This document shows positions 1 to 64,000 of a stretch of DNA of 64,000 bases, piece after piece. The stretch spans positions 11,675 through 75,674 of the forward strand of contig CAZMKN010000001.1 in NCBI GenBank assembly GCA_964567095.1, written 5' to 3'. The first letter of the stretch is position 1; every line of letters begins with the position of its first letter. The position numbers and the translations under genes are program-made. The stretch is from an uncultured Candidatus Saccharibacteria bacterium (GTDB lineage Bacteria; Patescibacteriota; WWE3; UBA101185; UBA10185). The notes beneath the pieces are model-generated. The model saw nothing but the letters and a program-made list of their open reading frames with translations. It had not been told where the DNA came from and did no database searches.

Positions 1-1711
1 CTCCTCAGATATTCCATGGGCAGGCCCTACGGTTTCCGCAGTTGTAGGATACGTCGGAAAAGAGTATGTCTTAAATCCCTCTGAGGAAGAGTTAGGAAAA
101 TCGGAATTGAGCCTCGTGGTTTCTTTTGTGGGTAAAGACCTCAAGTATTTGGCGATGGAGGCTGAGGCCGAAAATCTGCCGGAAGAAGTGATTTTAGGTG
201 CCGTTGAATTTGCCAGAAACCAGTTAAAGCCCGTTGTGTCTTTTATCTCGGATTTTGCGGAGGAGGTAAATCCGGGTTTGGTAAAAGCTGAATATGAATC
301 TCAAGCATTACCGGAAGCGTTGGTAAATGACGTTAAGGGCGTTATTGAAAGTAGGGTAGAAGAGCTACTCTATGGTGGAACACTGGGAAAATCCGAGTTT
401 GGGAAAAGGCACGATGAGATGATGGCGGAAGTTTATGAGAAGTTTGAGGGTGTTTACAAAAGGAAGAATATGGCAGCCGCTTTCGAGGAGATTGAAAAGG
501 ATATATTGCAGGAGCAAGAAATTAAAAACGAGCGTCGCCCAGACGGAAGAGGCGTAGGAGAAGTTCGTCCAATAACCTCGAAGATAGGGGTTTTACCTCG
601 GACACATGGAAGCGCCTTGTTCACAAGGGGAATGACTCAGTCAATGACGGTAGCAACTTTGGGCTCTCCTGGCTTAGAGATGTTGGTTCACGATATGTAT
701 GGAGAAGGCTCCAAAAGGTATGTACATTTCTATAATTTCCCTCCTTATTCTGTCGGCGAAACCGGAAGAATAGGCTATCCCGGAGCGCGTGAAATAGGCC
801 ACGGGACTTTAGCGGAAAGAGCCCTTAAGCCGGTAATTCCCTCCCAAGAAAAATTCCCTTATATGATAGTTTTAATGTCCGAAACTTTGTCTTCGAGCGG
901 TTCTAGCTCCATGGCTTCTACTTGCGGATCTACACTTGCATTAATGGATGCCGGAGTTCCAATCAAAGATATGGTGGCGGGTATTGGTGTTGGTTTAATG
1001 GCAAACGATGATTTTAGCGAGTATAAGATAATCACAGATTTGGCCTACAGAGAAGATGCTTTTGGATTCCTGGATTTCAAGATGGCAGGTACCCGAACCG
1101 GAGTTACAGCTATACAAAGTGATATGAAGGCTCAAGGAATTCCTATGGCACTTTTGCCCAAAATCTTTGAGCAATCCCATGAAGGACGACTACACGTTTT
1201 GGATGAAATGTCCAAGACTATTAAAGAGCCGAAAAAAGGAGTTTCGCAATATGCTCCAAAGAGTAAGAGTATAAAAATAGATCCGGACAAAATAGGTATG
1301 GTAATTGGCGGCGGCGGAAAAACTATTAATGGGTTACAGGACGATATGAATGTGGCTATTAATATTAACGATGACGGAACCGTAACTGTTACAGGAGAAG
1401 ATTTGGGAAATGTAGAAGGTACTGTAGAGCGGATCGAAGGTATTGTTAAAGATGTCGAAATAGGGGAAGTTTATGAAGGAGCAGTTAAGGACATAGTTGA
1501 TTTCGGCGCTTTTGTTGAACTTCTGCCGGGTAAAGATGGGCTCTTGCACGTTAGTGAAATTTCTCAGGAATATGTGGAAAATGTTAGAGATTATCTAAAA
1601 GTTGGAGATGTGGTTAAAGTTAAGGTTATTGACGTTAAAAACGGTAAAATTAGCCTTTCCAAGAAAATTTTGGAGGAAAAGCCGGGTCAATTGGATCGCA
1701 GGGGGCGTTAA
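1..1711 (+). CDS. pnp: polynucleotide phosphorylase (PNPase), 5'-truncated by window edge
   Basis: The frame is open from nt 2 (...GPTVSAVVGYVGKEYVLNPSEEEL...) through the listed ORF, so the TTG at 107 is not the start. Shows a second RNase PH domain, a KH motif (GMVIGGGGKTI) and a C-terminal S1 domain (GEVYEGAVKDIVDFGAFVEL...LHVSEI). Confidence 0.85.
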   Translation, partial: SSDIPWAGPTVSAVVGYVGKEYVLNPSEEELGKSELSLVVSFVGKDLKYLAMEAEAENLPEEVILGAVEFARNQLKPVVSFISDFAEEVNPGLVKAEYESQALPEALVNDVKGVIESRVEELLYGGTLGKSEFGKRHDEMMAEVYEKFEGVYKRKNMAAAFEEIEKDILQEQEIKNERRPDGRGVGEVRPITSKIGVLPRTHGSALFTRGMTQSMTVATLGSPGLEMLVHDMYGEGSKRYVHFYNFPPYSVGETGRIGYPGAREIGHGTLAERALKPVIPSQEKFPYMIVLMSETLSSSGSSSMASTCGSTLALMDAGVPIKDMVAGIGVGLMANDDFSEYKIITDLAYREDAFGFLDFKMAGTRTGVTAIQSDMKAQGIPMALLPKIFEQSHEGRLHVLDEMSKTIKEPKKGVSQYAPKSKSIKIDPDKIGMVIGGGGKTINGLQDDMNVAININDDGTVTVTGEDLGNVEGTVERIEGIVKDVEIGEVYEGAVKDIVDFGAFVELLPGKDGLLHVSEISQEYVENVRDYLKVGDVVKVKVIDVKNGKISLSKKILEEKPGQLDRRGR

Positions 1712-1738
1712 TAGTTGATATTTGGTAGAATTTAGTAA

Positions 1739-2830
1739 ATGGCTAACGAAACTGCCCCGGCTACCCCGGACACAAAAAACTTCATCTTCGATGAGTTAGA
1801 CGCTCTTTCCAGTAAAATAGATTCCACAAAAGGGTTGCCCGAACCTTTGAAAGAGCGAATACATCAGATGCTACGCCGTTTGGATAGGATGGCTAAGCTT
1901 GGGCATTACGCCGCAGAATTTGATACTCTAGCGCGCTATATTGAGGTGATTGCATCAATCCCATGGGAGGCGGCAACAGAAGATAATCTGGATATCAACC
2001 GAGCCAAGGAAATACTTGATAGTAATCACTACGGCATGCCCATGGTAAAAGAGCGAATTTTGGAATATTTGGCGACCATGACGTTGATAAAAAGAAAAGG
2101 TGAGAATGCTATAGCCAAATCTCCGGTTTTGCTGTTGGTTGGTTTGCAGGGTGTCGGTAAAACTACACTCGCAAAGTCTGTGGCAGATACTTTAGGGAGA
2201 GATTTTGTGAGAATTTCTGTAGGAGCTATCGGATCGACCTTGGAGCTAAGGGGTACGAGTAAGACATTCCCCGGAGCCGAGCCAGGCCAGATTGTTAAGG
2301 CTTTAATAAAGACGGAGGTTCGGAATCCACTTATCTTGATGGATGAGATAGAAAAAGCTAGCGGTCAAAAAGGCCTTTTATCGGATATTATGGCGGTTTT
2401 GCTTGAGATACTGGACCCCAACCAAAATCCCGATTTCAGAGATCACTATGTTGACTATCCTGTGGATTTGTCACAAGTTCTGTTTATATGTTCGGCCAAC
2501 AATACAGGAACCTTATCAGCAGCGCTCTTAGATCGTATGGAAATTGTTAAAATGCCCTCGTATACAAACCAGGAGAAGGCAGTTATAGCGAGGGAATACT
2601 TACTTCCTAAGGTAAGGGAAAACTCTGGGTTGAAACCGGAAGAGTTGGACATTGACCCAAACCTGTGGCCTGAAATCGTTAATCCGTTTGGATATGATTC
2701 AGGTATACGAAGTCTTGGAAGAATAATGGAAAGTATGTGCAGAAAGGTGGCGAAACAGATAGTTACAGGAGAGGTATCAAGTGTATACATCACTAAGGAA
2801 AATCTTAAATTTTACATGCCCTCTTGGTAA
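1739..2830 (+). CDS. Lon-like AAA+ ATPase module lacking both the Lon N-domain and the protease domain
   Basis: Walker A LLLVGLQGVGKTTLAKSVADTLGRDFVRISVG resembles Lon (GPPGVGKTSLG...RKFVRISLGG). Lon-like linker DSNHYGMPMVKERILEYLA precedes it. The ORF stops where the Lon protease domain would begin (...ITKENLKFYMPSW*). Confidence 0.6.
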   Translation: MANETAPATPDTKNFIFDELDALSSKIDSTKGLPEPLKERIHQMLRRLDRMAKLGHYAAEFDTLARYIEVIASIPWEAATEDNLDINRAKEILDSNHYGMPMVKERILEYLATMTLIKRKGENAIAKSPVLLLVGLQGVGKTTLAKSVADTLGRDFVRISVGAIGSTLELRGTSKTFPGAEPGQIVKALIKTEVRNPLILMDEIEKASGQKGLLSDIMAVLLEILDPNQNPDFRDHYVDYPVDLSQVLFICSANNTGTLSAALLDRMEIVKMPSYTNQEKAVIAREYLLPKVRENSGLKPEELDIDPNLWPEIVNPFGYDSGIRSLGRIMESMCRKVAKQIVTGEVSSVYITKENLKFYMPSW

Positions 2831-2859
2831 TGCTCGGCCTATGTTAGTTATAACGAAGA

Positions 2860-3516
2860 GTGGGGGAAAAGATGAATAAAACCGAAGTAATGCAGAGACT
2901 TGCGTTGAAAATTAAAGAGTGTCGGGAATGCGATTTGTATAAAGAGGCTCAAAAGGCAGTTCCCGGTTCCGGGAATATAGATGCTGATATCGTTTTCATA
3001 GGCGAGGCCCCAGGCGCTAGGGAAGATGCTACTGGAATACCTTTCGTCGGGAGAGCGGGAAAGTTACTAGATTTCCTCCTATCTGAGATTGGCTTGAAAC
3101 GCCAGGATGTTTGGATAGGAAATGTAATAAAGCATCGCCCCCCAAACAATAGGGACCCAACTCCTGCGGAAATTGTAGCGTGCGAGCCCTATTTGACGGT
3201 TCAGCTAAGAACTATTAAGCCTAAATTGATTGTTACACTAGGTCGGTTCGCCATGTACTATTTCTATAAAGGCGGTAAAATCTCTAGGGATCATGGTAAT
3301 CTTATAAGGATATCCGATTCCAAATTTGGGTCGGGGACATTTATTTATCCGGTTTACCATCCGGCTGCCGGGTTACGTAACGGAGCTTTTAAAGAGGCTC
3401 TGGAGGAGGACTTCAGAAGAATTCCGCAGGTTCTGGAGCAGATAAAGCTAGATCGAGTAGAAAATATTGTATCTTCTTCAGTAGAAGAGAAAGGCCAAAT
3501 AAAATTGGATTTATAA
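2860..3516 (+). CDS. uracil-DNA glycosylase, family 4
   Basis: Family-4 UDG motifs FIGEAPGAREDATGIPFVGRAGKLLD and an N-terminal CRECDLY cysteine pair. Size ~218 aa. Confidence 0.8.
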   Translation: MGEKMNKTEVMQRLALKIKECRECDLYKEAQKAVPGSGNIDADIVFIGEAPGAREDATGIPFVGRAGKLLDFLLSEIGLKRQDVWIGNVIKHRPPNNRDPTPAEIVACEPYLTVQLRTIKPKLIVTLGRFAMYYFYKGGKISRDHGNLIRISDSKFGSGTFIYPVYHPAAGLRNGAFKEALEEDFRRIPQVLEQIKLDRVENIVSSSVEEKGQIKLDL

Positions 3517-3519
3517 ACT

Positions 3520-5193
3520 ATGTTAAAAATAATTAACTTAAGTGGCACAGAAAATGTCACAAAAAACTTAACTGTATTTGAAACGGAAAACGATATTATT
3601 ATCGTTGACTGTGGTGTGGGTTTCCCTGATAGCGATATGTTAGGAGTGGATATGGTAATTCCTGATATGACATATCTAAAGGAAAATATGCACAAAATTC
3701 GTGGTCTGTTCTTGACCCATGGGCATGAAGATCATATTGGAGCTGTACCCTATTTCTTGGCGGAATTTCCCAACGTTCCCGTTTACTCTGGTAAATTGGT
3801 TTTGGGGTTTTTGCGAAGAAAGTTTGATGAAAAGAGGAAATACAAAGGAGTGCCTAAAAACCCTTCATTGCACGAAATAGGTCCTGATTCTGAGCCCGTA
3901 ACTTTAGGTGATTTTACACTCGAAGCTTTTGGGGTAAATCACTCGGTACCGAATTCTTTGGGTTTCGCTATAAGAACTTCTGAAGGTTTAATTCTCCACA
4001 TATCAGACTTTAAGATAGATTTAACCCCTGTTATTGATGCCCCTATCGATTTAAATAGGATCGCTGGATATGGTGATGAGGGCGTTATGTGTTTATTGTC
4101 CGACTGTTTGGGTGTTACTTCAGAGGGCTACTCTCAGCCGGAAAAAGACCTGTCCGGAACATTTGACTTATTGTTTGATGAGGCGGCAGGCAAGCAGATT
4201 CTTGTAACCACGCTTTCGTCCAACATTTCCAGAATACACCAAATAGTAGAAAGTGCCAAAAAAGTAAATAGAAAAATAGTTCTTCTTGGCCGTTCCATAC
4301 AGCAAAATGTGGAAGTGGCACGTGGCTTGGGATATCTTCCCTTTAAAGATGATGTTTTTGTGGATCCAAGAAATTCTCCAAAGTATTCCCAAGCCGATTT
4401 AGTCTACATTGTCGCCGGAAGTTATGGTCAGCCCGGCTCAGCCTTAGGAAGAATAAGTAGAAGCGAGCACCAAGATGTAGCATTACAGGAAGGAGCCTAC
4501 GTGATTTTTTCAGCGGATCCAAGTCCACCCGGAGTAGCGGAGGACGTAGATAAAGTCCAAGACAAGCTGACGTTGCTGGGCGCTAATGTTTTGTTTAGCC
4601 AAATCCAGGATAATTTACATGTTTCAGGTCACGGAACACGCGGAGATTTGGAAATGGTGGCCTATTTATCAAAGGCTAAATATTACGTTCCTATTGGAGG
4701 AACTATAAAGCGCATGAGAATTTATTCCAATATGATAGGTGGTTTAGGTCGTCCCCAAGAGAACGTTTTCGAACAGTTGGGGGGAGATTCGGTTGTGTTT
4801 GAGAATGGTAAAGCGAGAAAAGGTGACCACGTTGAAGTTAAAGATGTTTTCTTAGACGGCTCTACCGTAGGTGATGTAGGACCTTTGGTTCTGCGGGATC
4901 GAGAGCAGTTAGCTGATGATGGCATTTTTGTTGTTATAGTTCCTATAAATCAGAAGTCTCGTAAATTAGCGGGAGATGTTGAGGTTGTAACACGAGGTTT
5001 TATTTATGTGAAGGAGTCAGCAGATCTTATTAACAAGACAAAGCAATCTATTATGGGTTTGCTAGAGAGTAGAAAAAATGATTTGAGGAATTGGAACGAG
5101 GTTAGGGAGGGTATCGAGAAGAGAATGAATAAGATGCTTTATAAGGAAACTGGGAGGAATCCTTTAATCTTTATACAAGCGATTTATCTATAA
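3520..5193 (+). CDS. rnj: ribonuclease J (metallo-beta-lactamase / beta-CASP)
   Basis: HGHEDHIGAVPYF motif with the beta-CASP architecture. 557 aa. Confidence 0.85.
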   Translation: MLKIINLSGTENVTKNLTVFETENDIIIVDCGVGFPDSDMLGVDMVIPDMTYLKENMHKIRGLFLTHGHEDHIGAVPYFLAEFPNVPVYSGKLVLGFLRRKFDEKRKYKGVPKNPSLHEIGPDSEPVTLGDFTLEAFGVNHSVPNSLGFAIRTSEGLILHISDFKIDLTPVIDAPIDLNRIAGYGDEGVMCLLSDCLGVTSEGYSQPEKDLSGTFDLLFDEAAGKQILVTTLSSNISRIHQIVESAKKVNRKIVLLGRSIQQNVEVARGLGYLPFKDDVFVDPRNSPKYSQADLVYIVAGSYGQPGSALGRISRSEHQDVALQEGAYVIFSADPSPPGVAEDVDKVQDKLTLLGANVLFSQIQDNLHVSGHGTRGDLEMVAYLSKAKYYVPIGGTIKRMRIYSNMIGGLGRPQENVFEQLGGDSVVFENGKARKGDHVEVKDVFLDGSTVGDVGPLVLRDREQLADDGIFVVIVPINQKSRKLAGDVEVVTRGFIYVKESADLINKTKQSIMGLLESRKNDLRNWNEVREGIEKRMNKMLYKETGRNPLIFIQAIYL

Positions 5194-5212
5194 TTCTGAT
5201 ATTATTGGCTCA

Positions 5213-7489
5213 ATGTCCAGGAAACGAGGTAGAAAGAAAAAATTCAGGCTTAATGTTAATTTTTACATTCGCCCGGAGGTTATAAAGTCTATTGCGGTAA
5301 TATTTTTCTTTTTATTGGGGGCTCTAAGTCTCATTTCTTTTTTTACCACTGGATATTCTTTAAACGCCAAAATTAAAACCCTACTCATGAAAAGTTTTGG
5401 TTTAACAGCGTTTATTGTTCCGATAATCTTTTTGTTGATCGCAAGTTTCTTCATAGACTCGATAAAAGCCAAATTTAAGGATTTTCGGGTGCTGTTCGGT
5501 CTTTTAGGGCTTTTCGTTCTTGGATCGGGGTTTCTATCTTTATTCTGTTGGAGATATGAGCCGTTTACCCGAGCTTCAGAAGGAAAGTGCGGAGGATTAA
5601 TGGGCTATAAGATTCTTTCTTTTCTTAATGGTGTTGTAAGTATCTACGGAGCCACATTGATCTTGATAGCTGGTGTGGTTATTTCCATAGTCCTACTTTT
5701 TAATATCTCATTGAATGGGCTTTTTGAAAAAGTATATGGCTATATTAGAACCTTTTTGCCTTGGAAGGAAAAAGAAGGTTCCTCCTCCGAATTGGAGAAG
5801 GCTCAAGAAGAAGATCCAATGGTAAACGGTACAATTAGTCAGCTTGCAGCTAGGGTTTTAAATACAGCTTCCGATGAGGAAGATAATGTTTCTGCCGGGG
5901 ATATATTTGTTGGAGAGACGGAACCACCAAAAATAAAAGTCCTTCCTTCTTATTCAGAACCTCAGGGCGAGGGTGTGGAGGTTACTAGACCTTCTTCTGA
6001 GGAAAACTCTGTAAGTTCTCTAGTACCCAGTCTCCCTTATACCAATAGAGTTTGGCGGTTACCGCCTCTCAATCTGCTAGAAGATCCGCCACTTATCCGT
6101 CCGGATGCAGGCAATGTTAAAAAACGAGCTGAAGTTATCGAGAGCACCTTAAAATCCTTTGGCATAAGGGTTAAGGTGGCCGAAACGGATGCGGGACCTT
6201 CTGTGACAAGATACGCTTTGGATGCAGCTACGGGGACTAAGATTTCTAAAATTGTCAGTTTGCAAAATGACTTGGCCTTAGCCTTAGCTTCACCAACTGG
6301 ATCTGTCCGCGTGGAGGCTCCGATTCCAGGAAGGTCTCTGGTTGGAATAGAAGTGCCTAATAATAATCGTGTCACAGTCCACTTTAAAGAGTTATTAACA
6401 TCGGATCCTATGAAATCGCTGAAATCCAAGTTGGGAATAGTTTTAGGTAAGGATGTTGGTGGCGGTACTCATGTTTATGATATCGGCCGAATGCCCCACC
6501 TGTTAGTTGCGGGGACTACAGGCTCAGGAAAATCCGTTTTTTTGCATTCCATTCTGTTCTCAATTTTATATAGAACTACCCCACAGGAATGTAAGTTTAT
6601 CTTAATCGATCCTAAAAGGGTTGAATTTACTCATTACTCCGATATTCCTCATTTATTAACCCCTGTTATAACGGATGTCGAAAAAGCACCCTCCGTTTTT
6701 AAATGGGCCGTAATGGAGATGGGTCGGCGATATAAGCTCTTTGAGAAGGCTCGCGCTAGAAATATTGATTCCTACAATGAAAAATCCGGTTTTCAAGCCC
6801 TTCCATACATTATGATAGTTGTTGATGAGTTGGGCGAAATAATGATATCTGATCCTGCAGATGTGGAAAAAAGTATTATCCGTATGGCTCAATTAGCTCG
6901 GGCAACTGGGATTCACTTGATTTTATCTGTACAAAGACCTTCCACAAACGTGATTACAGGTTTAATCAAGGCTAATATCTCTTGCCGAATCGCTTTCAAT
7001 GTCTCTAGCCAAATCGATTCTCGTGTAATTATAGACCAACCCGGAGCCGAAAAGCTGTTGGGTAGCGGTGATATGCTGTTTGTACCTCCCGATTCATCAA
7101 AGCCCCTTCGATTACAGGGCCCCATGATAACGGAAAAGGAAATCTTTGATTTGGTCGAGTACTTGAGGTCCCAAGGAGTGGAGCCTGATTACAAAGAGGA
7201 GGTTGTTAATGCTGCCGAAAAGTTGGTGAAAAAAAATACTAGTGTTTCTGCTGGTGGCGAGGCTGTTGATGTGCTTTTCGATAAGGCCGTTGATGTCTGC
7301 TTGAATGCTGGAAGAGCCTCTGCTTCTTTGTTGCAGCGCCGTCTTTCGATAGGATATGCTCGCGCCGCTAGAATATTAGATGAGCTAGAGGCAGAACATA
7401 TTGTTGGCCCTAAAAATGGTAGCCGTCCTAGGGAAATATTAATCGATAGTCGTCGAAACGAGGGCGACTACGACAGTTTTTCCTTTTAG
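5213..7489 (+). CDS. ftsK: DNA translocase FtsK/SpoIIIE
   Basis: N-terminal TM segments, a motor domain with Walker A (AGTTGSGKSVFLHS) and Walker B (IVVDELGEIM), and a C-terminal gamma winged-helix (LLQRRLSIGYARAARILDELE). Confidence 0.85.
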   Translation: MSRKRGRKKKFRLNVNFYIRPEVIKSIAVIFFFLLGALSLISFFTTGYSLNAKIKTLLMKSFGLTAFIVPIIFLLIASFFIDSIKAKFKDFRVLFGLLGLFVLGSGFLSLFCWRYEPFTRASEGKCGGLMGYKILSFLNGVVSIYGATLILIAGVVISIVLLFNISLNGLFEKVYGYIRTFLPWKEKEGSSSELEKAQEEDPMVNGTISQLAARVLNTASDEEDNVSAGDIFVGETEPPKIKVLPSYSEPQGEGVEVTRPSSEENSVSSLVPSLPYTNRVWRLPPLNLLEDPPLIRPDAGNVKKRAEVIESTLKSFGIRVKVAETDAGPSVTRYALDAATGTKISKIVSLQNDLALALASPTGSVRVEAPIPGRSLVGIEVPNNNRVTVHFKELLTSDPMKSLKSKLGIVLGKDVGGGTHVYDIGRMPHLLVAGTTGSGKSVFLHSILFSILYRTTPQECKFILIDPKRVEFTHYSDIPHLLTPVITDVEKAPSVFKWAVMEMGRRYKLFEKARARNIDSYNEKSGFQALPYIMIVVDELGEIMISDPADVEKSIIRMAQLARATGIHLILSVQRPSTNVITGLIKANISCRIAFNVSSQIDSRVIIDQPGAEKLLGSGDMLFVPPDSSKPLRLQGPMITEKEIFDLVEYLRSQGVEPDYKEEVVNAAEKLVKKNTSVSAGGEAVDVLFDKAVDVCLNAGRASASLLQRRLSIGYARAARILDELEAEHIVGPKNGSRPREILIDSRRNEGDYDSFSF

Positions 7490-7510
7490 CTAAAGATCAA
7501 CGAAATTATT

Positions 7511-8221
7511 ATGAAAAATCTAGGCGAGATTTTAAAGGCGCAAAGGAAAAAGCGTAAATTAACTTACAATCAGGTCTACTCAAGGACAAAAATACAGCAG
7601 TATTATATTAAGGCTTTGGAGCAGAATGATTACAGTGTTTTCGACGGGCGACTTCACGCAAAAGGTTTCCTGAAGATATACGCAGAACTCTTGGGTCTAA
7701 ATGTTAACCAGATTTTAGCCCTGTGGCGAAGAGAATACGGCTATACATTTGAAGACTCTTTTGATATTCAAGAGAGTTCCTCCACACGAAAGCTAATAAA
7801 AAGCCTAAAGAATAATATAACTATAACTCCCACGAGAATTTTTGTATTTCTAGGTACCTTTTTATTGCTGAGTTTTTTCGGTTATCTCTTTTATTCCTAC
7901 AAAAAATACTCCGGTCCTCCGGCGTTGGAAATTTATTCTCCGGAAAACAATGCGATAGCGGAAAATTCCCTAATTGATATTACCGGTAAGACGGATATTG
8001 ACTCAGTTTTGTTTGTAAATGGGGAAAGAATACTTTTGCAGCCAGACGGCGATTTCGCTACCTCGCTTAATCTAAGGGAGGGGGTCAATACATTAAGTAT
8101 TACTTCTATCAATAAGTTGGATAAAAAAACAGAAAAGGTTTTAACCGTGCTCTATCGTCCCCATACCTACAAAAATGTTGAAGTACTTGAATCTTCCGCA
8201 ACATCGAGTGACACTCCATAA
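7511..8221 (+). CDS. RodZ-like HTH (XRE) membrane protein
   Basis: N-terminal HTH (LGEILKAQRKKRKLTYNQVYSRTKIQQYYIKALE), a central TM helix and a C-terminal extracytoplasmic domain. Confidence 0.55.
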   Translation: MKNLGEILKAQRKKRKLTYNQVYSRTKIQQYYIKALEQNDYSVFDGRLHAKGFLKIYAELLGLNVNQILALWRREYGYTFEDSFDIQESSSTRKLIKSLKNNITITPTRIFVFLGTFLLLSFFGYLFYSYKKYSGPPALEIYSPENNAIAENSLIDITGKTDIDSVLFVNGERILLQPDGDFATSLNLREGVNTLSITSINKLDKKTEKVLTVLYRPHTYKNVEVLESSATSSDTP

Positions 8222-8259
8222 TAAAAACATTATGCTATACTATTGAGTAGTTACTGCCT

Positions 8260-8547
8260 ATGTCTACAGAAACACTAACCACAATTCTTATAGTTCTACT
8301 AAGCGTAAATTTTGTGCTTTGGATTATATTTTTAATCTTTCTTTTAGTGCAAATTCGGAAGGTCTTTAACGCTGTTCACGAAATCTTAGGTAATATCAAC
8401 GAATTTTCTTCGTCGTTTATGAGCAAAGCATTGTCGGTTCTTCCGTTGGTATTCGGAGTATTAAAAAGTTTTAAAGCTGTAAAGTCCATCACTACTTTGA
8501 GTGATGCATTTGATTCAGATTCTAAGAAGGAGAAGAAAGATGACTAA
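8260..8547 (+). CDS. small membrane protein, DUF948/YtxG-like
   Basis: N-terminal TM helix followed by an amphipathic helix. Sits immediately upstream of, and overlapping, the YtxH-like gene. Confidence 0.4.
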   Translation: MSTETLTTILIVLLSVNFVLWIIFLIFLLVQIRKVFNAVHEILGNINEFSSSFMSKALSVLPLVFGVLKSFKAVKSITTLSDAFDSDSKKEKKDD

Positions 8548-8797
8548 GGAAAGAAAGAACAGGTTTTTGTTTGGCGCGGCCTTGGGTACTTTATTTGGTT
8601 TTTTGTTTGCTCCAAAAAAGGGTAAAGAAACACGAGAGCAGCTTTCCGAGAATGTGGATAAGCTGAAAGACACGTTGGAAGGAGCTGTGGAGGAGGGTGC
8701 AAAAAAGATTTCCGAGGTGCAGGAGGAGGCTAAGCCTTACGTCGAATCCTTGAAAAAAGGACTAGAAGGAGACGGGCAAGAAGAAACAGAAGAGTAG
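8540..8797 (+). CDS. YtxH-like protein
   Basis: FGAALGTLFGFLFAPKKGKETREQL matches the YtxH-family signature. The start at ATG 8540 has an AAGGAG RBS, and its ATGA overlaps the upstream stop. Confidence 0.6.
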   Translation: MTKERKNRFLFGAALGTLFGFLFAPKKGKETREQLSENVDKLKDTLEGAVEEGAKKISEVQEEAKPYVESLKKGLEGDGQEETEE

Positions 8798-8800
8798 TTT

Positions 8801-9196
8801 ATGGTGGACACAGATATTAATAAACTTAATGATACTGATGATGTAGTGGATTCCGGAAGCATCGAAGCTGTTCGTATGCCTGCGCAAACACCTCCAGAAG
8901 CATTCCCTTTAAGGGAAAAGTTAAAGTCTGTTGAAAGTGAGAAGGCTTTGGAGGCTTTTCCGTCTCCACGACCCCCTATGCCAAAAACAAGATCGGAGTC
9001 TCTAGAGGAAGAACTTTCTGTAGGAATGGGAGAAGATGATCCTGTGAGTAAGTCGGAGGGGCGTTTGGTAGACACACGCGGGAAAGGCGACGTGTCTAAA
9101 ATCGAAACTTTAGATGAGCTAACCAAATACGGAGATCAGGAAGAAAATAAGTTCATTAAAGGTGTCAAGTCTGCCCATGGACCTAGCGAATCTTAA
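8801..9196 (+). CDS. hypothetical acidic, low-complexity protein
   Basis: The ORF shows no recognisable domain and is rich in D/E/S/P. It overlaps the start of the downstream ATPase. Confidence 0.35.
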   Translation: MVDTDINKLNDTDDVVDSGSIEAVRMPAQTPPEAFPLREKLKSVESEKALEAFPSPRPPMPKTRSESLEEELSVGMGEDDPVSKSEGRLVDTRGKGDVSKIETLDELTKYGDQEENKFIKGVKSAHGPSES

Positions 9197-11588
9197 CAAC
9201 ACTTTGTATGTAGCGTTTTGGTTATTCATTTATACTATTATCCTTATTGGGGTTGTTTTAATTCTTCTATTGCTTTTCTTTAGGCGAAAGCGCAAAAAAG
9301 TTGAAGATTTAAACAAGTTTGATTTGACTTTCCTTTTGGTTAAGCTTCCCCCTGGAAATGAAATAGAAATTGAGGTAGCCGAGCAGTTTTTTACAAGCCT
9401 TTGCGGGTTTAGGAGGTCCTGGTTTAAAGCTTTGTGGAAGGGCCAGTATAGGATTTCCTTCGAGATTGTGGCTAAATCCTCTGGGATAGGGTTTTACGTA
9501 GTGATCCCGGATGAGTTGGCTCTAGCTGTTGAGAAGAAAATAAACGGTGCTTACCCTGATGCGGAAATAGATATTGTAGATCCAAATGAAGTTTGGGATA
9601 GAGGTGACTTTACGGACGTGGCGGAAATAAAACTTTCGGGCGCTCCCTACTATCCCATTCGAACATTTGAAGACCTTGCCTCCGATGCGCTGAGTTCAAT
9701 AACGGCATCTATGGGTAAGCTATCTGACACTGATGTTATAGCGCTGCAGTACATTATTAAGCCTGCCGGAGGAGGTTGGCGCCGACAGGGGAATGCCTTT
9801 TCTGCAGGGGTTCGCAAGAGAAGTTCGGATCCGGAAAAAGGTGTCGCCATTGATACATCTTTCCTTGAAGGCGTCGAAAAAAAGATTTCTAAGCTTGGTT
9901 TTGACGTTTCCATAAGGGTTGTTTCAATTGCTGAAAACAAGAGTATAGCTAAAGATCATATCCAAAACGTTGTCACGGCATTTGATCAGTTTACAAATGT
10001 AAAATATAACAAATTTAAAAAAGTTAATCCTAAGGCGCGACGCACTGTTACAAATTTCATTTACCGCAGCCTACCCCTTTTTAATTTAAGCGTTCCTATT
10101 TTGGATATTTCGCTTTTTCGTAACGTTTCAACCCTAAATACACAGGAGATGGCGACAATTTTTCACTTTCCTACCGGAGAAGTAAAAACTCCGGGAATAA
10201 TTTGGCTCCGAGCTCACAAAGCCCCATGTCCGGAAAACATTCCAACGGAAGGACTCTACCTTGGTAAGAATGTGTATCGTGGTATGGAAAAAAATGTACA
10301 CATGCTCGAAAAAGATCGTACACGACATTTTTACATTATTGGACAAACGGGTACCGGAAAATCCGAGTTTATGAAAACCTTGGCTCTGCAGGACATAGAA
10401 AACGGCGAGGGTTTAGCTTTTATCGATCCTCACGGAAGTGATATAGACGATATTTTGGAAAAAATCCCGGAACATAGGGCAGATGATGTTATCTTGTTTG
10501 ATGCCTCTGATGTTGAGCGCCCTTTAGGTCTTAATATTCTAGAAGCCCATTCCGGAGAGGAAAAGCACATGATTATTAATTCTTTCATCGCATTGCTGTA
10601 TAAGCTTTACGATCCAAATAGGCAGGGAATTATGGGTCCTCAACTAGAGCGTGCGATCAGAAACGTTATGTTAACGGCTATGGTTGATCCGGATAGTACT
10701 ATGGTGGATGTTTTGCGTTTATTAATTGACGATAAATATGCCCAAAGTTTCTTGCCTAAATTAGACGATCCGTTGGTTAGGCGTTACTGGACCGATGAAA
10801 TGGCTAACACAAGCGACTATCACAAGAGTGAGAAAATGGGTTATTTTGTTTCTAAATTTGACCGTTTTGTAACGGATAAAACTATGCGCAATATTTTGGG
10901 TCAGCCTCGCTCAGCGATAGATTTCCCCAGGATAATGGCGGAGAAAAAGATTCTGTTGGTGGATTTGTCTAAAGGGAAGATAGGGGAGGAAAACTCCAGC
11001 TTTATAGGGCTAATTTTGGTTCCAAGGATTTTACAGGCTGCTATGGGGCGGGCCTCAAGGCTTGGTAAAGAGGATTTCCCGAATTTTTATCTGTATGTCG
11101 ATGAGTTCCAAAACTTCGCAACCCCCGATTTTGCTACCATTCTTTCCGAAGCCCGTAAGTACAAGCTTAACTTGGTGGTTGCACATCAGTTTATTTCTCA
11201 GCTAACCGATGAAATAAAAGAAGCTGTTTTTGGGAATGTCGGTACTACAGCTGTTTTCAGGGTAGGGGCCGAGGACGCCGAATTCATAGAGAAGCAATTT
11301 GATCCGGTTTTTACTCAAAGTGATTTGATTAATCTGCCTATTGGAAGTTACTACACTCGGATTTTGATAGAAGGTCACCCTAGCCCACCCTTTTCTATGA
11401 AGGTTGATTGGGATATGGTGAACGAAGATAACGCAAAAAAGAATCAAGAACTCGCTCAAAAAATTCGGGAACATTCGAGAAATACCTATGGCGTGGCTCG
11501 AGCTGAAGTTGAGAAATATATAAATGAGCGCTCCAACTTTAACCCGGTTGTGGAGGTTCCTGCTTCTGGAAAGAAAATACCTTTTTAA
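9162..11588 (+). CDS. membrane-anchored P-loop ATPase of the VirB4/VirD4 (FtsK-HerA, AAA-like DUF87/TraG-D_C) superfamily
   Basis: N-terminal TM helix, then a ~350 aa domain. Walker A IIGQTGTGKSEFMKT...FIDPHGSD, Walker B LYVDEFQNF, and a downstream RKYKLNLVVAHQFISQL typical of T4SS ATPases/coupling proteins. 808 aa. Confidence 0.6.
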   Translation: MSSLPMDLANLNNTLYVAFWLFIYTIILIGVVLILLLLFFRRKRKKVEDLNKFDLTFLLVKLPPGNEIEIEVAEQFFTSLCGFRRSWFKALWKGQYRISFEIVAKSSGIGFYVVIPDELALAVEKKINGAYPDAEIDIVDPNEVWDRGDFTDVAEIKLSGAPYYPIRTFEDLASDALSSITASMGKLSDTDVIALQYIIKPAGGGWRRQGNAFSAGVRKRSSDPEKGVAIDTSFLEGVEKKISKLGFDVSIRVVSIAENKSIAKDHIQNVVTAFDQFTNVKYNKFKKVNPKARRTVTNFIYRSLPLFNLSVPILDISLFRNVSTLNTQEMATIFHFPTGEVKTPGIIWLRAHKAPCPENIPTEGLYLGKNVYRGMEKNVHMLEKDRTRHFYIIGQTGTGKSEFMKTLALQDIENGEGLAFIDPHGSDIDDILEKIPEHRADDVILFDASDVERPLGLNILEAHSGEEKHMIINSFIALLYKLYDPNRQGIMGPQLERAIRNVMLTAMVDPDSTMVDVLRLLIDDKYAQSFLPKLDDPLVRRYWTDEMANTSDYHKSEKMGYFVSKFDRFVTDKTMRNILGQPRSAIDFPRIMAEKKILLVDLSKGKIGEENSSFIGLILVPRILQAAMGRASRLGKEDFPNFYLYVDEFQNFATPDFATILSEARKYKLNLVVAHQFISQLTDEIKEAVFGNVGTTAVFRVGAEDAEFIEKQFDPVFTQSDLINLPIGSYYTRILIEGHPSPPFSMKVDWDMVNEDNAKKNQELAQKIREHSRNTYGVARAEVEKYINERSNFNPVVEVPASGKKIPF

Positions 11589-11648
11589 ACAAGGTCCACC
11601 CTCTATGAGGACAGTCCCCTCAAAGGACAGCCCCCGTTTAATGTATAA

Positions 11649-12887
11649 TTGAAACAAATGTTAAGCCTGCCCTTTCTTAATCTTAAAAAGTCGAAAGATC
11701 TTGAAAACTCCTTTTTGGGCATCACCTTTGACTCTCTTCGAGTAAATGTAGTTTACTTTGAGATTTCTTCTGATGAATTAAATCCGATAGTTCAGGTCAA
11801 GTGCATTATTTCCCGTTTCATTGGGGAGAAAGTAGAAAACCTTTTCAAGGAATATTCAGATGACGCAGCTCTTATAGAAACGTTACGCGTGATTTTGACC
11901 GAACTTAGTGAAAAATTTCCTGATGTTTCAAATCAAGTAATATTTGGGCTTTCTGCTGACAAATGTATTGATTTAATGTCTATTGTTAGCCTGGAAAACT
12001 CTGTGAGACGGCGTTTTACAGAAGAACAGGTAGCAGAGCTTGATGAGCAAGCTTACAAAAACGCGTCTTTTAGGGCGCAAGATGCGCTCGCAACTCAAAC
12101 GGGCGATATGGAAAGTGATCTTGATCTCGTCACTTCGGTGGATGTTTTCAAAAAATTAGACGGGATAGTTACACGAGATCCTATTGGATTAGAGGGGGAA
12201 AAACTCGAACAAGCTTGGTTTGGAAGTTTTGTTCGACGAGCAGATCTCGAGAGGTTTAAGCAGATTGCCAAGAAACTTAATTTGAAAATACTAACTGTCT
12301 CATCGCTAAACTACGCTTTTTATACTTGTTTAACTCAACATGACCCAAAATATTCCAATTGTATTGTTGTGAATCTAGATAATGACTTAACGCAAGTTTC
12401 GGCGGCTTTCGGAGGTAGTATAGTAGGTTCTCGCTTCATAAATATAGGTTTGGTTTCCGTGCTTAACGAAATCAGCTCGCGGATGGGATTGTATCCTGAT
12501 GAAGCTTTAGAGGTCTTGGAAAAGTACAGGCAGGGAACTCTAGACTCATCATTGGCGCAGAGGGTCCAAAAGATTATCTATAGGTTTTTCGTGATTTGGT
12601 CGAAAGCGTTAGGTGAAGTGTTTTCCGACTTTAGTGGGATCAAGACTTTTTCGTCAAATGTAGTTTTGGTTGGTCCGGGATTTGACTTACCTGATCTGCA
12701 TATGTTCACTTCAAGCGAGCCTTGGTTTAAATCGATACCATTTAAGGCGCCTCCAAACTTTGAAAAGGGTCTCGCATCGGATAAAATAACTAAAGTTTCT
12801 GATTTAACAGGGAAAGCTTCCCTTTCAGCGTGGAGTCTGCCAATATCATTGTCAGGCGTCTACGTAAGAATGAAGGATACCTCGTAA
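11649..12887 (+). CDS. degenerate PilM/FtsA-like actin-fold protein
   Basis: Phosphate-1-like LGITFDSLRVNVVYFEI, phosphate-2-like IVVNLDNDLTQVSAAFGGSIVGSRFINIGL, and a C-terminal VVLVGPGFDLPDL resembling the PilM 'LtGGga' motif. Catalytic D/G positions are substituted. Confidence 0.4.
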   Translation: MKQMLSLPFLNLKKSKDLENSFLGITFDSLRVNVVYFEISSDELNPIVQVKCIISRFIGEKVENLFKEYSDDAALIETLRVILTELSEKFPDVSNQVIFGLSADKCIDLMSIVSLENSVRRRFTEEQVAELDEQAYKNASFRAQDALATQTGDMESDLDLVTSVDVFKKLDGIVTRDPIGLEGEKLEQAWFGSFVRRADLERFKQIAKKLNLKILTVSSLNYAFYTCLTQHDPKYSNCIVVNLDNDLTQVSAAFGGSIVGSRFINIGLVSVLNEISSRMGLYPDEALEVLEKYRQGTLDSSLAQRVQKIIYRFFVIWSKALGEVFSDFSGIKTFSSNVVLVGPGFDLPDLHMFTSSEPWFKSIPFKAPPNFEKGLASDKITKVSDLTGKASLSAWSLPISLSGVYVRMKDTS

Positions 12888-14437
12888 TGGTTTATACAGT
12901 GAATAAAACAAAGGATATCTATACAATACTAGCAGAACTTGCTGTTCGAGCGGAAAAAGATTTGGAAATTTTCATACCGTCTGGATCGTTGCTCTTGAAG
13001 GATAAATTGAACCTAGAATTTTTGGCTAAAAGTTTAGAGAAATTGGGCAAGACTGCTAGGTTTGGTACAGATGACCCGAATGGCAAAGAACTTTTGGATA
13101 GTCTTAACTTGGCTAGAGCAGAATTTGGTAGTACCTTAGACGCTGGTGCCTCCGGTGAAAGATCCCATCGTATGTTTCCGCGAAAACTTAAATTTTTCGT
13201 GTCAAATACCTTCTCGCGCCTGAAAGACCTATCTAAACTGAAAAAGCCGAACATTTCACTAAGGATAAACCTCGCATTATTAGGGGCCTTCATTCTGGTT
13301 CTCGCGGGATTGATTTACGGAGGTTACCGTTACATTTCCTCTCAAAAGGCTTACATAAAAATTTACACAAAATCAGAGCCCTTAGCTAGAAGTATTACTA
13401 TTAGGGTTGATTCCAACAGTAGCACTAATATAGATGAGAAAATATTGGAAGGTACGGATATTTCCACGAGTATTTTTGACACGAAGGAAATCGAAACGAC
13501 GGGAGAGAAAGAAAAGGGCGATTATGCTGAAGGAGAGATCATAATTTATAATTACACTAAGGAGGAGATTAAATTAGATGAGGGAGAAAAAGTTTATTTT
13601 AAGGATGATGATTTAGAATTCAAGCTCACGGATGATGTAACTGTAGATCCAGCAACTTACGAGGTACAGGAAGACCCTCCTGTAACACCTGGGGAAACGA
13701 AGGCCTCTGTCAAAGCCTTGGAATATGGGGATGATTACAATATTGGAGGAAGCAAGACTTTGAAATTTGATGATTACGATGATTTCGATTTAACAGCTAA
13801 ATCCAAAAATAAATTTGAGGGTGGAAAAACGGAAACCGTTATGGTGGTTTCCGAGGAAGACATTGAAAAGCTAAAAGAGGATATAGCAACCATTTTAACA
13901 GTACAGTCAACCCAAGCGATAAATGATGTTGTCCCATCGGATTACAAACTGATTAAAGGTTCTATAACCACTCTCTTAGGAGATCCTGAGTTAAGTGCGG
14001 AGGTTGGGGAAGAGGAGACTGAGGTGAATATAAAGCAGGTGCTGACCGTATTTGGTTTAGCCTATTCCGAAAAGAAACTGGATCAGCTCATTATGAAGGT
14101 TGTTGGCGACTATGTCCCGGAGGAATATGCTCTCGCAGGTACTAAGCACACGTTAAGCGTTGAAGTATTGGGGGCTACTGAGGATACAGTTCTTAGTGAC
14201 AGCGCCGCGGATCTTCAGGTTACAGTTAAAACATCCGTGATTCCGGAAATAAACATCAGTTCTTTAAAAGAATCCCTGAAAGGTATGTCCGTGGGAGAGT
14301 TGCAGAGGGAGTTAGGAGGTATGTCAAATATAACAACATATGAGTTTAATTTATCGCCGATTGTTCCATTGAAGAAAAAAGTACCCAATGACGTAGAAAA
14401 AATCTTAATTGAGGTTCTAGAGGGCTCTAATGACTAA
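12887..14437 (+). CDS. bitopic membrane protein with a large acidic extracytoplasmic domain
   Basis: ATG at 12887 overlaps the upstream stop (TAATG). One TM helix (LALLGAFILVLAGLIYGGY) sits ~145 aa in, followed by a D/E/T-rich domain. Confidence 0.5.
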   Translation: MVYTVNKTKDIYTILAELAVRAEKDLEIFIPSGSLLLKDKLNLEFLAKSLEKLGKTARFGTDDPNGKELLDSLNLARAEFGSTLDAGASGERSHRMFPRKLKFFVSNTFSRLKDLSKLKKPNISLRINLALLGAFILVLAGLIYGGYRYISSQKAYIKIYTKSEPLARSITIRVDSNSSTNIDEKILEGTDISTSIFDTKEIETTGEKEKGDYAEGEIIIYNYTKEEIKLDEGEKVYFKDDDLEFKLTDDVTVDPATYEVQEDPPVTPGETKASVKALEYGDDYNIGGSKTLKFDDYDDFDLTAKSKNKFEGGKTETVMVVSEEDIEKLKEDIATILTVQSTQAINDVVPSDYKLIKGSITTLLGDPELSAEVGEEETEVNIKQVLTVFGLAYSEKKLDQLIMKVVGDYVPEEYALAGTKHTLSVEVLGATEDTVLSDSAADLQVTVKTSVIPEINISSLKESLKGMSVGELQRELGGMSNITTYEFNLSPIVPLKKKVPNDVEKILIEVLEGSND

Positions 14438-14843
14438 AGAAAAGGGTATTCTGGGTATAGATTATGGCGAAACTAACATAGGATTGGCATTTGGTAGAGC
14501 AGGAGAGGTTTTACCGCTAAAGATTATTTCCGGAAAAAACCCACATACCGCAATTTCTGTGATTGGTCGTACTATTATTGAGTATGATGCTAAAACCATA
14601 ATTGTAGGACTTCCATTAACAATGGAAAACAAAGAAACACCGAAATCTCTTAAAGTACGTAGGTTCGTTAAATTATTGAAAGTCAAAATAAAAAAACCCG
14701 TTGTTTTTGTAAACGAGCACTCGACATCTAAAGACGCTACTAAAATAATGTTAAGCATGGGCGTTTCACAAAAACGTAGGCGCTTGAAAGATCATTACTC
14801 TGCCGCATTAATTTTGAAAAAATACTATAGAGAAAAAGAGTAA
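14430..14843 (+). CDS. ruvX: Holliday-junction resolvase-like RuvX/YqgF (pre-16S rRNA nuclease)
   Basis: ILGIDYGETNIGLAFG...IIVGLPLTMENKETPKSLKVRRFV matches RuvX/YqgF. Size 137 aa. Confidence 0.8.
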   Translation: MTKEKGILGIDYGETNIGLAFGRAGEVLPLKIISGKNPHTAISVIGRTIIEYDAKTIIVGLPLTMENKETPKSLKVRRFVKLLKVKIKKPVVFVNEHSTSKDATKIMLSMGVSQKRRRLKDHYSAALILKKYYREKE

Positions 14844-14846
14844 CCG

Positions 14847-15128
14847 TTACTCTTCTTTTTTGCTTTCATCAAACGTTAATTTCACATTTTTATTTCCACA
14901 CTTCATGCATTGAAAGTTTTCCCCGGGGGTTAGGCATTGCGGACACATATAAACCCCCTCTTTGTAGATAAGTTTATCGCTTTCGCACACATTGCAGGTA
15001 AAAATTACATCATCTTGAGTTATAACTTCACAATCTGGACACGTGAACATCGCGCTTGGACTTCCTAGAACTTCCTCCTCTTCGCTCGTTTCTTTTTCTA
15101 GTTCTTTTAGGACTTTGATTTTTACCAT
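14847..15128 (-). CDS. zinc-ribbon protein with four CxxC pairs
   Basis: CPDCE...CNVCE...CPQC...CMKCG spacing fits a zinc ribbon. Confidence 0.45.
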   Translation of the reverse strand: MVKIKVLKELEKETSEEEEVLGSPSAMFTCPDCEVITQDDVIFTCNVCESDKLIYKEGVYMCPQCLTPGENFQCMKCGNKNVKLTFDESKKEE

Positions 15129-15190
15129 AACTTTAGCTTACCTAAAAATTTTGACGTGTTCAATATGCTTTGTTAATCTTAGGATACACA

Positions 15191-15366
15191 AATGTTAATG
15201 GTTCTTTTATATATATATTTAAGTTTTGGGTTTATATACGCTTTTTATGTAACCTTCTGGGGAGGGGGTCGTTGGTATATGTTTCCAATTAATATTTTAG
15301 GAGGTCCCGTAGTTGCTTTGATCATTATTTTTAAGAGCTTAGCCCGCAAAGATTTTCATGTTTAAG
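15191..15366 (+). CDS. unlisted small ORF for a hydrophobic 58-aa peptide
   Basis: ATG...TAA reads MLMVLLYIYLSFGFIYAFYVTFWGGGRWYMFPINILGGPVVALIIIFKSLARKDFHV. It falls under the 60-aa ORF-track cutoff, and its stop overlaps the HAD start codon. Confidence 0.25.
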
Positions 15367-16122
15367 CAAATTTTCGAAGGAAAAGAAGCAGTAGTTTTTG
15401 ATCTAGATGGTACGCTTGTCGACTCAAAGCCCTTATGGAACACGGCTTGTACAGAAGTTGCTCAGAATCTTGGGTTTGAGTGGCGTGGTTCCGCATTTCT
15501 GGGAGGGCAAGGTTTACGCAGCACCTGGAGTGAGTATTTAAGGTACGCTGATATTAACCCGGGGGTCTCAATAAGTGAGCTTGTCAAACAAACTAAAGAT
15601 AAATTTCTGAAGAGATTAGCTTCCGCGGATTTGGAGTTATTGGATGGTTTTTGGCATTTTATGTTGATGCTCAAGGATGAGCGTAATTTTAAGCTTGGCT
15701 TGGTTACAAATACTGATAAGGACGTAGGCCAAAAAGTCCTTCAAGAGTTAGGTGTCAGCAACGTTTTCGATATCGCTTTGTTTGGGGACGATGTCAAAAA
15801 GAAAAAGCCTAACCCGGAAATTTACAAATTGGCGTGTAAAAAACTTGGTATAAAGCCCCACAAAATTTTGGTTTTCGAAGATTCTCCGGAAGGTGTTAAG
15901 GCTGCTGTAAAGGCTAAAATGCCCGTGGTTGCTATTTGGAACCCCTCAAGCCCGCCAAAAAAGGAATACTCGACTAATGTTTTGTTATTTGTTGAAGATT
16001 TCTCTGTATTTCCGGGAAACTTGGATAAAACCTACAAGGAGTCATTGTTGCAGGAAACTTCAGAGGAGATAAGTGAGTCTGTCGAAACGGAAGAAAAAAC
16101 TTCCGCAGAAGAGTTAAAATAG
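15358..16122 (+). CDS. HAD-superfamily hydrolase (beta-phosphoglucomutase-like)
   Basis: Motif I VVFDLDGTLVDS and other HAD signatures. Confidence 0.7.
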   Translation: MFKQIFEGKEAVVFDLDGTLVDSKPLWNTACTEVAQNLGFEWRGSAFLGGQGLRSTWSEYLRYADINPGVSISELVKQTKDKFLKRLASADLELLDGFWHFMLMLKDERNFKLGLVTNTDKDVGQKVLQELGVSNVFDIALFGDDVKKKKPNPEIYKLACKKLGIKPHKILVFEDSPEGVKAAVKAKMPVVAIWNPSSPPKKEYSTNVLLFVEDFSVFPGNLDKTYKESLLQETSEEISESVETEEKTSAEELK

Positions 16123-16154
16123 GCACTTCTACCCATACTTGGTATAATCTGCGC

Positions 16155-17312
16155 ATGCGTTCTGTTCGCCCCCCGAAAAAATATTATATTGAAACCTTTG
16201 GATGTCAGGCTAACGAGGCCGACTCAAATAAGTTAGAGGGGATTTTGGAAGCCGCGGGATTAGAAAAATCCGTTTGTTTAGAGAGAGCGGATATCTTCAT
16301 AATAAATTCTTGCTCAGTCCGACAAAAAAGTGAAGATAAAGTGTATGGTTTAGCCAGAAAACTGAAAACTCTTTCCAAGAAACCTTTTGTAGTTCTAGGT
16401 GGTTGTATGGTGGGGAGCGTTCAAGGTTCTAGAGTTTTGTATCCTTTCGAAGAGCTTAAAAAGCGAACATCTTGGATCGATCTTTACTTAAATTCTGATG
16501 ACTTGCCCACATTGCCAAAGTATCTTGTAAAGGAGGGTTTTGTTGATACATATTTTCCTTTGGATTTGGAGGATAAAGGTTATATTCCTGATGATAGGTC
16601 AAGGGGATATATAAACATTTCATACGGCTGTGACAATTTCTGTACTTATTGTGTTGTTCCGTATGCCAGAGGACCCGAAATTTCACGTAGCAAAGAAGAT
16701 ATCCTGAGAAATGTTAAGTACCTTTTAGACAAAGGTATTACTGAAATAACTTTGTGTGGGCAGAACGTAAATTCTTGGGGTCTTTCTCCTGAACAAAAGC
16801 GAAAGATTAGGATAGGGGACGACACTAAGCTTCCTTTTGCCGATTTGCTCCGAGAAATTCACGATCTTGCGGGAATTAAACTACTTTCGTTTATTTCCTC
16901 AAATCCCTTCGATTTTACTCAGGATTTAATTTCCGTTTTGGGATTACCAAAAATTGATAATTACCTGCATATCGCAGCCCAATCAGGAAATAACGACGTT
17001 CTTGCTCGGATGAATAGGCGCTACACGATCGAAGGATTTTATGACCTTATTGATAGAGTTAAAAAAGCTAAACCCAACGTAAGATTAGGCACAGACATTA
17101 TTGTAGGGTTTCCTGGTGAAACGCGCGGTCAATTTATGGATACCACCAATCTTTTTCAGAAAGTTCACTTTAAGGTGGCCTTTATTTCCATGTATTCGGA
17201 GCGTGTAGGAACTGCCGCTCAAAGGACGTATAAAGATGACGTTTCCTTGCAAGAGAAGAAATGGCGCCACGCTTATTTAACTAGTGTTTGGAAAGAAAGC
17301 CTTAAACAATGA
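16155..17312 (+). CDS. miaB: MiaB-like radical-SAM methylthiotransferase, apparently lacking the C-terminal TRAM domain
   Basis: UPF0004 N-domain (YIETFGCQANEADS) and radical-SAM CxxxCxxC (CDNFCTYCVVPYARG). At 385 aa it ends right after the radical-SAM core. Its stop overlaps the miaA start. Confidence 0.65.
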   Translation: MRSVRPPKKYYIETFGCQANEADSNKLEGILEAAGLEKSVCLERADIFIINSCSVRQKSEDKVYGLARKLKTLSKKPFVVLGGCMVGSVQGSRVLYPFEELKKRTSWIDLYLNSDDLPTLPKYLVKEGFVDTYFPLDLEDKGYIPDDRSRGYINISYGCDNFCTYCVVPYARGPEISRSKEDILRNVKYLLDKGITEITLCGQNVNSWGLSPEQKRKIRIGDDTKLPFADLLREIHDLAGIKLLSFISSNPFDFTQDLISVLGLPKIDNYLHIAAQSGNNDVLARMNRRYTIEGFYDLIDRVKKAKPNVRLGTDIIVGFPGETRGQFMDTTNLFQKVHFKVAFISMYSERVGTAAQRTYKDDVSLQEKKWRHAYLTSVWKESLKQ

Positions 17313-18226
17313 AAATCCCCGTAATTTTAGGGCCTACTTCCTCTGGTAAAACCGGGTTAGGCTTGAGACTTTGCAAGGAGTTTAACGGGGAAATTATTTC
17401 GGCCGATTCTCGGCAGATCTATAAGTTTATGGATATTGGTACAGGTAAAATTCCTGTCAATAAGGAGGTAGATGTTGAGAGAAATGATGCCTTTTGGATT
17501 TTAGAGGGCGTGAGAGTGTGGGGATACGATTTAATAACACCCGATAAAGATTTTTCCGCCTATGATTTCATACAATTTGGTCTTCCCGTGGCTAAAGCTT
17601 TAGCAGAGAAGTCTAAGATGCCTTTTTTAGTTGGAGGTACTGGTTTATATATTGATTTTTTTACGCACAGGATTAAAGATTCCGGAGGTCCTTCTGACTT
17701 GAAATTGCGCAAAGACTTGGAGAAAAAACCTCTCAAAAGTTTGCAAGATAATGTAACGTCGTTAAACATAGAACTTAATAATTCGGAGTTTAATAACAAA
17801 CAGCGCTTGGTTAGAGTTTTAGAGCGAAATTTGACAACAAAATCCCCTACCCCACTTCCCTACCTTGAAGATGCCGAGTTTGTGTTTATAGGTTTGACGG
17901 CTTCCAGAGATTTTCTTTACGAGCGTGTTGATAGCTGGGTAGATTCCATTTGGAAAGATGACGCAATTGTTGCAGAAGTTTTAGATTTGATTTCTCGTGG
18001 CTACGAAGACAGTTCCAGACTTTCCGGCTTAATTTACGGAAATGCCAAAGATTTCTTGGGGAGTGGAAAGTCCCTTACCGAAGCGATACAAAAAACAAAA
18101 TTTGAATTGCATGCATACATTCGACGACAACAAACCTATTTTAAGAGAAACGAGTCCGTTGAGTGGTTCGATGTAGGACAAGACAACCTAGCCGAAAACA
18201 TTTATAATTACATCACGAACTTTTAG
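17309..18226 (+). CDS. miaA: tRNA dimethylallyltransferase
   Basis: P-loop ILGPTSSGKTGLGLRL...ISADSRQIYKFMDIGTGK matches MiaA. Confidence 0.8.
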   Translation: MKIPVILGPTSSGKTGLGLRLCKEFNGEIISADSRQIYKFMDIGTGKIPVNKEVDVERNDAFWILEGVRVWGYDLITPDKDFSAYDFIQFGLPVAKALAEKSKMPFLVGGTGLYIDFFTHRIKDSGGPSDLKLRKDLEKKPLKSLQDNVTSLNIELNNSEFNNKQRLVRVLERNLTTKSPTPLPYLEDAEFVFIGLTASRDFLYERVDSWVDSIWKDDAIVAEVLDLISRGYEDSSRLSGLIYGNAKDFLGSGKSLTEAIQKTKFELHAYIRRQQTYFKRNESVEWFDVGQDNLAENIYNYITNF

Positions 18227-18228
18227 CT

Positions 18229-19233
18229 ATGAATAAAGATGTTGTAATTTCAGTAAAGACAGTAATTATTTCCTTGGGAATACTTCTCGGTTTATATGTA
18301 ACTTACGAGCTCAGAGCTGTTCTCTCTATTTTATTCATCGCCCTTTTACTTGTAATTTCTTTAGAGTTTGTGATAAAGCGTCTAACTACGGTTACATTTT
18401 TAAATAAACCCCTTTCCAGAGGTATTGCGGTTTTCGTTACATATGCATTACTGATTTTATTTGTTGCACTTGCCATAACAACAGCCATTCCTTTGCTAAT
18501 TTCCCAATCCCAAAAACTTATAAATAGTTTTTCTGACTTTTTAATTAATTTTGAGATTAGCGGCCAAATAGTCTTTGAAGATTTGTCTATTTTGGATGTT
18601 CTTTCTAAATTTACAAACGACGGTGACATTTCTTCAGTTTTTTTTGGCTCTCTATCTTTTATCTCAAGCCTTTTTACCTTTCTCGTTCTTTCCGTTTATA
18701 TTTCTCTTGATTGGGAAAACATAAAATTCCGCTTTCTGAATCTGTTTACAAAGAAAGTTGGGAAAGATGTAGGTGAGATTATAGTGTCAATTGAACGGAA
18801 TATAGGTGCTTGGGTACGCGGGGAGTTGGTATTAATGTCTACTGTAGGAGTTTTTAGCTTCTTTGCCTATTTTCTAGCGGGAATACATTATCCTCTTGCT
18901 TTAGGCTTTATTGCAGGGATGTTAGAGATTGTTCCCCAACTGGGTCCGATTTTTACCTCTGTAATAGTAACTGCAATCGGTTTTGCCCAGTCTCCTATGA
19001 AAGGCTTCTTGGCTTTGGGGATATCAATTTTAGTTCAACAGTTGGAGAATGACTTTTTGGTTCCTCGTGTCATGGGAAAGGTTTCAGGTTTTCGCCCCTT
19101 GATTATATTGATCGCGTTGCTTATTGGAAGCGATTTTTTTGGAATAGTAGGCGCGATTTTAGCGGTTCCAGTAACCATGATTTTAGGTATATTAGTCAGG
19201 CGATTTGTCCATTACCCTACTCTGAAGGAATAG
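18229..19233 (+). CDS. AI-2E family transporter (PerM/UPF0118)
   Basis: Multi-TM protein with LGFIAGMLEIVPQLGPIFTSV, typical of the AI-2E family. Confidence 0.7.
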   Translation: MNKDVVISVKTVIISLGILLGLYVTYELRAVLSILFIALLLVISLEFVIKRLTTVTFLNKPLSRGIAVFVTYALLILFVALAITTAIPLLISQSQKLINSFSDFLINFEISGQIVFEDLSILDVLSKFTNDGDISSVFFGSLSFISSLFTFLVLSVYISLDWENIKFRFLNLFTKKVGKDVGEIIVSIERNIGAWVRGELVLMSTVGVFSFFAYFLAGIHYPLALGFIAGMLEIVPQLGPIFTSVIVTAIGFAQSPMKGFLALGISILVQQLENDFLVPRVMGKVSGFRPLIILIALLIGSDFFGIVGAILAVPVTMILGILVRRFVHYPTLKE

Positions 19234-19293
19234 TTTTTTCCTTACAAAATTCTAACATCGGTACAAAATGCACGCTAAATGCTCACATTTGCG

Positions 19294-19415
19294 TTTAGTC
19301 GTTAAAGTGCCCACAGTACCTTACTATCTTTTTACAAGTTCTTTCGAACTTGTAAGCCCTAAATAAATGCTAAAGCATCATATTTAGCTCGTACAAGTTA
19401 GTAAACTTGTACGCC
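19294..19415. repeat. two copies of a composite palindromic unit, likely bidirectional terminators
   Basis: Each unit has a CTAAA...TTTAG palindrome followed by a perfect hairpin: TACAAGTT-ctttcg-AACTTGTA at 19333-19356 and GTACAAGTT-agta-AACTTGTAC at 19391-19412. They lie between the convergent AI-2E gene and rnpB. Confidence 0.45.
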
Positions 19416-19477
19416 ACAACGAAATCCTCACATTCGTTCGTATTTATGTTGAGTCGCCAAAATTCTTACAGAATCTT

Positions 19478-19898
19478 GACGCAGGAAGTCTATAAGCCGG
19501 ATTCTGTCGAGGGAAAGCATCTATCTACGCTCGACGAAATGTTCGCTTGCGCTTGCATTATCGCCGAGTCGTTTGAATCCAAATGATTCCAACGCTCCAT
19601 CTTCACATCGTGCTACAAAGTAGACTTGTCAGGTTAACTCAAACGATGCGGTCGTGGATTTCAGCGGGTGGGATTGCCCGTTTCACTCTTTCTCCGTGTC
19701 CGAAGATTTAGGAAAAAGCTCGTCTCTGCTGCTCTCAGAAGGTGTTGATTCACCCTCTGTCTCTTCGCTATTTCTAGTAAAGAGCACCAGCGGTTATGTA
19801 TTATCCGTCGGAGATTGCCCTCCGTCCCCTTACCTTGCGCAGTCCGGACTTTCCTCTCCGTGTTTTGAGGCACGGAGCGCTTTCCTGACTTCCTGCAA
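19478..19898 (-). ncRNA. rnpB: RNase P RNA (bacterial type)
   Basis: Minus strand reads 5'-GCAGGAAGUC... (P1) ...GAGGAAAGUCCGGACU (P4 5' strand)...AGGGUGAA...ACAGAAUCCGGCUUAUAGACUUCCUGC-3'. The P4 3' strand and P1 complement are both present. The locus is GC-richer than its surroundings and has no coding ORF. Confidence 0.8.
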
Positions 19899-19937
19899 TG
19901 TATATTTTACCATTTATTTTTATGCTATCATAGCAAT

Positions 19938-21014
19938 ATGCCGGATGACCTTGATCCAAAGAAATATCACGTTTTGGATGAAAAAAAGATGAAGATTGTT
20001 TATGTGGTTTTAGCTGTTTTGTTTTCTATTTTTACTCCAGTTTTAGCGACAGTTTATTATCGGTTTGCTATAAGTCGACCTTCCCAAACGTCCGATGAAC
20101 ATGAAGTTGAAATAGAGCCGGGAACGGGTATTGTGGAAATTGCTGGTAAGCTTTACGAAAAAGATGTTATTAATTCTAAAGTTCTATTTGTACTATATGT
20201 GGTTACAAATCATTCGGAAAACGATATTCAAGCAGGCGTCTATACTATTCCGGCGGGAATTTCACTAAAGGATTTGATCTCTATTTTAGAGCACGGAACA
20301 AATGATATTTTGGTCACATTTATAGAAGGATGGCGCGTAGAAGAATTCGCTTTAATAGCTTCCGAGAAGTTTGATGACGTTGATTACGAGGATTTTGTTG
20401 AAATGGCCATACCCTATGAAGGGTACCTTTTTCCGGATACTTATCTTTTTTCTTCCGATGTTACTGTCGAAGAAATGATCGATCGCCTTAAAGATACTTT
20501 TGAACTTAGAACCAAAGATATTTTAGAGAGCGAAGATCTCGAAGAGTTGGGTTTTACAAAAGACGAAGTGGTAATCATGGCCTCGTTGATAGAAAGAGAG
20601 GTCGCAGATATTTATGATCGCCCGTTGGTTGCCGGGATATTAGTGAAAAGACTAAGAGAGGATACCACGTTGGGCGTCGACGCTACTGTACAGTATTACG
20701 CTTCATCGCTACGCTCTGGCTGTACTTTTCCCTCTGATCGCGTGTGTCCAAAGGAGAAAGTAGCGAGGGAAATGGATTGGTGGCCTTATAGTTTGACTCA
20801 AGAGGAACTTGATTATGAAGCTGATTACAATACTAGAAAATATCCGGGACTTCCGCCGAAACCGATCTCTAGTACAGGTATTTCCGCTTTGGAGTCAGTT
20901 TTGAACTATAAAGAAACTTCTTACAATTTCTATCTGACAGATTCGGAAGGCGTTACTTACTTTTCTGAAACGCTTGCGGAGCACCAACAGAATATAGAAT
21001 TACACTTGCGCTAA
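19938..21014 (+). CDS. mltG: endolytic murein transglycosylase MltG (YceG-like)
   Basis: N-terminal TM helix and a YceG domain (...GVYTIPAGISLKDLISIL...ASLIEREV...PGLPPKPISS). Confidence 0.75.
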   Translation: MPDDLDPKKYHVLDEKKMKIVYVVLAVLFSIFTPVLATVYYRFAISRPSQTSDEHEVEIEPGTGIVEIAGKLYEKDVINSKVLFVLYVVTNHSENDIQAGVYTIPAGISLKDLISILEHGTNDILVTFIEGWRVEEFALIASEKFDDVDYEDFVEMAIPYEGYLFPDTYLFSSDVTVEEMIDRLKDTFELRTKDILESEDLEELGFTKDEVVIMASLIEREVADIYDRPLVAGILVKRLREDTTLGVDATVQYYASSLRSGCTFPSDRVCPKEKVAREMDWWPYSLTQEELDYEADYNTRKYPGLPPKPISSTGISALESVLNYKETSYNFYLTDSEGVTYFSETLAEHQQNIELHLR

Positions 21015-21431
21015 AGAGACCTCCAAGAGTTCTTTTGTAATATAAATCCCCTCTCTTTTTAGTATTTTTTTGTCGATTTTCATAGGGATATTTAGCAGTT
21101 GGGACGTGATAAATCCATGGTAAAAAGATGTTGTGATTTTTTTAGCCATAAATTTTGGTTTCGTTTTTATTATTGTGTTGTATTTTTGATCTTTTTCTTT
21201 TTGTAGAATTATCCCGGATATGTTTGAGATCTCCACACGCTTAACGAAGTTATAATTTATGGACCGGTCTTTTTGGCGTTCGTTATTTTTAATTACAAAA
21301 TCCACAATTTTATTATCTACCTTTAGGAAAAATATTTGTTTGGTGCTTTTGCAGAAGAAATAGGCATTAAAGACTATTACGTCCTCGTGTATCGACGGAA
21401 CAATAGCAAGAAACTTAATTCTTTTGAGCAT
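21000..21431 (-). CDS. hypothetical protein (K/I/N-rich)
   Basis: The ORF shows no recognisable domain and lies in an AT-rich region. Confidence 0.25.
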   Translation of the reverse strand: MLKRIKFLAIVPSIHEDVIVFNAYFFCKSTKQIFFLKVDNKIVDFVIKNNERQKDRSINYNFVKRVEISNISGIILQKEKDQKYNTIIKTKPKFMAKKITTSFYHGFITSQLLNIPMKIDKKILKREGIYITKELLEVSLAQV

Positions 21432-21485
21432 GAAACAATCTTACAAAATAACTATTAAGATTATATTAAATTTCGTTGTGAGATT

Positions 21486-23330
21486 TTAAATTCCGGCCCT
21501 TTTTTCCTTAATATAGTCTCTCCAACCCTCCAACAGTTCAATGAATGTAGAAAAAGGTGTGTCGACGAGTGTTGAAAAAAAGACACTAATGAAGTTGAAC
21601 TCTTTCCACTTGGATGAAAGCCAGCTTCCCATCTTCGCTAAAGGTATAGAGAAGAAATCAAGTATAAATTCAAATATACTGGTTCTTTCTTTTATGGTTA
21701 GTTCCTTAGACTTTTGTCGAATAACCATAGCGGCGAAAACTACAATCGCCACATTTACCGTGTCGATGTAAAGTGATGTTAAGGGCACTCGAGCGATTTT
21801 AAATATCCTGTAGATAAAAAACAAAGATGCTACTCCACCAAGAAGGTAAATTACTCCAAATATGAAGTTCTGGACCTTCTTGACTTTTTTGTTCAGCTTC
21901 ATTTTATATGTAATTTCTTCTTCGGTAATGTAAACTATTTTTTCTATCTCTTCTTTTACTTTAGGTAGATTATCCTCTGCTGGAGGTCTGATTATTCCCA
22001 CTAGAATGAACATAAGTGCTGTGGGAATCATAATATCGGCTACAATTGCCCAGGGAGAAAATCCCCCATAAAAAAGCTTTGCGATTGGAAATTCAAAAAC
22101 AAAAAGGCTTGCGGCTCCTGCTACAAATATCGAAAGAGTCGAGTATACGGCACTTCTAAATAAACGTTTCTTTAAAGTTGAGAACCTTTTTTTGTAAACT
22201 TTTTCTATTAGTTTGTGAAGATTTTCCTTTTTAGCTAGTTCTTCCTCCAAATTTTCGTTATCTTCTACGTCCTTTAATACATCTGATAGTATTAGAAACG
22301 CAGCATCGTATTTTTCACAAATATTTTGGAACCCGCCTCTTTTTGGATGTTTTAACTCTTCCTTTATGTTATTCCAAATGTTTTCTATATTGTCAGTGAA
22401 CTCTTCTGTAAAAATCTGCGTATTATCTACAAAAAGTGGGTACTTATTTTTTAATACATGATAGGTGATTACGGGTTCGTCTAAATTAAAGAGCATTTTG
22501 TGTACTGCTATGTAGGTTTGAATGTATTTTTCCTCTTCAGATAGGGCTCCTTCAGGAATAATCTTGATTCTTTGAGTCATTGTTTCTGTCATGAAATTTA
22601 ACAGGGCATCCTCTTTGTATGGGTAGTCTAGCGTTTCCTCTATCTCACAGGCGGCTATTTCTAGAATCCAGTTATAGAAATGAACTTTAACTTTTATGGC
22701 CAGGGCGTTTTCTTTTGCGTACGGGCTGTTTTTTAATATGTAGATGTATTTATCCAATATTTTGGCTACGGCAGTGATTTTATCCTCTGAGATTTTTCCG
22801 TTCTCAAAATATCCGGTGCGTATTATTTCAAGAGTTACTGGTCCCGCAATTTCCTTAGGTTTTAAATCCGGCAGCATCGTAATTTCCGATATCTCCGATA
22901 TTAATCTGCGTTTAAGTATTCTCTCAATGGATGTTCTTCTAACTAAGTTTTCTTCTTTCCAGTCGATAACTCTACGAACTTTTTCGTAGACCTTAGCTAT
23001 TTTTGTAGCGATTTCGTCAACATAGATTGCGTTGTCGGGGGTTTTCTTTTTGATTTTTACGCCTTGTTTGTATTGCTCAAGATATGGAAATATGGCGGGA
23101 TTAAATATTTCTCGATCGGCACTCTCTGCCCATTCATTTTCCTCTTGCTGCTCGTCCGATTTTTGATTTTCACTTGTGTCGGCTATTTGTGAGGGTATCC
23201 GAGATATAGTACTTTCATTGTGCACCCGCTCTTCTAGCGGAGACTCTTTTGGAAACTGCATTTTAGTCTTCTCCGTTTCATCTTTGCTTTTTTGGTTAAG
23301 GTAAATTACTCCTTTCATATCAGCAGACAT
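21486..23330 (-). CDS. hypothetical membrane protein (614 aa; soluble N-half, four or more C-terminal TM helices)
   Basis: Long ORF whose C-terminal hydrophobic helices flank charged loops. No recognisable motif. Confidence 0.5.
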   Translation of the reverse strand: MSADMKGVIYLNQKSKDETEKTKMQFPKESPLEERVHNESTISRIPSQIADTSENQKSDEQQEENEWAESADREIFNPAIFPYLEQYKQGVKIKKKTPDNAIYVDEIATKIAKVYEKVRRVIDWKEENLVRRTSIERILKRRLISEISEITMLPDLKPKEIAGPVTLEIIRTGYFENGKISEDKITAVAKILDKYIYILKNSPYAKENALAIKVKVHFYNWILEIAACEIEETLDYPYKEDALLNFMTETMTQRIKIIPEGALSEEEKYIQTYIAVHKMLFNLDEPVITYHVLKNKYPLFVDNTQIFTEEFTDNIENIWNNIKEELKHPKRGGFQNICEKYDAAFLILSDVLKDVEDNENLEEELAKKENLHKLIEKVYKKRFSTLKKRLFRSAVYSTLSIFVAGAASLFVFEFPIAKLFYGGFSPWAIVADIMIPTALMFILVGIIRPPAEDNLPKVKEEIEKIVYITEEEITYKMKLNKKVKKVQNFIFGVIYLLGGVASLFFIYRIFKIARVPLTSLYIDTVNVAIVVFAAMVIRQKSKELTIKERTSIFEFILDFFSIPLAKMGSWLSSKWKEFNFISVFFSTLVDTPFSTFIELLEGWRDYIKEKRAGI

Positions 23331-23446
23331 TATAACTTATTATAGGGTGTTTTTCGACTTCATGTTGGACAAACCCAGGACAGTCTTGGTTTAAATGGAC
23401 ACAGTTTAGACAGCATGTTTTGAGACTCGTTCACTCACACAATTTT

Positions 23447-24961
23447 TTAATATTTAAAGACCTTCTCAGAGATCCTGAATTTTTCAATGATCGCGCTATT
23501 CTCATCGTTATTTTTGACCAAAATAATTGTGTAATCATCTACATATATTGGTGACCAGCTCGTATCTTTTATCCTTTCGATTAGAAAGGGCTGCGCCCAG
23601 GGAGTTGCATCGTGTCTATAAAAGTAGATGGTCTGGAAGTTGTAGGTTTTGTCCCATTGTTTCCACGTTTCCTCATTCTCTTGTATTTTAATGTAGGTGT
23701 TCTTTAGAAAATCTACGCTATATGCCTCCGGTCGATTGTCTACAAAAACTTTTTGTTCTGGATATAAGTGGTATATTAAATATCCTCCAATGTCGTAATT
23801 GTTGAATATTGGGCCTTTTAAGCTGTTTTCCTTGAAAAATTCTGCGGAGTTATTGTTGTTTGGTAGCACGCCCATCCCAGTTTGTGTGTCAAAGGGGGAG
23901 TAGTAGAAGTTTTTTGTAAATATTCCTAACAAACCTAATCCTATGGAAAAAAGATACACCGTCTGCCCGTTTTTATCTGGAAGTCTTGGTATCCTTGCAA
24001 AAAAAGGTATAGCAAAAAACCCAAATAGCGGGATTATCCTGATCATCTTAAATCCGAGAATGGCAAAAGTTATTGTAGGAATAACAAAAATGACCCTTTC
24101 CTTAAATGATTTTTCTTTAACGAAAAATGCAATAAGAACCGGTACTAGAAGTAGCATGACTTCATAGTGGACATATAAGAACTTGGGAAATCTTCTCTGC
24201 ATGAATAAGACAGACTGGTTTTCCACTATCATATACCCGTATTCTCTAAAGATCATGAAAGGTTCTACTAAGCCTTTAAATCCGTATGGATTTATTAAAC
24301 ATATTAGTGTGGACAGGAAAATTATTATTGATATCTGTCTTACATACTCACTATCTTTTTGGTTTATTAATCCGTCTAACCAAAAAATACCGATCAGAAA
24401 TAATCCGAATATGAAAAATATATGTAAATTTACCCATAGGAGCTGTAATCCTAAAATTAATGGGAGTACAAATCTGAACTTGAGTTGTTTTTTGCGAAAT
24501 TTGTAGAGTGCGAAAAATAAAATTCCAAGGAAAAGGTAGCTAAAACCTTCCGGTCGGATCTCAGTTCTACTCACAATAAGTGGAATAGTCAGAATAGATA
24601 CGATGGTGGCTTTTTTTATTGATGTTTCTTCCTTTGCAATAAGAAAGAATAGGACTATTGGTATGGCGTTAATAAATGCATAAAAAATCGATAGGCCTGT
24701 GAAACCTACCCAACCATGTACTTTTGCAAATATTATTCCTGAAGCCCAATGATGGTTTATAGTTTTGTTTTCAGGTTCAGTATATGAGTAGAAGTTGGTA
24801 GAGATTATTTGCTTGGTTGCTAATGTGATTTGGCCGTTTTTTATATGTCGTCCAAGGTCGGCAGTTGTTAGGTTTATTTTCTTAGCAAAGAAAAAGAAGC
24901 TGTAGAGAAAAATAAATGTTGTTAAAACTAACGCGACGACTTTATCCTCCATTTTGATCAT
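23447..24961 (-). CDS. polytopic membrane protein, GT-C-like (ArnT/PMT-type) with a C-terminal soluble domain
   Basis: About 11 TM helices and then a ~140 aa soluble C-terminus. The start is probably at MIKMEDKVV... (24961), not the listed 25012, because an intergenic repeat occupies 24994-25062. Confidence 0.4.
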   Translation of the reverse strand: MIKMEDKVVALVLTTFIFLYSFFFFAKKINLTTADLGRHIKNGQITLATKQIISTNFYSYTEPENKTINHHWASGIIFAKVHGWVGFTGLSIFYAFINAIPIVLFFLIAKEETSIKKATIVSILTIPLIVSRTEIRPEGFSYLFLGILFFALYKFRKKQLKFRFVLPLILGLQLLWVNLHIFFIFGLFLIGIFWLDGLINQKDSEYVRQISIIIFLSTLICLINPYGFKGLVEPFMIFREYGYMIVENQSVLFMQRRFPKFLYVHYEVMLLLVPVLIAFFVKEKSFKERVIFVIPTITFAILGFKMIRIIPLFGFFAIPFFARIPRLPDKNGQTVYLFSIGLGLLGIFTKNFYYSPFDTQTGMGVLPNNNNSAEFFKENSLKGPIFNNYDIGGYLIYHLYPEQKVFVDNRPEAYSVDFLKNTYIKIQENEETWKQWDKTYNFQTIYFYRHDATPWAQPFLIERIKDTSWSPIYVDDYTIILVKNNDENSAIIEKFRISEKVFKY

Positions 24962-24993
24962 GGAGAAATTATAACAGGGCGAAAAGCAGCAAT

Positions 24994-25062
24994 GGTCGAG
25001 CACGTCGGTCATGAAATTTCAGAAAATGTTGTACGATACTCGGCTTCTCTAGGATACATGGT
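24994..25062. repeat. intergenic repeat copy A (GGTCGAG-N6-GGTCATGAAATTT...)
   Basis: GGTCGAGCACGTCGGTCATGAAATTTCAGAAAATGTTGTACGATAC... is ~70% identical over ~70 nt to the copy at 26011. Confidence 0.6.
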
Positions 25063-25065
25063 TGA

Positions 25066-25983
25066 TTATAGCGAACCATGTTTACATCTTTTTAGTGCCT
25101 TTAATATATCAAGTATAGAGTCAGAAATATTGCCCTCCTGAAGATTTTCAAAAAATGTGGTTATAAATAGCATGCCTCTATTTTTTTCCAACTCCAAACC
25201 CTTTTCTATTTCATAATTATCAAAGACACGCTCACTTATAAACCCAATATGTACAGCCCTAATTAAATGTTCCTCGAAGCAAATTCGCCAATTATTGTAT
25301 GCTTTCGGATATTTCGGATGTTGTTTTGCCTCTTCAAGTAAATTTTCGATTTCATCAATATCTTTTCTATAAGGTTTTAATACTTCCTTTGCAATTGGAT
25401 GAGAACCTTCATGAATAATAGCGTGAAGTAGTGCTCGTTTGTTAATTTCCCCCATAACACCTACTACTTGGTAATTAATGTTTCCAATCTGTGGTCCAAA
25501 GCTTCCGTGGGTAAATGGGTTTGGAATTACGACCATTTCATTTTTTACTTTCTTTCCCCATACTCTTTCTAACATTTCCTCAACATTTGCTTGTGAAATA
25601 ATTTGTTCCATTTCTTTTTTTATAGCTTCAAGGGAAATTTCTAGTTCCTTATAATAAGTTTTAAAATCAGTTTTATTGTAGAAATCAACTAAATAGGGTT
25701 TAATAATTTTACCTTTATCAATATGCCAGTGAAGTTCCGAGGATATCTCAACATTTCTCGGTTCAAATTCTGGAGGTTTACCAACGGTTAGTGACCAAAC
25801 CACCACCTTGTGCTCATGAATATATTCACCTACTTTTGGTGCATTTCCCATATAATCTTTGAAATGATTTTTTACCTGTTCTTGTAATGGGTGGGTGTTT
25901 GAATCTCCACCTGCCTGGTCAAATCTATTTAGAAATGAGTAGAGAAGTGTGAGATTTTCATTGGTTTCAACTCGTATACTCAT
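25066..25983 (-). CDS. putative zinc metallopeptidase-like protein (HExxH)
   Basis: AIIHEGSHPI contains HExxH. Otherwise no recognisable domain. Confidence 0.4.
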   Translation of the reverse strand: MSIRVETNENLTLLYSFLNRFDQAGGDSNTHPLQEQVKNHFKDYMGNAPKVGEYIHEHKVVVWSLTVGKPPEFEPRNVEISSELHWHIDKGKIIKPYLVDFYNKTDFKTYYKELEISLEAIKKEMEQIISQANVEEMLERVWGKKVKNEMVVIPNPFTHGSFGPQIGNINYQVVGVMGEINKRALLHAIIHEGSHPIAKEVLKPYRKDIDEIENLLEEAKQHPKYPKAYNNWRICFEEHLIRAVHIGFISERVFDNYEIEKGLELEKNRGMLFITTFFENLQEGNISDSILDILKALKRCKHGSL

Positions 25984-26010
25984 ATGGTAATAATAACAAA
26001 GTAGACTTGG

Positions 26011-26097
26011 TTGAGTACGTTGGTATTGAAATTTCTGGAAATGTTATTCCATACATGGTTTCTCCAGGCTATATGGTCGAGAAGGAGCGATGAATCT
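26011..26097. repeat. intergenic repeat copy B plus partial B'
   Basis: GGTTGAGTACGTTGGTATTGAAATTTCTGGAAATGTT...CATACATGGTTTCTCCAGGCTATATGGTCGAGAAGGAGCGATGAAT, with a second GGTCGAG start at 26077. Confidence 0.6.
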
Positions 26098-26371
26098 TGA
26101 ACAGCTTTTACCACTTGCAGAATCTATATTTGAGAATTGGAATACAGAAAAGTTTGATGAGAGTTTGTTAGTTCCAGTAGGTATGGGTATGAAATATGCG
26201 GCTTCCTACAAGTATTAGCTTTGAAAACAAAAACAACTCCATAGGGAGTTGTTCATAATGGAAGCGAGTCTCTTGATGATTCTTCATCATTGTAGGCGCC
26301 CAATCGTGCCTCGTTATTCGATGCTAAAAGCACCTATATTCGCTTGATAAGTAAATTGTATCATATGAAAA

Positions 26372-26387
26372 TGGTCGGGGTGACAGG
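26372..26387. repeat. att-like direct repeat matching the 3' end of tRNA-Pro (15/16 nt)
   Basis: TGGTCGGGGTGACAGG here versus TGGTCGGGGTGACTGG at 36254-36269, which is the acceptor/T-arm 3' end of the minus-strand tRNA. Confidence 0.5.
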
Positions 26388-26549
26388 CAATACCGTCGCT
26401 ACGCTCCTGTTGCATCCACAACTACTAAGTTCACTAAGTATTGTGTAGACTCTTTCTCGCATGTCACACAAACAAGAAAAATGCCCACATCCATCTTTGA
26501 CGGATCTGTACACTTTTCTGGTCGACCATAGTAACTAGTGTTCGCAGCT

Positions 26550-26750
26550 TTATTTAGTAAATATTCCTATACAGGCGTGTTGCTCTAACTTTCCTGGATT
26601 TGTGGGATTTTTGTAGACCTTTGTAACGATTCTTATCCCCATGCAATTTTCTATCACGCCTCCGGCATCATGTCTGTTGAATAGGAACAATCCAAGTGCC
26701 GTAATTACTACTAATATGCTGAATGCAATGAAAATCGACTTTGTGTTCAT
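26550..26750 (-). CDS. small hydrophobic protein (66 aa)
   Basis: Single predicted TM helix. The call is weak. Confidence 0.25.
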   Translation of the reverse strand: MNTKSIFIAFSILVVITALGLFLFNRHDAGGVIENCMGIRIVTKVYKNPTNPGKLEQHACIGIFTK

Positions 26751-26802
26751 AACTATATATTATCAAAAAAACATGGTTTGCCATAGCTGACCACATTTGT
26801 AA

Positions 26803-26985
26803 CTATTTCTTGGGAGTAAAGAAGTAACTTATTGCACAAAATCCAAACCCGAACAGTTCTATTATTAGTATAAATAACAAACTAGTATGACCTGAAACAA
26901 CAAAATAACCGGAAATCAGGGTTAAAAAACCAAAGAAGCTCATGAGATTTCTTGATAATAATTTACTCACGTTGTAATTGTACAA
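26803..26985 (-). CDS. small hydrophobic protein (60 aa)
   Basis: Two predicted TM helices. The call is weak. Confidence 0.25.
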   Translation of the reverse strand: MYNYNVSKLLSRNLMSFFGFLTLISGYFVVSGHTSLLFILIIELFGFGFCAISYFFTPKK

Positions 26986-26994
26986 AATTTTCCT

Positions 26995-27040
26995 GGTCGA
27001 GAAGTACGGTCATGAAATATTATTCTCTTCAGGATGTAAA
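26995..27040. repeat. intergenic repeat copy C
   Basis: GGTCGAGAAGTACGGTCATGAAATATTATTCTC. It lies immediately upstream (in minus-strand sense) of the small 60-aa ORF at 26803-26985. Confidence 0.55.
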
Positions 27041-27117
27041 TAAGACAAACGAGACACTACAGGAAACTTTTTCTAGGTATATCTTGCTATATTTTTTCAG
27101 CGAAAGCTTGGCTTATT

Positions 27118-27558
27118 CTAAACTTCAAGAATGGTCTTTAAGTTTTCAAGCATCTGACGTGTTGTGTTTTGGGCAATTTTATTAATTATTAGTTTGTTCG
27201 TTATTCTTTGTAATGCGGTTTCCGAAAGTTCATAGTCGATTTGAACTTTTACTTCTGTACTGCCATTATCTGTCGAAGTTAACTCGTAGGTCCATGTTGA
27301 GTCAGCGTCTCCTTTTGAGGAAATCACGACTTTAGTTGGAGCTGTATATTCTATAACCTCAGCTTTTCCTCTAAGGTCGCTTCCAGCCATGTTAAATCGC
27401 CAATCAAATTTTTGACCAACACCGTCTTGTTCAGGGAAGATATTGGTATTCTCGTTTAAATTAGGTACGAAAGCTGGGCCATTATACGGGGATGCCATAT
27501 AGGTAAAAACTTCGTTTAACGGTTTATTAATAGTAGTTTTTGATGAAACTGTAGTCAT
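27118..27558 (-). CDS. SRPBCC (Bet v1-like / polyketide cyclase-like) small-ligand-binding protein
   Basis: At 146 aa, its secondary-structure pattern and size fit the SRPBCC/Polyketide_cyc2 fold. Confidence 0.4.
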   Translation of the reverse strand: MTTVSSKTTINKPLNEVFTYMASPYNGPAFVPNLNENTNIFPEQDGVGQKFDWRFNMAGSDLRGKAEVIEYTAPTKVVISSKGDADSTWTYELTSTDNGSTEVKVQIDYELSETALQRITNKLIINKIAQNTTRQMLENLKTILEV

Positions 27559-27608
27559 TTTTGTGTTCCTTAAAATAATTACGCTTACTATTTGAGTTTA
27601 TCACAAAA

Positions 27609-28064
27609 TTAAAGTAGATAATTTTGGATGAACTTTCTGAATACTTCCTTGGTGATGAGCACTCTTTTCGAATATTTCTTTGTACTAAATATAACTAGGT
27701 TTAATTTTCTACATAATTTATATGATTTTATTTTTGTACTGCTATCGATTAAGTGGACATCAGCTAAATGTTCCACGGGGGATCTTGTTATATTGGAAGC
27801 CTTTTCAAGAGCTTCGAATATATGTATTGTTGTTATTCCATACACTAACCACATTTCAGTAGTAAAGAAAAGCATTGCTATTAGGATTGCTATGGCTAAA
27901 GACCAGACGCCAAAAGATGGAAAGCTGATTAAACTTAAGGATACACCAAGTGCAGTCAAACCTCGTTGTCTAACTAGTATTGGCCTGTTTTTGTGTAAGG
28001 GTAATACAAAATAATAAGCTGCTAATGTAATCACGCCTACACATGCAAAATAGAAAACTACCAT
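27609..28064 (-). CDS. small membrane protein (151 aa, ~4 TM)
   Basis: Hydrophobic ORF that is co-oriented with, and tightly spaced to, the lipid operon. Confidence 0.4.
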   Translation of the reverse strand: MVVFYFACVGVITLAAYYFVLPLHKNRPILVRQRGLTALGVSLSLISFPSFGVWSLAIAILIAMLFFTTEMWLVYGITTIHIFEALEKASNITRSPVEHLADVHLIDSSTKIKSYKLCRKLNLVIFSTKKYSKRVLITKEVFRKFIQNYLL

Positions 28065-28088
28065 AATATTATTCTATGTTACTTTGTT

Positions 28089-28982
28089 TCATACGCAAAA
28101 TATAGTGATCGTCGTGTAAGTTAGTATTATGTAGAGAAGTGTGGTGGATCTATAAAGTTTTGCGAAGAGAGTATCTTTTGAGATTGCGTATATAAGTCCC
28201 ACAAAACCCATTACCACAGTAAAAATAACGATTAAATTTATATTAAGTGCAACTGGTACCTTATCTAGAAACAGTATGTTAAGTGCAGCCATTAACATTA
28301 CTAATAGAACCGCGCCCAATTTCCCAAATACTTTAGAATATGAGTTTAAGTTTTTCTTTTCTTCACTTTGGGCATAAGTTTTTCTACCAAACTCAAAAAT
28401 ATTGAATATAAACCATCCTCCGAACGAAAAATATAGTAAATCAAGCGAAAAGTCCGCGGGATCGTTAGCAAACAGAGCGATAAATAGAGTTTGTGATATA
28501 AGTATCACTATAAAAGTGTGAGTTATAGCATATGTAGTAAGGTGTGCTCTCAGCCATTCTTTTAAGAAGAACTCTTTATACATTAGTAAAGAATAGCCAA
28601 TAGTAATTAAACAGAGTAATAAAGGTTGTTTACCGTAGAACGAGAATATAAGAATTTCTACTATAATGAGGAAAAGTATGACCTGTTTAATCTCCCTTTT
28701 ATGAAGAAACCCTCGGGGCACGGGTCTTTCAGGATGAAAATTTTTGTCAAACTCAATATCTTTAATTTCATCATATAAACGTAAGATGAAGAAAAAAAGC
28801 GCAACTGCTAAAAATAATGGTATTAAGTGAAGAAAATCAGAGTACGATTCATGGAGGTCAGTAGCTATAAGATGGGTATACAAAGTGTAATGACTACCAA
28901 TAAAAACTACGATCATTGGGAAATGGTATAGGGGATTAAAACGTTCCATAATGAATTGTATCCATCTACTTAAGCTTTTCAT
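28089..28982 (-). CDS. UbiA-family aromatic/isoprenoid prenyltransferase
   Basis: Polytopic protein with LYDEIKDIEFDKNFHPERPVPRG, an Asp-rich motif plus the RP(L/V)P(S/R)G signature of UbiA enzymes. Confidence 0.6.
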   Translation of the reverse strand: MKSLSRWIQFIMERFNPLYHFPMIVVFIGSHYTLYTHLIATDLHESYSDFLHLIPLFLAVALFFFILRLYDEIKDIEFDKNFHPERPVPRGFLHKREIKQVILFLIIVEILIFSFYGKQPLLLCLITIGYSLLMYKEFFLKEWLRAHLTTYAITHTFIVILISQTLFIALFANDPADFSLDLLYFSFGGWFIFNIFEFGRKTYAQSEEKKNLNSYSKVFGKLGAVLLVMLMAALNILFLDKVPVALNINLIVIFTVVMGFVGLIYAISKDTLFAKLYRSTTLLYIILTYTTITIFCV

Positions 28983-30621
28983 TTAGCTCCTGTCGCAAAT
29001 CATTGTAGTTAACTTTGCTGTGATGTCTAACATCCATGGGTATCTTTTCTAAGTACACTACTTTATCAAGTGGAATTTTGGCGTCTCTGAAAGTTTTAAA
29101 AATCGTGTCTTTGCACTTATTTTTATCCTTGTTGTTCTCATTAAGTGTCACAACAGCCGTAATAGTTTGTTTGTTTTTACAATTTAGGTCTATATAAGCA
29201 GCATTAGAAACAAAGGATAGGTTTTTTAGTAAAATTTCTGGTTGAACAGGAAACAGATAATCATTTTTATATTTAATTACATTGTGTTTTCTTCCCACTA
29301 TCCATAAGGAATCGTTGTCGTCTATTCTGGCTAAATCTCCTGTGCGATGCCAAATAGCCCCATTTTTATCTATAATTTTCGAACGAGTAAATGCTTCGGC
29401 GTTTTTATAGTATTCTTTGCAGACATTTTCACCTGTAACCACAAGTTCACCCACTTCTCCTTTTTTCACTTTTAGTGTAGATAAATCTGTAGGTTCATTA
29501 AAACATTTTGTGCCTATGTTTATAAATTCATATTTTAAGTGCTCATCGATTTTGCCAACATTCACACCTTTTTTTGTTACGTTTTTTATTTTGGAAGACT
29601 CAGTACTAAGCATTTCTTTTGCTTCGATATAAGAAATTGGTTCTACTTCAGTGGATCCGTATAGTATCCAATTTTTTGAGTTTGGTGTTATTTCTGTAAA
29701 ATTTGAAATATCTGTTTCACTTATAGGTGCGCCCCCAGTTAATACTCTGGAGATATTTTGTAAAGATTTATTATTTTTGTTGCAATATTTAGTTAAACTT
29801 TTGAGAGATGATGGTGCAAGTGTCATACAAGTGACTTTACATTCTTCAATTTGAGATAGGAGTATTTCAGGATCTTTTGGAGTGGGACGACTGACATCTA
29901 TTGCTGGGATAACCGTTGATATACCAGATGCTAGGTTGTTTAAAGTGAAAACTGGAAATACAGGTAAATCAATATCACTGTTTTTGTAAGGAAATAATCT
30001 TTTCAGAGCACAATGCTGTGCGCAAAGAAATCTGTGTGTTCTGTTCACTCCCTTTGGCGTTCCTGAACTACCTGTCGTGTATGTTAAAAGGCCTGTTTGT
30101 TCTTGGTTAACGGGCTGTATTTTATGAGGAGCATTGTCTAGCAATCCTTTAGTGTTTTGTGAATCCAAAGCCCAAAAGTTGTTGTTTGATATTTGAATCT
30201 TAGTTTTAAGATTATTGAAATACTCTTTAAATACGGGTAGCCACGTATCTAACGATATGATGCCAACAGGATTGGCATTTTTCATTATGGAAATCAACCG
30301 GTCCTTACGAGTTATGGAATCTATGAGAACTGGAACTGCTCCAAGAACCTGTAATCCCACTAGAGCTATATACAATTCAACCGAAATTGGCGCCACAACA
30401 ATCATATTTTCGTTCTGTTTTATTCCAAGGTTGTGTAAGCTTTTAGCAAATCTAATTGTTTTATCGTATAGCTGGGCATATGTAATTTGTTCATAACTGG
30501 TAGGAGATTTATTAGATTTGAAATAGAATGCAACCTTATCACCATTATCTTGTGCATGTTTTTTTAGAAAATAAGCCACATTGTTTTTAATACTTAATGT
30601 TGGATGGTGACCTGTTTTCAT
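28966..30621 (-). CDS. acyl-AMP ligase (ANL/AMP-binding superfamily; fatty acyl-AMP ligase-like)
   Basis: AMP-binding motif LTYTTGSSGTPKGV. The start at ATG 30621 overlaps the upstream stop (ATGA). The N-terminus resembles FAAL. Confidence 0.7.
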   Translation of the reverse strand: MKTGHHPTLSIKNNVAYFLKKHAQDNGDKVAFYFKSNKSPTSYEQITYAQLYDKTIRFAKSLHNLGIKQNENMIVVAPISVELYIALVGLQVLGAVPVLIDSITRKDRLISIMKNANPVGIISLDTWLPVFKEYFNNLKTKIQISNNNFWALDSQNTKGLLDNAPHKIQPVNQEQTGLLTYTTGSSGTPKGVNRTHRFLCAQHCALKRLFPYKNSDIDLPVFPVFTLNNLASGISTVIPAIDVSRPTPKDPEILLSQIEECKVTCMTLAPSSLKSLTKYCNKNNKSLQNISRVLTGGAPISETDISNFTEITPNSKNWILYGSTEVEPISYIEAKEMLSTESSKIKNVTKKGVNVGKIDEHLKYEFINIGTKCFNEPTDLSTLKVKKGEVGELVVTGENVCKEYYKNAEAFTRSKIIDKNGAIWHRTGDLARIDDNDSLWIVGRKHNVIKYKNDYLFPVQPEILLKNLSFVSNAAYIDLNCKNKQTITAVVTLNENNKDKNKCKDTIFKTFRDAKIPLDKVVYLEKIPMDVRHHSKVNYNDLRQELNEKLK

Positions 30622-31358
30622 AAAATCATACCTTTTTTTTGAAATATTTTTATCTGTTCTAAACTTGGTGTTGAAGTTATTTTTGGAGTGATGCAATTGT
30701 TTGGAGTTCCTGTTGGTAATTTTCCTGTTTGATCTATTTTATTGATAAAGCTAACTACAGCCTCTTTTTCTTTTTGAGCACAAGTTTTTAGATATTTGAT
30801 ATAGTTTCTTTCGGGTTTAATTTTTTCCGTATAGTAAATACTACCCCTGTCAATTTTTTTAACCATTTTATGAATAGAAAAACCGGTATCTTTATTTTCT
30901 GCCAGGGCATTGAGATCACAAAATAATCCTTTTTGTTTTGGTAATAATCCGTGATGTACATTTACACAACCTAATCTTGGAATGTTTAAAATTTTGTTTT
31001 TAAATATACATCTAGTACGCATGTTGATAACTATGTCCGGTTTTAAAGAGTTAACCCAAGATACTGCGGTACGACTATTAACATCAGAAATGTTTACAAA
31101 TGGTATTGCGTATTTCTCAAGCATTCTTTCTTTAGTTTTAGAGATTGAACTTATAATATTTCTAAAAAGGGTTTTTGCTATATTTTTGCATCCAGCAAGA
31201 TAAAGATATGGTATTTTAGTAAATATTCTGCCTTTATTAATATCCACTAAAACCACTCCTGCCAAGTGATTTTTTGATCTGGAGAGTATAAAATCTAGTA
31301 CATCCCTATAATTGTTTGGCGCATAAGTGATGCTGGATGTTACTAAAACTATTCTCAT
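30618..31358 (-). CDS. formyltransferase-domain protein (Fmt/ArnA N-domain-like)
   Basis: MRIVLVTSS... Rossmann start and CVNVHHGLLPKQKGL, which corresponds to the formyl-transferase N(I/V)H.SLLP..RG motif. Confidence 0.6.
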   Translation of the reverse strand: MRIVLVTSSITYAPNNYRDVLDFILSRSKNHLAGVVLVDINKGRIFTKIPYLYLAGCKNIAKTLFRNIISSISKTKERMLEKYAIPFVNISDVNSRTAVSWVNSLKPDIVINMRTRCIFKNKILNIPRLGCVNVHHGLLPKQKGLFCDLNALAENKDTGFSIHKMVKKIDRGSIYYTEKIKPERNYIKYLKTCAQKEKEAVVSFINKIDQTGKLPTGTPNNCITPKITSTPSLEQIKIFQKKGMIL

Positions 31359-31360
31359 GT

Positions 31361-32446
31361 TTATAATTTTCTATATATACCAAAGGAATACATTTGGATT
31401 TTTTCTTGTCTAATCAAATTTTTATAATCATTAGTAATATCAACGTAACCATTTTCATTTAATTTCTCTGGTATTCTCATATAATAGCGGTTGACTATAA
31501 TCCCGCCTGGAGAAATACTGTCGCGAATTTCTTGAAGAAAGTTTTGTTCTTGAGGTGGTTTTAGATAGGATGGAATATCAGACATCGACAAAAAAGTGGT
31601 TGGTTCGGGCGTGTTTTTGGTTACTTCTATAATATTTTGATGTTTATAGTTAATATTTGTTTTTTCTAAAGCATTTTTAGCACTCAAAAAAATATCTATA
31701 TCTGCCTCCAGTGGAGCTCCCTCAAGAAATTTAATTTCTCCAAAAAAAAGTAACTGCAAAAAATAATTATGGCTAACTAACCCTTGCTTAAACAAGTTGT
31801 CGAATCTTTCCAAATAGAATTTTTGATAGGTCCCACCAATATTCTTTTTGGGGAAATCACCTCTATATAATAATGTATTAAAGACAGCGGCATTTCCTAG
31901 TAAGTAAACTGCTAAGGACCAATTTCTCTTGGGAAATTTAGAAGAAAAATATATTTTCTGTTCTTCTAACGTTTTACACGAAAATACATCCAGTCCTTTT
32001 TTTCCAACTAAACCCCTTACAATCTTACTTAATTTCTTAAAAGTTTTTTCCCATTTTCCTACGTATAGGATAGGATTCCAATTATTTGTGTTAAATATAT
32101 TAGAGGTAATATTTTTAGCATCAGGTGATAAGGCAAGATTTTCGAATATATCGCGTCTTTCTTTATTGCACATGGTGCCTTTTGTGTACCCCCAAAATGC
32201 TAGAAACTTTTGGTGAGTTAAATATTTGACTGTGGCTAAACGTAACTCTACTAGAGCCAGCTGTTCTATTGAAAGATCAACGCAGGTAAGTTGTTGTGGG
32301 GATTTTGCGAGTAAAGGGATTATTCTTGAACCGCTACCGGCGGCAGCAATTACATGCCGTGTTTTTTTCGGAAGTAACTCCCACTCAAGCGTAGTATCTT
32401 CATTTCCCAGAGTGTAATTTAGTGCGTTGAAAAATCCATCTTTCAT
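31361..32446 (-). CDS. DUF3419 / BtaA-like SAM-dependent (3-amino-3-carboxypropyl)transferase-like protein
   Basis: HVIAAAGSGSRIIPLL...LTCVDLSIEQLALVELRLA...FLAFWGY parallels the BtaA signature (itSaGcN...VDlNpaQ.aLLELK...F..FfG). The assignment is from memory of that family. Confidence 0.45.
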   Translation of the reverse strand: MKDGFFNALNYTLGNEDTTLEWELLPKKTRHVIAAAGSGSRIIPLLAKSPQQLTCVDLSIEQLALVELRLATVKYLTHQKFLAFWGYTKGTMCNKERRDIFENLALSPDAKNITSNIFNTNNWNPILYVGKWEKTFKKLSKIVRGLVGKKGLDVFSCKTLEEQKIYFSSKFPKRNWSLAVYLLGNAAVFNTLLYRGDFPKKNIGGTYQKFYLERFDNLFKQGLVSHNYFLQLLFFGEIKFLEGAPLEADIDIFLSAKNALEKTNINYKHQNIIEVTKNTPEPTTFLSMSDIPSYLKPPQEQNFLQEIRDSISPGGIIVNRYYMRIPEKLNENGYVDITNDYKNLIRQEKIQMYSFGIYRKL

Positions 32447-32469
32447 AAATAGATAATATCATTCGTGTT

Positions 32470-33639
32470 TTAAACTTTAATATGTTCTAGGATATTTTCT
32501 TTTGCATATGTGTTTATAGAATGCAGGAATTTACGCGTTATCTTTGGGGGATTTCCTAAGTATTTTTGGGCATTAATTCTGTCAAAAAAATATCTTTTAC
32601 TGACATAGGGTATATACCAACTGACATGTTTTGTATATTTACGAATAGGAAATACCAAAACATATAATAAATGAATGAGTGACTTGAATACCCAGGACGT
32701 AACTGGTATTAGCTTAGTTTTATTAATCCCCATATCATACAAAATGTTCTTTAATACAAAATTAAATTCTGGAGGTTCCGGATGCGTAAGATTAAGTGTA
32801 ATACCTTTTAGATTATTTTTGCAAGATACAACCATAGAATTAATAACATAATCAATTGGTATCATATTAACTCTACCTGTTTTAGGATATGGAATAACTA
32901 ACCATGGGAGATCCAGAACATTCTCAGATTTATGGTAATTGGTTCCTAATAAATCTAATATTTTCGCTGGTAATTTATCCTTTTGCAAAGAACCAATAAC
33001 GCTCTTTTTTAGAAAGTGGAACATAAAAGTAAAACGATAATACCCAAAAGTGCAACCCTCGGCTTTTCCAATATAAGCATCCCCGATAATAATAGAAGGT
33101 CTGAAAATCACATACGGTAAATCACAGTTTTCGCGAACATATTGTTCCCCCCTTAATTTTGATTTTTCATATTGGTTTCTATGTTTCTGTCCCACATCCA
33201 ATTCCTCTTCTGTAAATGAGTAGTGATTTCCACAAACATATGCAGTACTCATATGCATAAACTTAACACCTGTTTTATTTGCAAAATCAACCACATTTAC
33301 AGTTCCCTCGTAGTTTGTTTTATTCACTGTAGATTTATCTGATTTAGAAAATGATAAGTTTGCAGCAAGGTGCCAGAATACTGTGTCATTGTGTTTCAGT
33401 TCATTACAAATTTCTTTTGAAATGCCCAGGTTTTGATCTAATATATCTCCCTTCAGAACTTTAAAGTTATTAGGATACTTTGTTAACTGTTTACTAAATA
33501 TTTTTTTTGCTCTCATTTCAACGGTGCTACCATCTAGATTTCTTATTATTATCCAAACTGTTTCTCCTTCGTTTAGGAGAGCACTAACCAGGTTTCTTCC
33601 AACAAAGCCTGTGGCACCTGTTACAAAGTGTATTTTCAT
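32470..33639 (-). CDS. NAD(P)-dependent thioester/fatty-acyl reductase (NAD_binding_4, 'male sterility' family)
   Basis: MKIHFVTGATGFVGRNLVSALL Rossmann motif, a catalytic YxxxK region and a C-terminal extension as found in fatty-acyl reductases. Confidence 0.6.
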   Translation of the reverse strand: MKIHFVTGATGFVGRNLVSALLNEGETVWIIIRNLDGSTVEMRAKKIFSKQLTKYPNNFKVLKGDILDQNLGISKEICNELKHNDTVFWHLAANLSFSKSDKSTVNKTNYEGTVNVVDFANKTGVKFMHMSTAYVCGNHYSFTEEELDVGQKHRNQYEKSKLRGEQYVRENCDLPYVIFRPSIIIGDAYIGKAEGCTFGYYRFTFMFHFLKKSVIGSLQKDKLPAKILDLLGTNYHKSENVLDLPWLVIPYPKTGRVNMIPIDYVINSMVVSCKNNLKGITLNLTHPEPPEFNFVLKNILYDMGINKTKLIPVTSWVFKSLIHLLYVLVFPIRKYTKHVSWYIPYVSKRYFFDRINAQKYLGNPPKITRKFLHSINTYAKENILEHIKV

Positions 33640-34283
33640 AAAATAAAGTATAGAACAATGCCGGAGGAAATTGGAATGAAAACATTATCCCACCCTTTGC
33701 TAAAAAGACTTTCCACTAAGGTTACTGCAAGAGTGCCCATAAGAACTGCTTGAATTTTGTTTAATGAGAAATTACTCTCGTGGATTAGTAAACTACTGAA
33801 AATAAAAAGGGTCACCAGAAAAAAGGTTAAACTACCTTCTACAGTCTTTAAACCGGTAAGATTATATTTGTGTTTTCCATACCTATTACCTATTATTCCT
33901 GCCATTCCGTCCGAGAAGCCAAGGATAAGGATCGCACCCTGAAATATTACTGGGTTATATGACCAAAATAATAGAGCCACAAAAATAATAGTAATTGGAA
34001 ATAAAAAAGCCCCATGACTACCAGTGTCGTTTTCGTGTACACTTTTCAAAACTTTATAACGTTTTGAAAATAAAAGAAGTAAAAAGAAAAAGATGCCAAG
34101 TACTACAACACCTTGCAGGTTAATAAACAGTGGCATAAGTGCAGCAACGATACTCCCACCAATGTGTACGACTTTTCGAGTTATGTAGGGAGCAACATTC
34201 CTCTTATAAAGAACCTCTCCAATTCCAAAAACAATAAGATATAAAATTACTATTAATAAAAAGTTAATATTGAGTATATTCAT
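33636..34283 (-). CDS. CTP-dependent polyprenol/phytol/dolichol kinase-like membrane protein (CdsA/CTP_transf_1 superfamily)
   Basis: RKVVHIGGS and GNRYGKHKYNLTGLKTVEGSLTFF, the latter matching the G..K...KT.EG signature shared by phytol/dolichol kinases and CdsA. Confidence 0.45.
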   Translation of the reverse strand: MNILNINFLLIVILYLIVFGIGEVLYKRNVAPYITRKVVHIGGSIVAALMPLFINLQGVVVLGIFFFLLLLFSKRYKVLKSVHENDTGSHGAFLFPITIIFVALLFWSYNPVIFQGAILILGFSDGMAGIIGNRYGKHKYNLTGLKTVEGSLTFFLVTLFIFSSLLIHESNFSLNKIQAVLMGTLAVTLVESLFSKGWDNVFIPISSGIVLYFIL

Positions 34284-34284
34284 A

Positions 34285-35877
34285 TCAGATTTTTACCTTT
34301 CCTTCATGCAAATCTAGAGTTATTTCTACACCACTCTTAATAAAACTAGTTATTTTTTCAACTCCTACAATACAGGGTATATTTAATTCACGTGCGACAA
34401 TAGCTGCATGTGATAGCATTCCCCCTCTCTCTACAACTATGCCTCTTAGCAAAGGAAATACTATAGTCCACCCGGGATCTGTTTGTCGGGTGACCAGGAT
34501 TTTACCCTCAAAATCAGCTGTTGGGTCGAAATCCATAAGGGATAAAGAAACTCCTGTTACCACCTTTGTATTTACAGGTCGCGAGGCAACTCTTCCAATA
34601 AATGTGCGTTTTTCGGGAGCTTTCGTTACCAATTTTGCTTTAAGCAGTTCTTTTTCAAGCTGCATCACAGTCTTTATAGTCTCAAACCTATGAGCAAGAT
34701 CAATTTTGCCCCATTTATTAAATTCCTTTTTTCTACGTGTTACGCATCTTAAAGTATCTATTTTTTTATTACCGTTAATGATGTCGAAAATCTCATCAAT
34801 CCTTAAGAAATAGATATCACGTTTATTATTGATGATTTGTTCTTTTTCAAATCTGATACCTATATTTATAAAAATTTCTCTTATCAACCCAAAGATCAGT
34901 GTTCTTTTAAATCGAGATTCTTCTCTTCTTTTAATTGAGTTATCAGCCCATTTTAACAACCATTTTAGAAAAATCCTTCTAAAAAGGTTCAAACTTTTTA
35001 GCTTATTGTGATTTACTGAGTTTTTACTGATTTTCTTATTTATTGATTTAACTTGTAATAGTGACTGAAGCAATAATATTAGATTTTCGGGTTTTTCATT
35101 TAGTGTCTCAGACTCTAATTTTAGCTCGTTTGGTATTCTGGTACCAAAATTTTCAATATAACTTCTGATATCAACACTGACCTGTTGTTCTGAATAAATG
35201 TTTTCTAGAGAATTAACTATCTTGTGTGGTTCGTTTTCGGAAAACAACTTTTTTAATTTCGGATTTTCCTTTATTAACGAAATGATATTTGCTAATTTTT
35301 TACCCGGATCGAGAGTTACCAATGGGGTATTTGTATCTGATCTCATATACATATAAGCATCTGATGAATTTAGCCAGGATTTGAACAGTTTATCTGCTGC
35401 CCCCGTGCTTACCATTACAGCAAAATCATTTGCAATTGGAGCCCGCCAACGTGATAGGAGTTTTTTTGCTGCTTCATTGTATATACTCATCAATTCTTTT
35501 GTGTTTAGTTTAGTCAAATCTATAGAATTTAATTTTGAGTAAACTTTATTAAAATAAGAGTTAAACCTGGGTACAGTAAATTTTAGTGAACCGAAAGTAA
35601 TTGAAATACGAAAAAATTGATACACAGTCTTGGGCAGGTAAATAAGATTCTTTCTGAAAAAAGTGAGTGGAGTATTCTCATCATTGTTGTCGAAAGTTTT
35701 CCTAATTGTTACACCCATCATTTTTTCCATAAATTCACTACTTAATTTATGAGCAGGAAAAAAAGAAAGCATTTTGTACCAACTACTCAGGTTGTAGTAG
35801 ATTCTGTATCCGATAAATTCCACCATACATTCAAACATGGGTTTATTGTCTTTGATGACCCTTTCACTAGCCCCCAT
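34285..35877 (-). CDS. PEP-utilising-enzyme mobile (swivel His) domain protein, PEP synthase/rifampin-phosphotransferase-like
   Basis: The C-terminal GGMLSHAAIVARELNIPCIVGVE is the phospho-His swivel-domain signature. The ~420 aa N-terminal region is unassigned. Confidence 0.55.
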   Translation of the reverse strand: MGASERVIKDNKPMFECMVEFIGYRIYYNLSSWYKMLSFFPAHKLSSEFMEKMMGVTIRKTFDNNDENTPLTFFRKNLIYLPKTVYQFFRISITFGSLKFTVPRFNSYFNKVYSKLNSIDLTKLNTKELMSIYNEAAKKLLSRWRAPIANDFAVMVSTGAADKLFKSWLNSSDAYMYMRSDTNTPLVTLDPGKKLANIISLIKENPKLKKLFSENEPHKIVNSLENIYSEQQVSVDIRSYIENFGTRIPNELKLESETLNEKPENLILLLQSLLQVKSINKKISKNSVNHNKLKSLNLFRRIFLKWLLKWADNSIKRREESRFKRTLIFGLIREIFINIGIRFEKEQIINNKRDIYFLRIDEIFDIINGNKKIDTLRCVTRRKKEFNKWGKIDLAHRFETIKTVMQLEKELLKAKLVTKAPEKRTFIGRVASRPVNTKVVTGVSLSLMDFDPTADFEGKILVTRQTDPGWTIVFPLLRGIVVERGGMLSHAAIVARELNIPCIVGVEKITSFIKSGVEITLDLHEGKVKI

Positions 35878-36136
35878 TAAACGAGAGAAATGTTGGTATA
35901 CCTCTTGATAAACGTATCGTACAAAAGAAAATGTAAGGGGCGTAGTAACACCCGAGTAACTTTCGGCAATATTAGAATTATCGTAAATTATTTTATTATT
36001 TTTATCGCTTATTAAAACATTATAACTTAGTATCCTAGTGGCATTTACTGTTTTTTAGAACTTTCCATATTTTTCAAGATTCCTCCAGATAATCCGTTAT
36101 TGATAGCATATACGTGTTTTAACATCGCTAGAATAT

Positions 36137-36170
36137 CAAGCAAAACCAAGCAAAACCAAGCAAAACAGAG
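36137..36170. repeat. short tandem repeat (CAAAACCAAG x3, last copy degenerate)
   Basis: caag-caaaaccaag-caaaaccaag-caaaacagag. Confidence 0.5.
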
Positions 36171-36253
36171 GCTCGGGAGTTGGATTATTGGAATGGGTTT
36201 TATCAAACCACTAAAAGGTGTTTTAGGCATCATGGTCGTTCTGATGCCCATTC

Positions 36254-36332
36254 TGGTCGGGGTGACTGGACTTGAACCAGCGAAACCTCCCGGCCCCCAG
36301 CCGGGCGCTCTAGCCAACTGAGCTACACCCCG
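36254..36332 (-). tRNA. tRNA-Pro (anticodon GGG), CCA encoded
   Basis: Minus strand reads CGGGGUG-UA-GCUC-AGUUGGCUA-GAGC-G-CCCGG-CUGGGGG-CCGGG-AGGUUUC-GCUGG-UUCAAGU-CCAGU-CACCCCG-A-CCA. It has a 7-bp acceptor with C1:G72 and A73 (both typical of Pro), G37, and a T-loop UUCAAGU. Confidence 0.8.
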
Positions 36333-36400
36333 TCAACAGAAGGGATTATATCATAGTAAGATCCTTGACTCTTTCGGTATTTCTTCGTATAATCATTCCA

Positions 36401-37297
36401 ATGCCCACACTTATTTCCGTAACTTGTATAAACTGTAAAAAGCACTATTCCATTACACTAAAAAGGTATAACGAATCTCTTAAGAAAGGTTGGAATTTCT
36501 ATTGTAGTCCTGAGTGTAGGAAAGAATTTCGTAAGACGGGTAAGCTACTCACCTGTGACAATCCTGATTGTTCCAGTAAATTTTATAGAGCTAAATGTTT
36601 CATTAATGAGACTGGTAATTTCTGTTCCCAAAGTTGTGCTGCCTCCATTAACAACAATCTTAGGAAAAAAGAGCTGTCAAAGATCTGTGCCAACCCTTCC
36701 TGTGATAATAAAATTCCCCCTAGAAATACCTATTGCTCCAATAAATGCAGGGGGGAAGTTTTGAGGAAATCCGAAAGCTATTATAAGGAAAAAACCCTGA
36801 AAGGAATTAACGATTTTGTGCGATCTCACGGAAGAATTCCCCTGAAGGTTGAGTTACCCTCCACTTATACCTTTTCTAGGAAGGGTTTTGGTACCTGGAA
36901 TAAAGCTATAAAAGCCGCAGGACATATGCCTAACCCCATTCTCTTTGCTCGCAAACACATTGCTTTGGATGGCCATGTTTGTGATTCATTCTCCGAAATG
37001 ATTATAGATAATTGGTTATACAGTTATTCTATTCCCCATAAAATAAACGTACATTATCCCAAGAATTCCAAACTCACCACCGATTTTGTAGTAGGTGACT
37101 ATTGGATAGAATTTTTTGGTTTGGCAGGAGATTTAATCGCTTATGACAAAAATGTGCAGAGAAAACTTCGAATAGCTAAGGACCAAAATTTGGAATTGAT
37201 TAAACTTTATCCAAAGGACTTATATCCTAAAAATATATTGGAGAAAACACTACAACCTGTTTTATATCACTATGCTAAAGCCTTCGTGTTTGTATAG
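36401..37297 (+). CDS. zinc-ribbon-repeat protein with an uncharacterised C-terminal domain
   Basis: Five or more consecutive CxxC...CxxC modules (CINCKK...CSPEC, CDNPDC...C, CSQSC, CANPSCDNK...CSNKC), then a ~170 aa domain (ALDGHVCDSFSEMIID...DFVVGDYWIEFFG). The listed 36365 start is TTG; ATG at 36401 is more likely. Confidence 0.45.
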   Translation: MPTLISVTCINCKKHYSITLKRYNESLKKGWNFYCSPECRKEFRKTGKLLTCDNPDCSSKFYRAKCFINETGNFCSQSCAASINNNLRKKELSKICANPSCDNKIPPRNTYCSNKCRGEVLRKSESYYKEKTLKGINDFVRSHGRIPLKVELPSTYTFSRKGFGTWNKAIKAAGHMPNPILFARKHIALDGHVCDSFSEMIIDNWLYSYSIPHKINVHYPKNSKLTTDFVVGDYWIEFFGLAGDLIAYDKNVQRKLRIAKDQNLELIKLYPKDLYPKNILEKTLQPVLYHYAKAFVFV

Positions 37298-37302
37298 CGT
37301 AT

Positions 37303-38667
37303 CTACCCGTTTCCTTCTATTTCGTTCGCTGGTTTTTCTGCTTGTGCTTGACTTTCTTCCGGAGTAGCGAAGTTGTTCACGGGAGGTTTTTCCTCAGATA
37401 TTGGCGCAGCACTCACTTTTTCCCTTTCCCCTTCCTCTGCAATTTCAGGCTTTTCAGGTTCCTTAGTTTCATTACTCCCCATAGTCATGGCGTCGGGAAT
37501 GTAGATCACAGGTTCCTCCGCAATCACCATATTTTCCTGAATATTTTCATCAGGAGTTTCTGTACCCTCATTTGAAGTTGGTTGAGGCTGTTTTGGCTCA
37601 TTAATTTCCATTGAGTTAGCAATTACCGTTGGAATTTCCGCCTTCCCTACGTCTTCGAGCTTTATCTCTGTTGGTTGGACATCCGAATAAGTTTCCGGTT
37701 CCATATCTTTTGGCTCACTAACGTGTTCTTCCTTTCCCCCCGAAATTTCAGGAGTTTCTTCTGTAGGGATTTCCTCAGAAACATTTTCATCACCTTCATT
37801 ATTTTCTGGTTCCTCAGGAGTTTTCTCACTTCCCATTTCCTGTTTCTTGCTTTTTAGATCATCGAAAACCTTCAGAATAACCAGTGGTGTAAATGCCATG
37901 AATAAGTAAACTATTAAACCTTGCGTTGAATACATCAAAAACATCAAGGGAATGAGGCCAACAAATATAAGTAATGTGTACCCAATACCTTTCTTATACA
38001 GATTCCATCTATGGCCCTTTGTTAATTCCTTGCTCTTTTTCAACGCTTCAATAACTCCTACATCTTCAGTTAATAGAATGTAAGGCGCAAACAGGAACAT
38101 TAAGGTAAAAATAACTCCCGGTATTATAAGCAGAATGTATCCAAATCCTATCAACAGGCCCATTGGAATTGAAAGAAACAGGAATTTTGGCGTCTTTCTG
38201 ATCGCTTCAAGCAGAAGTTCTTTTACCGGAACCAGGTTCTTTTGGTGCATTTTTATGGGTACTAGCGCCGCATAAGTTATACTGATGGCTGTTACCACAA
38301 AACCGATAGTTACCGCTAGAATTCCATAAATCGTAATAGCCGTTTTGGATTGGTTACTTACTTCATCTATACCAATAACTTTCTGAGCTCCAGATATTGG
38401 AATAAGGTTTTCGGGGGAGCTTTCTGGAACAATATATTCTCCCAAACTCACGCTTGGTAGTACGCTAAATGTGGGTACGTCGGGTTTTTTACCAGAAATT
38501 CCGAAAATGATAACTCCCGGAATCATTATTGCAAGCGTAACTCCCGCCCCCACCAAGGCTAATGCCATGTAAGACTTGAAAAGGAATCCTAAAGAAGCAT
38601 TATCAAACAAATTTTTAAAAGCACTTTTAATAGCGTCTTTGAGTGACATCAGTTTAGGTTTATCCAT
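37303..38667 (-). CDS. polytopic membrane protein with a long acidic E/P/T-rich C-terminal tail
   Basis: About 6 TM helices in the first ~290 aa, then a ~160 aa tail rich in E, P, T and N (EEPENNEGDENVSEEIPTEETPE...). Confidence 0.5.
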   Translation of the reverse strand: MDKPKLMSLKDAIKSAFKNLFDNASLGFLFKSYMALALVGAGVTLAIMIPGVIIFGISGKKPDVPTFSVLPSVSLGEYIVPESSPENLIPISGAQKVIGIDEVSNQSKTAITIYGILAVTIGFVVTAISITYAALVPIKMHQKNLVPVKELLLEAIRKTPKFLFLSIPMGLLIGFGYILLIIPGVIFTLMFLFAPYILLTEDVGVIEALKKSKELTKGHRWNLYKKGIGYTLLIFVGLIPLMFLMYSTQGLIVYLFMAFTPLVILKVFDDLKSKKQEMGSEKTPEEPENNEGDENVSEEIPTEETPEISGGKEEHVSEPKDMEPETYSDVQPTEIKLEDVGKAEIPTVIANSMEINEPKQPQPTSNEGTETPDENIQENMVIAEEPVIYIPDAMTMGSNETKEPEKPEIAEEGEREKVSAAPISEEKPPVNNFATPEESQAQAEKPANEIEGNG

Positions 38668-38683
38668 ACTTTAAGTGTATTAG

Positions 38684-40081
38684 TTAGTTTAGTAGTTTGT
38701 CAATTATTGTATAAATGCTAAAGCCTCCATAAAAAAGGAAGGCCAAGCACATTATTGCTATTCTGGGGAAGTTAGGTCGAATTTTCTTATGTAGCAAACT
38801 CAAGTTCGTTGTGAGTGTTAATCCCACATGCACAAACATCGCGAAAGCATTTAGGACGGCTGAAATAGTTATTAATTGGAAAGGTTCCCTAAATCCGCAC
38901 GAATAAATCAGAATTCCTGATAGAATTTGTATCCAAAGGACAGAGTAGTAGGTTTTGGAAATACTTTTTCCTTGGATTTTAGAATTGGCTAAAGCTAGGT
39001 TTTCTGAAATGATTCTGCTCGTTGAATCAAACACGGTAAGTTGTGTGGCAAAAAGCATAACCCCGATTACTAGGGAGAACAGGATTCCTGCCCAAGGAGC
39101 TACCAGCTTTCCAATTTGTTTAGCCTCCTCGATTACAAAACCAACTCCGACGGTTTCCGTTCCTTTTCCGTAAGTTGTGATATAGGAAAGTAGTGCCAGT
39201 AAGCAAATCGTTATTGTGCCTGTTAACCAAAAGACCAAAAAGTGCTCTATGTTTACGTTTTTCCACCATTTTCTGAAAGTTGAAAAGTTTTCTTCTGTTG
39301 GCTCGAATTTTGCTCCAGTTAAATCTATATTTTCATTTTTACTCGTTAGTAGGCTTCTAATTTTACCGGCATATTTACCCATACCATATCCTTTGGCTTT
39401 AACGTAAAAAGATTGTGCCAAATTTAAATTTCCTCCCGCCCCCGCATAGGCCAACGCTGCCAAAAACGATGCCATCGGTATTCCTGCGGGCAAAAATCGA
39501 TATCCTTCACCTATTCCAATAATCCCGTTTCCAAGAGCCACAAAATCCGCTCCTTTGGCAAGGATTATCGACAAAACGAAGATGGTGGGGACTCCGGAGA
39601 TTATTAATATCTTCTGAAGGCTTTCCACGGTTTTGTAAAGAACAGGACCCAACGAGAGTATTAGCCCAATAGCTATAAGCATTCCTATTGTTAAAAAGGA
39701 AATATCAGTAATTCCGAAAAGATTCCCTAGTATTTTTGCCGAAGCGGCAATTATTCCTGGCCACATCCATGGAATATAGGTTGAAAATAGAAACCAAATA
39801 GGCGCCCCCTTAAATTTTCTCGCAATTCCTACGAAAATACTTTCTCCATGAGCAAGAGCGTATCTTTCGATTTCCATATTCATGAAAAACTGAAAAGTTA
39901 TCCCGAGAATCGCTCCCCAGATGATTCCCATGCCATAATGGGATGTCAGGTAAGGCCACAAAATAATTTCTCCACTTCCAAGACCGAGTCCTAGTAAGAT
40001 AAAACTTGGGCCCATTAATTTTTTCAGTGGAAGCGCCTTAGGTAATGTTTTAATCTTTAAGCCCTTAATTTCTGTAGCCAT
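38684..40081 (-). CDS. Nramp/MntH-like (APC-superfamily) transporter
   Basis: GPSFILLGLGLGSGEIILWP...MNMEIERYALAHGE resembles the Nramp N-terminal GPGFLMSIA.DPGN...A region. About 11 TM helices. Confidence 0.4.
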   Translation of the reverse strand: MATEIKGLKIKTLPKALPLKKLMGPSFILLGLGLGSGEIILWPYLTSHYGMGIIWGAILGITFQFFMNMEIERYALAHGESIFVGIARKFKGAPIWFLFSTYIPWMWPGIIAASAKILGNLFGITDISFLTIGMLIAIGLILSLGPVLYKTVESLQKILIISGVPTIFVLSIILAKGADFVALGNGIIGIGEGYRFLPAGIPMASFLAALAYAGAGGNLNLAQSFYVKAKGYGMGKYAGKIRSLLTSKNENIDLTGAKFEPTEENFSTFRKWWKNVNIEHFLVFWLTGTITICLLALLSYITTYGKGTETVGVGFVIEEAKQIGKLVAPWAGILFSLVIGVMLFATQLTVFDSTSRIISENLALANSKIQGKSISKTYYSVLWIQILSGILIYSCGFREPFQLITISAVLNAFAMFVHVGLTLTTNLSLLHKKIRPNFPRIAIMCLAFLFYGGFSIYTIIDKLLN

Positions 40082-40100
40082 TGAATTAATGGTACCAAAA

Positions 40101-40742
40101 TTAAATTTTAAATTTTAGGTAAAATATTGGACGGGGTTTTCCAAGACTTAGCTTTTTGCTCCAGCTAGTGTCAATTTCCCTAAGCATTTTTCTCGTTACC
40201 TTTTGGAAGTTGTCTATCTTGAATCCGATATCCTCATATTTTGGAATGAGTTCTATTTTTATATAGTTCTCGTCAAGATCCTTTAAGTTTAATCTTTTCG
40301 TTTCAACTGGTTCTGAGAGTAAATCGTATCCAAACACTAGTAACAAGCTTCCTCCTGGCTTGATCAAATTCTTGATTGCTTTGATGACCGGTTTATTATA
40401 TCCGGCAATATTTTCCAGCAAACTTCCCCAAGGTAAAATAATAGTGATTACATTGGCAGTATTTCTCAGTTCTTCTGGCAACATTTCAGCACTTCCCAAG
40501 ACGAAGAGAACGTTTGAAAGCTTCTTTCTCAATGCTTTTTTTGAATATTTTCTAAGTTGCTTTTCTACCAGATCGATACCGATGCAAAGTATTTCAGGAT
40601 TTTTAAGCGCTTTTTTGTAAACATATCGCCCATTGCCTGTTCCCAGATCTATTTCTACATTTTCAAATTTTCGCAAAATTTCCTTGAAATCTTCCGAAGA
40701 CATCTCTTTAAGTTTGTTTCCTAGGACTATTTTCATTTTCAC
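40101..40742 (-). CDS. class I SAM-dependent methyltransferase (TrmB-like)
   Basis: EIDLGTGNGRYV...ILCIGIDL glycine-rich SAM-binding motif. Size 213 aa. Confidence 0.45.
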   Translation of the reverse strand: MKMKIVLGNKLKEMSSEDFKEILRKFENVEIDLGTGNGRYVYKKALKNPEILCIGIDLVEKQLRKYSKKALRKKLSNVLFVLGSAEMLPEELRNTANVITIILPWGSLLENIAGYNKPVIKAIKNLIKPGGSLLLVFGYDLLSEPVETKRLNLKDLDENYIKIELIPKYEDIGFKIDNFQKVTRKMLREIDTSWSKKLSLGKPRPIFYLKFKI

Positions 40743-41080
40743 GCATCCCCTTTCGATATTAAAATGGTTTTATTTCTAGATTTAAATCCAGACTTAATTT
40801 TTACGTATGTTTTTGGAATGTTGAAATAATCTCCAAGTAGCTCTAACATTTCCTCATTAGCCCTGCCCTTCTTGGGAAGGGATTTCACAGATATTTCCAG
40901 AGTTTGATTTCCATACATGTCTTCCTTCTCTACTACTCTAGCCTCTTTTGTCCCTGGCTTTATTTTAACTTTTATGCTTTTCATTTTTTCAAGGATTATC
41001 CTTAGATCATCTTCAGACTTTAATTTTATTAGTGCTCTATAACTTTGTTTGTTCGAAGGATTGTCCTTAGTATAATACAT
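40739..41080 (-). CDS. DUF167 (YggU/UPF0235) family protein
   Basis: ...ISVKSLPKKGRANEEMLELLGDYFNIPKTYVKIKSGFKSRNKTILI matches the DUF167 core (..P.dGkAN.ali.fLa..l.v.ks.v.i.sG..sR.K.v.i). Confidence 0.55.
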   Translation of the reverse strand: MYYTKDNPSNKQSYRALIKLKSEDDLRIILEKMKSIKVKIKPGTKEARVVEKEDMYGNQTLEISVKSLPKKGRANEEMLELLGDYFNIPKTYVKIKSGFKSRNKTILISKGDA

Positions 41081-41203
41081 ATCTTTCCTTATCCCGGAAA
41101 CCTGAAACCCCTTCTCTTAGAAGGATCGTACTTGAACTTGAAAAACTGCATATGTTTCCTATAGAATCCGTAGGTCGTTACAAATTTTTGAAAGGGTTTA
41201 CAA

Positions 41204-41569
41204 ATGTCCAAAAGAGATATGGTACAGAAAAGATTACAAATGCTTAACAGTTTGCGAGAAGATCTTAGAGAATTAAATTCTCATCGTAAGGATATATTAG
41301 ACGAAAGCGAGGGATACAATGAGCTAGAAGAAAAAAGTAAGTTGGTTAAGGAGCAGGCCGCTGAAAAAAAGAAGCAAATTTTAGCAATTCCTGAATATGA
41401 TGCTGTAATTCGCCAGATAAAGGATATTAGGATAGATATCGAAGATCAAAAAGATGCCCTGTCTCAGGAGTTGATAGAACTTTATAGGGAGGAAGGCATA
41501 ACAGAGATCGAGGATTCTAAAGGGAATATTAAGAAACTAAAGTTTAGCGTTCGCTTAGTAAATCCATAA
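41204..41569 (+). CDS. hypothetical coiled-coil protein
   Basis: Charged heptad-like sequence with no recognisable motif. Confidence 0.35.
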   Translation: MSKRDMVQKRLQMLNSLREDLRELNSHRKDILDESEGYNELEEKSKLVKEQAAEKKKQILAIPEYDAVIRQIKDIRIDIEDQKDALSQELIELYREEGITEIEDSKGNIKKLKFSVRLVNP

Positions 41570-41622
41570 CTTTATTATCCGAAAAGTATTTTATTTAGAA
41601 AACTATTTGATATAATGCTCGC

Positions 41623-42291
41623 ATGACAAATCAAGAAACTAATCCAAGTAATAAAAAAGTTGCTTCTAAGAAGCAACAGAGTGCTCACAACGGCAAGAGC
41701 AAAAAATTATTGAAAATTTTGTCTGTAGTAGCCGCGGTAATTCTAGTCTTGGGCGTTCTTTCCGTGGTTGTTTACAACTTCAAACATTTTTTTGTTGTAG
41801 GCAGTGTGGATGGAAGACTTATAACCCGAATGGAGTTGAATAAAGTTCTGTTAGACGCTTATGGAACGGTTGGTTTCGATGAGTTGGTTACTGAAAAAAT
41901 AGTTGAAAAAGAAATAGCGGAAAAGGGTATAACGGTAAGCCGAGCACAGCTAAATGAGAGGAAAAAAAAGATTTCCGCTCAAATTGAGGAAGGCCAGCGC
42001 ATGACATTGGAGCAGTATCTGAAGATGCAGGGTATTCCGGAGGCTAAGTTTGATACCAACATAACTCAGCAACTTAGCGTAGAGATGCTTTTTGCAGATA
42101 AAGTTGATGTTTCGGAGGAAGAGATTGATACGTTCTTAGAGACTTATGGTGAGCAATTAGCGGAGGGGACGGACGAAGAAAAGAGAGCGCAAGTTGTAGA
42201 CATTTTAATCAGTCAGCAAATGGGTACTTTGTTTCAACAATGGCTCGAGGATGCGAAGAGTCGCGCAGAAATATCTAATTATTTGGAATAA
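41623..42291 (+). CDS. membrane-anchored SurA-N/PpiD-like chaperone-domain protein
   Basis: Basic N-terminus and a TM helix, then VDGRLITRMELNKVL...GITVSRAQL...VDVSEEEIDTFLE, a pattern like the SurA N-terminal domain. Confidence 0.4.
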   Translation: MTNQETNPSNKKVASKKQQSAHNGKSKKLLKILSVVAAVILVLGVLSVVVYNFKHFFVVGSVDGRLITRMELNKVLLDAYGTVGFDELVTEKIVEKEIAEKGITVSRAQLNERKKKISAQIEEGQRMTLEQYLKMQGIPEAKFDTNITQQLSVEMLFADKVDVSEEEIDTFLETYGEQLAEGTDEEKRAQVVDILISQQMGTLFQQWLEDAKSRAEISNYLE

Positions 42292-42471
42292 ATCCGATAA
42301 GTCCAATGTGCTCAGTAATTTTTTCCGTGTGTATTAGCAGTTAGAAAAGCTGTAGCGAGTAGTATCCGTTGGTGAAAAATTTCCTTTAGTAACTAAAGAA
42401 CTTGTAGAATTAGCTGTAAACTTGGAAGCGGAAACTTTGAAAAGAGAGCCGAAAGGATTTAAGCTTACTTC

Positions 42472-43248
42472 ATGTACTTTATTGATTCTCATTGTCATTT
42501 GCCCCCTGTTGAACAAAAGGAGAGATTGGAGGAGGTAATAAACAACGCAATAGCTGCAGGTGTTCATAAATTTGTGAATATAGGTACATCCGTTTCCGAG
42601 AATGCTAAAGTTTTGAAAGTTTCAGGTGAGTATCCGCAGACATACCCTACGGCAGCGATTTATCCCCACGAAAACATGGACCGTTCTTTGGATGAGTTAG
42701 AGCAGTATCTGAGGGATTTTGTTTCCGAAAATAGGGAAGCTCTCGTAGGCGTGGGTGAGGCGGGAATAGACATTTCGAATTGGAAGAAAGGTAGGAACTT
42801 AAAAGATCAAGTAGACCTCTTCGAATTTCAGGTGCGTTTGGCCAAAGAATACAATTTACCTCTCATTGTTCATAATAGAAATGGGGATGATCAGGTTCTT
42901 TCGGTTTTAAATAAGATAAGGCCGCCGAAAGGGGTTATTCATTGTTTTGCTTCGGATTGGAAGTTCGCAGAAAAGGTTTTAGAGATGGGATTTTACATAT
43001 CATTTTCGGGTTTAATAACCTATGAATCCCGAAAATCGCTCCTGGAAGTTGTGAAAAAAGTACCTAACGACAAATTTTTGATCGAGACAGATTCTCCATA
43101 TTTGCCCCCAGCAAGTCATAGAGGTGAGAAAAATCAGCCAAAGTATGTTAAAATCATCGCGCAGAAAATCTCAGAAGTAAAAGGTATTTCTTTGGAGAAT
43201 GTCGCTAAGCTTTCCAGCTCAAATACAGAGAGGTTACTTGGCATATAG
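42472..43248 (+). CDS. tatD: TatD-family metal-dependent hydrolase/DNase
   Basis: MYFIDSHCHL start, GEAGID, and ...ETDSPYL. Confidence 0.8.
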   Translation: MYFIDSHCHLPPVEQKERLEEVINNAIAAGVHKFVNIGTSVSENAKVLKVSGEYPQTYPTAAIYPHENMDRSLDELEQYLRDFVSENREALVGVGEAGIDISNWKKGRNLKDQVDLFEFQVRLAKEYNLPLIVHNRNGDDQVLSVLNKIRPPKGVIHCFASDWKFAEKVLEMGFYISFSGLITYESRKSLLEVVKKVPNDKFLIETDSPYLPPASHRGEKNQPKYVKIIAQKISEVKGISLENVAKLSSSNTERLLGI

Positions 43249-43257
43249 TTTTTTCAC

Positions 43258-44796
43258 ATGAAAGAATTTGTAGAAAAGCACGATAAAAAAATACATAGGA
43301 TTCTAGAAACAGTTCCTGGACTTTTAACTTGGAGTGTTTTGCTTTCGCCTATTTGGCTAGGGATCGTCTTTCCAGAGATGTTAGTCTATATGATTATTGC
43401 ATTAACAGTGTTTTGGGCCTACATGGCTACACGCTATTCGTTCGGCATGCTTAGGGGCTATAACTTTTATAAGGAGGAGATGGCTATCGATTGGTTAGCA
43501 AGATGTCAAGGGTTGGATTTTTCACTACTCCTTGAGCCCCAAACCATCCCTTCAAAACTAGCCGATGTAAAGCACTTTATTCTAATTCCGGCAGTAAACG
43601 AGCCCTATGAGGTTTTAAAGCCCGCTTTTGACAGTTTTTGCTCGCAGACTTTTCCACGGGATCAAGTTGTTTTGGTGTATACAATAGAGGAAAAATATTC
43701 TAAGCAGACAATAGAAACTTTGCACGAGCTATTCAATGGTAGGGATAGGGAGTTTGCTGACGTTCTTATATACGTTCATCCCGCGGGAATACCGGGGGAG
43801 GCTATTGGTGCAGGTGCTGCAAACCGTACTTGGGGCGCAAAGCACGCTGTGGCAGATTTACGGAACCGTGACGAAAACTTTCGTAACTATATTTTCAGTA
43901 CTTTTGATGCCGACCACGTTTTAAACGATAAGTTTTTATCCAGACTAACACATCTTTATTTGACTTCAGATGAAAGGGACAACAAGTTTTATCAGTCGGC
44001 TGTAGCCCTTTTTGATAACAACTATTGGCAGGTTCCAATTTTTATGCGTATCGAGGCTACTTCTGTTGCGTTAGGTGGATTGGCCGAGTGGGCCATTAGG
44101 GGAAAATTAAAGGATACGTTTGCGGCCTATTCTTCTTCTTTGAAAACATTAGTAGATGTGGACTATTGGGACGTTACCCTCGGAGTGGATGACCAGATTT
44201 TCTATTGGCGCGCTTTTTTTAAGAGAAATGGAAATTTTGTGGGAGTTCCGCATTATATTCCTTATTCAGCAGATGCGGTTATGGGAAGAAATTTCGGAGA
44301 TTCCTGTAGAAGTCTTTATAAGCAGCTACTTAGGTGGGGGTGGGGTGTCATAGATTTCCCTTTATCTGTGAAGGGATTCATGAAAAACGGGGAAGTTCCT
44401 TTGCACCTGAAAATTGCTTGGATGTTTCGCCATTTGGAAAAAAGAATCCTATTGATAGACAGCGTGTTTTTAATAACCTTCGGTTTTGGCATTCTGAGCC
44501 TTACAAACCCCTCCATAAAGCAGGCTACGTTTGCCTACAGTTTGCCCAATATTATGAGCCTTATCTTAACGTCTACATTAGTTTTCTTTCTACCAATAAC
44601 TATAATCCGTTTTAAAATAGTCAAGCCCATGCCTGCTAACTGGTCCTTTTGGCGCAGAACACTGGCTGTTTTAGAAGCTCCTCTTGTTACAATAAATATG
44701 CTTTCATTTTCATTCTTTCCTCAAGTTGAGGCACAAACGAGAATGCTTCTTGGTAAGAAAATGAAAGATTTGTATCACACGCCCAAAATAAGATGA
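43258..44796 (+). CDS. processive family-2 glycosyltransferase (CesA/chitin-synthase-like) with N- and C-terminal TM segments
   Basis: DxD (FDADHVL) and Q..RW (YKQLLRWGWG) motifs, with TM helices flanking the catalytic domain. Confidence 0.55.
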   Translation: MKEFVEKHDKKIHRILETVPGLLTWSVLLSPIWLGIVFPEMLVYMIIALTVFWAYMATRYSFGMLRGYNFYKEEMAIDWLARCQGLDFSLLLEPQTIPSKLADVKHFILIPAVNEPYEVLKPAFDSFCSQTFPRDQVVLVYTIEEKYSKQTIETLHELFNGRDREFADVLIYVHPAGIPGEAIGAGAANRTWGAKHAVADLRNRDENFRNYIFSTFDADHVLNDKFLSRLTHLYLTSDERDNKFYQSAVALFDNNYWQVPIFMRIEATSVALGGLAEWAIRGKLKDTFAAYSSSLKTLVDVDYWDVTLGVDDQIFYWRAFFKRNGNFVGVPHYIPYSADAVMGRNFGDSCRSLYKQLLRWGWGVIDFPLSVKGFMKNGEVPLHLKIAWMFRHLEKRILLIDSVFLITFGFGILSLTNPSIKQATFAYSLPNIMSLILTSTLVFFLPITIIRFKIVKPMPANWSFWRRTLAVLEAPLVTINMLSFSFFPQVEAQTRMLLGKKMKDLYHTPKIR

Positions 44797-46304
44797 AAAA
44801 TTTTACCAATTTATTTAAGGCTCCTAAAGGAATTAAGAATAAAGATTCAAGGTTATTGGGTATATTATTTGGGATTAGCTTACTAACAATTTTGGTGCAA
44901 TTGGTTTATTTGAATTTGAGGTTTGCTTTTTTGCTAGATGAAATTCCGCTTTTTTACTCAAAGGTTTGGGGAGATGCGCAATTGGCTCCAAAGTCGGACA
45001 TTTTTTTAATTCCAGCCACCTCCATATTTATTACCCTTGCAGGATCCTTGTTTTTCTATTATGTTGGTACCCACTTTTATAAGTTCGGAACCAAACTAAT
45101 TTTTTTTCTAGTCTCATTCTGCAACCTTCTCTTAACAGCATCTCTTTTTCGAATTGTTCATCTAAGCCTGGGTACTTCTGTTCCTTTGATTGCCGAAAAC
45201 TATGTATACTTATTTGTTCCGTTTTTCGTGGCCTTACTGGCTAGTTTATTCCTGTCTCCCAGTTATGTTAAATTGATGACTTCTTGGGGAGTTGTGACAG
45301 ACCCTAATCGCCATTCGCATCCGGCCATGATTTTGAAAAATCCCTCTGTGAGAGGCGGCGGCCTGCTATTTGCCCTGGTATTTATAGTTGTTTCCATTTT
45401 CTTTTTACCGTTAACAACTAAAATAATTGGTATTCTACTTTTTAGTTTGTTCCTAGCTATTTTCGGTTTTTTGGATGACTTCCAGAATACCCACTCAAGA
45501 AGTAAACTGTCCTTTTTAGAAAATCCTCTAATACGCTTGGGTTGTTTGGTCTTTTTCGTAAGTTTGGTGTATTTTTTTGATATTAAAATTTCCTTTTTAA
45601 GCAATCCACTAAATGGGGTGTTGCATTTAGATACACTAGGTTTTTCTTTGGGGGATGTGGTTATTAAACCCTTATCCTGGATTTTCACTACAGTCTGGAT
45701 TGTGTGGATACTTAATTTGCTTTCGTGGTCAAATGGAGTAGATGGTCAGTATAGCGGTATTGTTGGTATTTCTCTTATTTTCTTAGGTCTTTTAGCATTA
45801 CGCCAAGATTTTCCAACTCCAGCGGACTTTAGCTACGCCCGCTTGGCTGTTATAGGTGCTGGCGTTGTGTTTGGTTTGGTGGGAGTTACTTGGCATCCAT
45901 CGAAGCTTATGTGGGGATTTGGAGCCATGTCTGCGGGGGTTGTCGTGGCTGCTTTATCGGTGCTAGTTCAGGCGAAGGTTATTACCTCTATCCTGATTTT
46001 ATTAATTCCGTTTTTGGACGGTCTTATAACTGTAATTCGCCGTGTTGCTCGGGGGAAAAATCCATTAAAAGGAGACAGGGGTCATTTGCATCACTTACTT
46101 ATGCAAAAAGGATTGTCGGTTCCACAAGTGGCGTTGTTTTACTGGTTGGCTACCCTTTTATTTGGTGGTTTAAGTCTCTATTCGGCCGGAAAACCTTTAG
46201 TGCAGACTTTTCTAATGCTATTAGGTATACTATTCTTTATAATAGTCCTAGCGAACGTAAAATTACCCACGAAGAAGCTCCCACTACAAGAATTTGAGAA
46301 ATAA
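44793..46304 (+). CDS. polyprenyl-phosphate sugar-1-phosphate transferase (GT4, MraY/WecA family) with an N-terminal TM extension
   Basis: GFLDDF (the MraY DD motif) and SNGVDGQYSG (the N..DG.DGL motif). Its start overlaps the stop of the GT2 gene. Confidence 0.6.
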   Translation: MKNFTNLFKAPKGIKNKDSRLLGILFGISLLTILVQLVYLNLRFAFLLDEIPLFYSKVWGDAQLAPKSDIFLIPATSIFITLAGSLFFYYVGTHFYKFGTKLIFFLVSFCNLLLTASLFRIVHLSLGTSVPLIAENYVYLFVPFFVALLASLFLSPSYVKLMTSWGVVTDPNRHSHPAMILKNPSVRGGGLLFALVFIVVSIFFLPLTTKIIGILLFSLFLAIFGFLDDFQNTHSRSKLSFLENPLIRLGCLVFFVSLVYFFDIKISFLSNPLNGVLHLDTLGFSLGDVVIKPLSWIFTTVWIVWILNLLSWSNGVDGQYSGIVGISLIFLGLLALRQDFPTPADFSYARLAVIGAGVVFGLVGVTWHPSKLMWGFGAMSAGVVVAALSVLVQAKVITSILILLIPFLDGLITVIRRVARGKNPLKGDRGHLHHLLMQKGLSVPQVALFYWLATLLFGGLSLYSAGKPLVQTFLMLLGILFFIIVLANVKLPTKKLPLQEFEK

Positions 46305-46716
46305 TACCCCACGGCAACGGTGCCTGGAATTGTAGCTTGCTTTGAATACTTGCGATTGACTTCACAATTTTCGGTTCATTTTCCATATAAATGTGCGGCC
46401 CCTCAACTACATCGGGTAATACTGACCCTATACCAGATAAAAACATATTTAAGGCAAGTGGTGGGTTTTTTATTACCCACAACGTATATAAAGTTGCAGT
46501 AAGTCCTACTGCTACACCTAGAACCAGATCGCCCATAACAGCAAGAGGCCGCCAGCCTCTAATCCGTTCTTCTTTTTTAGTTCCTGAATAGAAATCCCAG
46601 TGAGGTACCAAGTCTCCCACGAAATGAGATACTATTGAGAGAGGCACCGCTATAAATGGATTTTGTATTGTAACCCCTATTGCAAGACCTACAAAAGTGT
46701 GTGGTGTTAAAAGCAT
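46237..46716 (-). CDS. small polytopic membrane protein
   Basis: Hydrophobic 159-aa ORF. It overlaps the convergent GT4 gene 3' end by ~68 nt, so its exact extent is uncertain. Confidence 0.3.
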   Translation of the reverse strand: MLLTPHTFVGLAIGVTIQNPFIAVPLSIVSHFVGDLVPHWDFYSGTKKEERIRGWRPLAVMGDLVLGVAVGLTATLYTLWVIKNPPLALNMFLSGIGSVLPDVVEGPHIYMENEPKIVKSIASIQSKLQFQAPLPWGIISQILVVGASSWVILRSLGLL

Positions 46717-46723
46717 GCAGACC

Positions 46724-48190
46724 TCATTCTAACATACTGGGTTTTAGTTTTAAGGCTTTTTGCATTAATTTTTCCCCCTTTTCTACTTCTCCGGCTTGCT
46801 TATATGTATTTCCTAAGTTGTACATTGCTTCGGGATAATTAGGTTCTAACTGCAACGCTCTCTGAAAATTATGGATTGATTTTTCCAGATCTCCTTCCAA
46901 ACCGTAAACGTCACCTAAATTGTTATAAACCCTTGGACTATTGGGATTTGTTCTTGCTGTGGCCTCCCACAAGGTTTTTCTATTTTGCCAGTCTGCGTTC
47001 CTGAGAATGTCTTTGTAGAAGTAAAGACTCATGATAATAATGGTAATATAAAGCTCCGCATTTTTAATTCTCGTGTTCTTCGCAAGATTTTCTATTGTTA
47101 TTGCTAAAAGGATTGTGAAGAATAGTGTTGGGAGGTAAAGATATCTATCGGCAATGTACCAGGATACTTGAATAGGGCTAAAGGTGGGAAGCAGGGTAAG
47201 GTATATTCCGATAAGGAGCCCCGCTTTTTTATAGTGACGTTTTTTAATCCAGTAAATTATTAATATGGTAGAAACTATAGGTACTGCTATCCCAAAAGTG
47301 ATAAAACTGGGCCTTACGACCTCGCCTTCGTGATAAATGGATAGGTCTTTGGGATAAAACAGTAATTTTGTAGCGCTTCCCGCTGTGTATGCAATTCTAT
47401 TTATATATGAGGGTTTTTCTGCTAAAAAAGCTTCTGTTGGGCCTGAGACTTCTGTTCTCATGAAGTGAACTCTTGTCAGAATTTCCTTGTGGTAAGCGAC
47501 ACCTACAAATAGGATGGCCAGTAAAAAGTAATATATTGGAGCCACTCTTTTTGTCAATTTTTTAATTCTTTCCCACGGTTTTAGAAAAAACAGTTCCGTA
47601 GTTACTATTAGGAATGGAAGTACTAGTGCCCACGCACTCCTTTGAGTAACTAACCCCAGACTAAAGAGTAAAAGCGAAGCGTACAGAAAGATTTTATCTT
47701 TTTTCCGTCGGAACTCTAGGTATAGAAGCATGTTAATCAGAATTACTGTTGTATTAAATAAGTAGTGCCTTCCGGAAATCCAACTAACGGGTTCTGTAAC
47801 TACCGGATGTACGCAAAAAAGACTAGAAGCTATGTAAGCTATTCTCTTGTTTTTGAATATTTTCAATGTGAGGAAAAAAGCTAGGAGGCAGTTTATGTTG
47901 TGTATTATCACAGCTAAAACGTGTAGAGGCGTTGGATTTAGCCCAAAAAGTTGATACGAGATTGCGTACGTTAACCTATTTACCGAGAATTCTTTAAGAT
48001 TTAACAGTCTTCCGATATAATGGTACCTATCGTTTCTTACAAAACCGGCTATGTCATCGGAGACAAATCCGTTGTCTAAAACAGTTGCGAACGTTAGCCA
48101 GCAAATTATTGTTAAGATAATCAAGAAAGGTAGGTTTTCCTTTATGACTTTAGGTGTTTTGCGGAATATTCCATAAATTTTTTGTTTCAT
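46724..48190 (-). CDS. GT-C-fold glycosyltransferase-like membrane protein with C-terminal TPR repeats (TMTC/PMT-like)
   Basis: About 10 TM helices, then the TPR block NLGDVYGLEGDLEKSIHNFQRALQLEPNYPEAMYNLGNTYKQAGEVEKGEKLMQKALKLKP. Confidence 0.5.
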   Translation of the reverse strand: MKQKIYGIFRKTPKVIKENLPFLIILTIICWLTFATVLDNGFVSDDIAGFVRNDRYHYIGRLLNLKEFSVNRLTYAISYQLFGLNPTPLHVLAVIIHNINCLLAFFLTLKIFKNKRIAYIASSLFCVHPVVTEPVSWISGRHYLFNTTVILINMLLYLEFRRKKDKIFLYASLLLFSLGLVTQRSAWALVLPFLIVTTELFFLKPWERIKKLTKRVAPIYYFLLAILFVGVAYHKEILTRVHFMRTEVSGPTEAFLAEKPSYINRIAYTAGSATKLLFYPKDLSIYHEGEVVRPSFITFGIAVPIVSTILIIYWIKKRHYKKAGLLIGIYLTLLPTFSPIQVSWYIADRYLYLPTLFFTILLAITIENLAKNTRIKNAELYITIIIMSLYFYKDILRNADWQNRKTLWEATARTNPNSPRVYNNLGDVYGLEGDLEKSIHNFQRALQLEPNYPEAMYNLGNTYKQAGEVEKGEKLMQKALKLKPSMLE

Positions 48191-48254
48191 CTCCTATATA
48201 TTATCTTAAAAATAGCACTTCATATAAATTCTTTTTTGAGATAGAATATGCCTG

Positions 48255-48863
48255 ATGGAGAACGTAGTCAATCCAGGGAAAAATAGTGCTCACACTTTAG
48301 GATCTGAGGATAGTGAGAAGCCTTCGGTAAAGTCTTTTGTACTCGAGTTGCTTGAAAGTTTCCTTAGTTCAATGCTTGTCCTTTTCCTTTTATATAAATT
48401 TGTCGCAATGCCCGAAGTTGTTCACGGTGCTAGTATGTCCCCGAACTTTGAAGATAGCGAAAGAGTATTAATGGAACGTATAACTAGATACATAAAGCCG
48501 TTTGAAAGAGGCGAGGTTGTTATACTACATCCGCCGGATAATCCACGCATCGACTACATAAAGAGAATAATAGGTCTTCCTGGAGATATAATAAAAGTTA
48601 AAGACTGCCAGGTTTACATAAATAGAGACGGCAAGAAATTCGTTCTCGAGGAATCATATTTGCCGAACGATGTTTGTACCGTAGAGGGCCCACAATTAAG
48701 AGAAGGCCGTTCCCTGCGCTTAAAAGACGGGGAATTTGCAGTAATGGGGGATAACAGGATCAACTCGTTGGATTCTAGGGTTTTCGGCGTAGTAAAAGAG
48801 AAAAACGTTCTTGGAAGAGTTGTTTTTCGCTTTTGGCCTTTTGATCGTCTTGGCTTTCTGTAG
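48255..48863 (+). CDS. lepB: signal peptidase I
   Basis: S26 motifs GASMSPNF (Ser box), IKRIIGLPGD and GDNRINSLDSR. Confidence 0.8.
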   Translation: MENVVNPGKNSAHTLGSEDSEKPSVKSFVLELLESFLSSMLVLFLLYKFVAMPEVVHGASMSPNFEDSERVLMERITRYIKPFERGEVVILHPPDNPRIDYIKRIIGLPGDIIKVKDCQVYINRDGKKFVLEESYLPNDVCTVEGPQLREGRSLRLKDGEFAVMGDNRINSLDSRVFGVVKEKNVLGRVVFRFWPFDRLGFL

Positions 48864-48883
48864 TTGTTGTGATAACATTCTTG

Positions 48884-48912
48884 TTGACACTCTGGAGGTA
48901 GTATGTTAAATT
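48884..48912 (+). promoter_or_regulatory. candidate sigma70-type promoter for rpoB (TTGACA-17-TAAATT)
   Basis: TTGACA at 48884-48889, a 17-nt spacer and TAAATT at 48907-48912, ~90 nt upstream of rpoB. Confidence 0.3.
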
Positions 48913-48999
48913 CCTCTTTGTCCAAGAAGGTGTTACGTCAAGAGTCATTTTGAATTTGATCTAGCAAAGGTAGCTTTAGTTTCTGAAAATTAAAATTTA

Positions 49000-51900
49000 A
49001 TGCAAGAGTATAATTTTTCCAAAAGAAAAGATGTCTTACCATTACCTGACCTTTCCGCTGTACAACTTGAGTCGTATGAGTGGTTTTTAAGCGAAGGTAT
49101 ACAAGGTGTATTAGATGAATTAGGTACTATTGAGGATATTTCAGGTAGAGGTTGGGTTCTTAGTCTGTCCGATTCGCAGTTTCAGTCCCCAAATATTCCA
49201 TTAGAAGAAGCTTTAAGAGTAGGTCGCACTTTCGACGCTCCTTGGTACCTGAAAGCGACTTTGAAGGATCCGATAAATAAAACCGAAAAATCCCAAGATG
49301 TATATATGGGCGATATTCCATTGATGACTGGTAGGGGGACTTTCATTATTAATGGCGTAGAAAGAGTTATAGTAAATCAACTTATTCGTTCCGAGGGCGT
49401 TTTGTTTACGGGGGAGGTTTCTTCAGTAACAGGCCAATTATTGGGCGGTGCGAAAATTCTTCCGCAGCACGGAGTTTGGCTAGAGTTCACAACTTCTAGG
49501 GGCGGTCAATTGAGCGTTCGAATAGATCGCAGGAGAAAGCTTTCCGTAACGACCTTATTGCGTGTTTTCGGGTTGGAGTCAGATGAGGATATTTTAGATG
49601 CATTTGCTGAAGTGGAAACGGACCCGGAGGTAAATTATATCGAGAGATCCTTAGTTAAAGATCCTTCCTCTACTTATGACGAAGCTTGCCTAGAGATTTA
49701 CAGGAAAATTAGACCGGGCGAGCCTTTAGTATTGGAGAACGCCAAACTTTTGGTGAAGGAGACGTTTTTTAATCCTAAACGTTATAGTCTTGGAGAGGTT
49801 GGTAGGTTCAAGCTTAACCAAACGTTAGGTTTAAACTTCCCAAACACTCCCGAAGGACGCGTGCTGCAGCTGGAGGATTTAATCAAAATCATTTCCCGCG
49901 CAATTCAAATGAACAATGGGATTGGCACGATTACTGATATAGATAATCTTGGTAATCGAAGAGTGAGGCGTGTGGGAGAGCTTCTACAAAACAGAGTTAG
50001 AGTTGGCTTTTTGAGGCTAGCTAGGAACGTCCGTGGAAGAATGTCCTTGCAACCTAGGGATACTTTACCTAACCCCGCAGGACTCATTTCCCCCAAAGCC
50101 GTAACCGCAAATGTTCAAAGCTTTTTCGCTACAGGCAGGCTTTCCCAGTTTCAAGATCAGCAAAACCCTCTTACATCCTTGGCCCATATAAGAAGACTCT
50201 CGGTTTTAGGTCCTGGAGGTTTAACAAAAGAGAGGGCAAGCATGGCTGTTAGAGATGTTCATTATTCCTCATTTGGAAGGATTTGTCCCGTTAGAACTCC
50301 GGAAGGTCCAAGTATCGGCCTTATTAACTACTTGTCCATGTATGCCAGGATTAACAAATATGGGTTTATTGAAACTCCTTATATAAAGCTGGAGAAGACC
50401 GAAAAGGGGGTTCTCGTCACTAATAAAATCGAGTATTTGGCTGCTTACGATGAAGAAGACGCAAACATTACAGACGCTTCTGTGGCTATCGGTAAAGATG
50501 GTTTTATCTCCGTAAAGCAGGTTCCGCTAAGGCATCATGGTGACTTTTTCTTGGGAAATACTACCGACGCAGAGTATATGGAGGTTATTCCTAAGCAGAT
50601 AGTTGGTATTTCTGCTGGGCTAATACCATTCTTGTCCAATGATGATATAACGCGCGCGTTAGTGGCAGCCCAACAATTATCTCAAGCTGTTCCTTTGATT
50701 AGTCCCCATGCGGCTACAGTTGTTACAGGTATCGAAAAACCTGTGGGGGATAATTCCGGAGCTGTAATAAGGGCAAAAAACGGTGGTACCGTAGCGTATG
50801 CTGATGCTAGAGAGGTTGTTGTTAAATATAAAGGCGATAAGAAAAAAACTACTTATCATCCAAGTAAGTTTGTAAAATCCAATGTTTCAACAAATTATAA
50901 TCAGGAAATTCGTGTTGAAACGGGTCAGAAAATAAAGAAAGGGGACATTTTATATGAAGGTCCGGCTTCAGAAGATGGTTATATTTCTCTCGGAGCTAAT
51001 GTAAGAGTTGCGTATATGATTTGGGAGGGCTACGAATTTGAAGACGGTATTGTGCTTTCGGATCGTTTAGTAAATGATGATGTTTTGACTTCAATTCATA
51101 TCAACGATTACGACGTATCGGTAGTAGAAACAAAACTTGGGTTGGAAGAATTAACATCGGACATTCCTAATGTAGCGGAATATGCGCTGAGGAATTTGGA
51201 CGAAGACGGGATAGTTATAATGGGGTCCGAGGTTAAATCGGGAGATATATTGGTGGGAAAGGTTGCTCCAAAGGGTGAGGTTGATCTATCAGCAGAGGAA
51301 AGGCTTCTGAGGGCGATTTTTGGTGAGCAGGCAAAGGAAGTACGCGATACTTCGTTGAGAATGCCGCATGGGGCTCATGGAGTTGTTATTGGTGTGAAGA
51401 GGGTGAGTCGAAAGGACAACGACAAACTTCCGGTTGGAGTTTTAGAAGAGATTACGGTTTATGTTGCAGAAAGGCGAAAAATAAGCGTAGGAGATAAGCT
51501 TGCCGGGCGCCACGGTAATAAAGGTGTTATTTCTGCAATAGTTCCTCAAGTTGATATGCCTCATCTAGAAGACGGCACTTCTGTGGATGTGATTTTTTCC
51601 TCAGAAGCTGTTTTGAAAAGAATGAACATAGGTCAAATATTGGAAGCTCCTTTAGGTTTGGCCGGTCGTAAGCTGAATAGGCGTTATATAGTTCCCCCCT
51701 TGGAAATAGTTCCAGAAGCAGAAATTACGCATCAACTTAAAGAAGCTGGTCTCCCTGCTACCGGAAAGTTTAAGTTAATAGATGGAAGAACGGGAGAATA
51801 TTTTGCTAATGAGGTTGTCGTTGGTGAAACTTATCTTTTGAAATTAGTTCACATGAGTGAGGAGAAAATGCACGCACGTTCCACCGGGCCTTATTCCTTA

Positions 51901-52305
51901 ATCACGCAACAACCCTTAGGAGGCAAGTCTCAATTTGGTGGGCAACGCTTAGGAGAGATGGAAGTCTGGGCTTTGGAAGCATACGGCGCTTCACACATTT
52001 TAAAGGAAATGCTAACTATTAAGTCAGATGATTTGATAGGTCGAACAAAGGCTTATGGCTCAATTATAAAAGGTACGCCGATCGCGGACTCCACCGTACC
52101 AGAAACTTTTAAGCTAATGATTCGCCAGTTGAACGGCCTGTGCCTTGGTTTGGAGCCAATAAAATATGATGTTGCTGACGAAGATACGGGAGAGGATCTA
52201 TCCCAGCAGGAAGCATCGGTAGTAACGGATCAGGAGGCCGCTAAGGAGTTTTTCAAATCGGGGGAAAGCACGGGTCTATCGAAAAGTTTGGAGGAGGAAG
52301 CTTAA
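49000..52305 (+). CDS. rpoB: DNA-directed RNA polymerase subunit beta (compact, 1101 aa)
   Basis: LSALGPGGL, GRHGNKGV and ...QRLGEMEVWALEAYGA. Confidence 0.95.
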   Translation: MQEYNFSKRKDVLPLPDLSAVQLESYEWFLSEGIQGVLDELGTIEDISGRGWVLSLSDSQFQSPNIPLEEALRVGRTFDAPWYLKATLKDPINKTEKSQDVYMGDIPLMTGRGTFIINGVERVIVNQLIRSEGVLFTGEVSSVTGQLLGGAKILPQHGVWLEFTTSRGGQLSVRIDRRRKLSVTTLLRVFGLESDEDILDAFAEVETDPEVNYIERSLVKDPSSTYDEACLEIYRKIRPGEPLVLENAKLLVKETFFNPKRYSLGEVGRFKLNQTLGLNFPNTPEGRVLQLEDLIKIISRAIQMNNGIGTITDIDNLGNRRVRRVGELLQNRVRVGFLRLARNVRGRMSLQPRDTLPNPAGLISPKAVTANVQSFFATGRLSQFQDQQNPLTSLAHIRRLSVLGPGGLTKERASMAVRDVHYSSFGRICPVRTPEGPSIGLINYLSMYARINKYGFIETPYIKLEKTEKGVLVTNKIEYLAAYDEEDANITDASVAIGKDGFISVKQVPLRHHGDFFLGNTTDAEYMEVIPKQIVGISAGLIPFLSNDDITRALVAAQQLSQAVPLISPHAATVVTGIEKPVGDNSGAVIRAKNGGTVAYADAREVVVKYKGDKKKTTYHPSKFVKSNVSTNYNQEIRVETGQKIKKGDILYEGPASEDGYISLGANVRVAYMIWEGYEFEDGIVLSDRLVNDDVLTSIHINDYDVSVVETKLGLEELTSDIPNVAEYALRNLDEDGIVIMGSEVKSGDILVGKVAPKGEVDLSAEERLLRAIFGEQAKEVRDTSLRMPHGAHGVVIGVKRVSRKDNDKLPVGVLEEITVYVAERRKISVGDKLAGRHGNKGVISAIVPQVDMPHLEDGTSVDVIFSSEAVLKRMNIGQILEAPLGLAGRKLNRRYIVPPLEIVPEAEITHQLKEAGLPATGKFKLIDGRTGEYFANEVVVGETYLLKLVHMSEEKMHARSTGPYSLITQQPLGGKSQFGGQRLGEMEVWALEAYGASHILKEMLTIKSDDLIGRTKAYGSIIKGTPIADSTVPETFKLMIRQLNGLCLGLEPIKYDVADEDTGEDLSQQEASVVTDQEAAKEFFKSGESTGLSKSLEEEA

Positions 52306-52306
52306 A

Positions 52307-55300
52307 ATGAAACATTTGAATGGTTTGAGGGATTTTGATGCCCTAAGAATATATCTTGCCTCAAGCGAGGAAATTTTATCTTGGTCTTATGGCGAGGTAA
52401 CGAAACCCGAAACCATTAACTATAGAACTTTTAAGACAGTTCGTGGCGGGTTGTTCGATGAAAAAATATTTGGGCCGACCGCCAATTTTGAGTGTTATTG
52501 CGGAAAATATAAAGGTATCCGTTATAAGGGCGTGGTCTGTGATAAATGTGGTGTTGAGGTGGCTCATTCGCGTGTTAGACGAGAACGCATGGGACATATA
52601 AATCTTGCTTGTCCCATAGCTCACGTTTGGTTTTTTAGGGGAATTCCCTCTAAGTTAGCTTACCTTTTGGATGTTTCCCCCAGAAAAATTTCGTCCGTGA
52701 TTTACTTTTCTTCATATATTGCGACCTCTATTGATGGTGAGATGCGAGCAAAAGCCATTTCCATGGTGGAAACAGACGCGCAAAGTGCTCAGAAGAATTA
52801 TGAGGAGGTTTTGGAAAAGAAGGTAGGAGAAGTTCAAAAAGATTTTGGCGAAAAAGCAAAGGAATTCAAGGGAGATGATTTAAAGGAACGCGAACACTCT
52901 CTTAAGTTGCAACAGAAAGTTCAATCTCTTCGTATGAAGGGTTTAAGAGATTGGGAAGAGCAAGAGCAGTTCTTTAAGATTATTCGTAAGAAAATTGAAG
53001 GAATAGAGAAGTTCTCAATAGTGGACGATGAGGAATATTTGCAAATGAAGCGTTATGTAGATGTTTTCGCGGGTATGAGAATCGGTGCGGAGGCCGTAAA
53101 GTATATATTGGAACACATGGATTTGGACGAAATTGCTTTGGAGTTGACCGAAAAATTGGAAGGCAGTCGCAGTAAAACTAAAACAAAGAGGATGGCTCGA
53201 AGATTACATGTTATAGAGCAGTTTAGAAGCTCGGGGATAGATCCGGCAAATATGGTATTGGATGTTTTGCCCGTTATTCCAGCTGATTTAAGGCCTTTAG
53301 TTCAGCTTGAGGGCGGCAGATTTGCTTCCTCTGACCTAAATGATTTGTACAGGGCGATAATTAACAGAAATAATCGTTTAAAGAAACTTATGGAAATCGG
53401 TGCTCCAGAGGTCATTTTACGAAATGAAAAACGAATGCTTCAAGAATCTGTGGACGCTTTTATTGACTCCTCTAAACAGAGAAATGAAGGTCGCTCTCGA
53501 AGAGGCGCAAAGAAACTCCGTTCCTTGGCCGACATGGTTAAGGGTAAACAAGGAACCTTTAGGTTGAACCTTTTGGGTAAGCGCGTAGATTACTCTGGTC
53601 GCGGAGTAATCGTAAACGGTCCGAAATTGAAGTTGGACGAGTGTGGTATTCCCAAAGAGATGGCGCTAGAACTTTTCAAGCCGTTTGTTTTGAGGAGTTT
53701 AATGGAAAAGGAGTACGCCCCGAACATAAAAAGCGCTCGTAGGGTTCTTAATGATAGAGGTCCGGAAGTTTGGGAAGCTTTGGAAAAGGTAGTTAAAGGC
53801 CATCCGGTTTTATTAAATCGTGCTCCAACACTTTGGAGGCTTGGAATTCAGGCTTTTTACCCAAAATTAGTTGAGGGGGATGCTATTCGTTTACATCTCT
53901 GTGTTTGTTTGGGATTTAATGCAGACTTTGATGGGGACCAGATGGCTGTCCATCTGCCTTTATCTGAAAAGGCTATAGAAGAGGCACGTACCATTATGTT
54001 GTCTACGCAGAATTTGCTAAATCCTTCTAATGGATCTCCTATTTCTGTTCCCAACAAGACTCTGTTATTTGGAATTTACTATATGACCTCCGTGGACGCC
54101 AAACTTAAAATACCAGAAAAGATTTTTGGGAGTAAAGAGGAATTATTTTACAACATGAATATTTCAAATACGGTAAGTCTTCGTCAACCCATTAAAGTTT
54201 TATTTGATGGTTCTATCGTAGAGACAACCCCAGGTAGGCTTTTATTCAACGAGGTAGTTCCGGAATCCTTTGGGTTCATAAACGAGGCCATGCCTATGAC
54301 AAAGGCGCATGCCCTACTTTCCAGAGCATTTAAGGAGGAGCCTTTAGAAGTAGTCATTAAGCTAATAGACGATATTAAGGATTTAGGTCTAAGGTATGGA
54401 ACCAAGTCGGGCCATTCAGTGGCTTTGAGCGATATTGAAGTTCCAGAGGAACGTGAGGCATTGCTTCAGAAAGGTAGAGATTCTGTGGTTAAGATTGATA
54501 AGAACTTTAAACGTGGTTTGATAACAAGTATTGAGGCTCAAAGGTTGACAGAGGATATTTGGAACGAGATAACCGCAGATGTTGATGAAGCCGTTTGGGC
54601 AAATCTAAAAGAAGATAATCCCGCAAAAGTTTTAGTAAACTCAGGGTCAACCCGCGCATCTCGAGCTCAAGTAAAACAGATAGCGGGTATGCGAGGACTA
54701 ATGACTGATCCTACAGGTAAGATTGTACCGATGCCTATTTTGGGTAACTACAAGAATGGTCTATCCGGTTTGGAGTACTTTGTTGGTGCTCGGGGAGCTC
54801 GTAAAGGTCTAGTAGATAAAGGTTTAAAAACAGCTGACGCGGGTTATTTAACCAGAAGACTTGTTGATGTTTCACAGGATTTAATTATTCGTGAGGACGA
54901 TTGCGGCACTACGGAGGGGCGCCTGGTAGAGGTTGGGGAAAGTACCGTTCTTCAGTCCTTTAAGGAACGTTTTGCAGGACGATATTTAGCTAAAGACATA
55001 AAGGAAGGTAATAGGATTTTATATAAATCCGAAGTATTGTTGACAGAGAAAATTCTGGAGGAGATTGAAAAATCGAAGGTTAAACAAATAATCATTCGTT
55101 CACCAATGTCTTGTTCTGCTAAACGAGGTATTTGTATAAAGTGTTATGGGTTGGATTTGATGACTGGGGAGCCAATCAAAATTGGATCTACTGTAGGTGT
55201 CCAATCAGCTCAGTCGATTGGTGAGCCGGGAACTCAACTTACAATGCGCACATTTCATACAGGAGGTATTGCGGGAAAGGATATTACACAAGGACTCCCG

Positions 55301-55987
55301 CGCGTAGAGGAGATCTTGGAAGCGCGAACACCGAAAACCCTATCCATAATGAGTGAACTCACGGGTTCCGTTAAAATCATAGAAACTGGAGACGAAAGAA
55401 AGATTTATATTACACCAACTGAGGGGAACAAAAAGGATAGTATTGAGTATATGGTAGATCCTGTATCTGAACTTACTGTGGAAGATGGCCAGTTGGTTGC
55501 AAAGGGCGACAAATTAACCGAGGGGCATTTGGATCTTGGAAAACTCATAAATGCGGTGGGGCCGCGCGATACACAAAAATATGTTGTAAACCAAGTTCAG
55601 AAAGTCTACGCCTCTCAAGGGGTGGCGCTTAACGATAAACACATAGAAGTTATTGTGAGTAAGATGTTTAACAATTTTGAGGTATTAGATGCAGGTGATA
55701 CTGAGTTGATGCGAGGGAATATTGTTACGGTAGATACATTCAGGGATCAAAATGCTTCGGTGATTGCCCAGGGAGGCGATCCGGCAAAGGGTAGACAAGT
55801 CCTCTTAGGTATAACCAAAGCGGCCTTAAATACCGACAGCTTTCTATCGGCAGCCTCATTCATTTATACTAGCCGAGTCTTGACGGATGCTGCCTGTTCT
55901 GGTAAGGTCGACAAGCTCTTTGGTCTAAAAGAAAATGTAATTATCGGTAATTTAATACCGACCGATGGGAGAGCACGATTAGAGTAA
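52307..55987 (+). CDS. rpoC: DNA-directed RNA polymerase subunit beta' (1226 aa)
   Basis: Zn-finger CYCGKYKG...CDKCGVEV and the catalytic NADFDGDQM. Confidence 0.95.
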
Positions 55988-55989
55988 AT

Positions 55990-56409
55990 ATGCCAACTAT
56001 AAATCAGTTAGTAAAAAAGGGGAAAAGGGATCGTAAAAATAGAAAGGTTAAAACACCCGCTTTAAAGAGTGTTTACAATTCTTTGTCTCGCGTGAGTAAA
56101 CCGGCTATTGCCCCGTTTAAAAAGGCTGTCTGTTTGCAGGTCAAGACAATGACTCCAACTAAACCTAATTCGGCCTTGAGAAAGGTTTGTAGAGTAAGGC
56201 TTTCCAATGGAGATGAAGTTACCGCCTATATTCCCGGAGAGGGGCATGAGCTACAAGAGCACTCTGTGGTTATGGTTCGTGGCGGCCGTGTAAAGGACCT
56301 TCCCGGAATAAAATACACTTTAGTCAGAGGCGTTTACGATTTGGGAGGGGTTAAAGACAGGGCTTCCTCACGTTCATTATATGGTACTAAGAGGTCAAAG
56401 GAGAAGTAA
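55990..56409 (+). CDS. rpsL: 30S ribosomal protein S12
   Basis: [10 protein letters not shown]...PNSALRKV...[12 protein letters not shown]. Confidence 0.95.
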
Positions 56410-56414
56410 GGATT

Positions 56415-56879
56415 ATGAGAGGAAAAACCGCTAAGAGACGTGAAGTAAGTCTTGATCCTGTTTACCACTCTGCCGTAGTTACTAGGCTGGTAAATAAGGT
56501 TATGCTTAATGGCAATAAAACACTCGCTCAAAAAATGGTCTACGAAGCTATTTCTAAATTAGAAAAAGACAAGGACAGCTCTCTTAAAGTTTTTGAAAAA
56601 GCAATAAACAACGTAATGCCGGTTAAGGAAATTCGATCTAGAAGAGTCGGAGGAGCGACATATCAAGTTCCGTTACCTGTAAAGCATTGGAGATCAGAGG
56701 CCTTAGCTATACGTTGGATAGTAGAAGCGGCTCGCGCCAAAACAGGTAAGACCTTTTCGGAGTTTCTATATCAAGAATTGAAAGCCGCGAGTGTGGAAGA
56801 GGGAGATGCTGTAAAAAAGAGATCCGACATACATAAAATGGCCGAAGCCAATCGTGCTTTTGCACATTTTGCAAGATAA
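56415..56879 (+). CDS. rpsG: 30S ribosomal protein S7
   Basis: ...LVNKVMLNGNKTLAQK...RRVGGATYQVP... Confidence 0.95.
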   Translation: MRGKTAKRREVSLDPVYHSAVVTRLVNKVMLNGNKTLAQKMVYEAISKLEKDKDSSLKVFEKAINNVMPVKEIRSRRVGGATYQVPLPVKHWRSEALAIRWIVEAARAKTGKTFSEFLYQELKAASVEEGDAVKKRSDIHKMAEANRAFAHFAR

Positions 56880-56894
56880 GGTAAAATATCCCCT

Positions 56895-58979
56895 ATGGCA
56901 AAAACAGAAAATACGAAATATCCTTTAGAGAGGATTAGAAATATAGGAATAATAGCTCATATTGACGCCGGTAAAACGACTACGACAGAGCGCATCCTGT
57001 ACTATACAGGGAAGTCCCATAAAATAGGGGAAGTTCATGAGGGCGCCGCTCAAATGGATTGGATGGAGCAGGAAAAGGAACGTGGAATTACAATACAGTC
57101 AGCTGCTACTACTTGCTTTTGGAAAGACCACAGAATTAATTTAATAGATACTCCCGGACATGTGGATTTTACCGCTGAGGTAGAGAGATCCCTTCGCGTT
57201 TTAGATGGTGGCGTAGTTTTATTTGATGGGGCTGCCGGGGTTGAGCCTCAGAGTGAAACAGTGTGGCATCAGGCGGAAAAATATCATGTACCTCTGCTTT
57301 GTTTTGTAAATAAACTTGACAAGATGGGCGGGGACTTTTTAATGTCTTTGGATTCTATAAGAGATAGACTTTCTCCAAATGCATATCCTGTGCAGTTACC
57401 AATCGGCATAGAGGGGGACTTTAAATCTGTAATAGATTTAATTGAACGCAAGGTTTATACGTTTACTGGAAAGTTGGGTTCTGAGGTAAACGAAGCCGAT
57501 ATTCCGGAGGATATGAAGGATTTAGTAGAGAAATATCGCGCGGAATTGGTGGAGAAAGTGGCGGAATCAAATGATTCCTTGATAGAAAAATTTCTGAACG
57601 GCACAGAGTTAACTATCGAAGAAATAAAATCCGGTGTGAGAAAAATGACGATAAGCGCACAACTGTATCCTGTTTTTGCCGGTGCCTCCCTACCCAATAT
57701 TGGTGTCCAAAAGCTTTTGGATGGAGTTGTGGATTATTTGCCTTCACCTAAGGATGTTGGGGAGATAACGGCTTACAGGCAAGATACTGGAGAGAAAACT
57801 ATGTTAAGTCCGGAAGAAGATGGGCCTTTTGTTGCGTTGGCTTTTAAATTGCAGACCGATCCCTATGTTGGACGCCTCACTTACTTTAGGGTTTACTCAG
57901 GTTCCGCGAATGCCGGTTCATATATTCTCAACTCTACTCAAGACAAGAAGGAAAGACTGGGTCGCGTTATTTTGATGCATTCCAATAAGCGAGAAGAGAT
58001 TCAACAGATACATGCTGGGGAAATTGGTGCAGCTATCGGATTGGAAGTGAAAACAGGGGACACACTCTGTTCAGAGGAAAAACCTCTTATTTTAGAGTCC
58101 ATCACTTTTGCAGAGCCGGTCATCGGGCTTGTTGTAGAACCCAAAACGAAAGATGATAGTGGTAGGTTGGGTAAGGCGCTAAAAAAGCTTTTGGAAGAAG
58201 ATCCGACACTGAAGATAAAATCAAACCAAGAGACGGGACAGACTGTTTTGTATGGTATGGGAGAGCTTCATTTGGAAATTATTGTTGATCGTTTGAAGAG
58301 GGAATTTAATGTTGAGGTTACAACCGGCACCCCCCAAGTAGCCTATAGGGAAAGTATCAAGAAGAAGGTAGAACAGGAAAGTAAATATATCCATCAATCA
58401 GGAGGGCGCGGGCAGTACGGACATGTTGTTATAGAGGCGGAGCCTTTGAGTCCCGGTGAGGGCTTTATCTTTGAGGACAAAATACGGGGCGGGGCAATTC
58501 CTAAGGAGTATGTCCCGGGTGTAGAGAAGGGGGTTAGAGAAGCTCTTGAGAGCGGTGTGGTGGCAGGATATCCGGTTGTGGATGTAAAGGTGAGTTTAGT
58601 TGATGGATCCTACCATGAGGTTGATTCCTCGGAGCTTGCCTTTAAAATAGCTGCGTCCGATGCTTTTAGACAGGCGCAAAAGAAAGCAGCGCCTTATTTG
58701 AAGGAGCCTATTATGAAAGTGGAAGTTATCACCACCGATGATTTTATGGGAGACGTTATCGGTAATCTTTCCGGTAAACGGGGAAAAATTTCTGGTACAA
58801 AAAAGAGGGGGCAAGCCACTGTGATATCTGCAGAAGTTCCGTTGGCGGAAATGTTTGGGTATGCTACAGTACTAAGAGGTATGACACAGGGGAGAGCAAG
58901 CTTCATGATGGAGCCCATCCATTATGCAGAGGTACCGGCTAATTTAGTTCAGGAAATGTCCCCAGGAGATACCAAATAA
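56895..58979 (+). CDS. fusA: elongation factor G
   Basis: [28 protein letters not shown] and other EF-G domains. Confidence 0.95.
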
Positions 58980-59000
58980 TATAAAGTTTCGCTCTTTTTG

Positions 59001-59009
59001 TGGTATTAT
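59001..59009 (+). promoter_or_regulatory. candidate extended -10 element (TGgTATTAT) upstream of tuf
   Basis: tgg-TATTAT lies ~45 nt upstream of the tuf ATG in the AT-rich fusA-tuf spacer. Confidence 0.25.
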
Positions 59010-59054
59010 CAAAAACATTAAAGATTAATTAGTAATTTATTTAGAAAGGTAATT

Positions 59055-60245
59055 ATGCCAGAACAATTTGAAAGAACTAAACCGCACGTGAATGTGGGGA
59101 CAATCGGTCATGTAGACCATGGTAAAACGACTTTGACAGCTGCTATAACTCATGTTTTAGCTAAGAAGTATCCTTCTGATCTTAACAAAGCTCTAAACTA
59201 TGAAGATATTGAGAGCTCAGAGGAGGAAAGAAAGCGCGGTATTACAGTAAATATTTCTCACGTTGAGTATGAGACAGAGAAGCGCCATTACGCTCATATT
59301 GATGCTCCTGGACATGCTGACTATATTAAGAACATGATCACAGGTGCAGCCCAGATGGATGGTGCAATTTTAGTGGTTGCGGCTTCAGACGGACCAATGC
59401 CACAAACCAGAGAACATATATTACTTGCCAAGCAAGTAAACGTTCCCGCTATGATCGTTTTCCTGAATAAGTGCGATATGGTAGACGATCCGGAGATTTT
59501 GGATTTGGTTGAGATGGAAGTACGTGAGCTCTTGAATAAGTATAAATTTGACGGCGATAATATCCCTATCATTAGAGGTTCTGCCACCAAGGCTTTGGCG
59601 GGTGACGCCGAAGCTATTACTGCAATTGAAGAGCTGATAGATGCTGTTGATGAGCACATTCCTACACCTGAAAGAGATCTCGACAAGCCTTTCTTAATGC
59701 CTGTTGAAGATGTCTTCTCTATTTCAGGCAGGGGTACGGTTGCGACAGGAAGAGTAGAACGTGGGAAGATTGCTATAAACGAAGAGGTTGAAATAGTAGG
59801 TATTAAGGATACTTCTAAGACCGTTGTTACAGGAATAGAGATGTTCAAGAAGCAAATGAAAGAAGCTCAGGCCGGAGATAATGTAGGAATATTACTCAGG
59901 GGGGTGGATAGAGACGGTGTAGAAAGAGGCCAGGTTTTAGTAAAGACTGGAACCGTAACTCCTCATACAGAGTTTGAAGCTGAAGTCTATATTCTATCGA
60001 AAGAAGAGGGTGGAAGGCACAAGCCTTTTTTCACAGGTTATAAGCCACAGTTCTATTTGAGGACAACTGACGTTACAGGAGAGATTTCTCTTTCTGAGGG
60101 TGTAGAAATGGTTATGCCGGGTGATAACGTTGCCATTAATGTTAAATTGATAACACCAGTTGCACTAGAGGATGGTTTGCGTTTCGCTATTCGCGAGGGT
60201 GGCCACACTGTTGGTGCCGGAGTTGTTACTAAAGTGAATAAGTAA
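59055..60245 (+). CDS. tuf: elongation factor Tu
   Basis: [32 protein letters not shown] and NKCD. Confidence 0.95.
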
Positions 60246-60291
60246 CTTTTGTTATGGAGGGGCCAAAGTGCCCCTCTAAAAACTTTGTATT

Positions 60292-60612
60292 ATGGCCGAA
60301 AAAAAGAAGGAAGTTAGGATAAGAATAAAGCTCAAAGCCTATGATAGTAGGGTAATGGATGTGAGCTGCGACAAGATTGTTGAAACCGTTGTAAGGACAG
60401 GCGCTAAAGTAGTGGGCCCAGTGCCTTTACCAACCAGAAGGGAGCTATTTACTGTGATTAGAGGCCCTCATATAGATAAAAGATCTCGAGAGCAGTTTGA
60501 GCTGAGGACACACAAGCGACTTGTGGATGTATTAAATCCTACGAGTGCAACAATTGACGGGCTTTCCCATTTAAATTTACCCGCTGGTGTTGGAATTTCA
60601 TTGCAACTTTAA
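60292..60612 (+). CDS. rpsJ: 30S ribosomal protein S10
   Basis: IRIKLKAYD...[11 protein letters not shown]...GPVPLPT. Confidence 0.95.
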
Positions 60613-60726
60613 GTTTCAAATACAAAAGTCTTGGAATTCGCTTCAAATATTGGTACAATAACCCCCGATGCAGTTTCTACTAACATAAGGTTTTAGCAAT
60701 CATGAAGGATAGGCGTTTTGCTTTTT

Positions 60727-60750
60727 GAGCCATCCGGCTCAATTTTTTTT
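60727..60750 (+). terminator. hairpin + T8 tract (intrinsic terminator/attenuator-like) inside the rpsJ-rplC spacer
   Basis: GAGCC-atcc-GGCTC followed by AATTTTTTTT, in an unusually long ~150 nt rpsJ-rplC intergenic region. Confidence 0.4.
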
Positions 60751-60764
60751 GCTAAAGATTAAAT

Positions 60765-61199
60765 ATGAAGACACTAAAAATAAAAGGAAAAAAAATAAAT
60801 ATGACCCAGGTTTTTGATGTTGAAGGTAACGTTGTGCCCGTAACCTTGGTTAATGCCTCCGATTTTGATTTCGGAACGGATATAAAAGATAAAAAACTCA
60901 GTGTTACCGGTATTTCTAAAGGTAAGGGTTTTACCGGTGTTATTAAAAGATGGCATTTTGCGAAGCAACATGTGACGCGCGGCTCTTCCAACAAAATTCG
61001 TACGGGCGGCGCTATTGGGGCCCAAACTCCTGGTAGAGTATTCAAGGGGAAGAAAATGGCAGGTAGAAAAGGCGGAAAAAGAATTACTGTTAAAGGTTTA
61101 AGAATAGTTGATTTAAAGCAAGCTGATAAGTTAATTTTGGTCTCCGGGGCTATCCCAGGTGCCAGAAATTCTCCAGTTATTTTAAACGTTGAGTTGTAA
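60765..61199 (+). CDS. rplC: 50S ribosomal protein L3 (short form, 144 aa)
   Basis: ...GKKINMTQVFD...GKGFTGVIKRWHF... Confidence 0.85.
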   Translation: MKTLKIKGKKINMTQVFDVEGNVVPVTLVNASDFDFGTDIKDKKLSVTGISKGKGFTGVIKRWHFAKQHVTRGSSNKIRTGGAIGAQTPGRVFKGKKMAGRKGGKRITVKGLRIVDLKQADKLILVSGAIPGARNSPVILNVEL

Positions 61200-61202
61200 A
61201 CT

Positions 61203-61829
61203 ATGAAAGTCGATTTTTATACAAAAACAGGCACAAAAAAGGATCCAATAGAAGTTTCAAAAGATTTATTTGGTGTAGAGCCAAACGAGCCTTTGTTACT
61301 TCAATACATACATATATTTAAAACAAATCAAAGACAAGGTACTTCGAAAGTAAAGACTCGTAGCGAAGTTTCTGGGGGCGGGAAGAAGCCTTGGCAACAA
61401 AAAGGTACAGGAAGGGCTCGTCATGGCTCAATAAGAAGTCCTATTTGGAGACACGGAGGAGTTGCCCACGGCCCATTACCTAAAAAATGGCATTTAGATT
61501 TTCCAAAAAAGATGAGAATCTTAGCATTAAAATCTGCTTTGTCCAGTAAGCTTAAAGAGGAATCTTTGGCTGTAATGGAAGCTCCAAATCTTAAGACCCC
61601 GTCTTCCAAAGAAATGGCTAAGATTTTGGCAAAGTTAGATTTGCATGGTAAAGTTCTTCTTGTTCAAAAAGAGAACAATTTAGTCGTTAGAAAGAGTGTT
61701 TCCAATTTGGAGAATGTAAAATGTTCTATGGCAGAAAACTTAAACGCTTATGAGGTGCTTTTAGCGGATCGAATTATTTTAATAAAGGATGCTCTCGAGT
61801 TTCTAGAGGAGAAGTATGAGAATAAATAA
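61203..61829 (+). CDS. rplD: 50S ribosomal protein L4
   Basis: ...GGGKKPWQQKGTGRARHGSIRSPIWRHGGVAHGP... Confidence 0.9.
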   Translation: MKVDFYTKTGTKKDPIEVSKDLFGVEPNEPLLLQYIHIFKTNQRQGTSKVKTRSEVSGGGKKPWQQKGTGRARHGSIRSPIWRHGGVAHGPLPKKWHLDFPKKMRILALKSALSSKLKEESLAVMEAPNLKTPSSKEMAKILAKLDLHGKVLLVQKENNLVVRKSVSNLENVKCSMAENLNAYEVLLADRIILIKDALEFLEEKYENK

Positions 61830-62106
61830 GATTTTGATAAAACCGATAGTGACAGAAAAAACCACAGGCCTTTATAATAGTGAAGGCGTATATACTATGG
61901 GTGTGGCTATAAGCGCCTCGAAAAACCAAATAAAGCAAGCACTAAAGGATGCTTTTGATGTGGACGCATATAATATAAGGACCGCTACAATGCCGGGAAA
62001 GCGCAAAAGAGTGGGTAAAACATGGAGATTTAATACTACCAAAATGACAAAGAAAGCATTTTTTAAACTGAAGAAAGGTAAGTTAGATTTTTACGCAGGA
62101 GACTAA
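61816..62106 (+). CDS. rplW: 50S ribosomal protein L23
   Basis: ILIKPIVTEKT... at the conserved position between L4 and L2. Confidence 0.85.
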   Translation: MRINKILIKPIVTEKTTGLYNSEGVYTMGVAISASKNQIKQALKDAFDVDAYNIRTATMPGKRKRVGKTWRFNTTKMTKKAFFKLKKGKLDFYAGD

Positions 62107-62107
62107 T

Positions 62108-62956
62108 ATGATTAAAGAATACAATCCTACTACGCCGGGTCAAAGAGGCCGTAGATCACTAAAAAAAGAGGTGGACGCTGTTCGAGCCCACAAAAGTCTG
62201 ACAAAACCTTTAAAAGGCCATGTCGGTCGTAGTAATGGAACTATCACGAGTCGCCACAGACAACGAGGCGCGAAGAAGCAATATCGGGAGATCGATTTTA
62301 AGAGAGATAAGTTTGATATACCTGCTAAAGTTGCCACGATAGAACATGACCCGAACAGGGGTGCTAATATAGCCCTTCTAAACTATGCTGATGGTGCAAA
62401 AAGGTATATTCTTGCTCCCGTGGGTCTTATGAAGGGCGCAGAGGTTATTTCGTCCGAAAGTTCCGATGCTACTGTGGGCAATAACTTAACTCTTGAAAAA
62501 ATTCCTTTAGGTGTGGAAATTCACAACGTAGAATTACATCCCGGAAAAGGTGGCCAAATTGTCCGTGGAGCAGGTACATCTGCTATACTGACCGCTAAGG
62601 AAGGGAAGTACGCCCACGTTAAATTGCCAAGTGGTGAGGTTAAGAAAATCCTGTTGAAATGTAGGGCGACAATTGGCAGTTTAAGCAATCCTGAAAAGCG
62701 GCTTGTGAATTTGGGCAAGGCGGGTAGGAAAAGGCACTTGGGGAGAAGGCCCAAAGTTAGGGGCGTGGCTCACGCAAGTCCTAGAGATCATCCCCATGGA
62801 GGCTCTTACAAGGATAACGGTATCGGTATGTCTTCTCCAAAGACGCCTTGGGGTAAAAAAACACGTGGAAAGAAAACTAGAAGTCGGCATCACACAGATA
62901 AGTATATAATTAGAGAGCGTCGTAGAGGCGGGAAGAAAAGAGGCAGAGCAAATTAA
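62108..62956 (+). CDS. rplB: 50S ribosomal protein L2 (with an Arg/Lys-rich C-terminal extension)
   Basis: ...[15 protein letters not shown]...[15 protein letters not shown]...[10 protein letters not shown]... Confidence 0.95.
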
Positions 62957-62958
62957 AT

Positions 62959-63243
62959 ATGCCAAGATCATTGAAGAAAGGTCCCTTTGTGGATGTGAAA
63001 TTATTGAAAAAAATTGCTAGGGCAAAGAGTGAAAAAAAGCCCGCGCCCATTAAGACATGGTCGAGAAGATCTACTGTTATCCCTGATATGATAGGCTTAA
63101 CCATAGCCGTTCATAATGGTAGGAAACACATAGAAGTTTATATTACCGAGTCTATGGTGGGACATAAGTTAGGTGAATTTGCTCCTACTAGGACTTTTAG
63201 AGGCCATTCTTCTAAGAAATTTGTTGATAAAGGGTGGAAGTAA
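62959..63243 (+). CDS. rpsS: 30S ribosomal protein S19
   Basis: [12 protein letters not shown]...[11 protein letters not shown]...[16 protein letters not shown]. Confidence 0.95.
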
Positions 63244-63259
63244 GAAAGATTTTTATAAC

Positions 63260-63613
63260 ATGACTAACAAAGCAGAAGTATATGCAAAAAGTAAATATAT
63301 TAGAACGTCCACGAAAAAGGCTAAAGTCGCGGCTGATTTAATAAGGGGATTGGGTATAGAAGAAGCCAAAGTGTTGTTGGTATTCCATCAATCCAAGGCC
63401 GCGAGACTTTTGTTGGATGTTTTAAAATCCGCTGAAGCTAACGCAGTTAATAATTTAAAAATGAACGCCGCTAATTTGTACATAAAAGATGCCCAAGTAT
63501 CTCCCGGCCCTACATTGAAAAGAGCCCGAATCGTGGCAAGATCCCGAACGAACCCGATTCTAAAAAGAACTAGCCATTTGTTAATTGGTTTATCTGAGAG
63601 GAATTCAAAATAA
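63260..63613 (+). CDS. rplV: 50S ribosomal protein L22
   Basis: MTNKAEVYAKSKYIRTSTKKAKVAADLIRG... The start is at ATG 63260; the listed 63173 start is an upstream in-frame extension with no L22-like sequence. Confidence 0.85.
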   Translation: MTNKAEVYAKSKYIRTSTKKAKVAADLIRGLGIEEAKVLLVFHQSKAARLLLDVLKSAEANAVNNLKMNAANLYIKDAQVSPGPTLKRARIVARSRTNPILKRTSHLLIGLSERNSK

Positions 63614-64000
63614 TGGGTCAGAAAATACACCCGTACGGTTTCAGAGTAGGTATATCAAAACCTTGGAGGTCGAATTGGTTTGCAGATAAAGAAAGTTATG
63701 GCGATCTTGTTTTGGAGGATCATAAGATTCGTGAATTACTTGAAGACCGTCTCTTTGCGGCAGGTCTTAAAGAAATAGAAATAAAGAGATCTGTCAACGA
63801 ACTGGACTTAGTGCTTAAGGTCTCTCGTCCTGGATTGGTGATTGGAAGAAAGGGTTCCGGAGTGCAGCAATTGGAGAAGGATCTGAAGGAAATAACGGAT
63901 TCTAAAGTGAAACTCACGGTGGAGGAAATAAAGACTCCCGAGATCGAGGCTCGTTTAGTTGCTCAATATATCGATCGTCAAATGAGACGCAGAATGTCGT
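63613..64000 (+). CDS. rpsC: 30S ribosomal protein S3 (3'-truncated by window edge)
   Basis: MGQKIHPYGFRVGISKPWRSNWFA...KH domain LVIGRKGSGVQQLEKDL. The start overlaps the L22 stop (TAATG), and the frame stays open to the window end. Confidence 0.85.
   Translation, partial: MGQKIHPYGFRVGISKPWRSNWFADKESYGDLVLEDHKIRELLEDRLFAAGLKEIEIKRSVNELDLVLKVSRPGLVIGRKGSGVQQLEKDLKEITDSKVKLTVEEIKTPEIEARLVAQYIDRQMRRRMS

Follow-up and report, generated by a model that had tools for sequence, protein, structure and literature searches.

The locus is best explained as a synteny block of the WWE3 lineage in which two separately evolving units, possibly cooperating, lie side by side, a reading that we hold with about even confidence. 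The upstream unit (A) pairs a small acidic protein with a strongly conserved, membrane-anchored ATPase related to T4SS coupling proteins (T4CPs), and the downstream unit (B) pairs an actin-like protein with a bitopic membrane protein. Only in WWE3 do the ATPase, actin-like and bitopic genes stay together; that they encode a common machine is a testable, undemonstrated idea. The analysis shows what each part is and how it folds, the state of the motifs, and gene order with its distribution.

The locus and its genes

The window, the whole 64,000-nt stretch analysed here, comes from an ultra-small, uncultured Candidatus Saccharibacteria bacterium (GCA_964567095.1, CAZMKN010000001.1, 11,675-75,674, forward strand; GTDB lineage Bacteria; Patescibacteriota; WWE3; UBA101185; UBA10185). 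Every ORF that an earlier note on this DNA had described was found again at its coordinates, on the + strand, in the ORF listing of the window (Table 1). The start sites changed: the lengths of 808, 412 and 535 aa proposed for the three main proteins became 803, 409 and 516 aa, because the ATG starts agree best with the lengths of homologues and with conservation at the N-termini. Gene order was compared in 80 genome loci with the ATPase across Patescibacteria, 75 of them non-WWE3, and in WWE3-type loci, whose number differs between comparisons (n=58, n=49, n=29 or n=24).

Table 1. Features of the locus, in window coordinates.
Feature	Coordinates	Strand	Basis
95-aa small membrane protein, weakly DUF948-like	8260..8547	+	subthreshold PF06103 match, E 0.02
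YtxH-family protein (85 aa, start ATG 8540)	8540..8797	+	PF12732 E 1.6e-17
131-aa acidic low-complexity protein	8801..9196	+	pI 4.58, 22% D+E
803-aa membrane-anchored T4CP-like ATPase (TM + DUF8128 + DUF87/TraG-D_C)	9177..11588	+	Pfam and NCBIfam matches
N-terminal TM helix of ATPase, ~residues 12-36	9210..9284	+	hydropathy scan, sequence
DUF8128 N-terminal domain, ~residues 45-345	9309..10211	+	precomputed PF26449 on homologues
Walker A GQTGTGKS, residue 389	10341..10364	+	aligns to TrwB P-loop
Walker B (YVDEFQN) and RKYKLNLVVAHQFISQL sensor block	11094..11204	+	aligns to TrwB 275-324
Spacer, ATPase to actin-like gene, 69 nt	11589..11657	.	sequence
409-aa FtsA/PilM-family actin-fold protein	11658..12887	+	AF2, Foldseek
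516-aa bitopic membrane protein	12887..14437	+	AF2 pLDDT 82.9
Cytoplasmic beta-alpha-beta-alpha-beta-alpha domain, residues 1-78	12887..13120	+	
TM helix of bitopic protein, residues 125-151	13259..13339	+	AF2 model, hydropathy scan, sequence
Acidic ectodomain: Baseplate_J/GlxA-type beta-barrel, then alpha/beta repeats	13340..14434	+	
RuvX/YqgF	14430..14843	+	PF03652 E 2.6e-29

An orphan T4CP-like ATPase and the genes upstream

The TM helix of the ATPase is directly followed by RRKRKK and, by the positive-inside rule, the remainder of the protein is probably cytoplasmic. This helix and the motifs reported earlier were all located, with IDPHG at residue 416, VDEFQNF at 641 and RKYKLNLVVAHQFISQL at 660 (counted from ATG 9177). 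Across 20 diverse homologues G389, G392, G394 and K395 are invariant, as are D642, E643, R660, K661, Q671 and Q675. The HMM searches that had been proposed placed the protein above the Pfam gathering cut-offs for TraG-D_C (28.2 vs 22) and DUF87 (27.1 vs 23.2), and a 99%-identical protein (P0001) and homologues carry PF26449, PF01935 and PF12696. The distance between Walker A and Walker B is 251 aa, in contrast to 102 aa in the window's FtsK, and the best solved relatives are TrwB and DotL. The P-loop domain is intact and nearest to T4SS coupling proteins (TrwB, DotL, TraD). The previous assignment to the VirB4/VirD4 superfamily could be narrowed to a membrane-anchored member of the FtsK-HerA clade on the VirD4/TraD (T4CP) branch; VirB4 identity was rejected. 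Where T4CPs have their usual N-terminus, this ATPase has one TM helix and the novel DUF8128 domain (PF26449), which is Patescibacteria-specific and whose profile found no match in PDB or Pfam.

The ATPase family comprises 5412 cluster representatives at E<=1e-30. The module had been called uncharacterised, but its ATPase belongs to a family already described: the orphan VirD4-like T4CP homologues of Patescibacteria, whose function was given as unknown and which number 5713 in 2918/3035 genomes (~96%), only 148 of them near virB4 (PMC12102498). The window ATPase is this orphan homologue of nearly all Patescibacteria, usually distant from virB4.

The last 20 nt of the 131-aa gene are shared with the start of the ATPase gene. 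Its product matched no family; a motif of the form ITSLAD-EE--FI--V---H is common to the C-termini of its WWE3 counterparts. Across the phylum, 56/75 genome loci have a small ORF on the same strand <=150 nt 5' of the ATPase, and the 131-aa gene is its positional counterpart. Between lineages, hhalign detected no homology among these small proteins, save for clusters C12 and C28, so their grouping with the ATPase as one unit is purely positional.

Further upstream, the YtxG/YtxH-like pair named in the earlier note held for YtxH (64.1 bits vs cut-off 37.5), while its YtxG-like half proved weak. The 95-aa protein has one TM helix and a subthreshold match to DUF948, which we take to be the YtxG-like half of such a pair; its gene overlaps that of YtxH by 8 nt, and only 9/24 WWE3-type loci have such a gene 5' of the ATPase. 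YtxH occupies this position in 23/24, and was not found upstream of the ATPase in loci of other Patescibacteria.

Decay of the ATP site in an FtsA/PilM-like protein, and its bitopic neighbour

Structure prediction, suggested earlier as a check for an actin-like fold, gave an AF2 model of the 409-aa protein (pLDDT 83.7, pTM 0.84) that retrieved FtsA and PilM in Foldseek (E 3e-19 to 8e-15, TM 0.56-0.74), with FtsA ranked first. In this model, residues 103-193 form a strand-helix-strand-strand insert that fits a 1C/SHS2 subdomain. We are confident of the predicted FtsA/PilM fold, and the degenerate phosphate-binding residues described before were also recovered: the phosphate-1 and phosphate-2 motifs read ITFDS and NLDNDLT in the window vs IDIGS and DVGxDxT in orthologues. 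The ATP-binding motifs are canonical in deeper WWE3 orthologues. Because the ATP site has decayed in the window genome and independently in other sub-lineages, the protein would be a structural adaptor, not an enzyme. Its N-terminal LPFL peptide is conserved. Orthologues exceed the Pfam cut-offs for both PilM_2 (47.4 vs 27) and FtsA, and the best NCBIfam match is TIGR01174 ftsA (E 3e-6; 26 vs cut-off 176).

The stop of the actin-like gene and the start of the bitopic gene overlap in TAATG at 12885-12889. This coupling had been placed between the ATPase and actin-like genes, which are 69 nt apart. Their spacer holds a direct repeat (GGACAGTCCCC/GGACAGCCCCC) and a TATAAT that ends 10 nt before the actin-like ATG; promoter-like sites there did not exceed shuffled expectation, and no + strand terminator-like site was found in it.

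The bitopic protein is oriented N-in. A basic disordered linker separates its cytoplasmic domain from the TM helix, and the 365-aa ectodomain (20.5% D+E, pI 4.36) agrees with the D/E-rich outer domain of ~370 aa that had been proposed. RuvX follows, as expected from the earlier note, and its gene shares 8 nt with the end of the bitopic gene.

Gene order and the proposed two-unit reading

The actin-like gene has the bitopic gene as its neighbour in 57/58 related loci, the two mostly overlapping, and RuvX lies 3' of the pair in all WWE3-type loci whose sequence reaches that far. The ATPase gene is directly upstream of the pair, on the same strand, in 32/49 WWE3-type loci, and 11 others have it within 3 kb (43/49 in all). 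The neighbourhood survey thus found the order conserved across WWE3-type loci, but co-conservation of the three genes is confined to WWE3. In the 75 non-WWE3 loci the pair is absent beside the ATPase and only the small upstream protein is kept; across the phylum, the ATPase is clearly independent of unit B. In 11/49 WWE3-type loci, one or two genes (AlaS or others) separate the ATPase from the pair. Two loci that extend more than 5 kb upstream, L138 and L140, show the pair with no ATPase within 5-7 kb upstream. Divergence is unequal, with identities in the same loci of 57-65% for the ATPase, 25-32% for the actin-like protein and 31-37% for the bitopic protein, and the ATPase was not seen fused to a PilM or Baseplate_J domain. 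These observations argue for two units.

The ATPase also stays near the pair despite actin-like identities of ~25%, which would fit a common machine too. PilM/GspL actin-like proteins are adaptors of hexameric secretion ATPases, which we counted against two units.

The single machine favoured in the earlier note would have the actin-like protein tether a T4CP-like hexamer to the bitopic protein, whose Baseplate_J-type ectodomain would span the wall, in a minimal apparatus, specific to WWE3, for translocation, DNA uptake or surface assembly. We consider this possible but rather unlikely. It would account for co-oriented, tightly packed genes with a terminator-free 69-nt gap and for an ATPase position that persists over deep divergence, including L135 with an ATPase only 43% identical; the LPFL peptide could serve as a docking motif, and that PilM/GspL adaptors bind secretion ATPases is established. 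The known partners of these adaptors, however, are PilB/GspE-type ATPases, not members of the FtsK/HerA clade. Moreover, synteny of the block accounts for the adjacency just as well: an unrelated HAD hydrolase gene lies downstream in 29/29 WWE3-type loci and YtxH upstream in nearly all. Because the whole block is syntenic, adjacency is not specific evidence of common function. The phylum-wide ATPase without the pair, the insertions, the two loci lacking a nearby ATPase and the lack of fusions likewise count against a single machine.

Secretion, pilus and division contexts

A further proposal, limited to unit A, does not conflict with the two-unit reading: the ATPase could be the true coupling protein of the chromosomal VirB4-type T4SS of Patescibacteria, encoded in trans. 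T4CPs are its closest solved and curated relatives, T4CP genes are often distant from virB4 (PMC12102498), and the S. epibionticum T4SS cluster has no recognisable coupling protein (PMC10633639). Even so, we regard this as improbable: more genomes carry T4CP homologues (2918) than VirB4 (only 2417), the S. epibionticum homologue is non-essential although the T4SS is essential, relaxases are almost absent from the phylum (PMC12102498 for all three), and the N-terminus is not that of a usual T4CP.

Among the ORFs of 110 aa or more in the window (64 kb), none matched VirB4/B6/B8 or PilB/C/T-type families, as the earlier note had remarked for VirB6/VirB8 and PilB/PilC. This bears on a quite improbable reading of the pair as PilM and a PilN/O-equivalent of a WWE3 type IV pilus (T4P), encoded away from pilB/pilC and with the ATPase as an unrelated neighbour. 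The PilM_2 score, a gene order resembling pilM-pilN and the wide occurrence of T4P genes, including PilM, in CPR (10.1101/335083; PMC11623550) would suit it, but the orthologues match FtsA just as well, and profile searches gave no PilN or PilO signal in the bitopic protein. Its ectodomain is 3-4x larger than that of PilN/PilO and has a Baseplate_J-type barrel, and in place of a short INLLP peptide the protein has a folded cytoplasmic domain of 78 aa. There are no pilB/C/T or pilin genes in the 64 kb, and pilM/N/O of cultivated Saccharibacteria are located within T4P loci (PMC11623550).

Very improbable is a divisome or cell-wall scaffold, like FtsA-FtsN/FtsQ or MreB-RodZ, with the ATPase as a second FtsK-like DNA pump at division: FtsA leads in both Foldseek and NCBIfam, FtsK, a RodZ-like protein and MltG are among the window neighbours, the pair is wedged into an alaS-ruvX...mltG arrangement, and the ATPase of other lineages lies near a XerC/D-like recombinase and an FtsB-like gene, or DnaX or GyrB (identities read from the sequences), but the ftsA score is far under the family cut-off, such neighbours are expected by chance in the small, mostly housekeeping genomes of Patescibacteria, FtsK/RodZ-like linkage recurs in no other WWE3 locus within the available flanks (1/24), and the 64-kb window has no ftsZ or ftsQ and already contains a genuine FtsK.

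Proposed roles of the two units in WWE3

In the two-unit reading, unit A (8801-11588) would consist of the ATPase and, in translational coupling with it, a small acidic protein that is largely disordered. From T4CP biology, the ATPase may work as a membrane-tethered, NTP-driven translocase or substrate receptor in the form of a putative hexamer; with one TM helix per subunit, another membrane channel would be needed. Unit B (11658-14437) would comprise the FtsA/PilM-family protein translationally coupled to the bitopic protein. PilM-PilN, FtsA-FtsN and GspL suggest by analogy that the actin-like protein may dock on that part of the bitopic protein which lies in the cytoplasm; together the two could form a transmembrane scaffold. 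Any contact between the units is conjectural, and we propose only tentatively that, in WWE3, unit B may recruit unit A.

Gene order around the ATPase

Seven tightly packed plus-strand genes fill positions 8260-14843 of the window (see table). The earlier note had started the ATPase, actin-like and bitopic proteins at upstream GTG or TTG codons (808, 412 and 535 aa), but the ATG starts used here agree better with how long the homologues are and with the conservation of their N-termini. The TAATG coupling that it placed between the ATPase and actin-like genes sits instead at the second junction, between the actin-like and bitopic genes. A YtxG/YtxH-like pair had been described ahead of the block; YtxH was recovered, while its 95-aa partner resembles DUF948 only weakly. 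A direct repeat (GGACAGTCCCC ... GGACAGCCCCC) lies in the spacer between the ATPase and actin-like genes, together with a perfect TATAAT that stops 10 nt ahead of the actin-like ATG; no obvious Shine-Dalgarno sequence precedes this ATG. Promoter and terminator scans of the region gave counts no higher than in shuffled sequence and therefore do not define where operons begin or end, and an Rfam search of the region returned no RNA family.

The closest protein matches are from candidate division WWE3 (Patescibacteria/CPR), and housekeeping genes make up the neighbourhood: PNPase, a Lon-like AAA+ protein, UDG, RNase J, FtsK and a RodZ-like protein lie upstream, and HAD, MiaB, MiaA, an AI-2E transporter and MltG downstream, with RpoB/C and ribosomal genes beyond. 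Family scans covering every window ORF of at least 110 aa matched no VirB4, VirB6, VirB8, PilB, PilC, PilT, pilin or FtsZ, in agreement with the remark that VirB6/VirB8 and PilB/PilC partners are missing from the window.

Positions of features in the window and of genes upstream of the actin-like gene in related WWE3-type loci (L numbers)
Locus	Position	Strand	Feature	Remark
window	1739-2830	+	Lon-like AAA+ protein	363 aa
window		+	95-aa TM protein	first of seven genes
window		+	YtxH	8-nt overlap with 95-aa protein gene
window	8801-9196	+	131-aa acidic protein	3-nt gap after YtxH
window	ATG 9177	+	DUF8128 ATPase	803 aa; 20-nt overlap with 131-aa protein gene
window	11589-11657		spacer	69 nt, ATPase to actin-like gene
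window	ATG 11658	+	actin-like protein	409 aa
window	11658-11690	+	N-terminal M-x-x-LPFL peptide	
window	12885-12889	+	TAATG	bitopic ATG shares a base with actin-like TAA
window		+	bitopic protein	516 aa
window		+	RuvX	8-nt overlap with bitopic gene
window	14847-15128	-	CxxC protein	93 aa; convergent to RuvX
window	21400-35900	-	low-GC block	
window	36254-36332		tRNA-Pro(GGG)	bounds low-GC block
window	36365-37297	+	HNH_repeat protein	310 aa; adjoins tRNA-Pro
window	40101-40742	-	NpmA/KamB-type methyltransferase	
window	60765-61199	+	ribosomal protein L3	144 aa
L083	1862-4537	same as pair	inserted 670-896-aa protein	between ATPase and actin-like genes
L085	1415-3427	same as pair	inserted 670-896-aa protein	as L083
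L098	4293-6953	same as pair	inserted 670-896-aa protein	as L083
L102	3127-5817	same as pair	inserted 670-896-aa protein	as L083
L101	1121-2509		AlaS-like short gene	450-500 aa; directly upstream of actin-like gene
L104	5353-6705		AlaS-like short gene	as L101
L135	5375-6778		AlaS-like short gene	as L101
L138	5498-6991		AlaS-like short gene	as L101
L140	3640-5115		AlaS-like short gene	as L101

The ATPase belongs to a coupling-protein-like family of Patescibacteria

The ATPase scored above the Pfam cut-offs for TraG-D_C and DUF87, fell just short for PF10412 (TrwB_AAD_bind; 20.3 vs 20.5, covering the P-loop region alone, with some homologues passing) and gave no match to PF02534. Its best PDB profile matches were DotL (7e-7) and TrwB (1e-6), and the residues aligned with TrwB include Walker A, IDPxG and the DEF...RK...HQ block. 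The motifs quoted in the earlier note are present at residues 389, 416, 641 and 660, and the catalytic residues are invariant across 20 homologues down to 33% identity. The nucleotide-binding domain is of the FtsK/HerA/VirD4 clade, with type IV secretion coupling proteins (T4CPs) closest and Walker A and B intact. Walker A and Walker B lie 251 aa apart, vs 102 aa in the FtsK of the window, a spacing that would fit a T4CP-type all-alpha insert.

An N-terminal DUF8128 domain (PF26449) marks its homologues. PF26449, PF01935 and PF12696 are carried by a 99%-identical database homologue (P0001) and by essentially all of the top 120 homologues; PF26449 was assigned to the window protein through these homologues, and the gene tables of two related loci (L082, L083) list the same domains. 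The protein thus belongs to a Patescibacteria family of about 800 aa with an N-terminal TM helix, DUF8128, DUF87 and TraG-D_C, for which 5412 cluster representatives (50% identity) matched at E<=1e-30. The DUF8128 profile found nothing meaningful in PDB or Pfam, and literature searches on DUF8128 gave nothing relevant and no mention of it. The single TM helix is followed by RRKRKK, and the rest of the ATPase is therefore predicted to be cytoplasmic. Long homologues in a Rosetta-stone test were extended by TPR or unannotated segments, never by PilM or Baseplate_J.

Membrane anchoring at the N-terminus and the Walker A, IDPxG, DEF Walker B and RK...HQ motifs are shared with TrwB, VirD4, TraD and DotL/IcmO, and the roughly 250 aa between Walker A and B would leave room for an all-alpha insert such as theirs. 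In contrast to classical T4CPs, which usually have two TM helices and lack DUF8128 (about 300 aa), the ATPase has one helix, and it is encoded by a vertically conserved chromosomal core gene with no T4SS or relaxase gene nearby (no VirB4-type T4SS or relaxase matched among window ORFs of at least 110 aa). None of the curated whole-protein T4CP families used (TIGR03743, TIGR03754, TIGR02759, NF045973, PF02534) was reached: 49.4 bits stood against 366 for TraD/VirD4-type models, with 29.8 vs 647, 15.7 vs 521 and 42 vs 250 elsewhere, and the best NCBIfam matches (TraD, VirD4-like family, TrbC, CedD, VirB4, CedB) were all far below cut-off. The ATPase is a DUF8128 family member that would work like a T4CP but neither reaches the curated cut-offs nor has the expected T4SS context. 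The Ced DNA-import system of Sulfolobales likewise uses a membrane-associated VirB4/HerA/T4CP-type ATPase without a canonical T4SS; the CedD (1.4e-5) and CedB (1.3e-4) matches are confined to the P-loop region, CedA-type membrane proteins are absent beside the ATPase, and Ced comes from another domain of life. An anti-phage defence ATPase (HerA-type or MADS mad8) was rejected: mad8 (E 1.4e-17) and, weakly, HerA matched the P-loop domain alone, a generic similarity, partner genes are absent, PADLOC matched none of the three proteins neighbouring the ATPase, and the ATPase gene is a conserved part of the chromosomal core.

Orphan VirD4-like T4CPs of the same kind, in the same phylum, away from virB4 and at about two copies per genome, have been reported (Quinonero-Coronel et al. 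2025, PMC12102498): 5713 homologues in 2918 of 3035 Patescibacteria genomes (~96%), only 148 of them near virB4, with VirB4 itself in fewer genomes (2417); the authors suggest possible exaptation. The ATPase is therefore of a known, though uncharacterised, kind. That study contains no DUF8128 domain analysis or t4cp neighbourhood analysis and no mention of PilM-like and bitopic neighbours or of a small upstream gene. Three Parcubacteria- or Saccharibacteria-type loci (L046, L058, L073) carry two DUF8128-type paralogues within a few kb, consistent with the published copy number.

Among the ATPase loci scanned, the pair occurs only in WWE3 and is separable from the ATPase

A one-genome-per-species scan yielded 80 ATPase loci from WWE3, Microgenomates, Dojkabacteria, Parcubacteria groups, Saccharibacteria and others. 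Among these, iterative HMM searches found the actin-like and bitopic proteins (the pair) at WWE3 loci only (L002, L003 and the window), and a phylum-wide three-gene module was rejected on this ground. All-vs-all neighbour clustering showed lineage-specific ATPase contexts, with genes that, from reading their sequences, we take to be XerC/D with FtsB-like, DnaX, GyrB and RNR, and no common downstream partner across lineages.

Upstream, a same-strand ORF lies within 150 nt of the ATPase gene, often overlapping it, at 56 of 75 informative genome loci across Patescibacteria. The clustered products are low-complexity proteins of about 100-200 aa with a short conserved C-terminus; the WWE3 versions have in common a C-terminal acidic motif of the type ITSLAD-EE--FI--V---H. 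By hhalign, no homology linked the small proteins of major lineages save between clusters C12 and C28; a single partner family was rejected, and position alone is therefore conserved.

With the actin-like protein as query, a scan of metagenomes added 63 loci. The bitopic gene directly follows the actin-like gene at 57 of 58 informative loci, and RuvX follows the pair wherever the sequence reaches that far. The ATPase lies directly upstream of the pair at 32 of 49 loci; at 11 more, one or two genes intervene and the distance is up to about 3 kb. The intervening genes are an AlaS-like gene, a 670-896-aa protein or two minus-strand ORFs. At the other six the ATPase was not seen; in two of them, L138 and L140, the upstream sequence is longer than 5 kb and AlaS abuts the pair. 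Because the AlaS-like gene abuts the actin-like gene, the pair appears wedged into a widespread alaS-ruvX...mltG arrangement. The 670-896-aa protein has a charged, Glu-rich N-terminus and no Pfam match, and may be an additional lineage-specific component. The small protein convergent to RuvX, with four CxxC pairs of zinc-ribbon type, keeps its position at 18 of 29 WWE3-type loci.

Unrelated genes show an equally high baseline of synteny (HAD 29/29, YtxH 23/24). At the same loci the ATPase was 57-65% identical to its window counterpart and RuvX 45-55%; the bitopic protein reached 31-37% and the actin-like protein 25-32%. The gene order is kept across WWE3-type loci, but the three genes are not co-conserved at the ATPase loci of other Patescibacteria, where the pair is absent. 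The module of the earlier note is borne out in its parts and its WWE3 gene order; that the ATPase and the pair form one obligate machine we consider rather unlikely. We lean instead, with evenly divided confidence, towards two neighbouring units, because the ATPase occurs phylum-wide without the pair, the linkage is broken in a quarter of WWE3-type loci, and synteny extends over the whole block.

A PilM/FtsA-fold protein and a bitopic partner

The actin-like fold was supported by an AF2 model (pLDDT 83.7, pTM 0.84), for which Foldseek retrieved FtsA and PilM structures (E 3e-19 to 8e-15) well above EutJ, DnaK and ParM; residues 103-193 form a strand-helix-strand-strand insert matching the 1C/SHS2 subdomain. 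The claim that phosphate-binding residues are replaced was upheld by alignment to S. aureus FtsA: the phosphate-2 Asp position is Asn, invariant in the close clade. In deeper WWE3 loci, positional orthologues retain the motifs in canonical form (IDIGS, DxGxDxT and GGG) and score above the PilM_2 and FtsA cut-offs, and several sub-lineages, including that of the window, have lost the nucleotide motifs in differing ways. Repeated loss of the ATP site points to a purely structural role. The N-terminal LPFL peptide, placed before the first strand, is conserved throughout the orthologues and modelled with low confidence, and may be a docking motif.

The bitopic protein (pLDDT 82.9) was modelled with a 78-aa cytoplasmic beta-alpha-beta-alpha-beta-alpha domain, a basic disordered linker, a TM helix (125-151) and an ectodomain of a beta-rich part followed by alpha/beta repeats, a layout with which Foldseek agreed. 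As the earlier note had it, the ectodomain is acidic (20.5% D+E, pI 4.36). An orthologue passes the Pfam cut-off for Baseplate_J, and the protein contains this beta-barrel domain (PF04865). The domain is known from Baseplate J, gp6 and gp47 wedge proteins and from GlxA, whereas here a cellular bitopic membrane protein carries the barrel as its ectodomain. Unlike in contractile injection systems, the gene lies among housekeeping genes with no further baseplate or tail components, and the window and the related loci searched contained no sheath, tube or tail gene. Literature searches on Baseplate_J in CPR gave nothing relevant.

A cytoplasmic FtsA/PilM-fold gene immediately before a bitopic membrane protein gene recalls PilM-PilN(-PilO), and a possible role in type IV pilus alignment gains from orthologues that pass PilM_2 (PF11104; L081, L083, L104). 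Several membership tests failed, however: the window protein has no Pfam match at E<=0.1, PF11104 included, and scores 13.9 against 133 bits for TIGR01175; neither the window bitopic protein nor five orthologues match PilN (PF05137) or PilO; and no pilB, pilC, pilT or pilin gene occurs in the 64-kb window or in related loci with gene tables. Where PilN has a short N-terminal INLLP peptide and PilN/PilO a ferredoxin-like domain, the cytoplasmic domain of the partner here is folded and its 365-aa ectodomain is of Baseplate_J type. In contrast to T4P and type II secretion (T2SS), a PilB/GspE-type ATPase, platform protein and pilins are absent near the pair, and the adjacent ATPase is from another superfamily branch. 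The decayed nucleotide site resembles the non-catalytic cytoplasmic domain of GspL in T2SS. A place in the divisome is also possible, as the structural match to FtsA is as good as that to PilM (E 3e-19, TM 0.62-0.67) and includes the 1C/SHS2-type insert, but here too several tests failed: TIGR01174 (26.4 vs 175.85 bits), the replaced phosphate-2 Asp and lost ATP site, a downstream partner unrelated to FtsN or FtsQ, and the absence of ftsZ and ftsQ from the window. The pair would work in a PilM-PilN-like manner, but with a different partner architecture.

Other features of the window

A minus-strand block of low GC (0.32-0.37 vs ~0.40-0.43 elsewhere) encodes two large ORFs without Pfam match, DUF4932, SRPBCC, formyltransferase-like, DUF3419 and PEP-utiliser mobile-domain proteins, a UbiA prenyltransferase, an AMP-binding enzyme and a NAD_binding_4 reductase. 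Beside tRNA-Pro, the block has the look of an acquired island of lipid or secondary-metabolite type, unusual in a metabolically minimal CPR genome; at its border lies the protein with the homing-endonuclease-associated HNH_repeat. The window also encodes a 16S rRNA m1A1408 methyltransferase of aminoglycoside-resistance type (PF24675, E 1e-56) on a WWE3 chromosome, and a Lon-like protein with AAA and Lon_lid domains in which a protease domain was not detected. Ribosomal protein L3, about 210 aa in typical bacteria, is short here with a normal-looking N-terminus, so that the usual loop or extension may have been lost by internal deletion.

A possible partnership and its meaning

Alongside the observed parts, folds, motif states and distribution of the ATPase and the pair, a working model can be drawn. 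The ATPase would be an active hexamer serving as translocase or receptor; each subunit would be tethered by a single TM helix, and another channel would therefore be needed. The actin-like protein, its ATP site decayed, would serve as a structural adaptor docking on the cytoplasmic domain of its translationally coupled partner, by analogy with PilM-PilN, FtsA-FtsN and GspL in type II secretion. We regard it as unlikely that in WWE3 this adaptor recruits the DUF8128 hexamer to the bitopic protein with its wall-crossing acidic ectodomain, forming an undescribed minimal envelope-spanning translocation or DNA/protein-uptake device. If true, no PilM-type adaptor would have been paired with an FtsK/HerA-clade motor before, and the orphan T4CP of Patescibacteria would gain its first link to a function. 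Neither a Baseplate_J fold on a cellular bitopic protein nor the lineage-specific juxtaposition of the pair with an orphan T4CP is described in the literature searched.

The DUF8128 ATPase is among the most conserved uncharacterised Patescibacteria proteins, its identity across WWE3-type loci exceeding that of RuvX. In S. epibionticum, the one genetically tractable species, the T4CP homologue gene is non-essential where the T4SS is essential (PMC12102498). Three leads follow: across the phylum the ATPase has a single constant neighbour, a small upstream protein that is disordered and evolves fast; WWE3 supplies natural candidate partners in the adaptor and the Baseplate_J-type protein; and the adaptor, having lost its ATP site repeatedly, is probably purely structural. 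If the partnership is real, it would be a new type of envelope machine in organisms dependent on host-cell exchange; failing that, the pair would still be a PilM-like transmembrane scaffold not described before, with a phage-baseplate fold at the cell surface.

What the first reader, a model, noticed from the sequence alone, without database searches (positions are those of the whole stretch)
24994..27040. Family of four related intergenic repeats with a GGTCGAG-N6-GGTCATGAAAT(T/A)T core
Copies at 24994 (A), 26011 and 26077 (B, B') and 26995 (C) share a bipartite direct-repeat core followed by a TGAAATTTCA-type palindrome. A and B align over ~70 nt. All sit in intergenic spacers of the minus-strand accessory block: upstream of the GT-C-like gene, upstream of the HExxH gene and upstream of a small membrane ORF. 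They do not occur in the housekeeping parts of the window. This could be a shared operator for a two-half-site transcription factor, a miniature repeat element, or att/recombination remnants of the island.
Basis: seen in the sequence. Interest (0 to 1): 0.55.

Follow-up and report, generated by a model that had tools for sequence, protein, structure and literature searches.

The report
Cassette-boundary repeats downstream of tRNA-Pro
The four repeats are real, and they mark the boundaries of small gene cassettes that were inserted one after another at the end of a proline tRNA gene in an uncultured candidate-phylum (WWE3-like) bacterium, which is a familiar kind of insertion hot spot and not a new regulatory element.

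Summary
A (24983-25065) and B (25998-26080) share 83 nt at 75% identity. C (26994) and B' (26074) carry the same core, and no other copy exists in the 64 kb.

The interpretation changes when the copies are read on the minus strand, the strand of the genes. Each copy then ends ...TTCATGACC-N6-CTCGACCA, which resembles the T-loop-to-CCA end of tRNA-Pro(GGG) at 36254-36332.

- In relative L051, tRNA-Pro itself ends (CGACCA) exactly where copy A ends, 20 nt before the -10 box of the 504-aa gene.
- Relative L038 has only a 66-aa ORF between the tRNA and that gene.
- A genuine 16-nt tRNA-Pro 3' fragment lies at 26372-26387.
- The same left and right sequences are joined in different combinations in a strain variant (L036) and in other relatives (L053, L041, L039). 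The switch is always immediately after ACCA.

The repeats are therefore attachment-site-type junctions of serial cassette insertions, about 11 kb in total.

No integrase was found, no excised form was seen, and the resemblance to the tRNA beyond CGACCA is weak. There is no evidence for an operator, a dispersed miniature element, a structured RNA or a small gene. This is a new member of a known kind, of moderate interest.

The parts
24993..25065 (-). Copy A. This is a 66-nt unit (24993-25058) ending in the core TTCATGACCGACGTGCTCGACCA, with the junction after ACCA between 24993 and 24992. It is preceded by the short end motif A' TCAACCA (25059-25065), which abuts the stop codon of the DUF4932 gene.
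26008..26073 (-). Copy B. A 66-nt unit ending TTCAATACCAACGTACTCAACCA. The junction after ACCA (26008|26007) is followed at once by the DUF4932 cassette.
26074..26096 (-). Copy B'. A shortened core (TTCATCGCTCCTTCTCGACCA) at the end of the module that holds the 42-aa ORF. In L053 the same end is joined directly to the flank of the 504-aa gene.
26994..27037 (-). Copy C. A unit with an internal deletion, ending TTCATGACCGTACTTCTCGACCA|GGAAAAT.
26372..26387 (-). Partial tRNA-Pro 3' end (CCTGTCACCCCGACCA, 15 of 16 identical to the window's own tRNA and 16 of 16 to that of L038). It lies inside a module of about 90 nt (26347-26435) that is 85% identical in L053.
26519..26527 (-). Degenerate junction GGTCGACCA|GAAAAGT. 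The same right-hand sequence GAAAAGT follows the intact tRNA in L038 and a full core in L053.
36254..36332 (-). Intact tRNA-Pro(GGG), whose 3' end ...TTCAAGTCCAGTCACCCCGACCA faces the inserted block. This is the proposed primary attachment site.
24962..24992 (-). Conserved host flank and promoter of the 504-aa gene: 16 nt, then TGTTATAAT (24968-24976), then 6 nt, then ATG (24961). In L051 this flank follows tRNA-Pro directly.
   Evidence: sequence read directly; the simple sigma-70 scan does not score it because there is no -35 match
25066..26007 (-). DUF4932 cassette, with its own TGTTATTAT box, a 305-aa gene and a stop codon that abuts A'. L053 has 78% nt identity over 26002-25057, where the cassette follows the partial tRNA and not copy B.
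26097..26371 (-). Module holding a minus-strand terminator-like hairpin (26231-26254) and a 42-aa plus-strand ORF (26090-26218). It is 80% identical in L053, where it is placed next to the 504-aa gene.
26550..26750 (-). 66-aa membrane ORF. Its ortholog (52% aa identity) is the only gene between tRNA-Pro and the 504-aa gene in L038.
27038..36253 (-). Large cargo block between copy C and tRNA-Pro: SRPBCC, UbiA, AMP-binding, formyltransferase, DUF3419, NAD_binding_4 reductase, a 215-aa protein and a PEP-utiliser protein. The block is absent from L038 and L039.

Best explanation
The repeats are attachment-site-type junction sequences. They are the conserved ends of small gene cassettes that were inserted one after another at the 3' end of the tRNA-Pro(GGG) gene. 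In uninterrupted relatives this tRNA lies directly in front of the 504-aa membrane-protein gene.

Read on the minus strand, each copy is a 45-68-nt unit ending ...TTCATGACC-N6-CTCGACCA, which resembles the T-loop-to-CCA end of the tRNA. Sequence partners change exactly after ACCA.

Shown:
- Insertion relative to an empty site.
- The exact position of the junction.
- The same left and right parts joined in different combinations in different strains and species.
- A true partial tRNA within the array.

Inferred:
- A site-specific recombinase encoded elsewhere, probably a tyrosine recombinase, recombines the tRNA end or its look-alikes with a matching site on incoming circular DNA.
- Each event adds one cassette and one more copy.
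- Whether the sites are still active or are only scars is not known.
For: 1. The intact tRNA-Pro at 36254-36332 (-) points its 3' end at the block.
2. L051 (504-aa ortholog, 76% aa) reads ...GTCACCCCGACCA|TTGAAATCTCCCACACTGTTATAAT-ATG. The window reads ...GTGCTCGACCA|TTGCTGCTTTTCGCCCTGTTATAAT-ATG. L041 and L053 have the same 20-nt geometry.
3. L038 (78% aa) has tRNA-Pro, the 66-aa ORF and the 504-aa gene only, so about 11 kb of the window is inserted DNA.
4. There are true partial tRNA-Pro 3' ends at window 26372-26387, L039 7776 and L053 2392.
5. Parts are joined in different combinations after ACCA:
   - B' is joined to unit B in the window and to the host flank in L053.
   - The DUF4932 cassette follows core B in the window and the partial tRNA in L053.
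   - The right part GAAAAGT follows the tRNA in L038, a full core in L053 and a degenerate core in the window.
   - The strain variant D (L036) is identical to A up to ATGGTCGAGCA and then carries a different cassette.
6. In relatives, cores were found only in L036, L039, L041 and L053. Every copy in the window, L036, L039 and L053 has the same orientation as the 504-aa gene, and as tRNA-Pro where that gene is on the fetched DNA (window, L039). L041 was outside that search pattern; its CTCGACCA end has the same orientation.
7. The 23-nt core is identical in D and L053, although the neighbouring cargo differs.
8. Copy E is 70% identical to A over 70 nt in a genome whose ortholog of the 504-aa protein is 60% identical.
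Against: - No integrase or recombinase domain was found. Pfam scans covered all ORFs of at least 100 aa between 21 and 42 kb and several beyond, including 8.8-14.4 kb and 43-49 kb; most ORFs below 8.8 kb and the rpoB-to-end housekeeping block were not scanned. None appears among the called genes of the relatives' loci.
- Beyond CGACCA the core matches the tRNA end at only 13-15 of 23 positions. The whole unit is not significantly similar to the tRNA and gives no tRNA covariance-model hit.
- A and B differ at 25% of positions, so the events are not recent.
- No excised or circular product was observed.
- Copy D comes from a scaffold with a 20-N gap.
- Several relatives are short metagenome contigs.
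- Homologous recombination between short repeats could give some of the same permutations.
Confidence: 0.72

Rival explanations
1. The repeats are passive products of segmental duplication. They are reshuffled by ordinary homologous recombination at a variable locus, and no dedicated site-specific recombinase or attachment-site function is involved.
For: No integrase was found. A and B are 83-nt direct repeats that flank one gene, as a duplication followed by an insertion could produce. The copies are 25-30% diverged.
Against: In five independent comparisons the switch of partner falls at the same base, after ACCA, and not at scattered points within the 83 nt. The shared stretch at several junctions is only 6-8 nt, which is too short for efficient homologous recombination. 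True partial tRNA ends lie in the array.
Confidence: 0.12
2. The repeat is a shared operator or promoter module. A transcription factor with two half-sites (GACC 13 nt apart) co-regulates the minus-strand genes that follow each copy.
For: A, B and C each lie 10-35 nt upstream of a start codon, and each is followed by a TATAAT-like box plus 6 nt plus the start codon. The half-site pattern is kept in copies A, C, D, E and L053.
Against: Copy E lies between the 3' ends of two convergent genes. The distance from the core to the -10 box is 20, 13 and 12 nt. The promoter of the 504-aa gene is conserved in L051 and L038 without the repeat. No regulator gene lies in the block. The -10 boxes lie outside the repeat, in the cassette or host flank.
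Confidence: 0.07
3. The repeat is the relic, or a live copy, of a short plus-strand coding sequence (MVEHVGHEIS.../LVEYVGIEIS...), for example the N-terminus of a PaaI-type thioesterase or a small peptide gene.
For: Plus frame 0 is the only frame open in both A and B. Six of 17 changed codons are synonymous (P about 0.05). A Cyclobacteriaceae thioesterase gene matches the core as MVEHLGIEI.
Against: The thioesterase match was forced by the search pattern, and its E-value in the window is only 0.84. Copy E has a 1-nt insertion that breaks the frame while nucleotide identity continues. D and B align better with 1-nt indels than in frame. There is no Pfam hit, no ribosome-binding site, and C starts with CTG.
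Confidence: 0.04
4. The repeat is a miniature mobile repeat (MITE or REP-like) or a structured small RNA dispersed in the genome.
Against: There are no terminal inverted repeats, and the ends are direct. Folding z-scores run from -1.7 to +0.1 on both strands. There is no Rfam hit. No copies occur away from this locus in the window or in 115 kb of fetched relatives' loci. The scans of 596 Gb of genomes and of the metagenome collection gave only chance-level single hits plus this locus.
Confidence: 0.03

Closest known systems
Genomic islands and integrative elements that target the 3' end of tRNA genes, with attL/attR direct repeats made of a partial tRNA (general knowledge; also summarised in bioRxiv 10.1101/2020.12.28.424599)
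   Same: The insertions lie 3' of an intact tRNA gene and in its orientation. There is an empty site in relatives, a partial tRNA 3' end inside the array, lower GC, and several insertions stacked at one site.
   Different: No integrase lies in or near the block. Most repeat copies are not plain partial tRNAs: they are a separate 45-68-nt unit that shares only CGACCA and a weak T-loop-like pattern with the tRNA. Some inserted modules are only 0.15-1 kb.
Tycheposon-seeded islands of Prochlorococcus (Hackl et al., bioRxiv 10.1101/2020.12.28.424599)
   Same: The paper describes tRNA-seeded flexible islands. Successive integrations push older elements inward, elements are separated by partial tRNA copies, and degenerate remnants and extra partial tRNAs are scattered in the islands. 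This locus in a small streamlined genome looks the same.
   Different: None of the hallmark genes is present here (tyrosine recombinase, replication module). The lineage is different, and the repeat unit is not simply a tRNA segment.
Integron cassette arrays (attC sites, IntI)
   Same: There is an array of mostly single-gene cassettes in one orientation. They are separated by short conserved sites, the cassette order differs between relatives, and the boundary sits at a fixed base of the site.
   Different: The sites have direct ends, not inverted ends, and no hairpin. There is no IntI and no attI or Pc. The cassettes carry their own promoter-like boxes. The array is anchored at a tRNA gene.

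Membership tests
tRNA-targeted integrative island (att repeats) | Inserted DNA lies directly 3' of an intact tRNA gene | tested here: met
   tRNA-Pro(GGG) is at 36254-36332 (-) and the block runs from 36253 down to 24993.
tRNA-targeted integrative island (att repeats) | Empty or less-filled site in related genomes, with the same flanks | tested here: met
   In L051 the tRNA abuts the promoter of the 504-aa gene. L038 has only a 66-aa ORF in between.
tRNA-targeted integrative island (att repeats) | Direct repeat of part of the tRNA gene at the far boundary | tested here: inconclusive
   A true 16-nt fragment lies at 26372-26387. At the outermost boundary (copy A) only CGACCA and 13-15 of 23 positions match, the whole unit is not significantly similar to the tRNA, and there is no covariance-model hit.
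tRNA-targeted integrative island (att repeats) | Integrase (tyrosine or serine recombinase) gene within the element | tested here: not met
   No recombinase domain appeared in the Pfam scans, which covered all ORFs of at least 100 aa between 21 and 42 kb and several beyond, but not every ORF of the window, nor among the called genes of L038, L039, L041 and L053. The element would have to be served in trans, or be a remnant.
tRNA-targeted integrative island (att repeats) | Excision or circular intermediate | not testable with these tools
   This needs read-level data.
Integron (attC/IntI) | attC with inverted core sites that fold into a hairpin | tested here: not met
   The unit ends are direct (TCAACCA ... 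TCGACCA). Folding is no better than shuffles on either strand.
Integron (attC/IntI) | Adjacent intI gene with attI and Pc | tested here: not met
   No integrase was found in the Pfam scans of the window.
Transcription-factor operator | Fixed position relative to the regulated promoters, and always upstream of a gene | tested here: not met
   The core-to-box distance is 20, 13 and 12 nt for A, B and C. Copy E lies between convergent gene ends.
MITE / REP-type dispersed repeat | Terminal inverted repeats and many dispersed copies | tested here: not met
   No inverted ends were found. Copies occur only at this locus. The complete genome was not available.
Structured RNA family (Rfam) or tRNA pseudogene | Covariance-model match or a significant stable fold | tested here: not met
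   No hit on any repeat copy at E up to 10 in 2.2 kb (the two weak hits lie elsewhere), none at E up to 1 in 17 kb apart from the real tRNA-Pro, and z-scores no lower than -1.7.

The most novel reading that the evidence does not exclude
The array is a working, integron-like cassette system of Patescibacteria (WWE3). Single-gene cassettes, each with its own leaderless promoter, would carry a 45-68-nt recombination site that mimics the 3' end of tRNA-Pro. A recombinase encoded elsewhere in the small genome, or on a helper element, would insert, excise and reorder them at the tRNA end. This would be a cassette-exchange platform anchored on a tRNA gene and not on attI.
Probability: 0.2. Interest if true: 0.65.

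Novelty: new member of a known kind. Interest (0 to 1): 0.4.

Why it matters
This result explains a puzzling repeat family by a simple, testable history. It identifies tRNA-Pro(GGG) as a gene-exchange hot spot in a WWE3-type candidate-phylum bacterium, a group with very small genomes. A search of the held literature found no paper centred on tRNA-linked islands in Patescibacteria.

The exact junctions give ready-made sequence probes for asking whether cassettes still move in the natural population. Strain variants with different cassettes at the same junction already coexist in the source metagenomes.

If a recombinase acting in trans is found, the locus would be a compact example of cassette exchange without a resident integrase.

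Tried and rejected
- **RNA structure.** Folding of A, B and C on both strands gave z-scores from -1.7 to +0.1. Rfam gave nothing at the gathering or relaxed thresholds.
- **Coding test.** The plus frame gave only a marginal signal. It is contradicted by the frameshift in copy E and by 1-nt indels.
- **Thioesterase lead.** The PaaI lead from L016/L018 is an artefact of the search pattern.
- **Whole unit as a tRNA pseudogene.** Semi-global alignment to tRNA-Pro is no better than shuffles, and there is no tRNA model hit.
- **Collection scans.** The genome scan gave 11 single hits, about what I estimated for chance, and the organism's own genome was absent. The metagenome scan gave only this locus plus chance hits. 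The pattern was too strict to find copies such as E or L053. Three viral scans found nothing related, and L055 is an unrelated hairpin.
- **A degenerate unit after DUF4932 in L053.** Not significant, P = 0.06-0.25.
- **More distant homologs of the 504-aa protein (48-49% aa).** They sit in other genomic contexts, with no cores and no tRNA-Pro.
- **Exact look-up of the 521-aa version of the 504-aa gene.** Not on record.
- **Sigma-70 scan.** It does not flag the promoters because they have no -35 match. The extended -10 reading rests on direct sequence comparison across orthologs.
Full report

Yes. The 24-nt core occurs at 24994 and 26995 without mismatch and at 26009 with three mismatches. None of 100 shuffles gave three matches. 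A (24983-25065) and B (25998-26080) align without gaps over 83 nt at 75% identity, with E = 7e-14 within the window. C keeps the core and, after an internal deletion of about 21 nt, the distal motif of the unit. B' (26074) is a core with a 2-nt deletion.

No further copy exists in the 64 kb. The copies lie in a low-GC stretch, 0.32-0.37 against 0.40-0.43 elsewhere. That stretch holds minus-strand genes: a 614-aa protein, a 504-aa membrane protein with no Pfam match, DUF4932, small membrane ORFs, SRPBCC, UbiA, AMP-binding, formyltransferase, DUF3419, a reductase and a PEP-utiliser protein. The first two are conserved in the relatives; the inserted genes begin with DUF4932.

**2. First leads that failed**

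- Neither strand folds better than shuffles, and Rfam finds nothing.
- Only plus frame 0 is open in both A and B, with a marginal excess of synonymous changes (P about 0.05). A copy in another species (E) keeps the nucleotide similarity across a 1-nt insertion that breaks the frame. A thioesterase match (MVEHLGIEI) was forced by the search pattern.
- Scans of the genome and metagenome collections with a pattern that fits A, B and C returned only chance-level single hits and this same locus.

**3. The turning point**

One metagenome hit (L036, scaffold FUWD013397820.1) is a strain variant. It is identical to the window up to ATGGTCGAGCA inside the core and then carries a different cassette, a new minus-strand ORF of at least 200 aa. 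Its distal arm resembles C.

I then fetched relatives through homologs of the 504-aa protein and of DUF4932.

The window has one tRNA, tRNA-Pro(GGG), at 36254-36332 on the minus strand. Its 3' end reads ...TTCAAGTCCAGTCACCCCGACCA. Read on the same strand, every repeat copy ends in a look-alike of that end:

| Copy | Sequence at the junction |
|---|---|
| A | ...TTCATGACCGACGTGCTCGACCA\|TTGCTG |
| C | ...TTCATGACCGTACTTCTCGACCA\|GGAAAAT |
| B | ...TTCAATACCAACGTACTCAACCA\|AGTC |
| B' | ...CTTCTCGACCA\|TATAGCC |
| A' | ...TCAACCA\|TGTATCC |

The array also holds a true 16-nt tRNA-Pro 3' end at 26372-26387 and a degenerate GGTCGACCA|GAAAAGT at 26519.

GACC, 13 nt apart) has the same spacing as GTCC ... 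GACC in the T-arm and acceptor end of the tRNA.

**4. Comparative evidence**

*L051 (ortholog 76% aa).* The contig starts inside tRNA-Pro and reads ...GTCACCCCGACCA|TTGAAATCTCCCACACTGTTATAATTTCCCTATG, running straight into the 504-aa gene. The window reads ...GTGCTCGACCA|TTGCTGCTTTTCGCCCTGTTATAATTTCTCCATG. The end of copy A therefore occupies the exact place of the tRNA's CCA end, 20 nt before the TGTTATAAT box. L041 (82%) and L053 show the same geometry with other left partners.

*L038 (78%).* The order is tRNA-Pro, a 66-aa ORF (52% identical to window 26550-26750) and then the 504-aa gene. There is no DUF4932 and no 9-kb cargo block.

*L039 (60%).* Copy E is 70% identical to A over 70 nt. 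It lies at the far end of a one-gene (cation efflux) insertion downstream of tRNA-Pro and is followed 42 nt later by a partial tRNA end, CACCAGTCACCCCAACCA.

*L053 (DUF4932 homolog, 74% aa).* It holds the same modules as the window in another order:

- A full core (23 of 23 identical to D) is joined to GAAAAGT....
- The partial tRNA is joined directly to the DUF4932 cassette (78% nt identity to window 26002-25057).
- The 42-aa-ORF module ending in B' is joined directly to the flank of the 504-aa gene.

In all these comparisons the change of partner falls immediately after ACCA. Three classes of right-hand partner recur:

- host flank (TTG.../TTT...);
- a purine-rich element start (GAAAAGT, GGAAAAT, GAGAAGA, GAATGGG);
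- the start of the unit itself (TRTAKCCTRGAG).

In relatives, cores were found only in L036, L039, L041 and L053. In the window, L036, L039 and L053 every copy has the same orientation as the 504-aa gene, and as tRNA-Pro where that gene is on the fetched DNA (window, L039). L041's longer-spacer core was outside that search pattern, but its CTCGACCA end has the same orientation. More distant homolog loci have none.

**5. What it is and how it most likely works**

The repeats are attachment-site-type junctions left by serial insertion of cassettes at the 3' end of tRNA-Pro. The ancestral state was the tRNA directly upstream of the 504-aa gene. The window now carries about 11.3 kb of inserted DNA between 24993 and 36254.

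Shown: insertion relative to emptier sites, the exact junction, partners joined in different combinations, a true partial tRNA in the array, and coexisting strain variants.

Inferred: a site-specific recombinase, acting in trans, that recognises the tRNA end or the unit and crosses over in or next to CGACCA, with circular cassette intermediates.

The unit is as well kept across a 60%-aa species distance as coding sequence, and the core is identical in D and L053 next to different cargo. Both suggest constraint or recent transfer, but neither proves activity.

The promoter-like boxes (TGnTATAAT-like, then 6 nt, then the start codon, which looks leaderless) lie outside the repeats, in the host flank or at the start of each cassette. 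This explains why the copies look 'upstream of genes'.

**6. Weak points**

- No integrase was found in the Pfam scans, which covered all ORFs of at least 100 aa between 21 and 42 kb and several beyond, but not every ORF of the window, or in the relatives' loci.
- Beyond CGACCA the core matches the tRNA end at only 13-15 of 23 positions. The whole unit is not demonstrably derived from a tRNA.
- Copy D comes from a scaffold with a 20-N gap.
- The relatives are few, and several are short contigs.
- Homologous recombination between short repeats could cause part of the reshuffling.

**7. Comparison with what is known**

The locus works like a tRNA-seeded flexible island. The tycheposon paper describes successive integrations at one tRNA, elements separated by partial tRNA copies, and degenerate remnants scattered in the islands.

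The locus differs in three ways: there is no resident recombinase, the repeated site is a separate unit that only mimics the tRNA end, and some modules are very small.

It is not an integron. The site ends are direct, there is no hairpin and there is no IntI.

On taxonomy, rpoB is 82% identical to a 'candidate division WWE3 bacterium' protein, and the DUF4932 homologs are named Patescibacteria or WWE3. A literature search found no paper centred on tRNA-linked islands in Patescibacteria.

**8. Verdict**

The finding is real and is explained. It is a new member of a known kind, of moderate interest. The more novel reading, an active integron-like cassette platform anchored on a tRNA, is not excluded; I put it at about 0.2.

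Noticed in passing
window 26347-26435: A module of about 90 nt ends in a true partial tRNA-Pro 3' end (26372-26387). It is 85% identical in L053 and recognisable in L039, so it forms a second conserved junction family, with one copy per genome.
   Followed up: partly
window 36365-37297 (+): A 310-aa protein with a homing-endonuclease-associated repeat (HNH_repeat) and a treble-clef-like motif sits between the DUF975 gene and the 5' side of tRNA-Pro. In L039 the DUF975 gene is followed directly by the tRNA, so this looks like a separate insertion on the other side of the same tRNA.
   Followed up: partly
window 36137-36166 and 36226-36248: There are three perfect tandem copies of CAAGCAAAAC in the spacer between tRNA-Pro and the PEP-utiliser gene. 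A hairpin, GGCATCA-N9-TGATGCC, lies right after the tRNA, and its loop holds another AACGACCA.
   Followed up: partly
window 24968-24976, 25990-25998, 26757-26765; also L038, L039, L041, L051, L053: A TGnTATAAT-like box, then 6 nt, then the start codon recurs before the 504-aa gene, DUF4932 and the 66-aa ORF, and before the orthologs. This suggests extended -10 promoters with leaderless mRNAs. The simple sigma-70 scan misses them.
   Followed up: partly
window 26090-26218 (+): A 42-aa ORF has AAGGAG two bases (CG) before its ATG and lies antisense to the block. The peptide is 67% identical in L053, but there the ATG has become ATA. It is unclear whether this is a gene.
   Followed up: partly
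L001 / L036 (NCBI scaffold FUWD013397820.1): The scaffold joins two strain variants across a 20-N gap. This creates an apparent 270-nt duplication of window 24750-25019, which is an assembly artefact that nevertheless exposes a natural variant.
   Followed up: yes
window 27118-35877 (-): The cargo block looks like a lipid or small-molecule modification cluster: SRPBCC, UbiA prenyltransferase, an adenylating enzyme, formyltransferase, DUF3419, a NAD_binding_4 reductase, a 215-aa membrane protein and a PEP-utiliser/Rph-like protein. It is absent from the close relatives L038 and L039.
   Followed up: no
window 9162-11588 (+): An 808-aa ORF with weak TraG/VirD4 coupling-protein and HerA-type ATPase matches lies in the otherwise housekeeping part of the window.
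   Followed up: no
L031 1159-1188 and L037 3885-3928: Two unrelated metagenome contigs share TGGTCGAGTAACCCGGTTTTGAAATTTTT. Its reverse complement looks like the T-arm-to-CCA end of another tRNA (…TTCAAAACCGGGTTACTCGACCA). This shows that CTCGACCA can be a genuine tRNA 3' end elsewhere.
   Followed up: no

Follow-up and report, generated by a model that had tools for sequence, protein, structure and literature searches.

A composite genomic island was found at the 3′ end of the tRNA-Pro gene of a candidate division WWE3 (Katanobacteria) bacterium, within the 64,000-nt stretch of DNA analyzed here (the window). The island comprises at least five segments in one orientation, each joined at a direct copy of the last bases of the tRNA, (C/T)CGACCA, and we consider it probable (about 0.65) that it was built by conservative site-specific recombination catalyzed by an enzyme acting in trans. 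As a sequence-only reading had noticed, an integrase, recombinase, or transposase is missing: Pfam and other domain searches detected no such domain in the ORFs of the island or elsewhere in the 64-kb window. The locus is an ordinary kind of genomic island, unusual in that its recombinase-less cassettes each end in a copy of the tRNA end. Its features and immediate flanks are as follows.

36401-37297, plus strand: Zn-ribbon/HNH_repeat protein, divergent from the tRNA (native proximal flank)
36254-36332, minus strand: tRNA-Pro(GGG), allele T_A, 79 nt with an encoded CCA and a 7-nt variable loop (ARAGORN, Rfam, and alignment with three other WWE3 tRNA-Pro genes)
26994-36253, minus strand: lipid-operon element, 9260 bp, with a 250-nt leader "a" (GAATGGGCAT...), nine genes, and M1 closing it (Pfam, NCBIfam)
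26994-27062, minus strand: M1, a diverged copy of the 72-nt element M, ending in CTCGACCA at 26994-27001 (motif search and alignment of ten M copies)
26522-26993, minus strand: segment with a 60-aa ORF (26803-26985) and a 66-aa ORF (26550-26750), beginning with GGAAAAT and ending in GTCGACCA (26522-26529)
26372-26459, minus strand: R module, ending in CCTGTCACCCCGACCA (26372-26387) and homologous to the sequence that follows M in the WWE3 genome L058
26180-26371, minus strand: segment "c", with a terminator-like hairpin at 26231-26254
26074-26179, minus strand: O module, ending in CTCGACCA; it also closes the CysRS cassette of variant strains
26090-26218, plus strand: 42-aa ORF in the O region
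24993-26073, minus strand: DUF4932 element, with its gene at 25066-25983 (GC3 of 0.25) followed by M2
about 24993-25065, minus strand: M2, a variant copy of M, ending in CTCGACCA
23447-24976, minus strand: native distal flank, a promoter and a 504/521-aa membrane protein gene (likely start 24961, GC3 of 0.385), syntenic with the sister species

The tRNA-Pro 3′ end recurs distal to foreign DNA

The single tRNA of the window, at 36254-36332 on the minus strand, was called as tRNA-Pro(GGG) by ARAGORN and by Rfam (RF00005, 58 bits), confirming the gene that the sequence-only reading had placed there. Its last 16 nt, TGGTCGGGGTGACTGG (36254-36269), comprise the 3′ strand of the T-stem, the 3′ strand of the acceptor, A73, and CCA. 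A second copy, TGGTCGGGGTGACAGG, lies at 26372-26387 with 15 of 16 positions identical, in direct orientation on the same strand as the tRNA and on its 3′ side. These are the only two matches to the 16-mer at up to two mismatches, compared with 0.02 expected by chance from shuffles, so that the recurrence pointed out earlier, and its improbability as an accident, both held up. Furthermore, the 26372-26387 copy matches the tRNA-Pro 3′ end of the sister species L056 at 16 of 16 positions, and in the 301 kb of compared loci GTCACCCCGACCA (at most one mismatch) was restricted to tRNA-Pro genes and to positions downstream of M elements. The repeat is probably a genuine attachment-site scar, marking one junction within the composite island.

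The region also differs from its surroundings in composition, being richer in AT, as had been proposed from the sequence alone. GC content is 33.3% in 26372-36253 versus 40.7% and 40.4% in the flanks, GC3 is 0.21 to 0.31 versus 0.35 to 0.40, and the tetranucleotide profile correlates with the rest of the window at 0.43 to 0.62 versus 0.75 to 0.86. The GC3 and tetranucleotide anomaly spans 25066-35877 and ends at the 521-aa gene, and neighboring membrane-protein genes do not share the shift. All island genes lie on the minus strand. The foreign DNA begins at 36253, the base next to the CCA of tRNA-Pro; at the other end, DNA that is both atypical in composition and absent from the sister reaches 24993, about 1.4 kb past the 26372 repeat. 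The island delimited in this way occupies 24993-36253 (11.3 kb), between tRNA-Pro and the 504/521-aa membrane-protein gene.

An empty site was found in L056, a sister WWE3 species with about 76% nucleotide identity (70% amino acid identity for the NpmA-like protein) and with conserved synteny on both sides of the locus (GT4/TatD/NpmA on one, 521aa/614aa/YceG/MiaA/MiaB on the other). Only 276 nt with a 68-aa ORF separate its tRNA-Pro from the homolog of the 521-aa gene, and homology to the window resumes at 24977 (L056 8152-9664 aligned to window 24977-23465, 78%). The ORF right after the L056 tRNA-Pro is the homolog of the 66-aa gene at 26550-26750. The two comparisons that the sequence-only reading had named, composition and related genomes, thus leave an island standing at this tRNA.

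With L057 and L058 as outgroups in the WWE3 locus comparison, the content of the locus differed in every WWE3 genome examined. The lipid operon and the DUF4932 gene are missing from L056, L057, and L058. In L058, tRNA-Pro is followed by a cation-efflux gene, M, 34 nt, and then CCAGTCACCCCAACCA, which matches 15 of the 16 positions of that genome's own tRNA end; no recombinase is encoded in this island. In L057, a CACCCCGACCA scar lies 54 nt beyond the tRNA-Pro gene.

A chain of segments with tRNA-end junctions

Reading away from the tRNA, the lipid element with M1 is followed by the 60/66-aa mini-segment, R, "c" with O, and the DUF4932 element with M2. The proximal junction is formed by the last 8 nt of tRNA-Pro, CCCGACCA (36254-36261), 8-nt core repeats lie at 26994, 26074, and 24993, and at least five direct copies of the tRNA terminus, the 16-mer among them, bound separate segments. 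At most junctions the shared core is 6 to 8 nt only. Seven intergenic CGACCA motifs on the minus strand fall within 24993-26999 and 36233-36259, versus about 6.6 expected per strand across the whole 64 kb.

This structure only partly agrees with the single island of about 10 kb (26372-36332) envisaged from the sequence alone. Foreign DNA at the tRNA-Pro 3′ end, the tRNA-end repeat, and an integrase lost or located elsewhere are retained, but the DNA is not one element: the lipid element already ends at 26994, 24993-26371 is foreign yet lies outside those bounds, and 26522-26993 holds the 66-aa gene. Since this gene is tRNA-adjacent in the sister and internal to the array here, it points to a mini-cassette or to an additional rearrangement.

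A search of the ORF-poor gap at 25984-27117 revealed no remnants of CysRS. Searches of Pfam, PHROGs, NCBIfam, and PDB with the 42-aa ORF, the 60/66-aa ORFs, and the HNH_repeat protein yielded no match to a recombinase or an Xis-like protein. The HNH_repeat protein, decayed in L057, was ruled out as a candidate recombinase because L056 and L058 do not have it, although L058 has a cassette.

Strain variants use the same junctions in different combinations

Independent assemblies of co-occurring variant strains (L020, L021, and L025-L029) carry a 3-kb block that starts exactly at the tRNA 3′ end and contains a 241-aa protein, CysRS, an 84-aa protein, tRNA-Cys, and O. What comes after the CGACCA of O varies: the DUF4932 element in the window, the lipid leader in L025, L027, and L029, and the sequence upstream of the 521-aa gene in L020. 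The lipid leader itself is preceded by the tRNA in the window and by O in L025. A given left module can thus precede different right modules, with the switch exactly after CGACCA, and the variants show that the junctions are used combinatorially. Another strain variant, L009, lacks 26460-26993, and altogether the junctions at 26994, 26522, 26074, and 24993 are all used in variants. Several of the junctions seen in variants coincide with the ends of short metagenome contigs, the further linkage lying beyond those contigs.

A 72-nt element closes several cargo segments

M is nearly identical across WWE3, Woesebacteria, and Saccharibacteria genomes, and in every copy the sequences diverge right after CGACCA. 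The layout of tRNA-Pro, cargo, M with CTCGACCA, a spacer, and a copy of the tRNA-Pro 3′ end is found in the window together with L009 and in L058, and partially in L036, where M is followed 262 nt on by CCACCCCGACCA. We propose that M-terminated elements at tRNA-Pro form a family in CPR. For the M copies in L031, L032, L037, and L048, the compared DNA contained no tRNA-Pro or repeat, and a metagenome scan for canonical M returned two loci only.

A promoter scan detected a promoter-like TTGTCT-N18-AATAAT in M1, pointing away from the lipid element, and M may act as an att arm, as an outward promoter, or as both. M and O showed no hairpin or obvious dyad symmetry and folded no better than shuffled sequences (z of +1.3 and +1.6), and Rfam searches of the window and junction regions assigned none of M, O, and R to a known RNA family. 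M was ruled out as coding sequence (MTVLLD...), its ORFs ending within 7 to 16 codons and not being conserved, and as a tRNA remnant, having no T-arm.

The main cargo is a nine-gene lipid-type operon

The operon begins with a PigC/Rph-like PEP-utilizer (34285 to about 35999), followed by a 215-aa membrane protein, an NAD_binding_4 reductase, a DUF3419 protein, a formyltransferase-like protein, an acyl-AMP/CoA ligase, a UbiA prenyltransferase, a 151-aa protein, and an SRPBCC protein. The 40 codons upstream of the PEP-utilizer contain no ATG, GTG, or TTG; they are in frame and conserved, which ruled out a frameshifted N-terminus. Judging from its domains (acyl-AMP ligase, thioester-reductase-type SDR, UbiA, BtaA-like DUF3419, PigC/Rph-like phosphotransferase, and SRPBCC carrier), the operon probably serves to synthesize or modify a lipid or an isoprenoid-linked compound.

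Gene order is kept in two Taylorbacteria contigs (L044 and L045) and in a 172-kb JGI metagenome contig (L046). In Taylorbacteria, the operon is flanked on one side by an HTH/ParB-methylase block and on the other by a large serine recombinase located about 100 nt from a tRNA-Ser. Neither M nor the operon matched viral contigs, phage records, or plasmid records, and a literature search returned nothing on the operon or on tRNA-Pro islands in CPR. The operon is one that moves horizontally and is widespread in CPR lineages otherwise without lipid synthesis.

Origin of the array

In the mechanism that we favor, the crossover would take place inside the last 6 to 13 nt of the tRNA gene by conservative site-specific recombination, with a recombinase acting in trans. 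Each incoming element would bring a core copy of its own, placed at the tip of an M, O, or R module that serves as its arm, and integration would produce the layout of tRNA, cargo, arm with core, and older DNA. Repeated events, together with events at secondary cores, would then build and reshuffle the array. The recombinase is hypothetical, since neither the window nor the L058 island encodes one. Further observations weigh against this mechanism: the core is short at most junctions, M and O have no hairpin or obvious dyad symmetry, and T_A and T_B differ across their 3′ 50 nt, for which a crossover within the final 13 nt cannot account. The internal position of the 66-aa gene, the variant junctions at contig ends, and the four M copies seen without tRNA-Pro or repeat in the compared DNA also count against it.

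A chance origin of the repeat in native DNA, with a low GC that merely reflects membrane and lipid genes, could be suggested by the shortness of the repeat and by a window without a mobility gene, but this reading is refuted by the shuffles, by a GC3 and tetranucleotide shift not shared by the adjacent membrane-protein genes, by the empty site in L056, and by the same architecture in L058. A single classical island at 26388-36253, inserted into tRNA-Pro by a tyrosine integrase that has since been lost, with the other CGACCA copies incidental, has the correct geometry and a statistically solid repeat. Moreover, in both L058 and L009 the tRNA or cargo is followed by M, then by a short spacer and the 16-nt repeat, which would make the 16-mer the canonical distal end of an element family. 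We nevertheless regard it as unlikely, because the atypical DNA absent from the sister continues to 24993, the interval includes a gene that is tRNA-adjacent in that sister, L009 lacks part of it, an O core can also precede the lipid leader, and variants use four other junctions.

Segments could instead have been swapped without any site-specific enzyme, by homologous recombination through conserved flanks such as the tRNA 5′ half and the dispersed M and O repeats. The tRNA alleles are those expected from such exchange: T_A and T_B, the latter adjoining the CysRS block in variant strains, have their 5′ 28 nt and a 99.5%-identical flank in common and then differ over the 3′ 50 nt, and identity of the lipid leader between the two alleles reaches only 92%, as for a diverged segment recombined in. 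The different content of the locus in each WWE3 genome fits as well. However, homologous recombination leaves unexplained why the unrelated tRNA, M, O, and R share the (C/T)CGACCA end, why copies of the tRNA end (15/16 and 16/16) lie distal to cargo in two genomes, and why the near-identity of M across phyla always breaks off at one and the same base; we consider it quite improbable. A composite island assembled by site-specific recombination in trans therefore remains our preferred reading.

Relation to known systems and significance

Williams is said to have surveyed tRNA-gene-targeting islands and integrative elements in 2002. With P4-type tyrosine integrase islands, the locus shares insertion at the 3′ end of a tRNA gene left intact, a distal direct repeat, atypical composition, cargo, and an empty site in a relative. 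Unlike these islands, it has no integrase of its own or elsewhere in the 64 kb, and it consists of a chain of at least five segments, some of 0.3 to 1 kb, with 6- to 8-nt cores and the 72-nt M at distal ends.

In SCCmec arrays, recombinase-less pseudo-elements are mobilized in trans, and CcrAB are large serine recombinases. The WWE3 array resembles these elements of the 3′ end of rlmH in its tandem elements at one site, direct core repeats, and recombinase-less members, and the Taylorbacteria copy of the operon lies beside a recombinase of the CcrAB class, the only such link. It differs from SCCmec in targeting a tRNA gene rather than rlmH, in having no ccr-like gene in the window, in its CPR host, and in being known here from sequence alone.

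Integrons offer a further parallel: the cassettes are co-oriented and mostly promoterless, with five minus-strand segments ending in M1, GTCGACCA, R, O, and M2, and they carry their own 70- to 110-nt 3′ modules with a short core. New cassettes also lie beside a fixed primary site (the CysRS block at the tRNA), and junctions are combinatorial. In contrast to integrons, there is no intI, the divergent neighbor of the tRNA being the Zn-ribbon/HNH_repeat protein; the core is CGACCA rather than GTTRRRY, the primary site is a tRNA 3′ end, and one "cassette" is a nine-gene operon. Integron attC sites are imperfect hairpins with RYYYAAC and GTTRRRY cores. Folding R as a single strand gave no attC-like hairpin, and the attC model was dropped for M, O, and R alike. 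IMEX are integrative elements that exploit host XerCD at dif. The absence of an own recombinase and the tandem, core-flanked organization are IMEX-like, reliance on host XerCD being the IMEX feature, but the tRNA-Pro site is not dif-like.

CPR (Patescibacteria) have tiny genomes with few characterized mobile elements, and how they acquire accessory functions is poorly understood. The locus described here is a sequence-defined example of a CPR hotspot, located at tRNA-Pro, with junctions resolved to the nucleotide and variants from natural strains, and M provides a 72-nt marker for finding similar insertions in other CPR genomes. A more speculative and rather doubtful extension is that WWE3 and other CPR possess an undescribed cassette-capture system, integron-like in function but unrelated in mechanism. 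The tRNA-Pro 3′ end would be its primary site, and its non-autonomous cassettes, from one gene to a nine-gene operon, would carry M, O, or R ends of 70 to 110 nt with (C/T)CGACCA. A chromosomal recombinase encoded elsewhere would insert, excise, and reshuffle them, and M would also serve as an outward promoter for the next cassette. Were a trans-acting recombinase found, the system would represent a new mode of gene-cassette exchange. The cargo carried by these insertions comprises the lipid-type operon, a cation-efflux gene, a Hachiman defense system, and a CysRS/tRNA-Cys pair.

Repeat of the tRNA-Pro end and an AT-rich region

The single tRNA gene of the window, a tRNA-Pro(GGG) on the minus strand (36254-36332; ARAGORN, and 58 bits with Rfam), ends in 16 nt comprising the 3' strand of the T-stem, the 3' strand of the acceptor stem, A73 and CCA, which read TGGTCGGGGTGACTGG on the plus strand. 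A copy of this 16-mer with a single mismatch lies at 26372-26387, on the strand of the tRNA and to its 3' side; the window holds only two matches at ≤2 mismatches, with 0.02 expected from shuffles. The tRNA-Pro and the direct repeat of its end, both claimed in the sequence-only reading, were thus confirmed, and the repeat is real and att-like. The tRNA-Pro of the sister species (L056) ends in CCTGTCACCCCGACCA, identical at 16/16 positions to the window repeat. Just past the window tRNA lies a hairpin, GGCATCA...TGATGCC (36226-36248), with a second CGACCA in its loop.

GC content is 33.3% for 26372-36253 versus 40.7% and 40.4% for the flanks. GC3 is 0.21-0.31 in every lipid-operon gene and in the DUF4932 gene, versus 0.35-0.40 in the genes on either side, among them those for the adjacent 521-aa and 614-aa membrane proteins, and tetranucleotide correlation to the rest of the window is 0.43-0.62 at 24-36 kb versus 0.75-0.86 elsewhere. 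All three measures support the proposed AT-rich island. Since low GC3 and low tetranucleotide correlation continue beyond 26.4 kb, where the island had been said to end, the anomaly starts at the tRNA as proposed and extends to ~25.0 kb.

Related genomes lack the insertion

The closest named relatives of the NpmA-like protein encoded at 40101-40742 (minus strand), an NpmA-family 16S rRNA (A1408) methyltransferase of the aminoglycoside-resistance type whose position is conserved among WWE3 genomes, belong to candidate division WWE3. In L056 (NpmA-like protein 70% identical, nucleotide identity ~76%), synteny is kept on one side (GT4/TatD/YggU/NpmA) and on the other (521aa/614aa/143aa/YceG/AI-2E/MiaA/MiaB), and only 276 nt, containing a 68-aa ORF, separate tRNA-Pro from the 521-aa homolog. 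The homologous window parts are 36336-36251 (tRNA), 26680-26560 (66-aa ORF) and 24977 onward. This tRNA-Pro without lipid operon or DUF4932 is the empty site that the island idea predicted. Two more distant WWE3 genomes (L057 and L058) also lack both and carry other genes at the locus. Therefore, 24993-36253 is an insertion in the window lineage, and the varying content makes the locus a hotspot. Of the two refutation tests set in the sequence-only reading, on composition and on related genomes, the island idea withstood both.

Segments of the locus in tRNA sense (minus strand), with terminal sequences
36254-36332: tRNA-Pro; CCCGACCA
26994-36253: lipid leader, operon and M1, a copy of the ~72-nt end element M; CTCGACCA at 26994
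Next segment: GGAAAAT, 60-aa ORF, 66-aa ORF; GTCGACCA at 26522
Next segment: GAAAAGT, R module (26372-26459); CCTGTCACCCCGACCA at 26372
26074-26371: segment 'c' and O module; CTCGACCA at 26074
24993-26073: DUF4932 gene (25066-25983) and M2, the second M copy; CTCGACCA at 24993
Distal flank: 521-aa gene

Across this region, intergenic CGACCA occurs seven times on the minus strand (24993, 26074, 26372, 26519, 26994, 36233 and 36254), where ~6.6 per strand are expected over the whole window. The island interval contains nine genes in one orientation, encoding a PigC/Rph-like PEP-utilizer, a 215-aa membrane protein, an NAD_binding_4 reductase, DUF3419, a formyltransferase-like protein, an acyl-AMP/CoA ligase, a UbiA prenyltransferase, a 151-aa protein and an SRPBCC protein. 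Pfam lists and other domain searches found no recombinase domain in the island or the rest of the window, in agreement with the reported absence of an integrase. In the PEP-utilizer, ~40 conserved in-frame codons (35878-35999, minus strand), with no ATG, GTG or TTG among them, precede the first ATG (35877), so that either the gene uses a non-canonical start codon or its product is truncated at the N-terminus. The leader holds a tandem GCAAAACCAA repeat of ~2.7 copies (36141-36167).

Outside the window species, the nearest PEP-utilizer homologs (~54% identical) are found in Parcubacteria. Taylorbacteria contigs carry the whole lipid operon in the same gene order with one additional gene, PPDK_N, a partner missing from the window. 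This operon is bordered on one side by a ParB-methylase, two unannotated genes (159 and 513 aa) and an HTH gene, and on the other by a large serine recombinase, ~100 nt from a tRNA-Ser 3' end. The latter arrangement was seen twice, in separately assembled contigs from two samples, one stopping inside tRNA-Ser and the other 39 nt past it. A 172-kb JGI metagenome contig (L046) has a chromosomal copy of the operon from which the reductase is absent.

Strain variants join different modules after CGACCA

Independent assemblies of the window population from many samples (99-100% identity) include three variant types that reveal the junctions. Seven loci (L020, L021, L025-L029) have a right flank 99.5% identical to that of the window and agree with it over the initial 28 nt of the tRNA, whose 3' part differs (allele T_B, 77 nt). 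The CCA of T_B directly precedes a 3-kb block made up of genes for a 241-aa protein, CysRS and an 84-aa protein, a tRNA-Cys gene, and an O module ending in CTCGACCA. The O core then runs into the lipid leader in L025, L027 and L029 (window 36253-35973, 86-92% identical), and into TTGCTGCTTTTCGCCC, the sequence behind M2 in the window, in L020. A second type (L009) has canonical M, 57 nt and the R module, without 26460-26993; in scaffold L001, canonical M precedes the 521-aa gene and the upstream gene differs. One left module therefore meets different right modules and vice versa, always exactly after CGACCA.

The two tRNA-Pro(GGG) alleles (window 36254-36332 and L020 6465-6541) are identical over the 5' 28 nt and differ in anticodon stem, variable loop and T arm. 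The window allele (79 nt) has an unusual 7-nt variable loop, and its 3' 28 nt are those of the distant L058. The CysRS block (L020 6542-9522; also L021, L025-L029) is strain-variable and missing from contigs of the dominant strain type; its 241-aa product is a membrane protein, its tRNA is tRNA-Cys(GCA), and its CysRS is the only one above 66% identity in a 5.8-billion-protein database. Past the O core and TTGCTGCTTTTCGCCC, L020 9523-9620 continues for ~80 GC-rich nt (GGCGAGCGGACGGCGAGACC...) to the contig end, resembling GC-rich motifs behind M in L058 and L036. Population contigs also break or differ at the AMP-ligase/UbiA boundary (28762-28834), and vary in the DUF975 C-terminus and the HNH_repeat gene (36871-37759), the latter being either shorter or frameshifted in L012, L014 and L021.

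The M element recurs in other CPR genomes

A degenerate 24-nt pattern from M, searched against one genome per species (GTDB representative set), matched 14 loci, ten of them coding-sequence coincidences. The other four, in CPR genomes (two WWE3, one Woesebacteria, one Saccharibacteria), match canonical M nearly identically over ~72 nt, and in all four divergence sets in directly after CGACCA. Upstream cargo varies (a Hachiman HamA and helicase pair, an MBL-fold protein, others); the Hachiman pair, directly upstream of M in Saccharibacteria (L031 979-4445), suggests that M-terminated segments also carry defence cargo. In one WWE3 genome the M core abuts the BipA stop codon. M contains an outward-facing TTGTCT-N18-TATAAT, gave no significant fold and matched no Rfam family.

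The most telling case is L058, where tRNA-Pro is followed by a cation-efflux gene, an M copy ending in CTCGACCA, 34 nt and CCAGTCACCCCAACCA; the last matches 15/16 positions of L058's own tRNA-Pro end, and its lead-in is homologous to the window R module. CCACCCCGACCA lies 262 nt past M in the Woesebacteria contig, and a CACCCCGACCA scar 54 nt past the tRNA-Pro of L057. Across the 301 kb of DNA fetched, GTCACCCCGACCA (≤1 mismatch) was restricted to tRNA-Pro genes and sites after M elements.

Origin of the island

We favor, at a probability of roughly 65%, a composite island assembled through site-specific recombination at the tRNA-Pro end and at secondary cores, with the recombinase acting in trans. 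The crossovers would fall in the final 6-13 nt of tRNA-Pro and in further copies of this core, incoming elements would bring M, O and R as their arms, and the recombinase would be supplied from elsewhere. A single decayed island, bounded by the att-like repeat and no longer encoding its integrase, seems unlikely: 26372-36332 did not hold up as one element, as its left and right modules are joined differently in strain variants. Less probable still is a flexible hotspot with purely homologous exchange, which would accommodate the variable gene content; the junctions fall exactly after CGACCA. Given the 16-nt repeat, coincidence is a very improbable account of the locus.

Islands associated with tRNA genes are an already known kind of feature. 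What appears to be new is a chain of recombinase-less cassettes in CPR with an end element conserved across phyla, of which literature searches returned no description.

Other features of the window

A candidate bacterial RNase P RNA (RF00010; ~19477-19896, minus strand), detected via L009, lies in the AI-2E transporter/YceG gap and scores 84 bits, under the gathering score of 100. An 808-aa protein (9162-11588, plus strand) amid housekeeping genes shows weak matches to TraG/VirD4-type coupling proteins (TraG-D_C, TrwB_AAD_bind).
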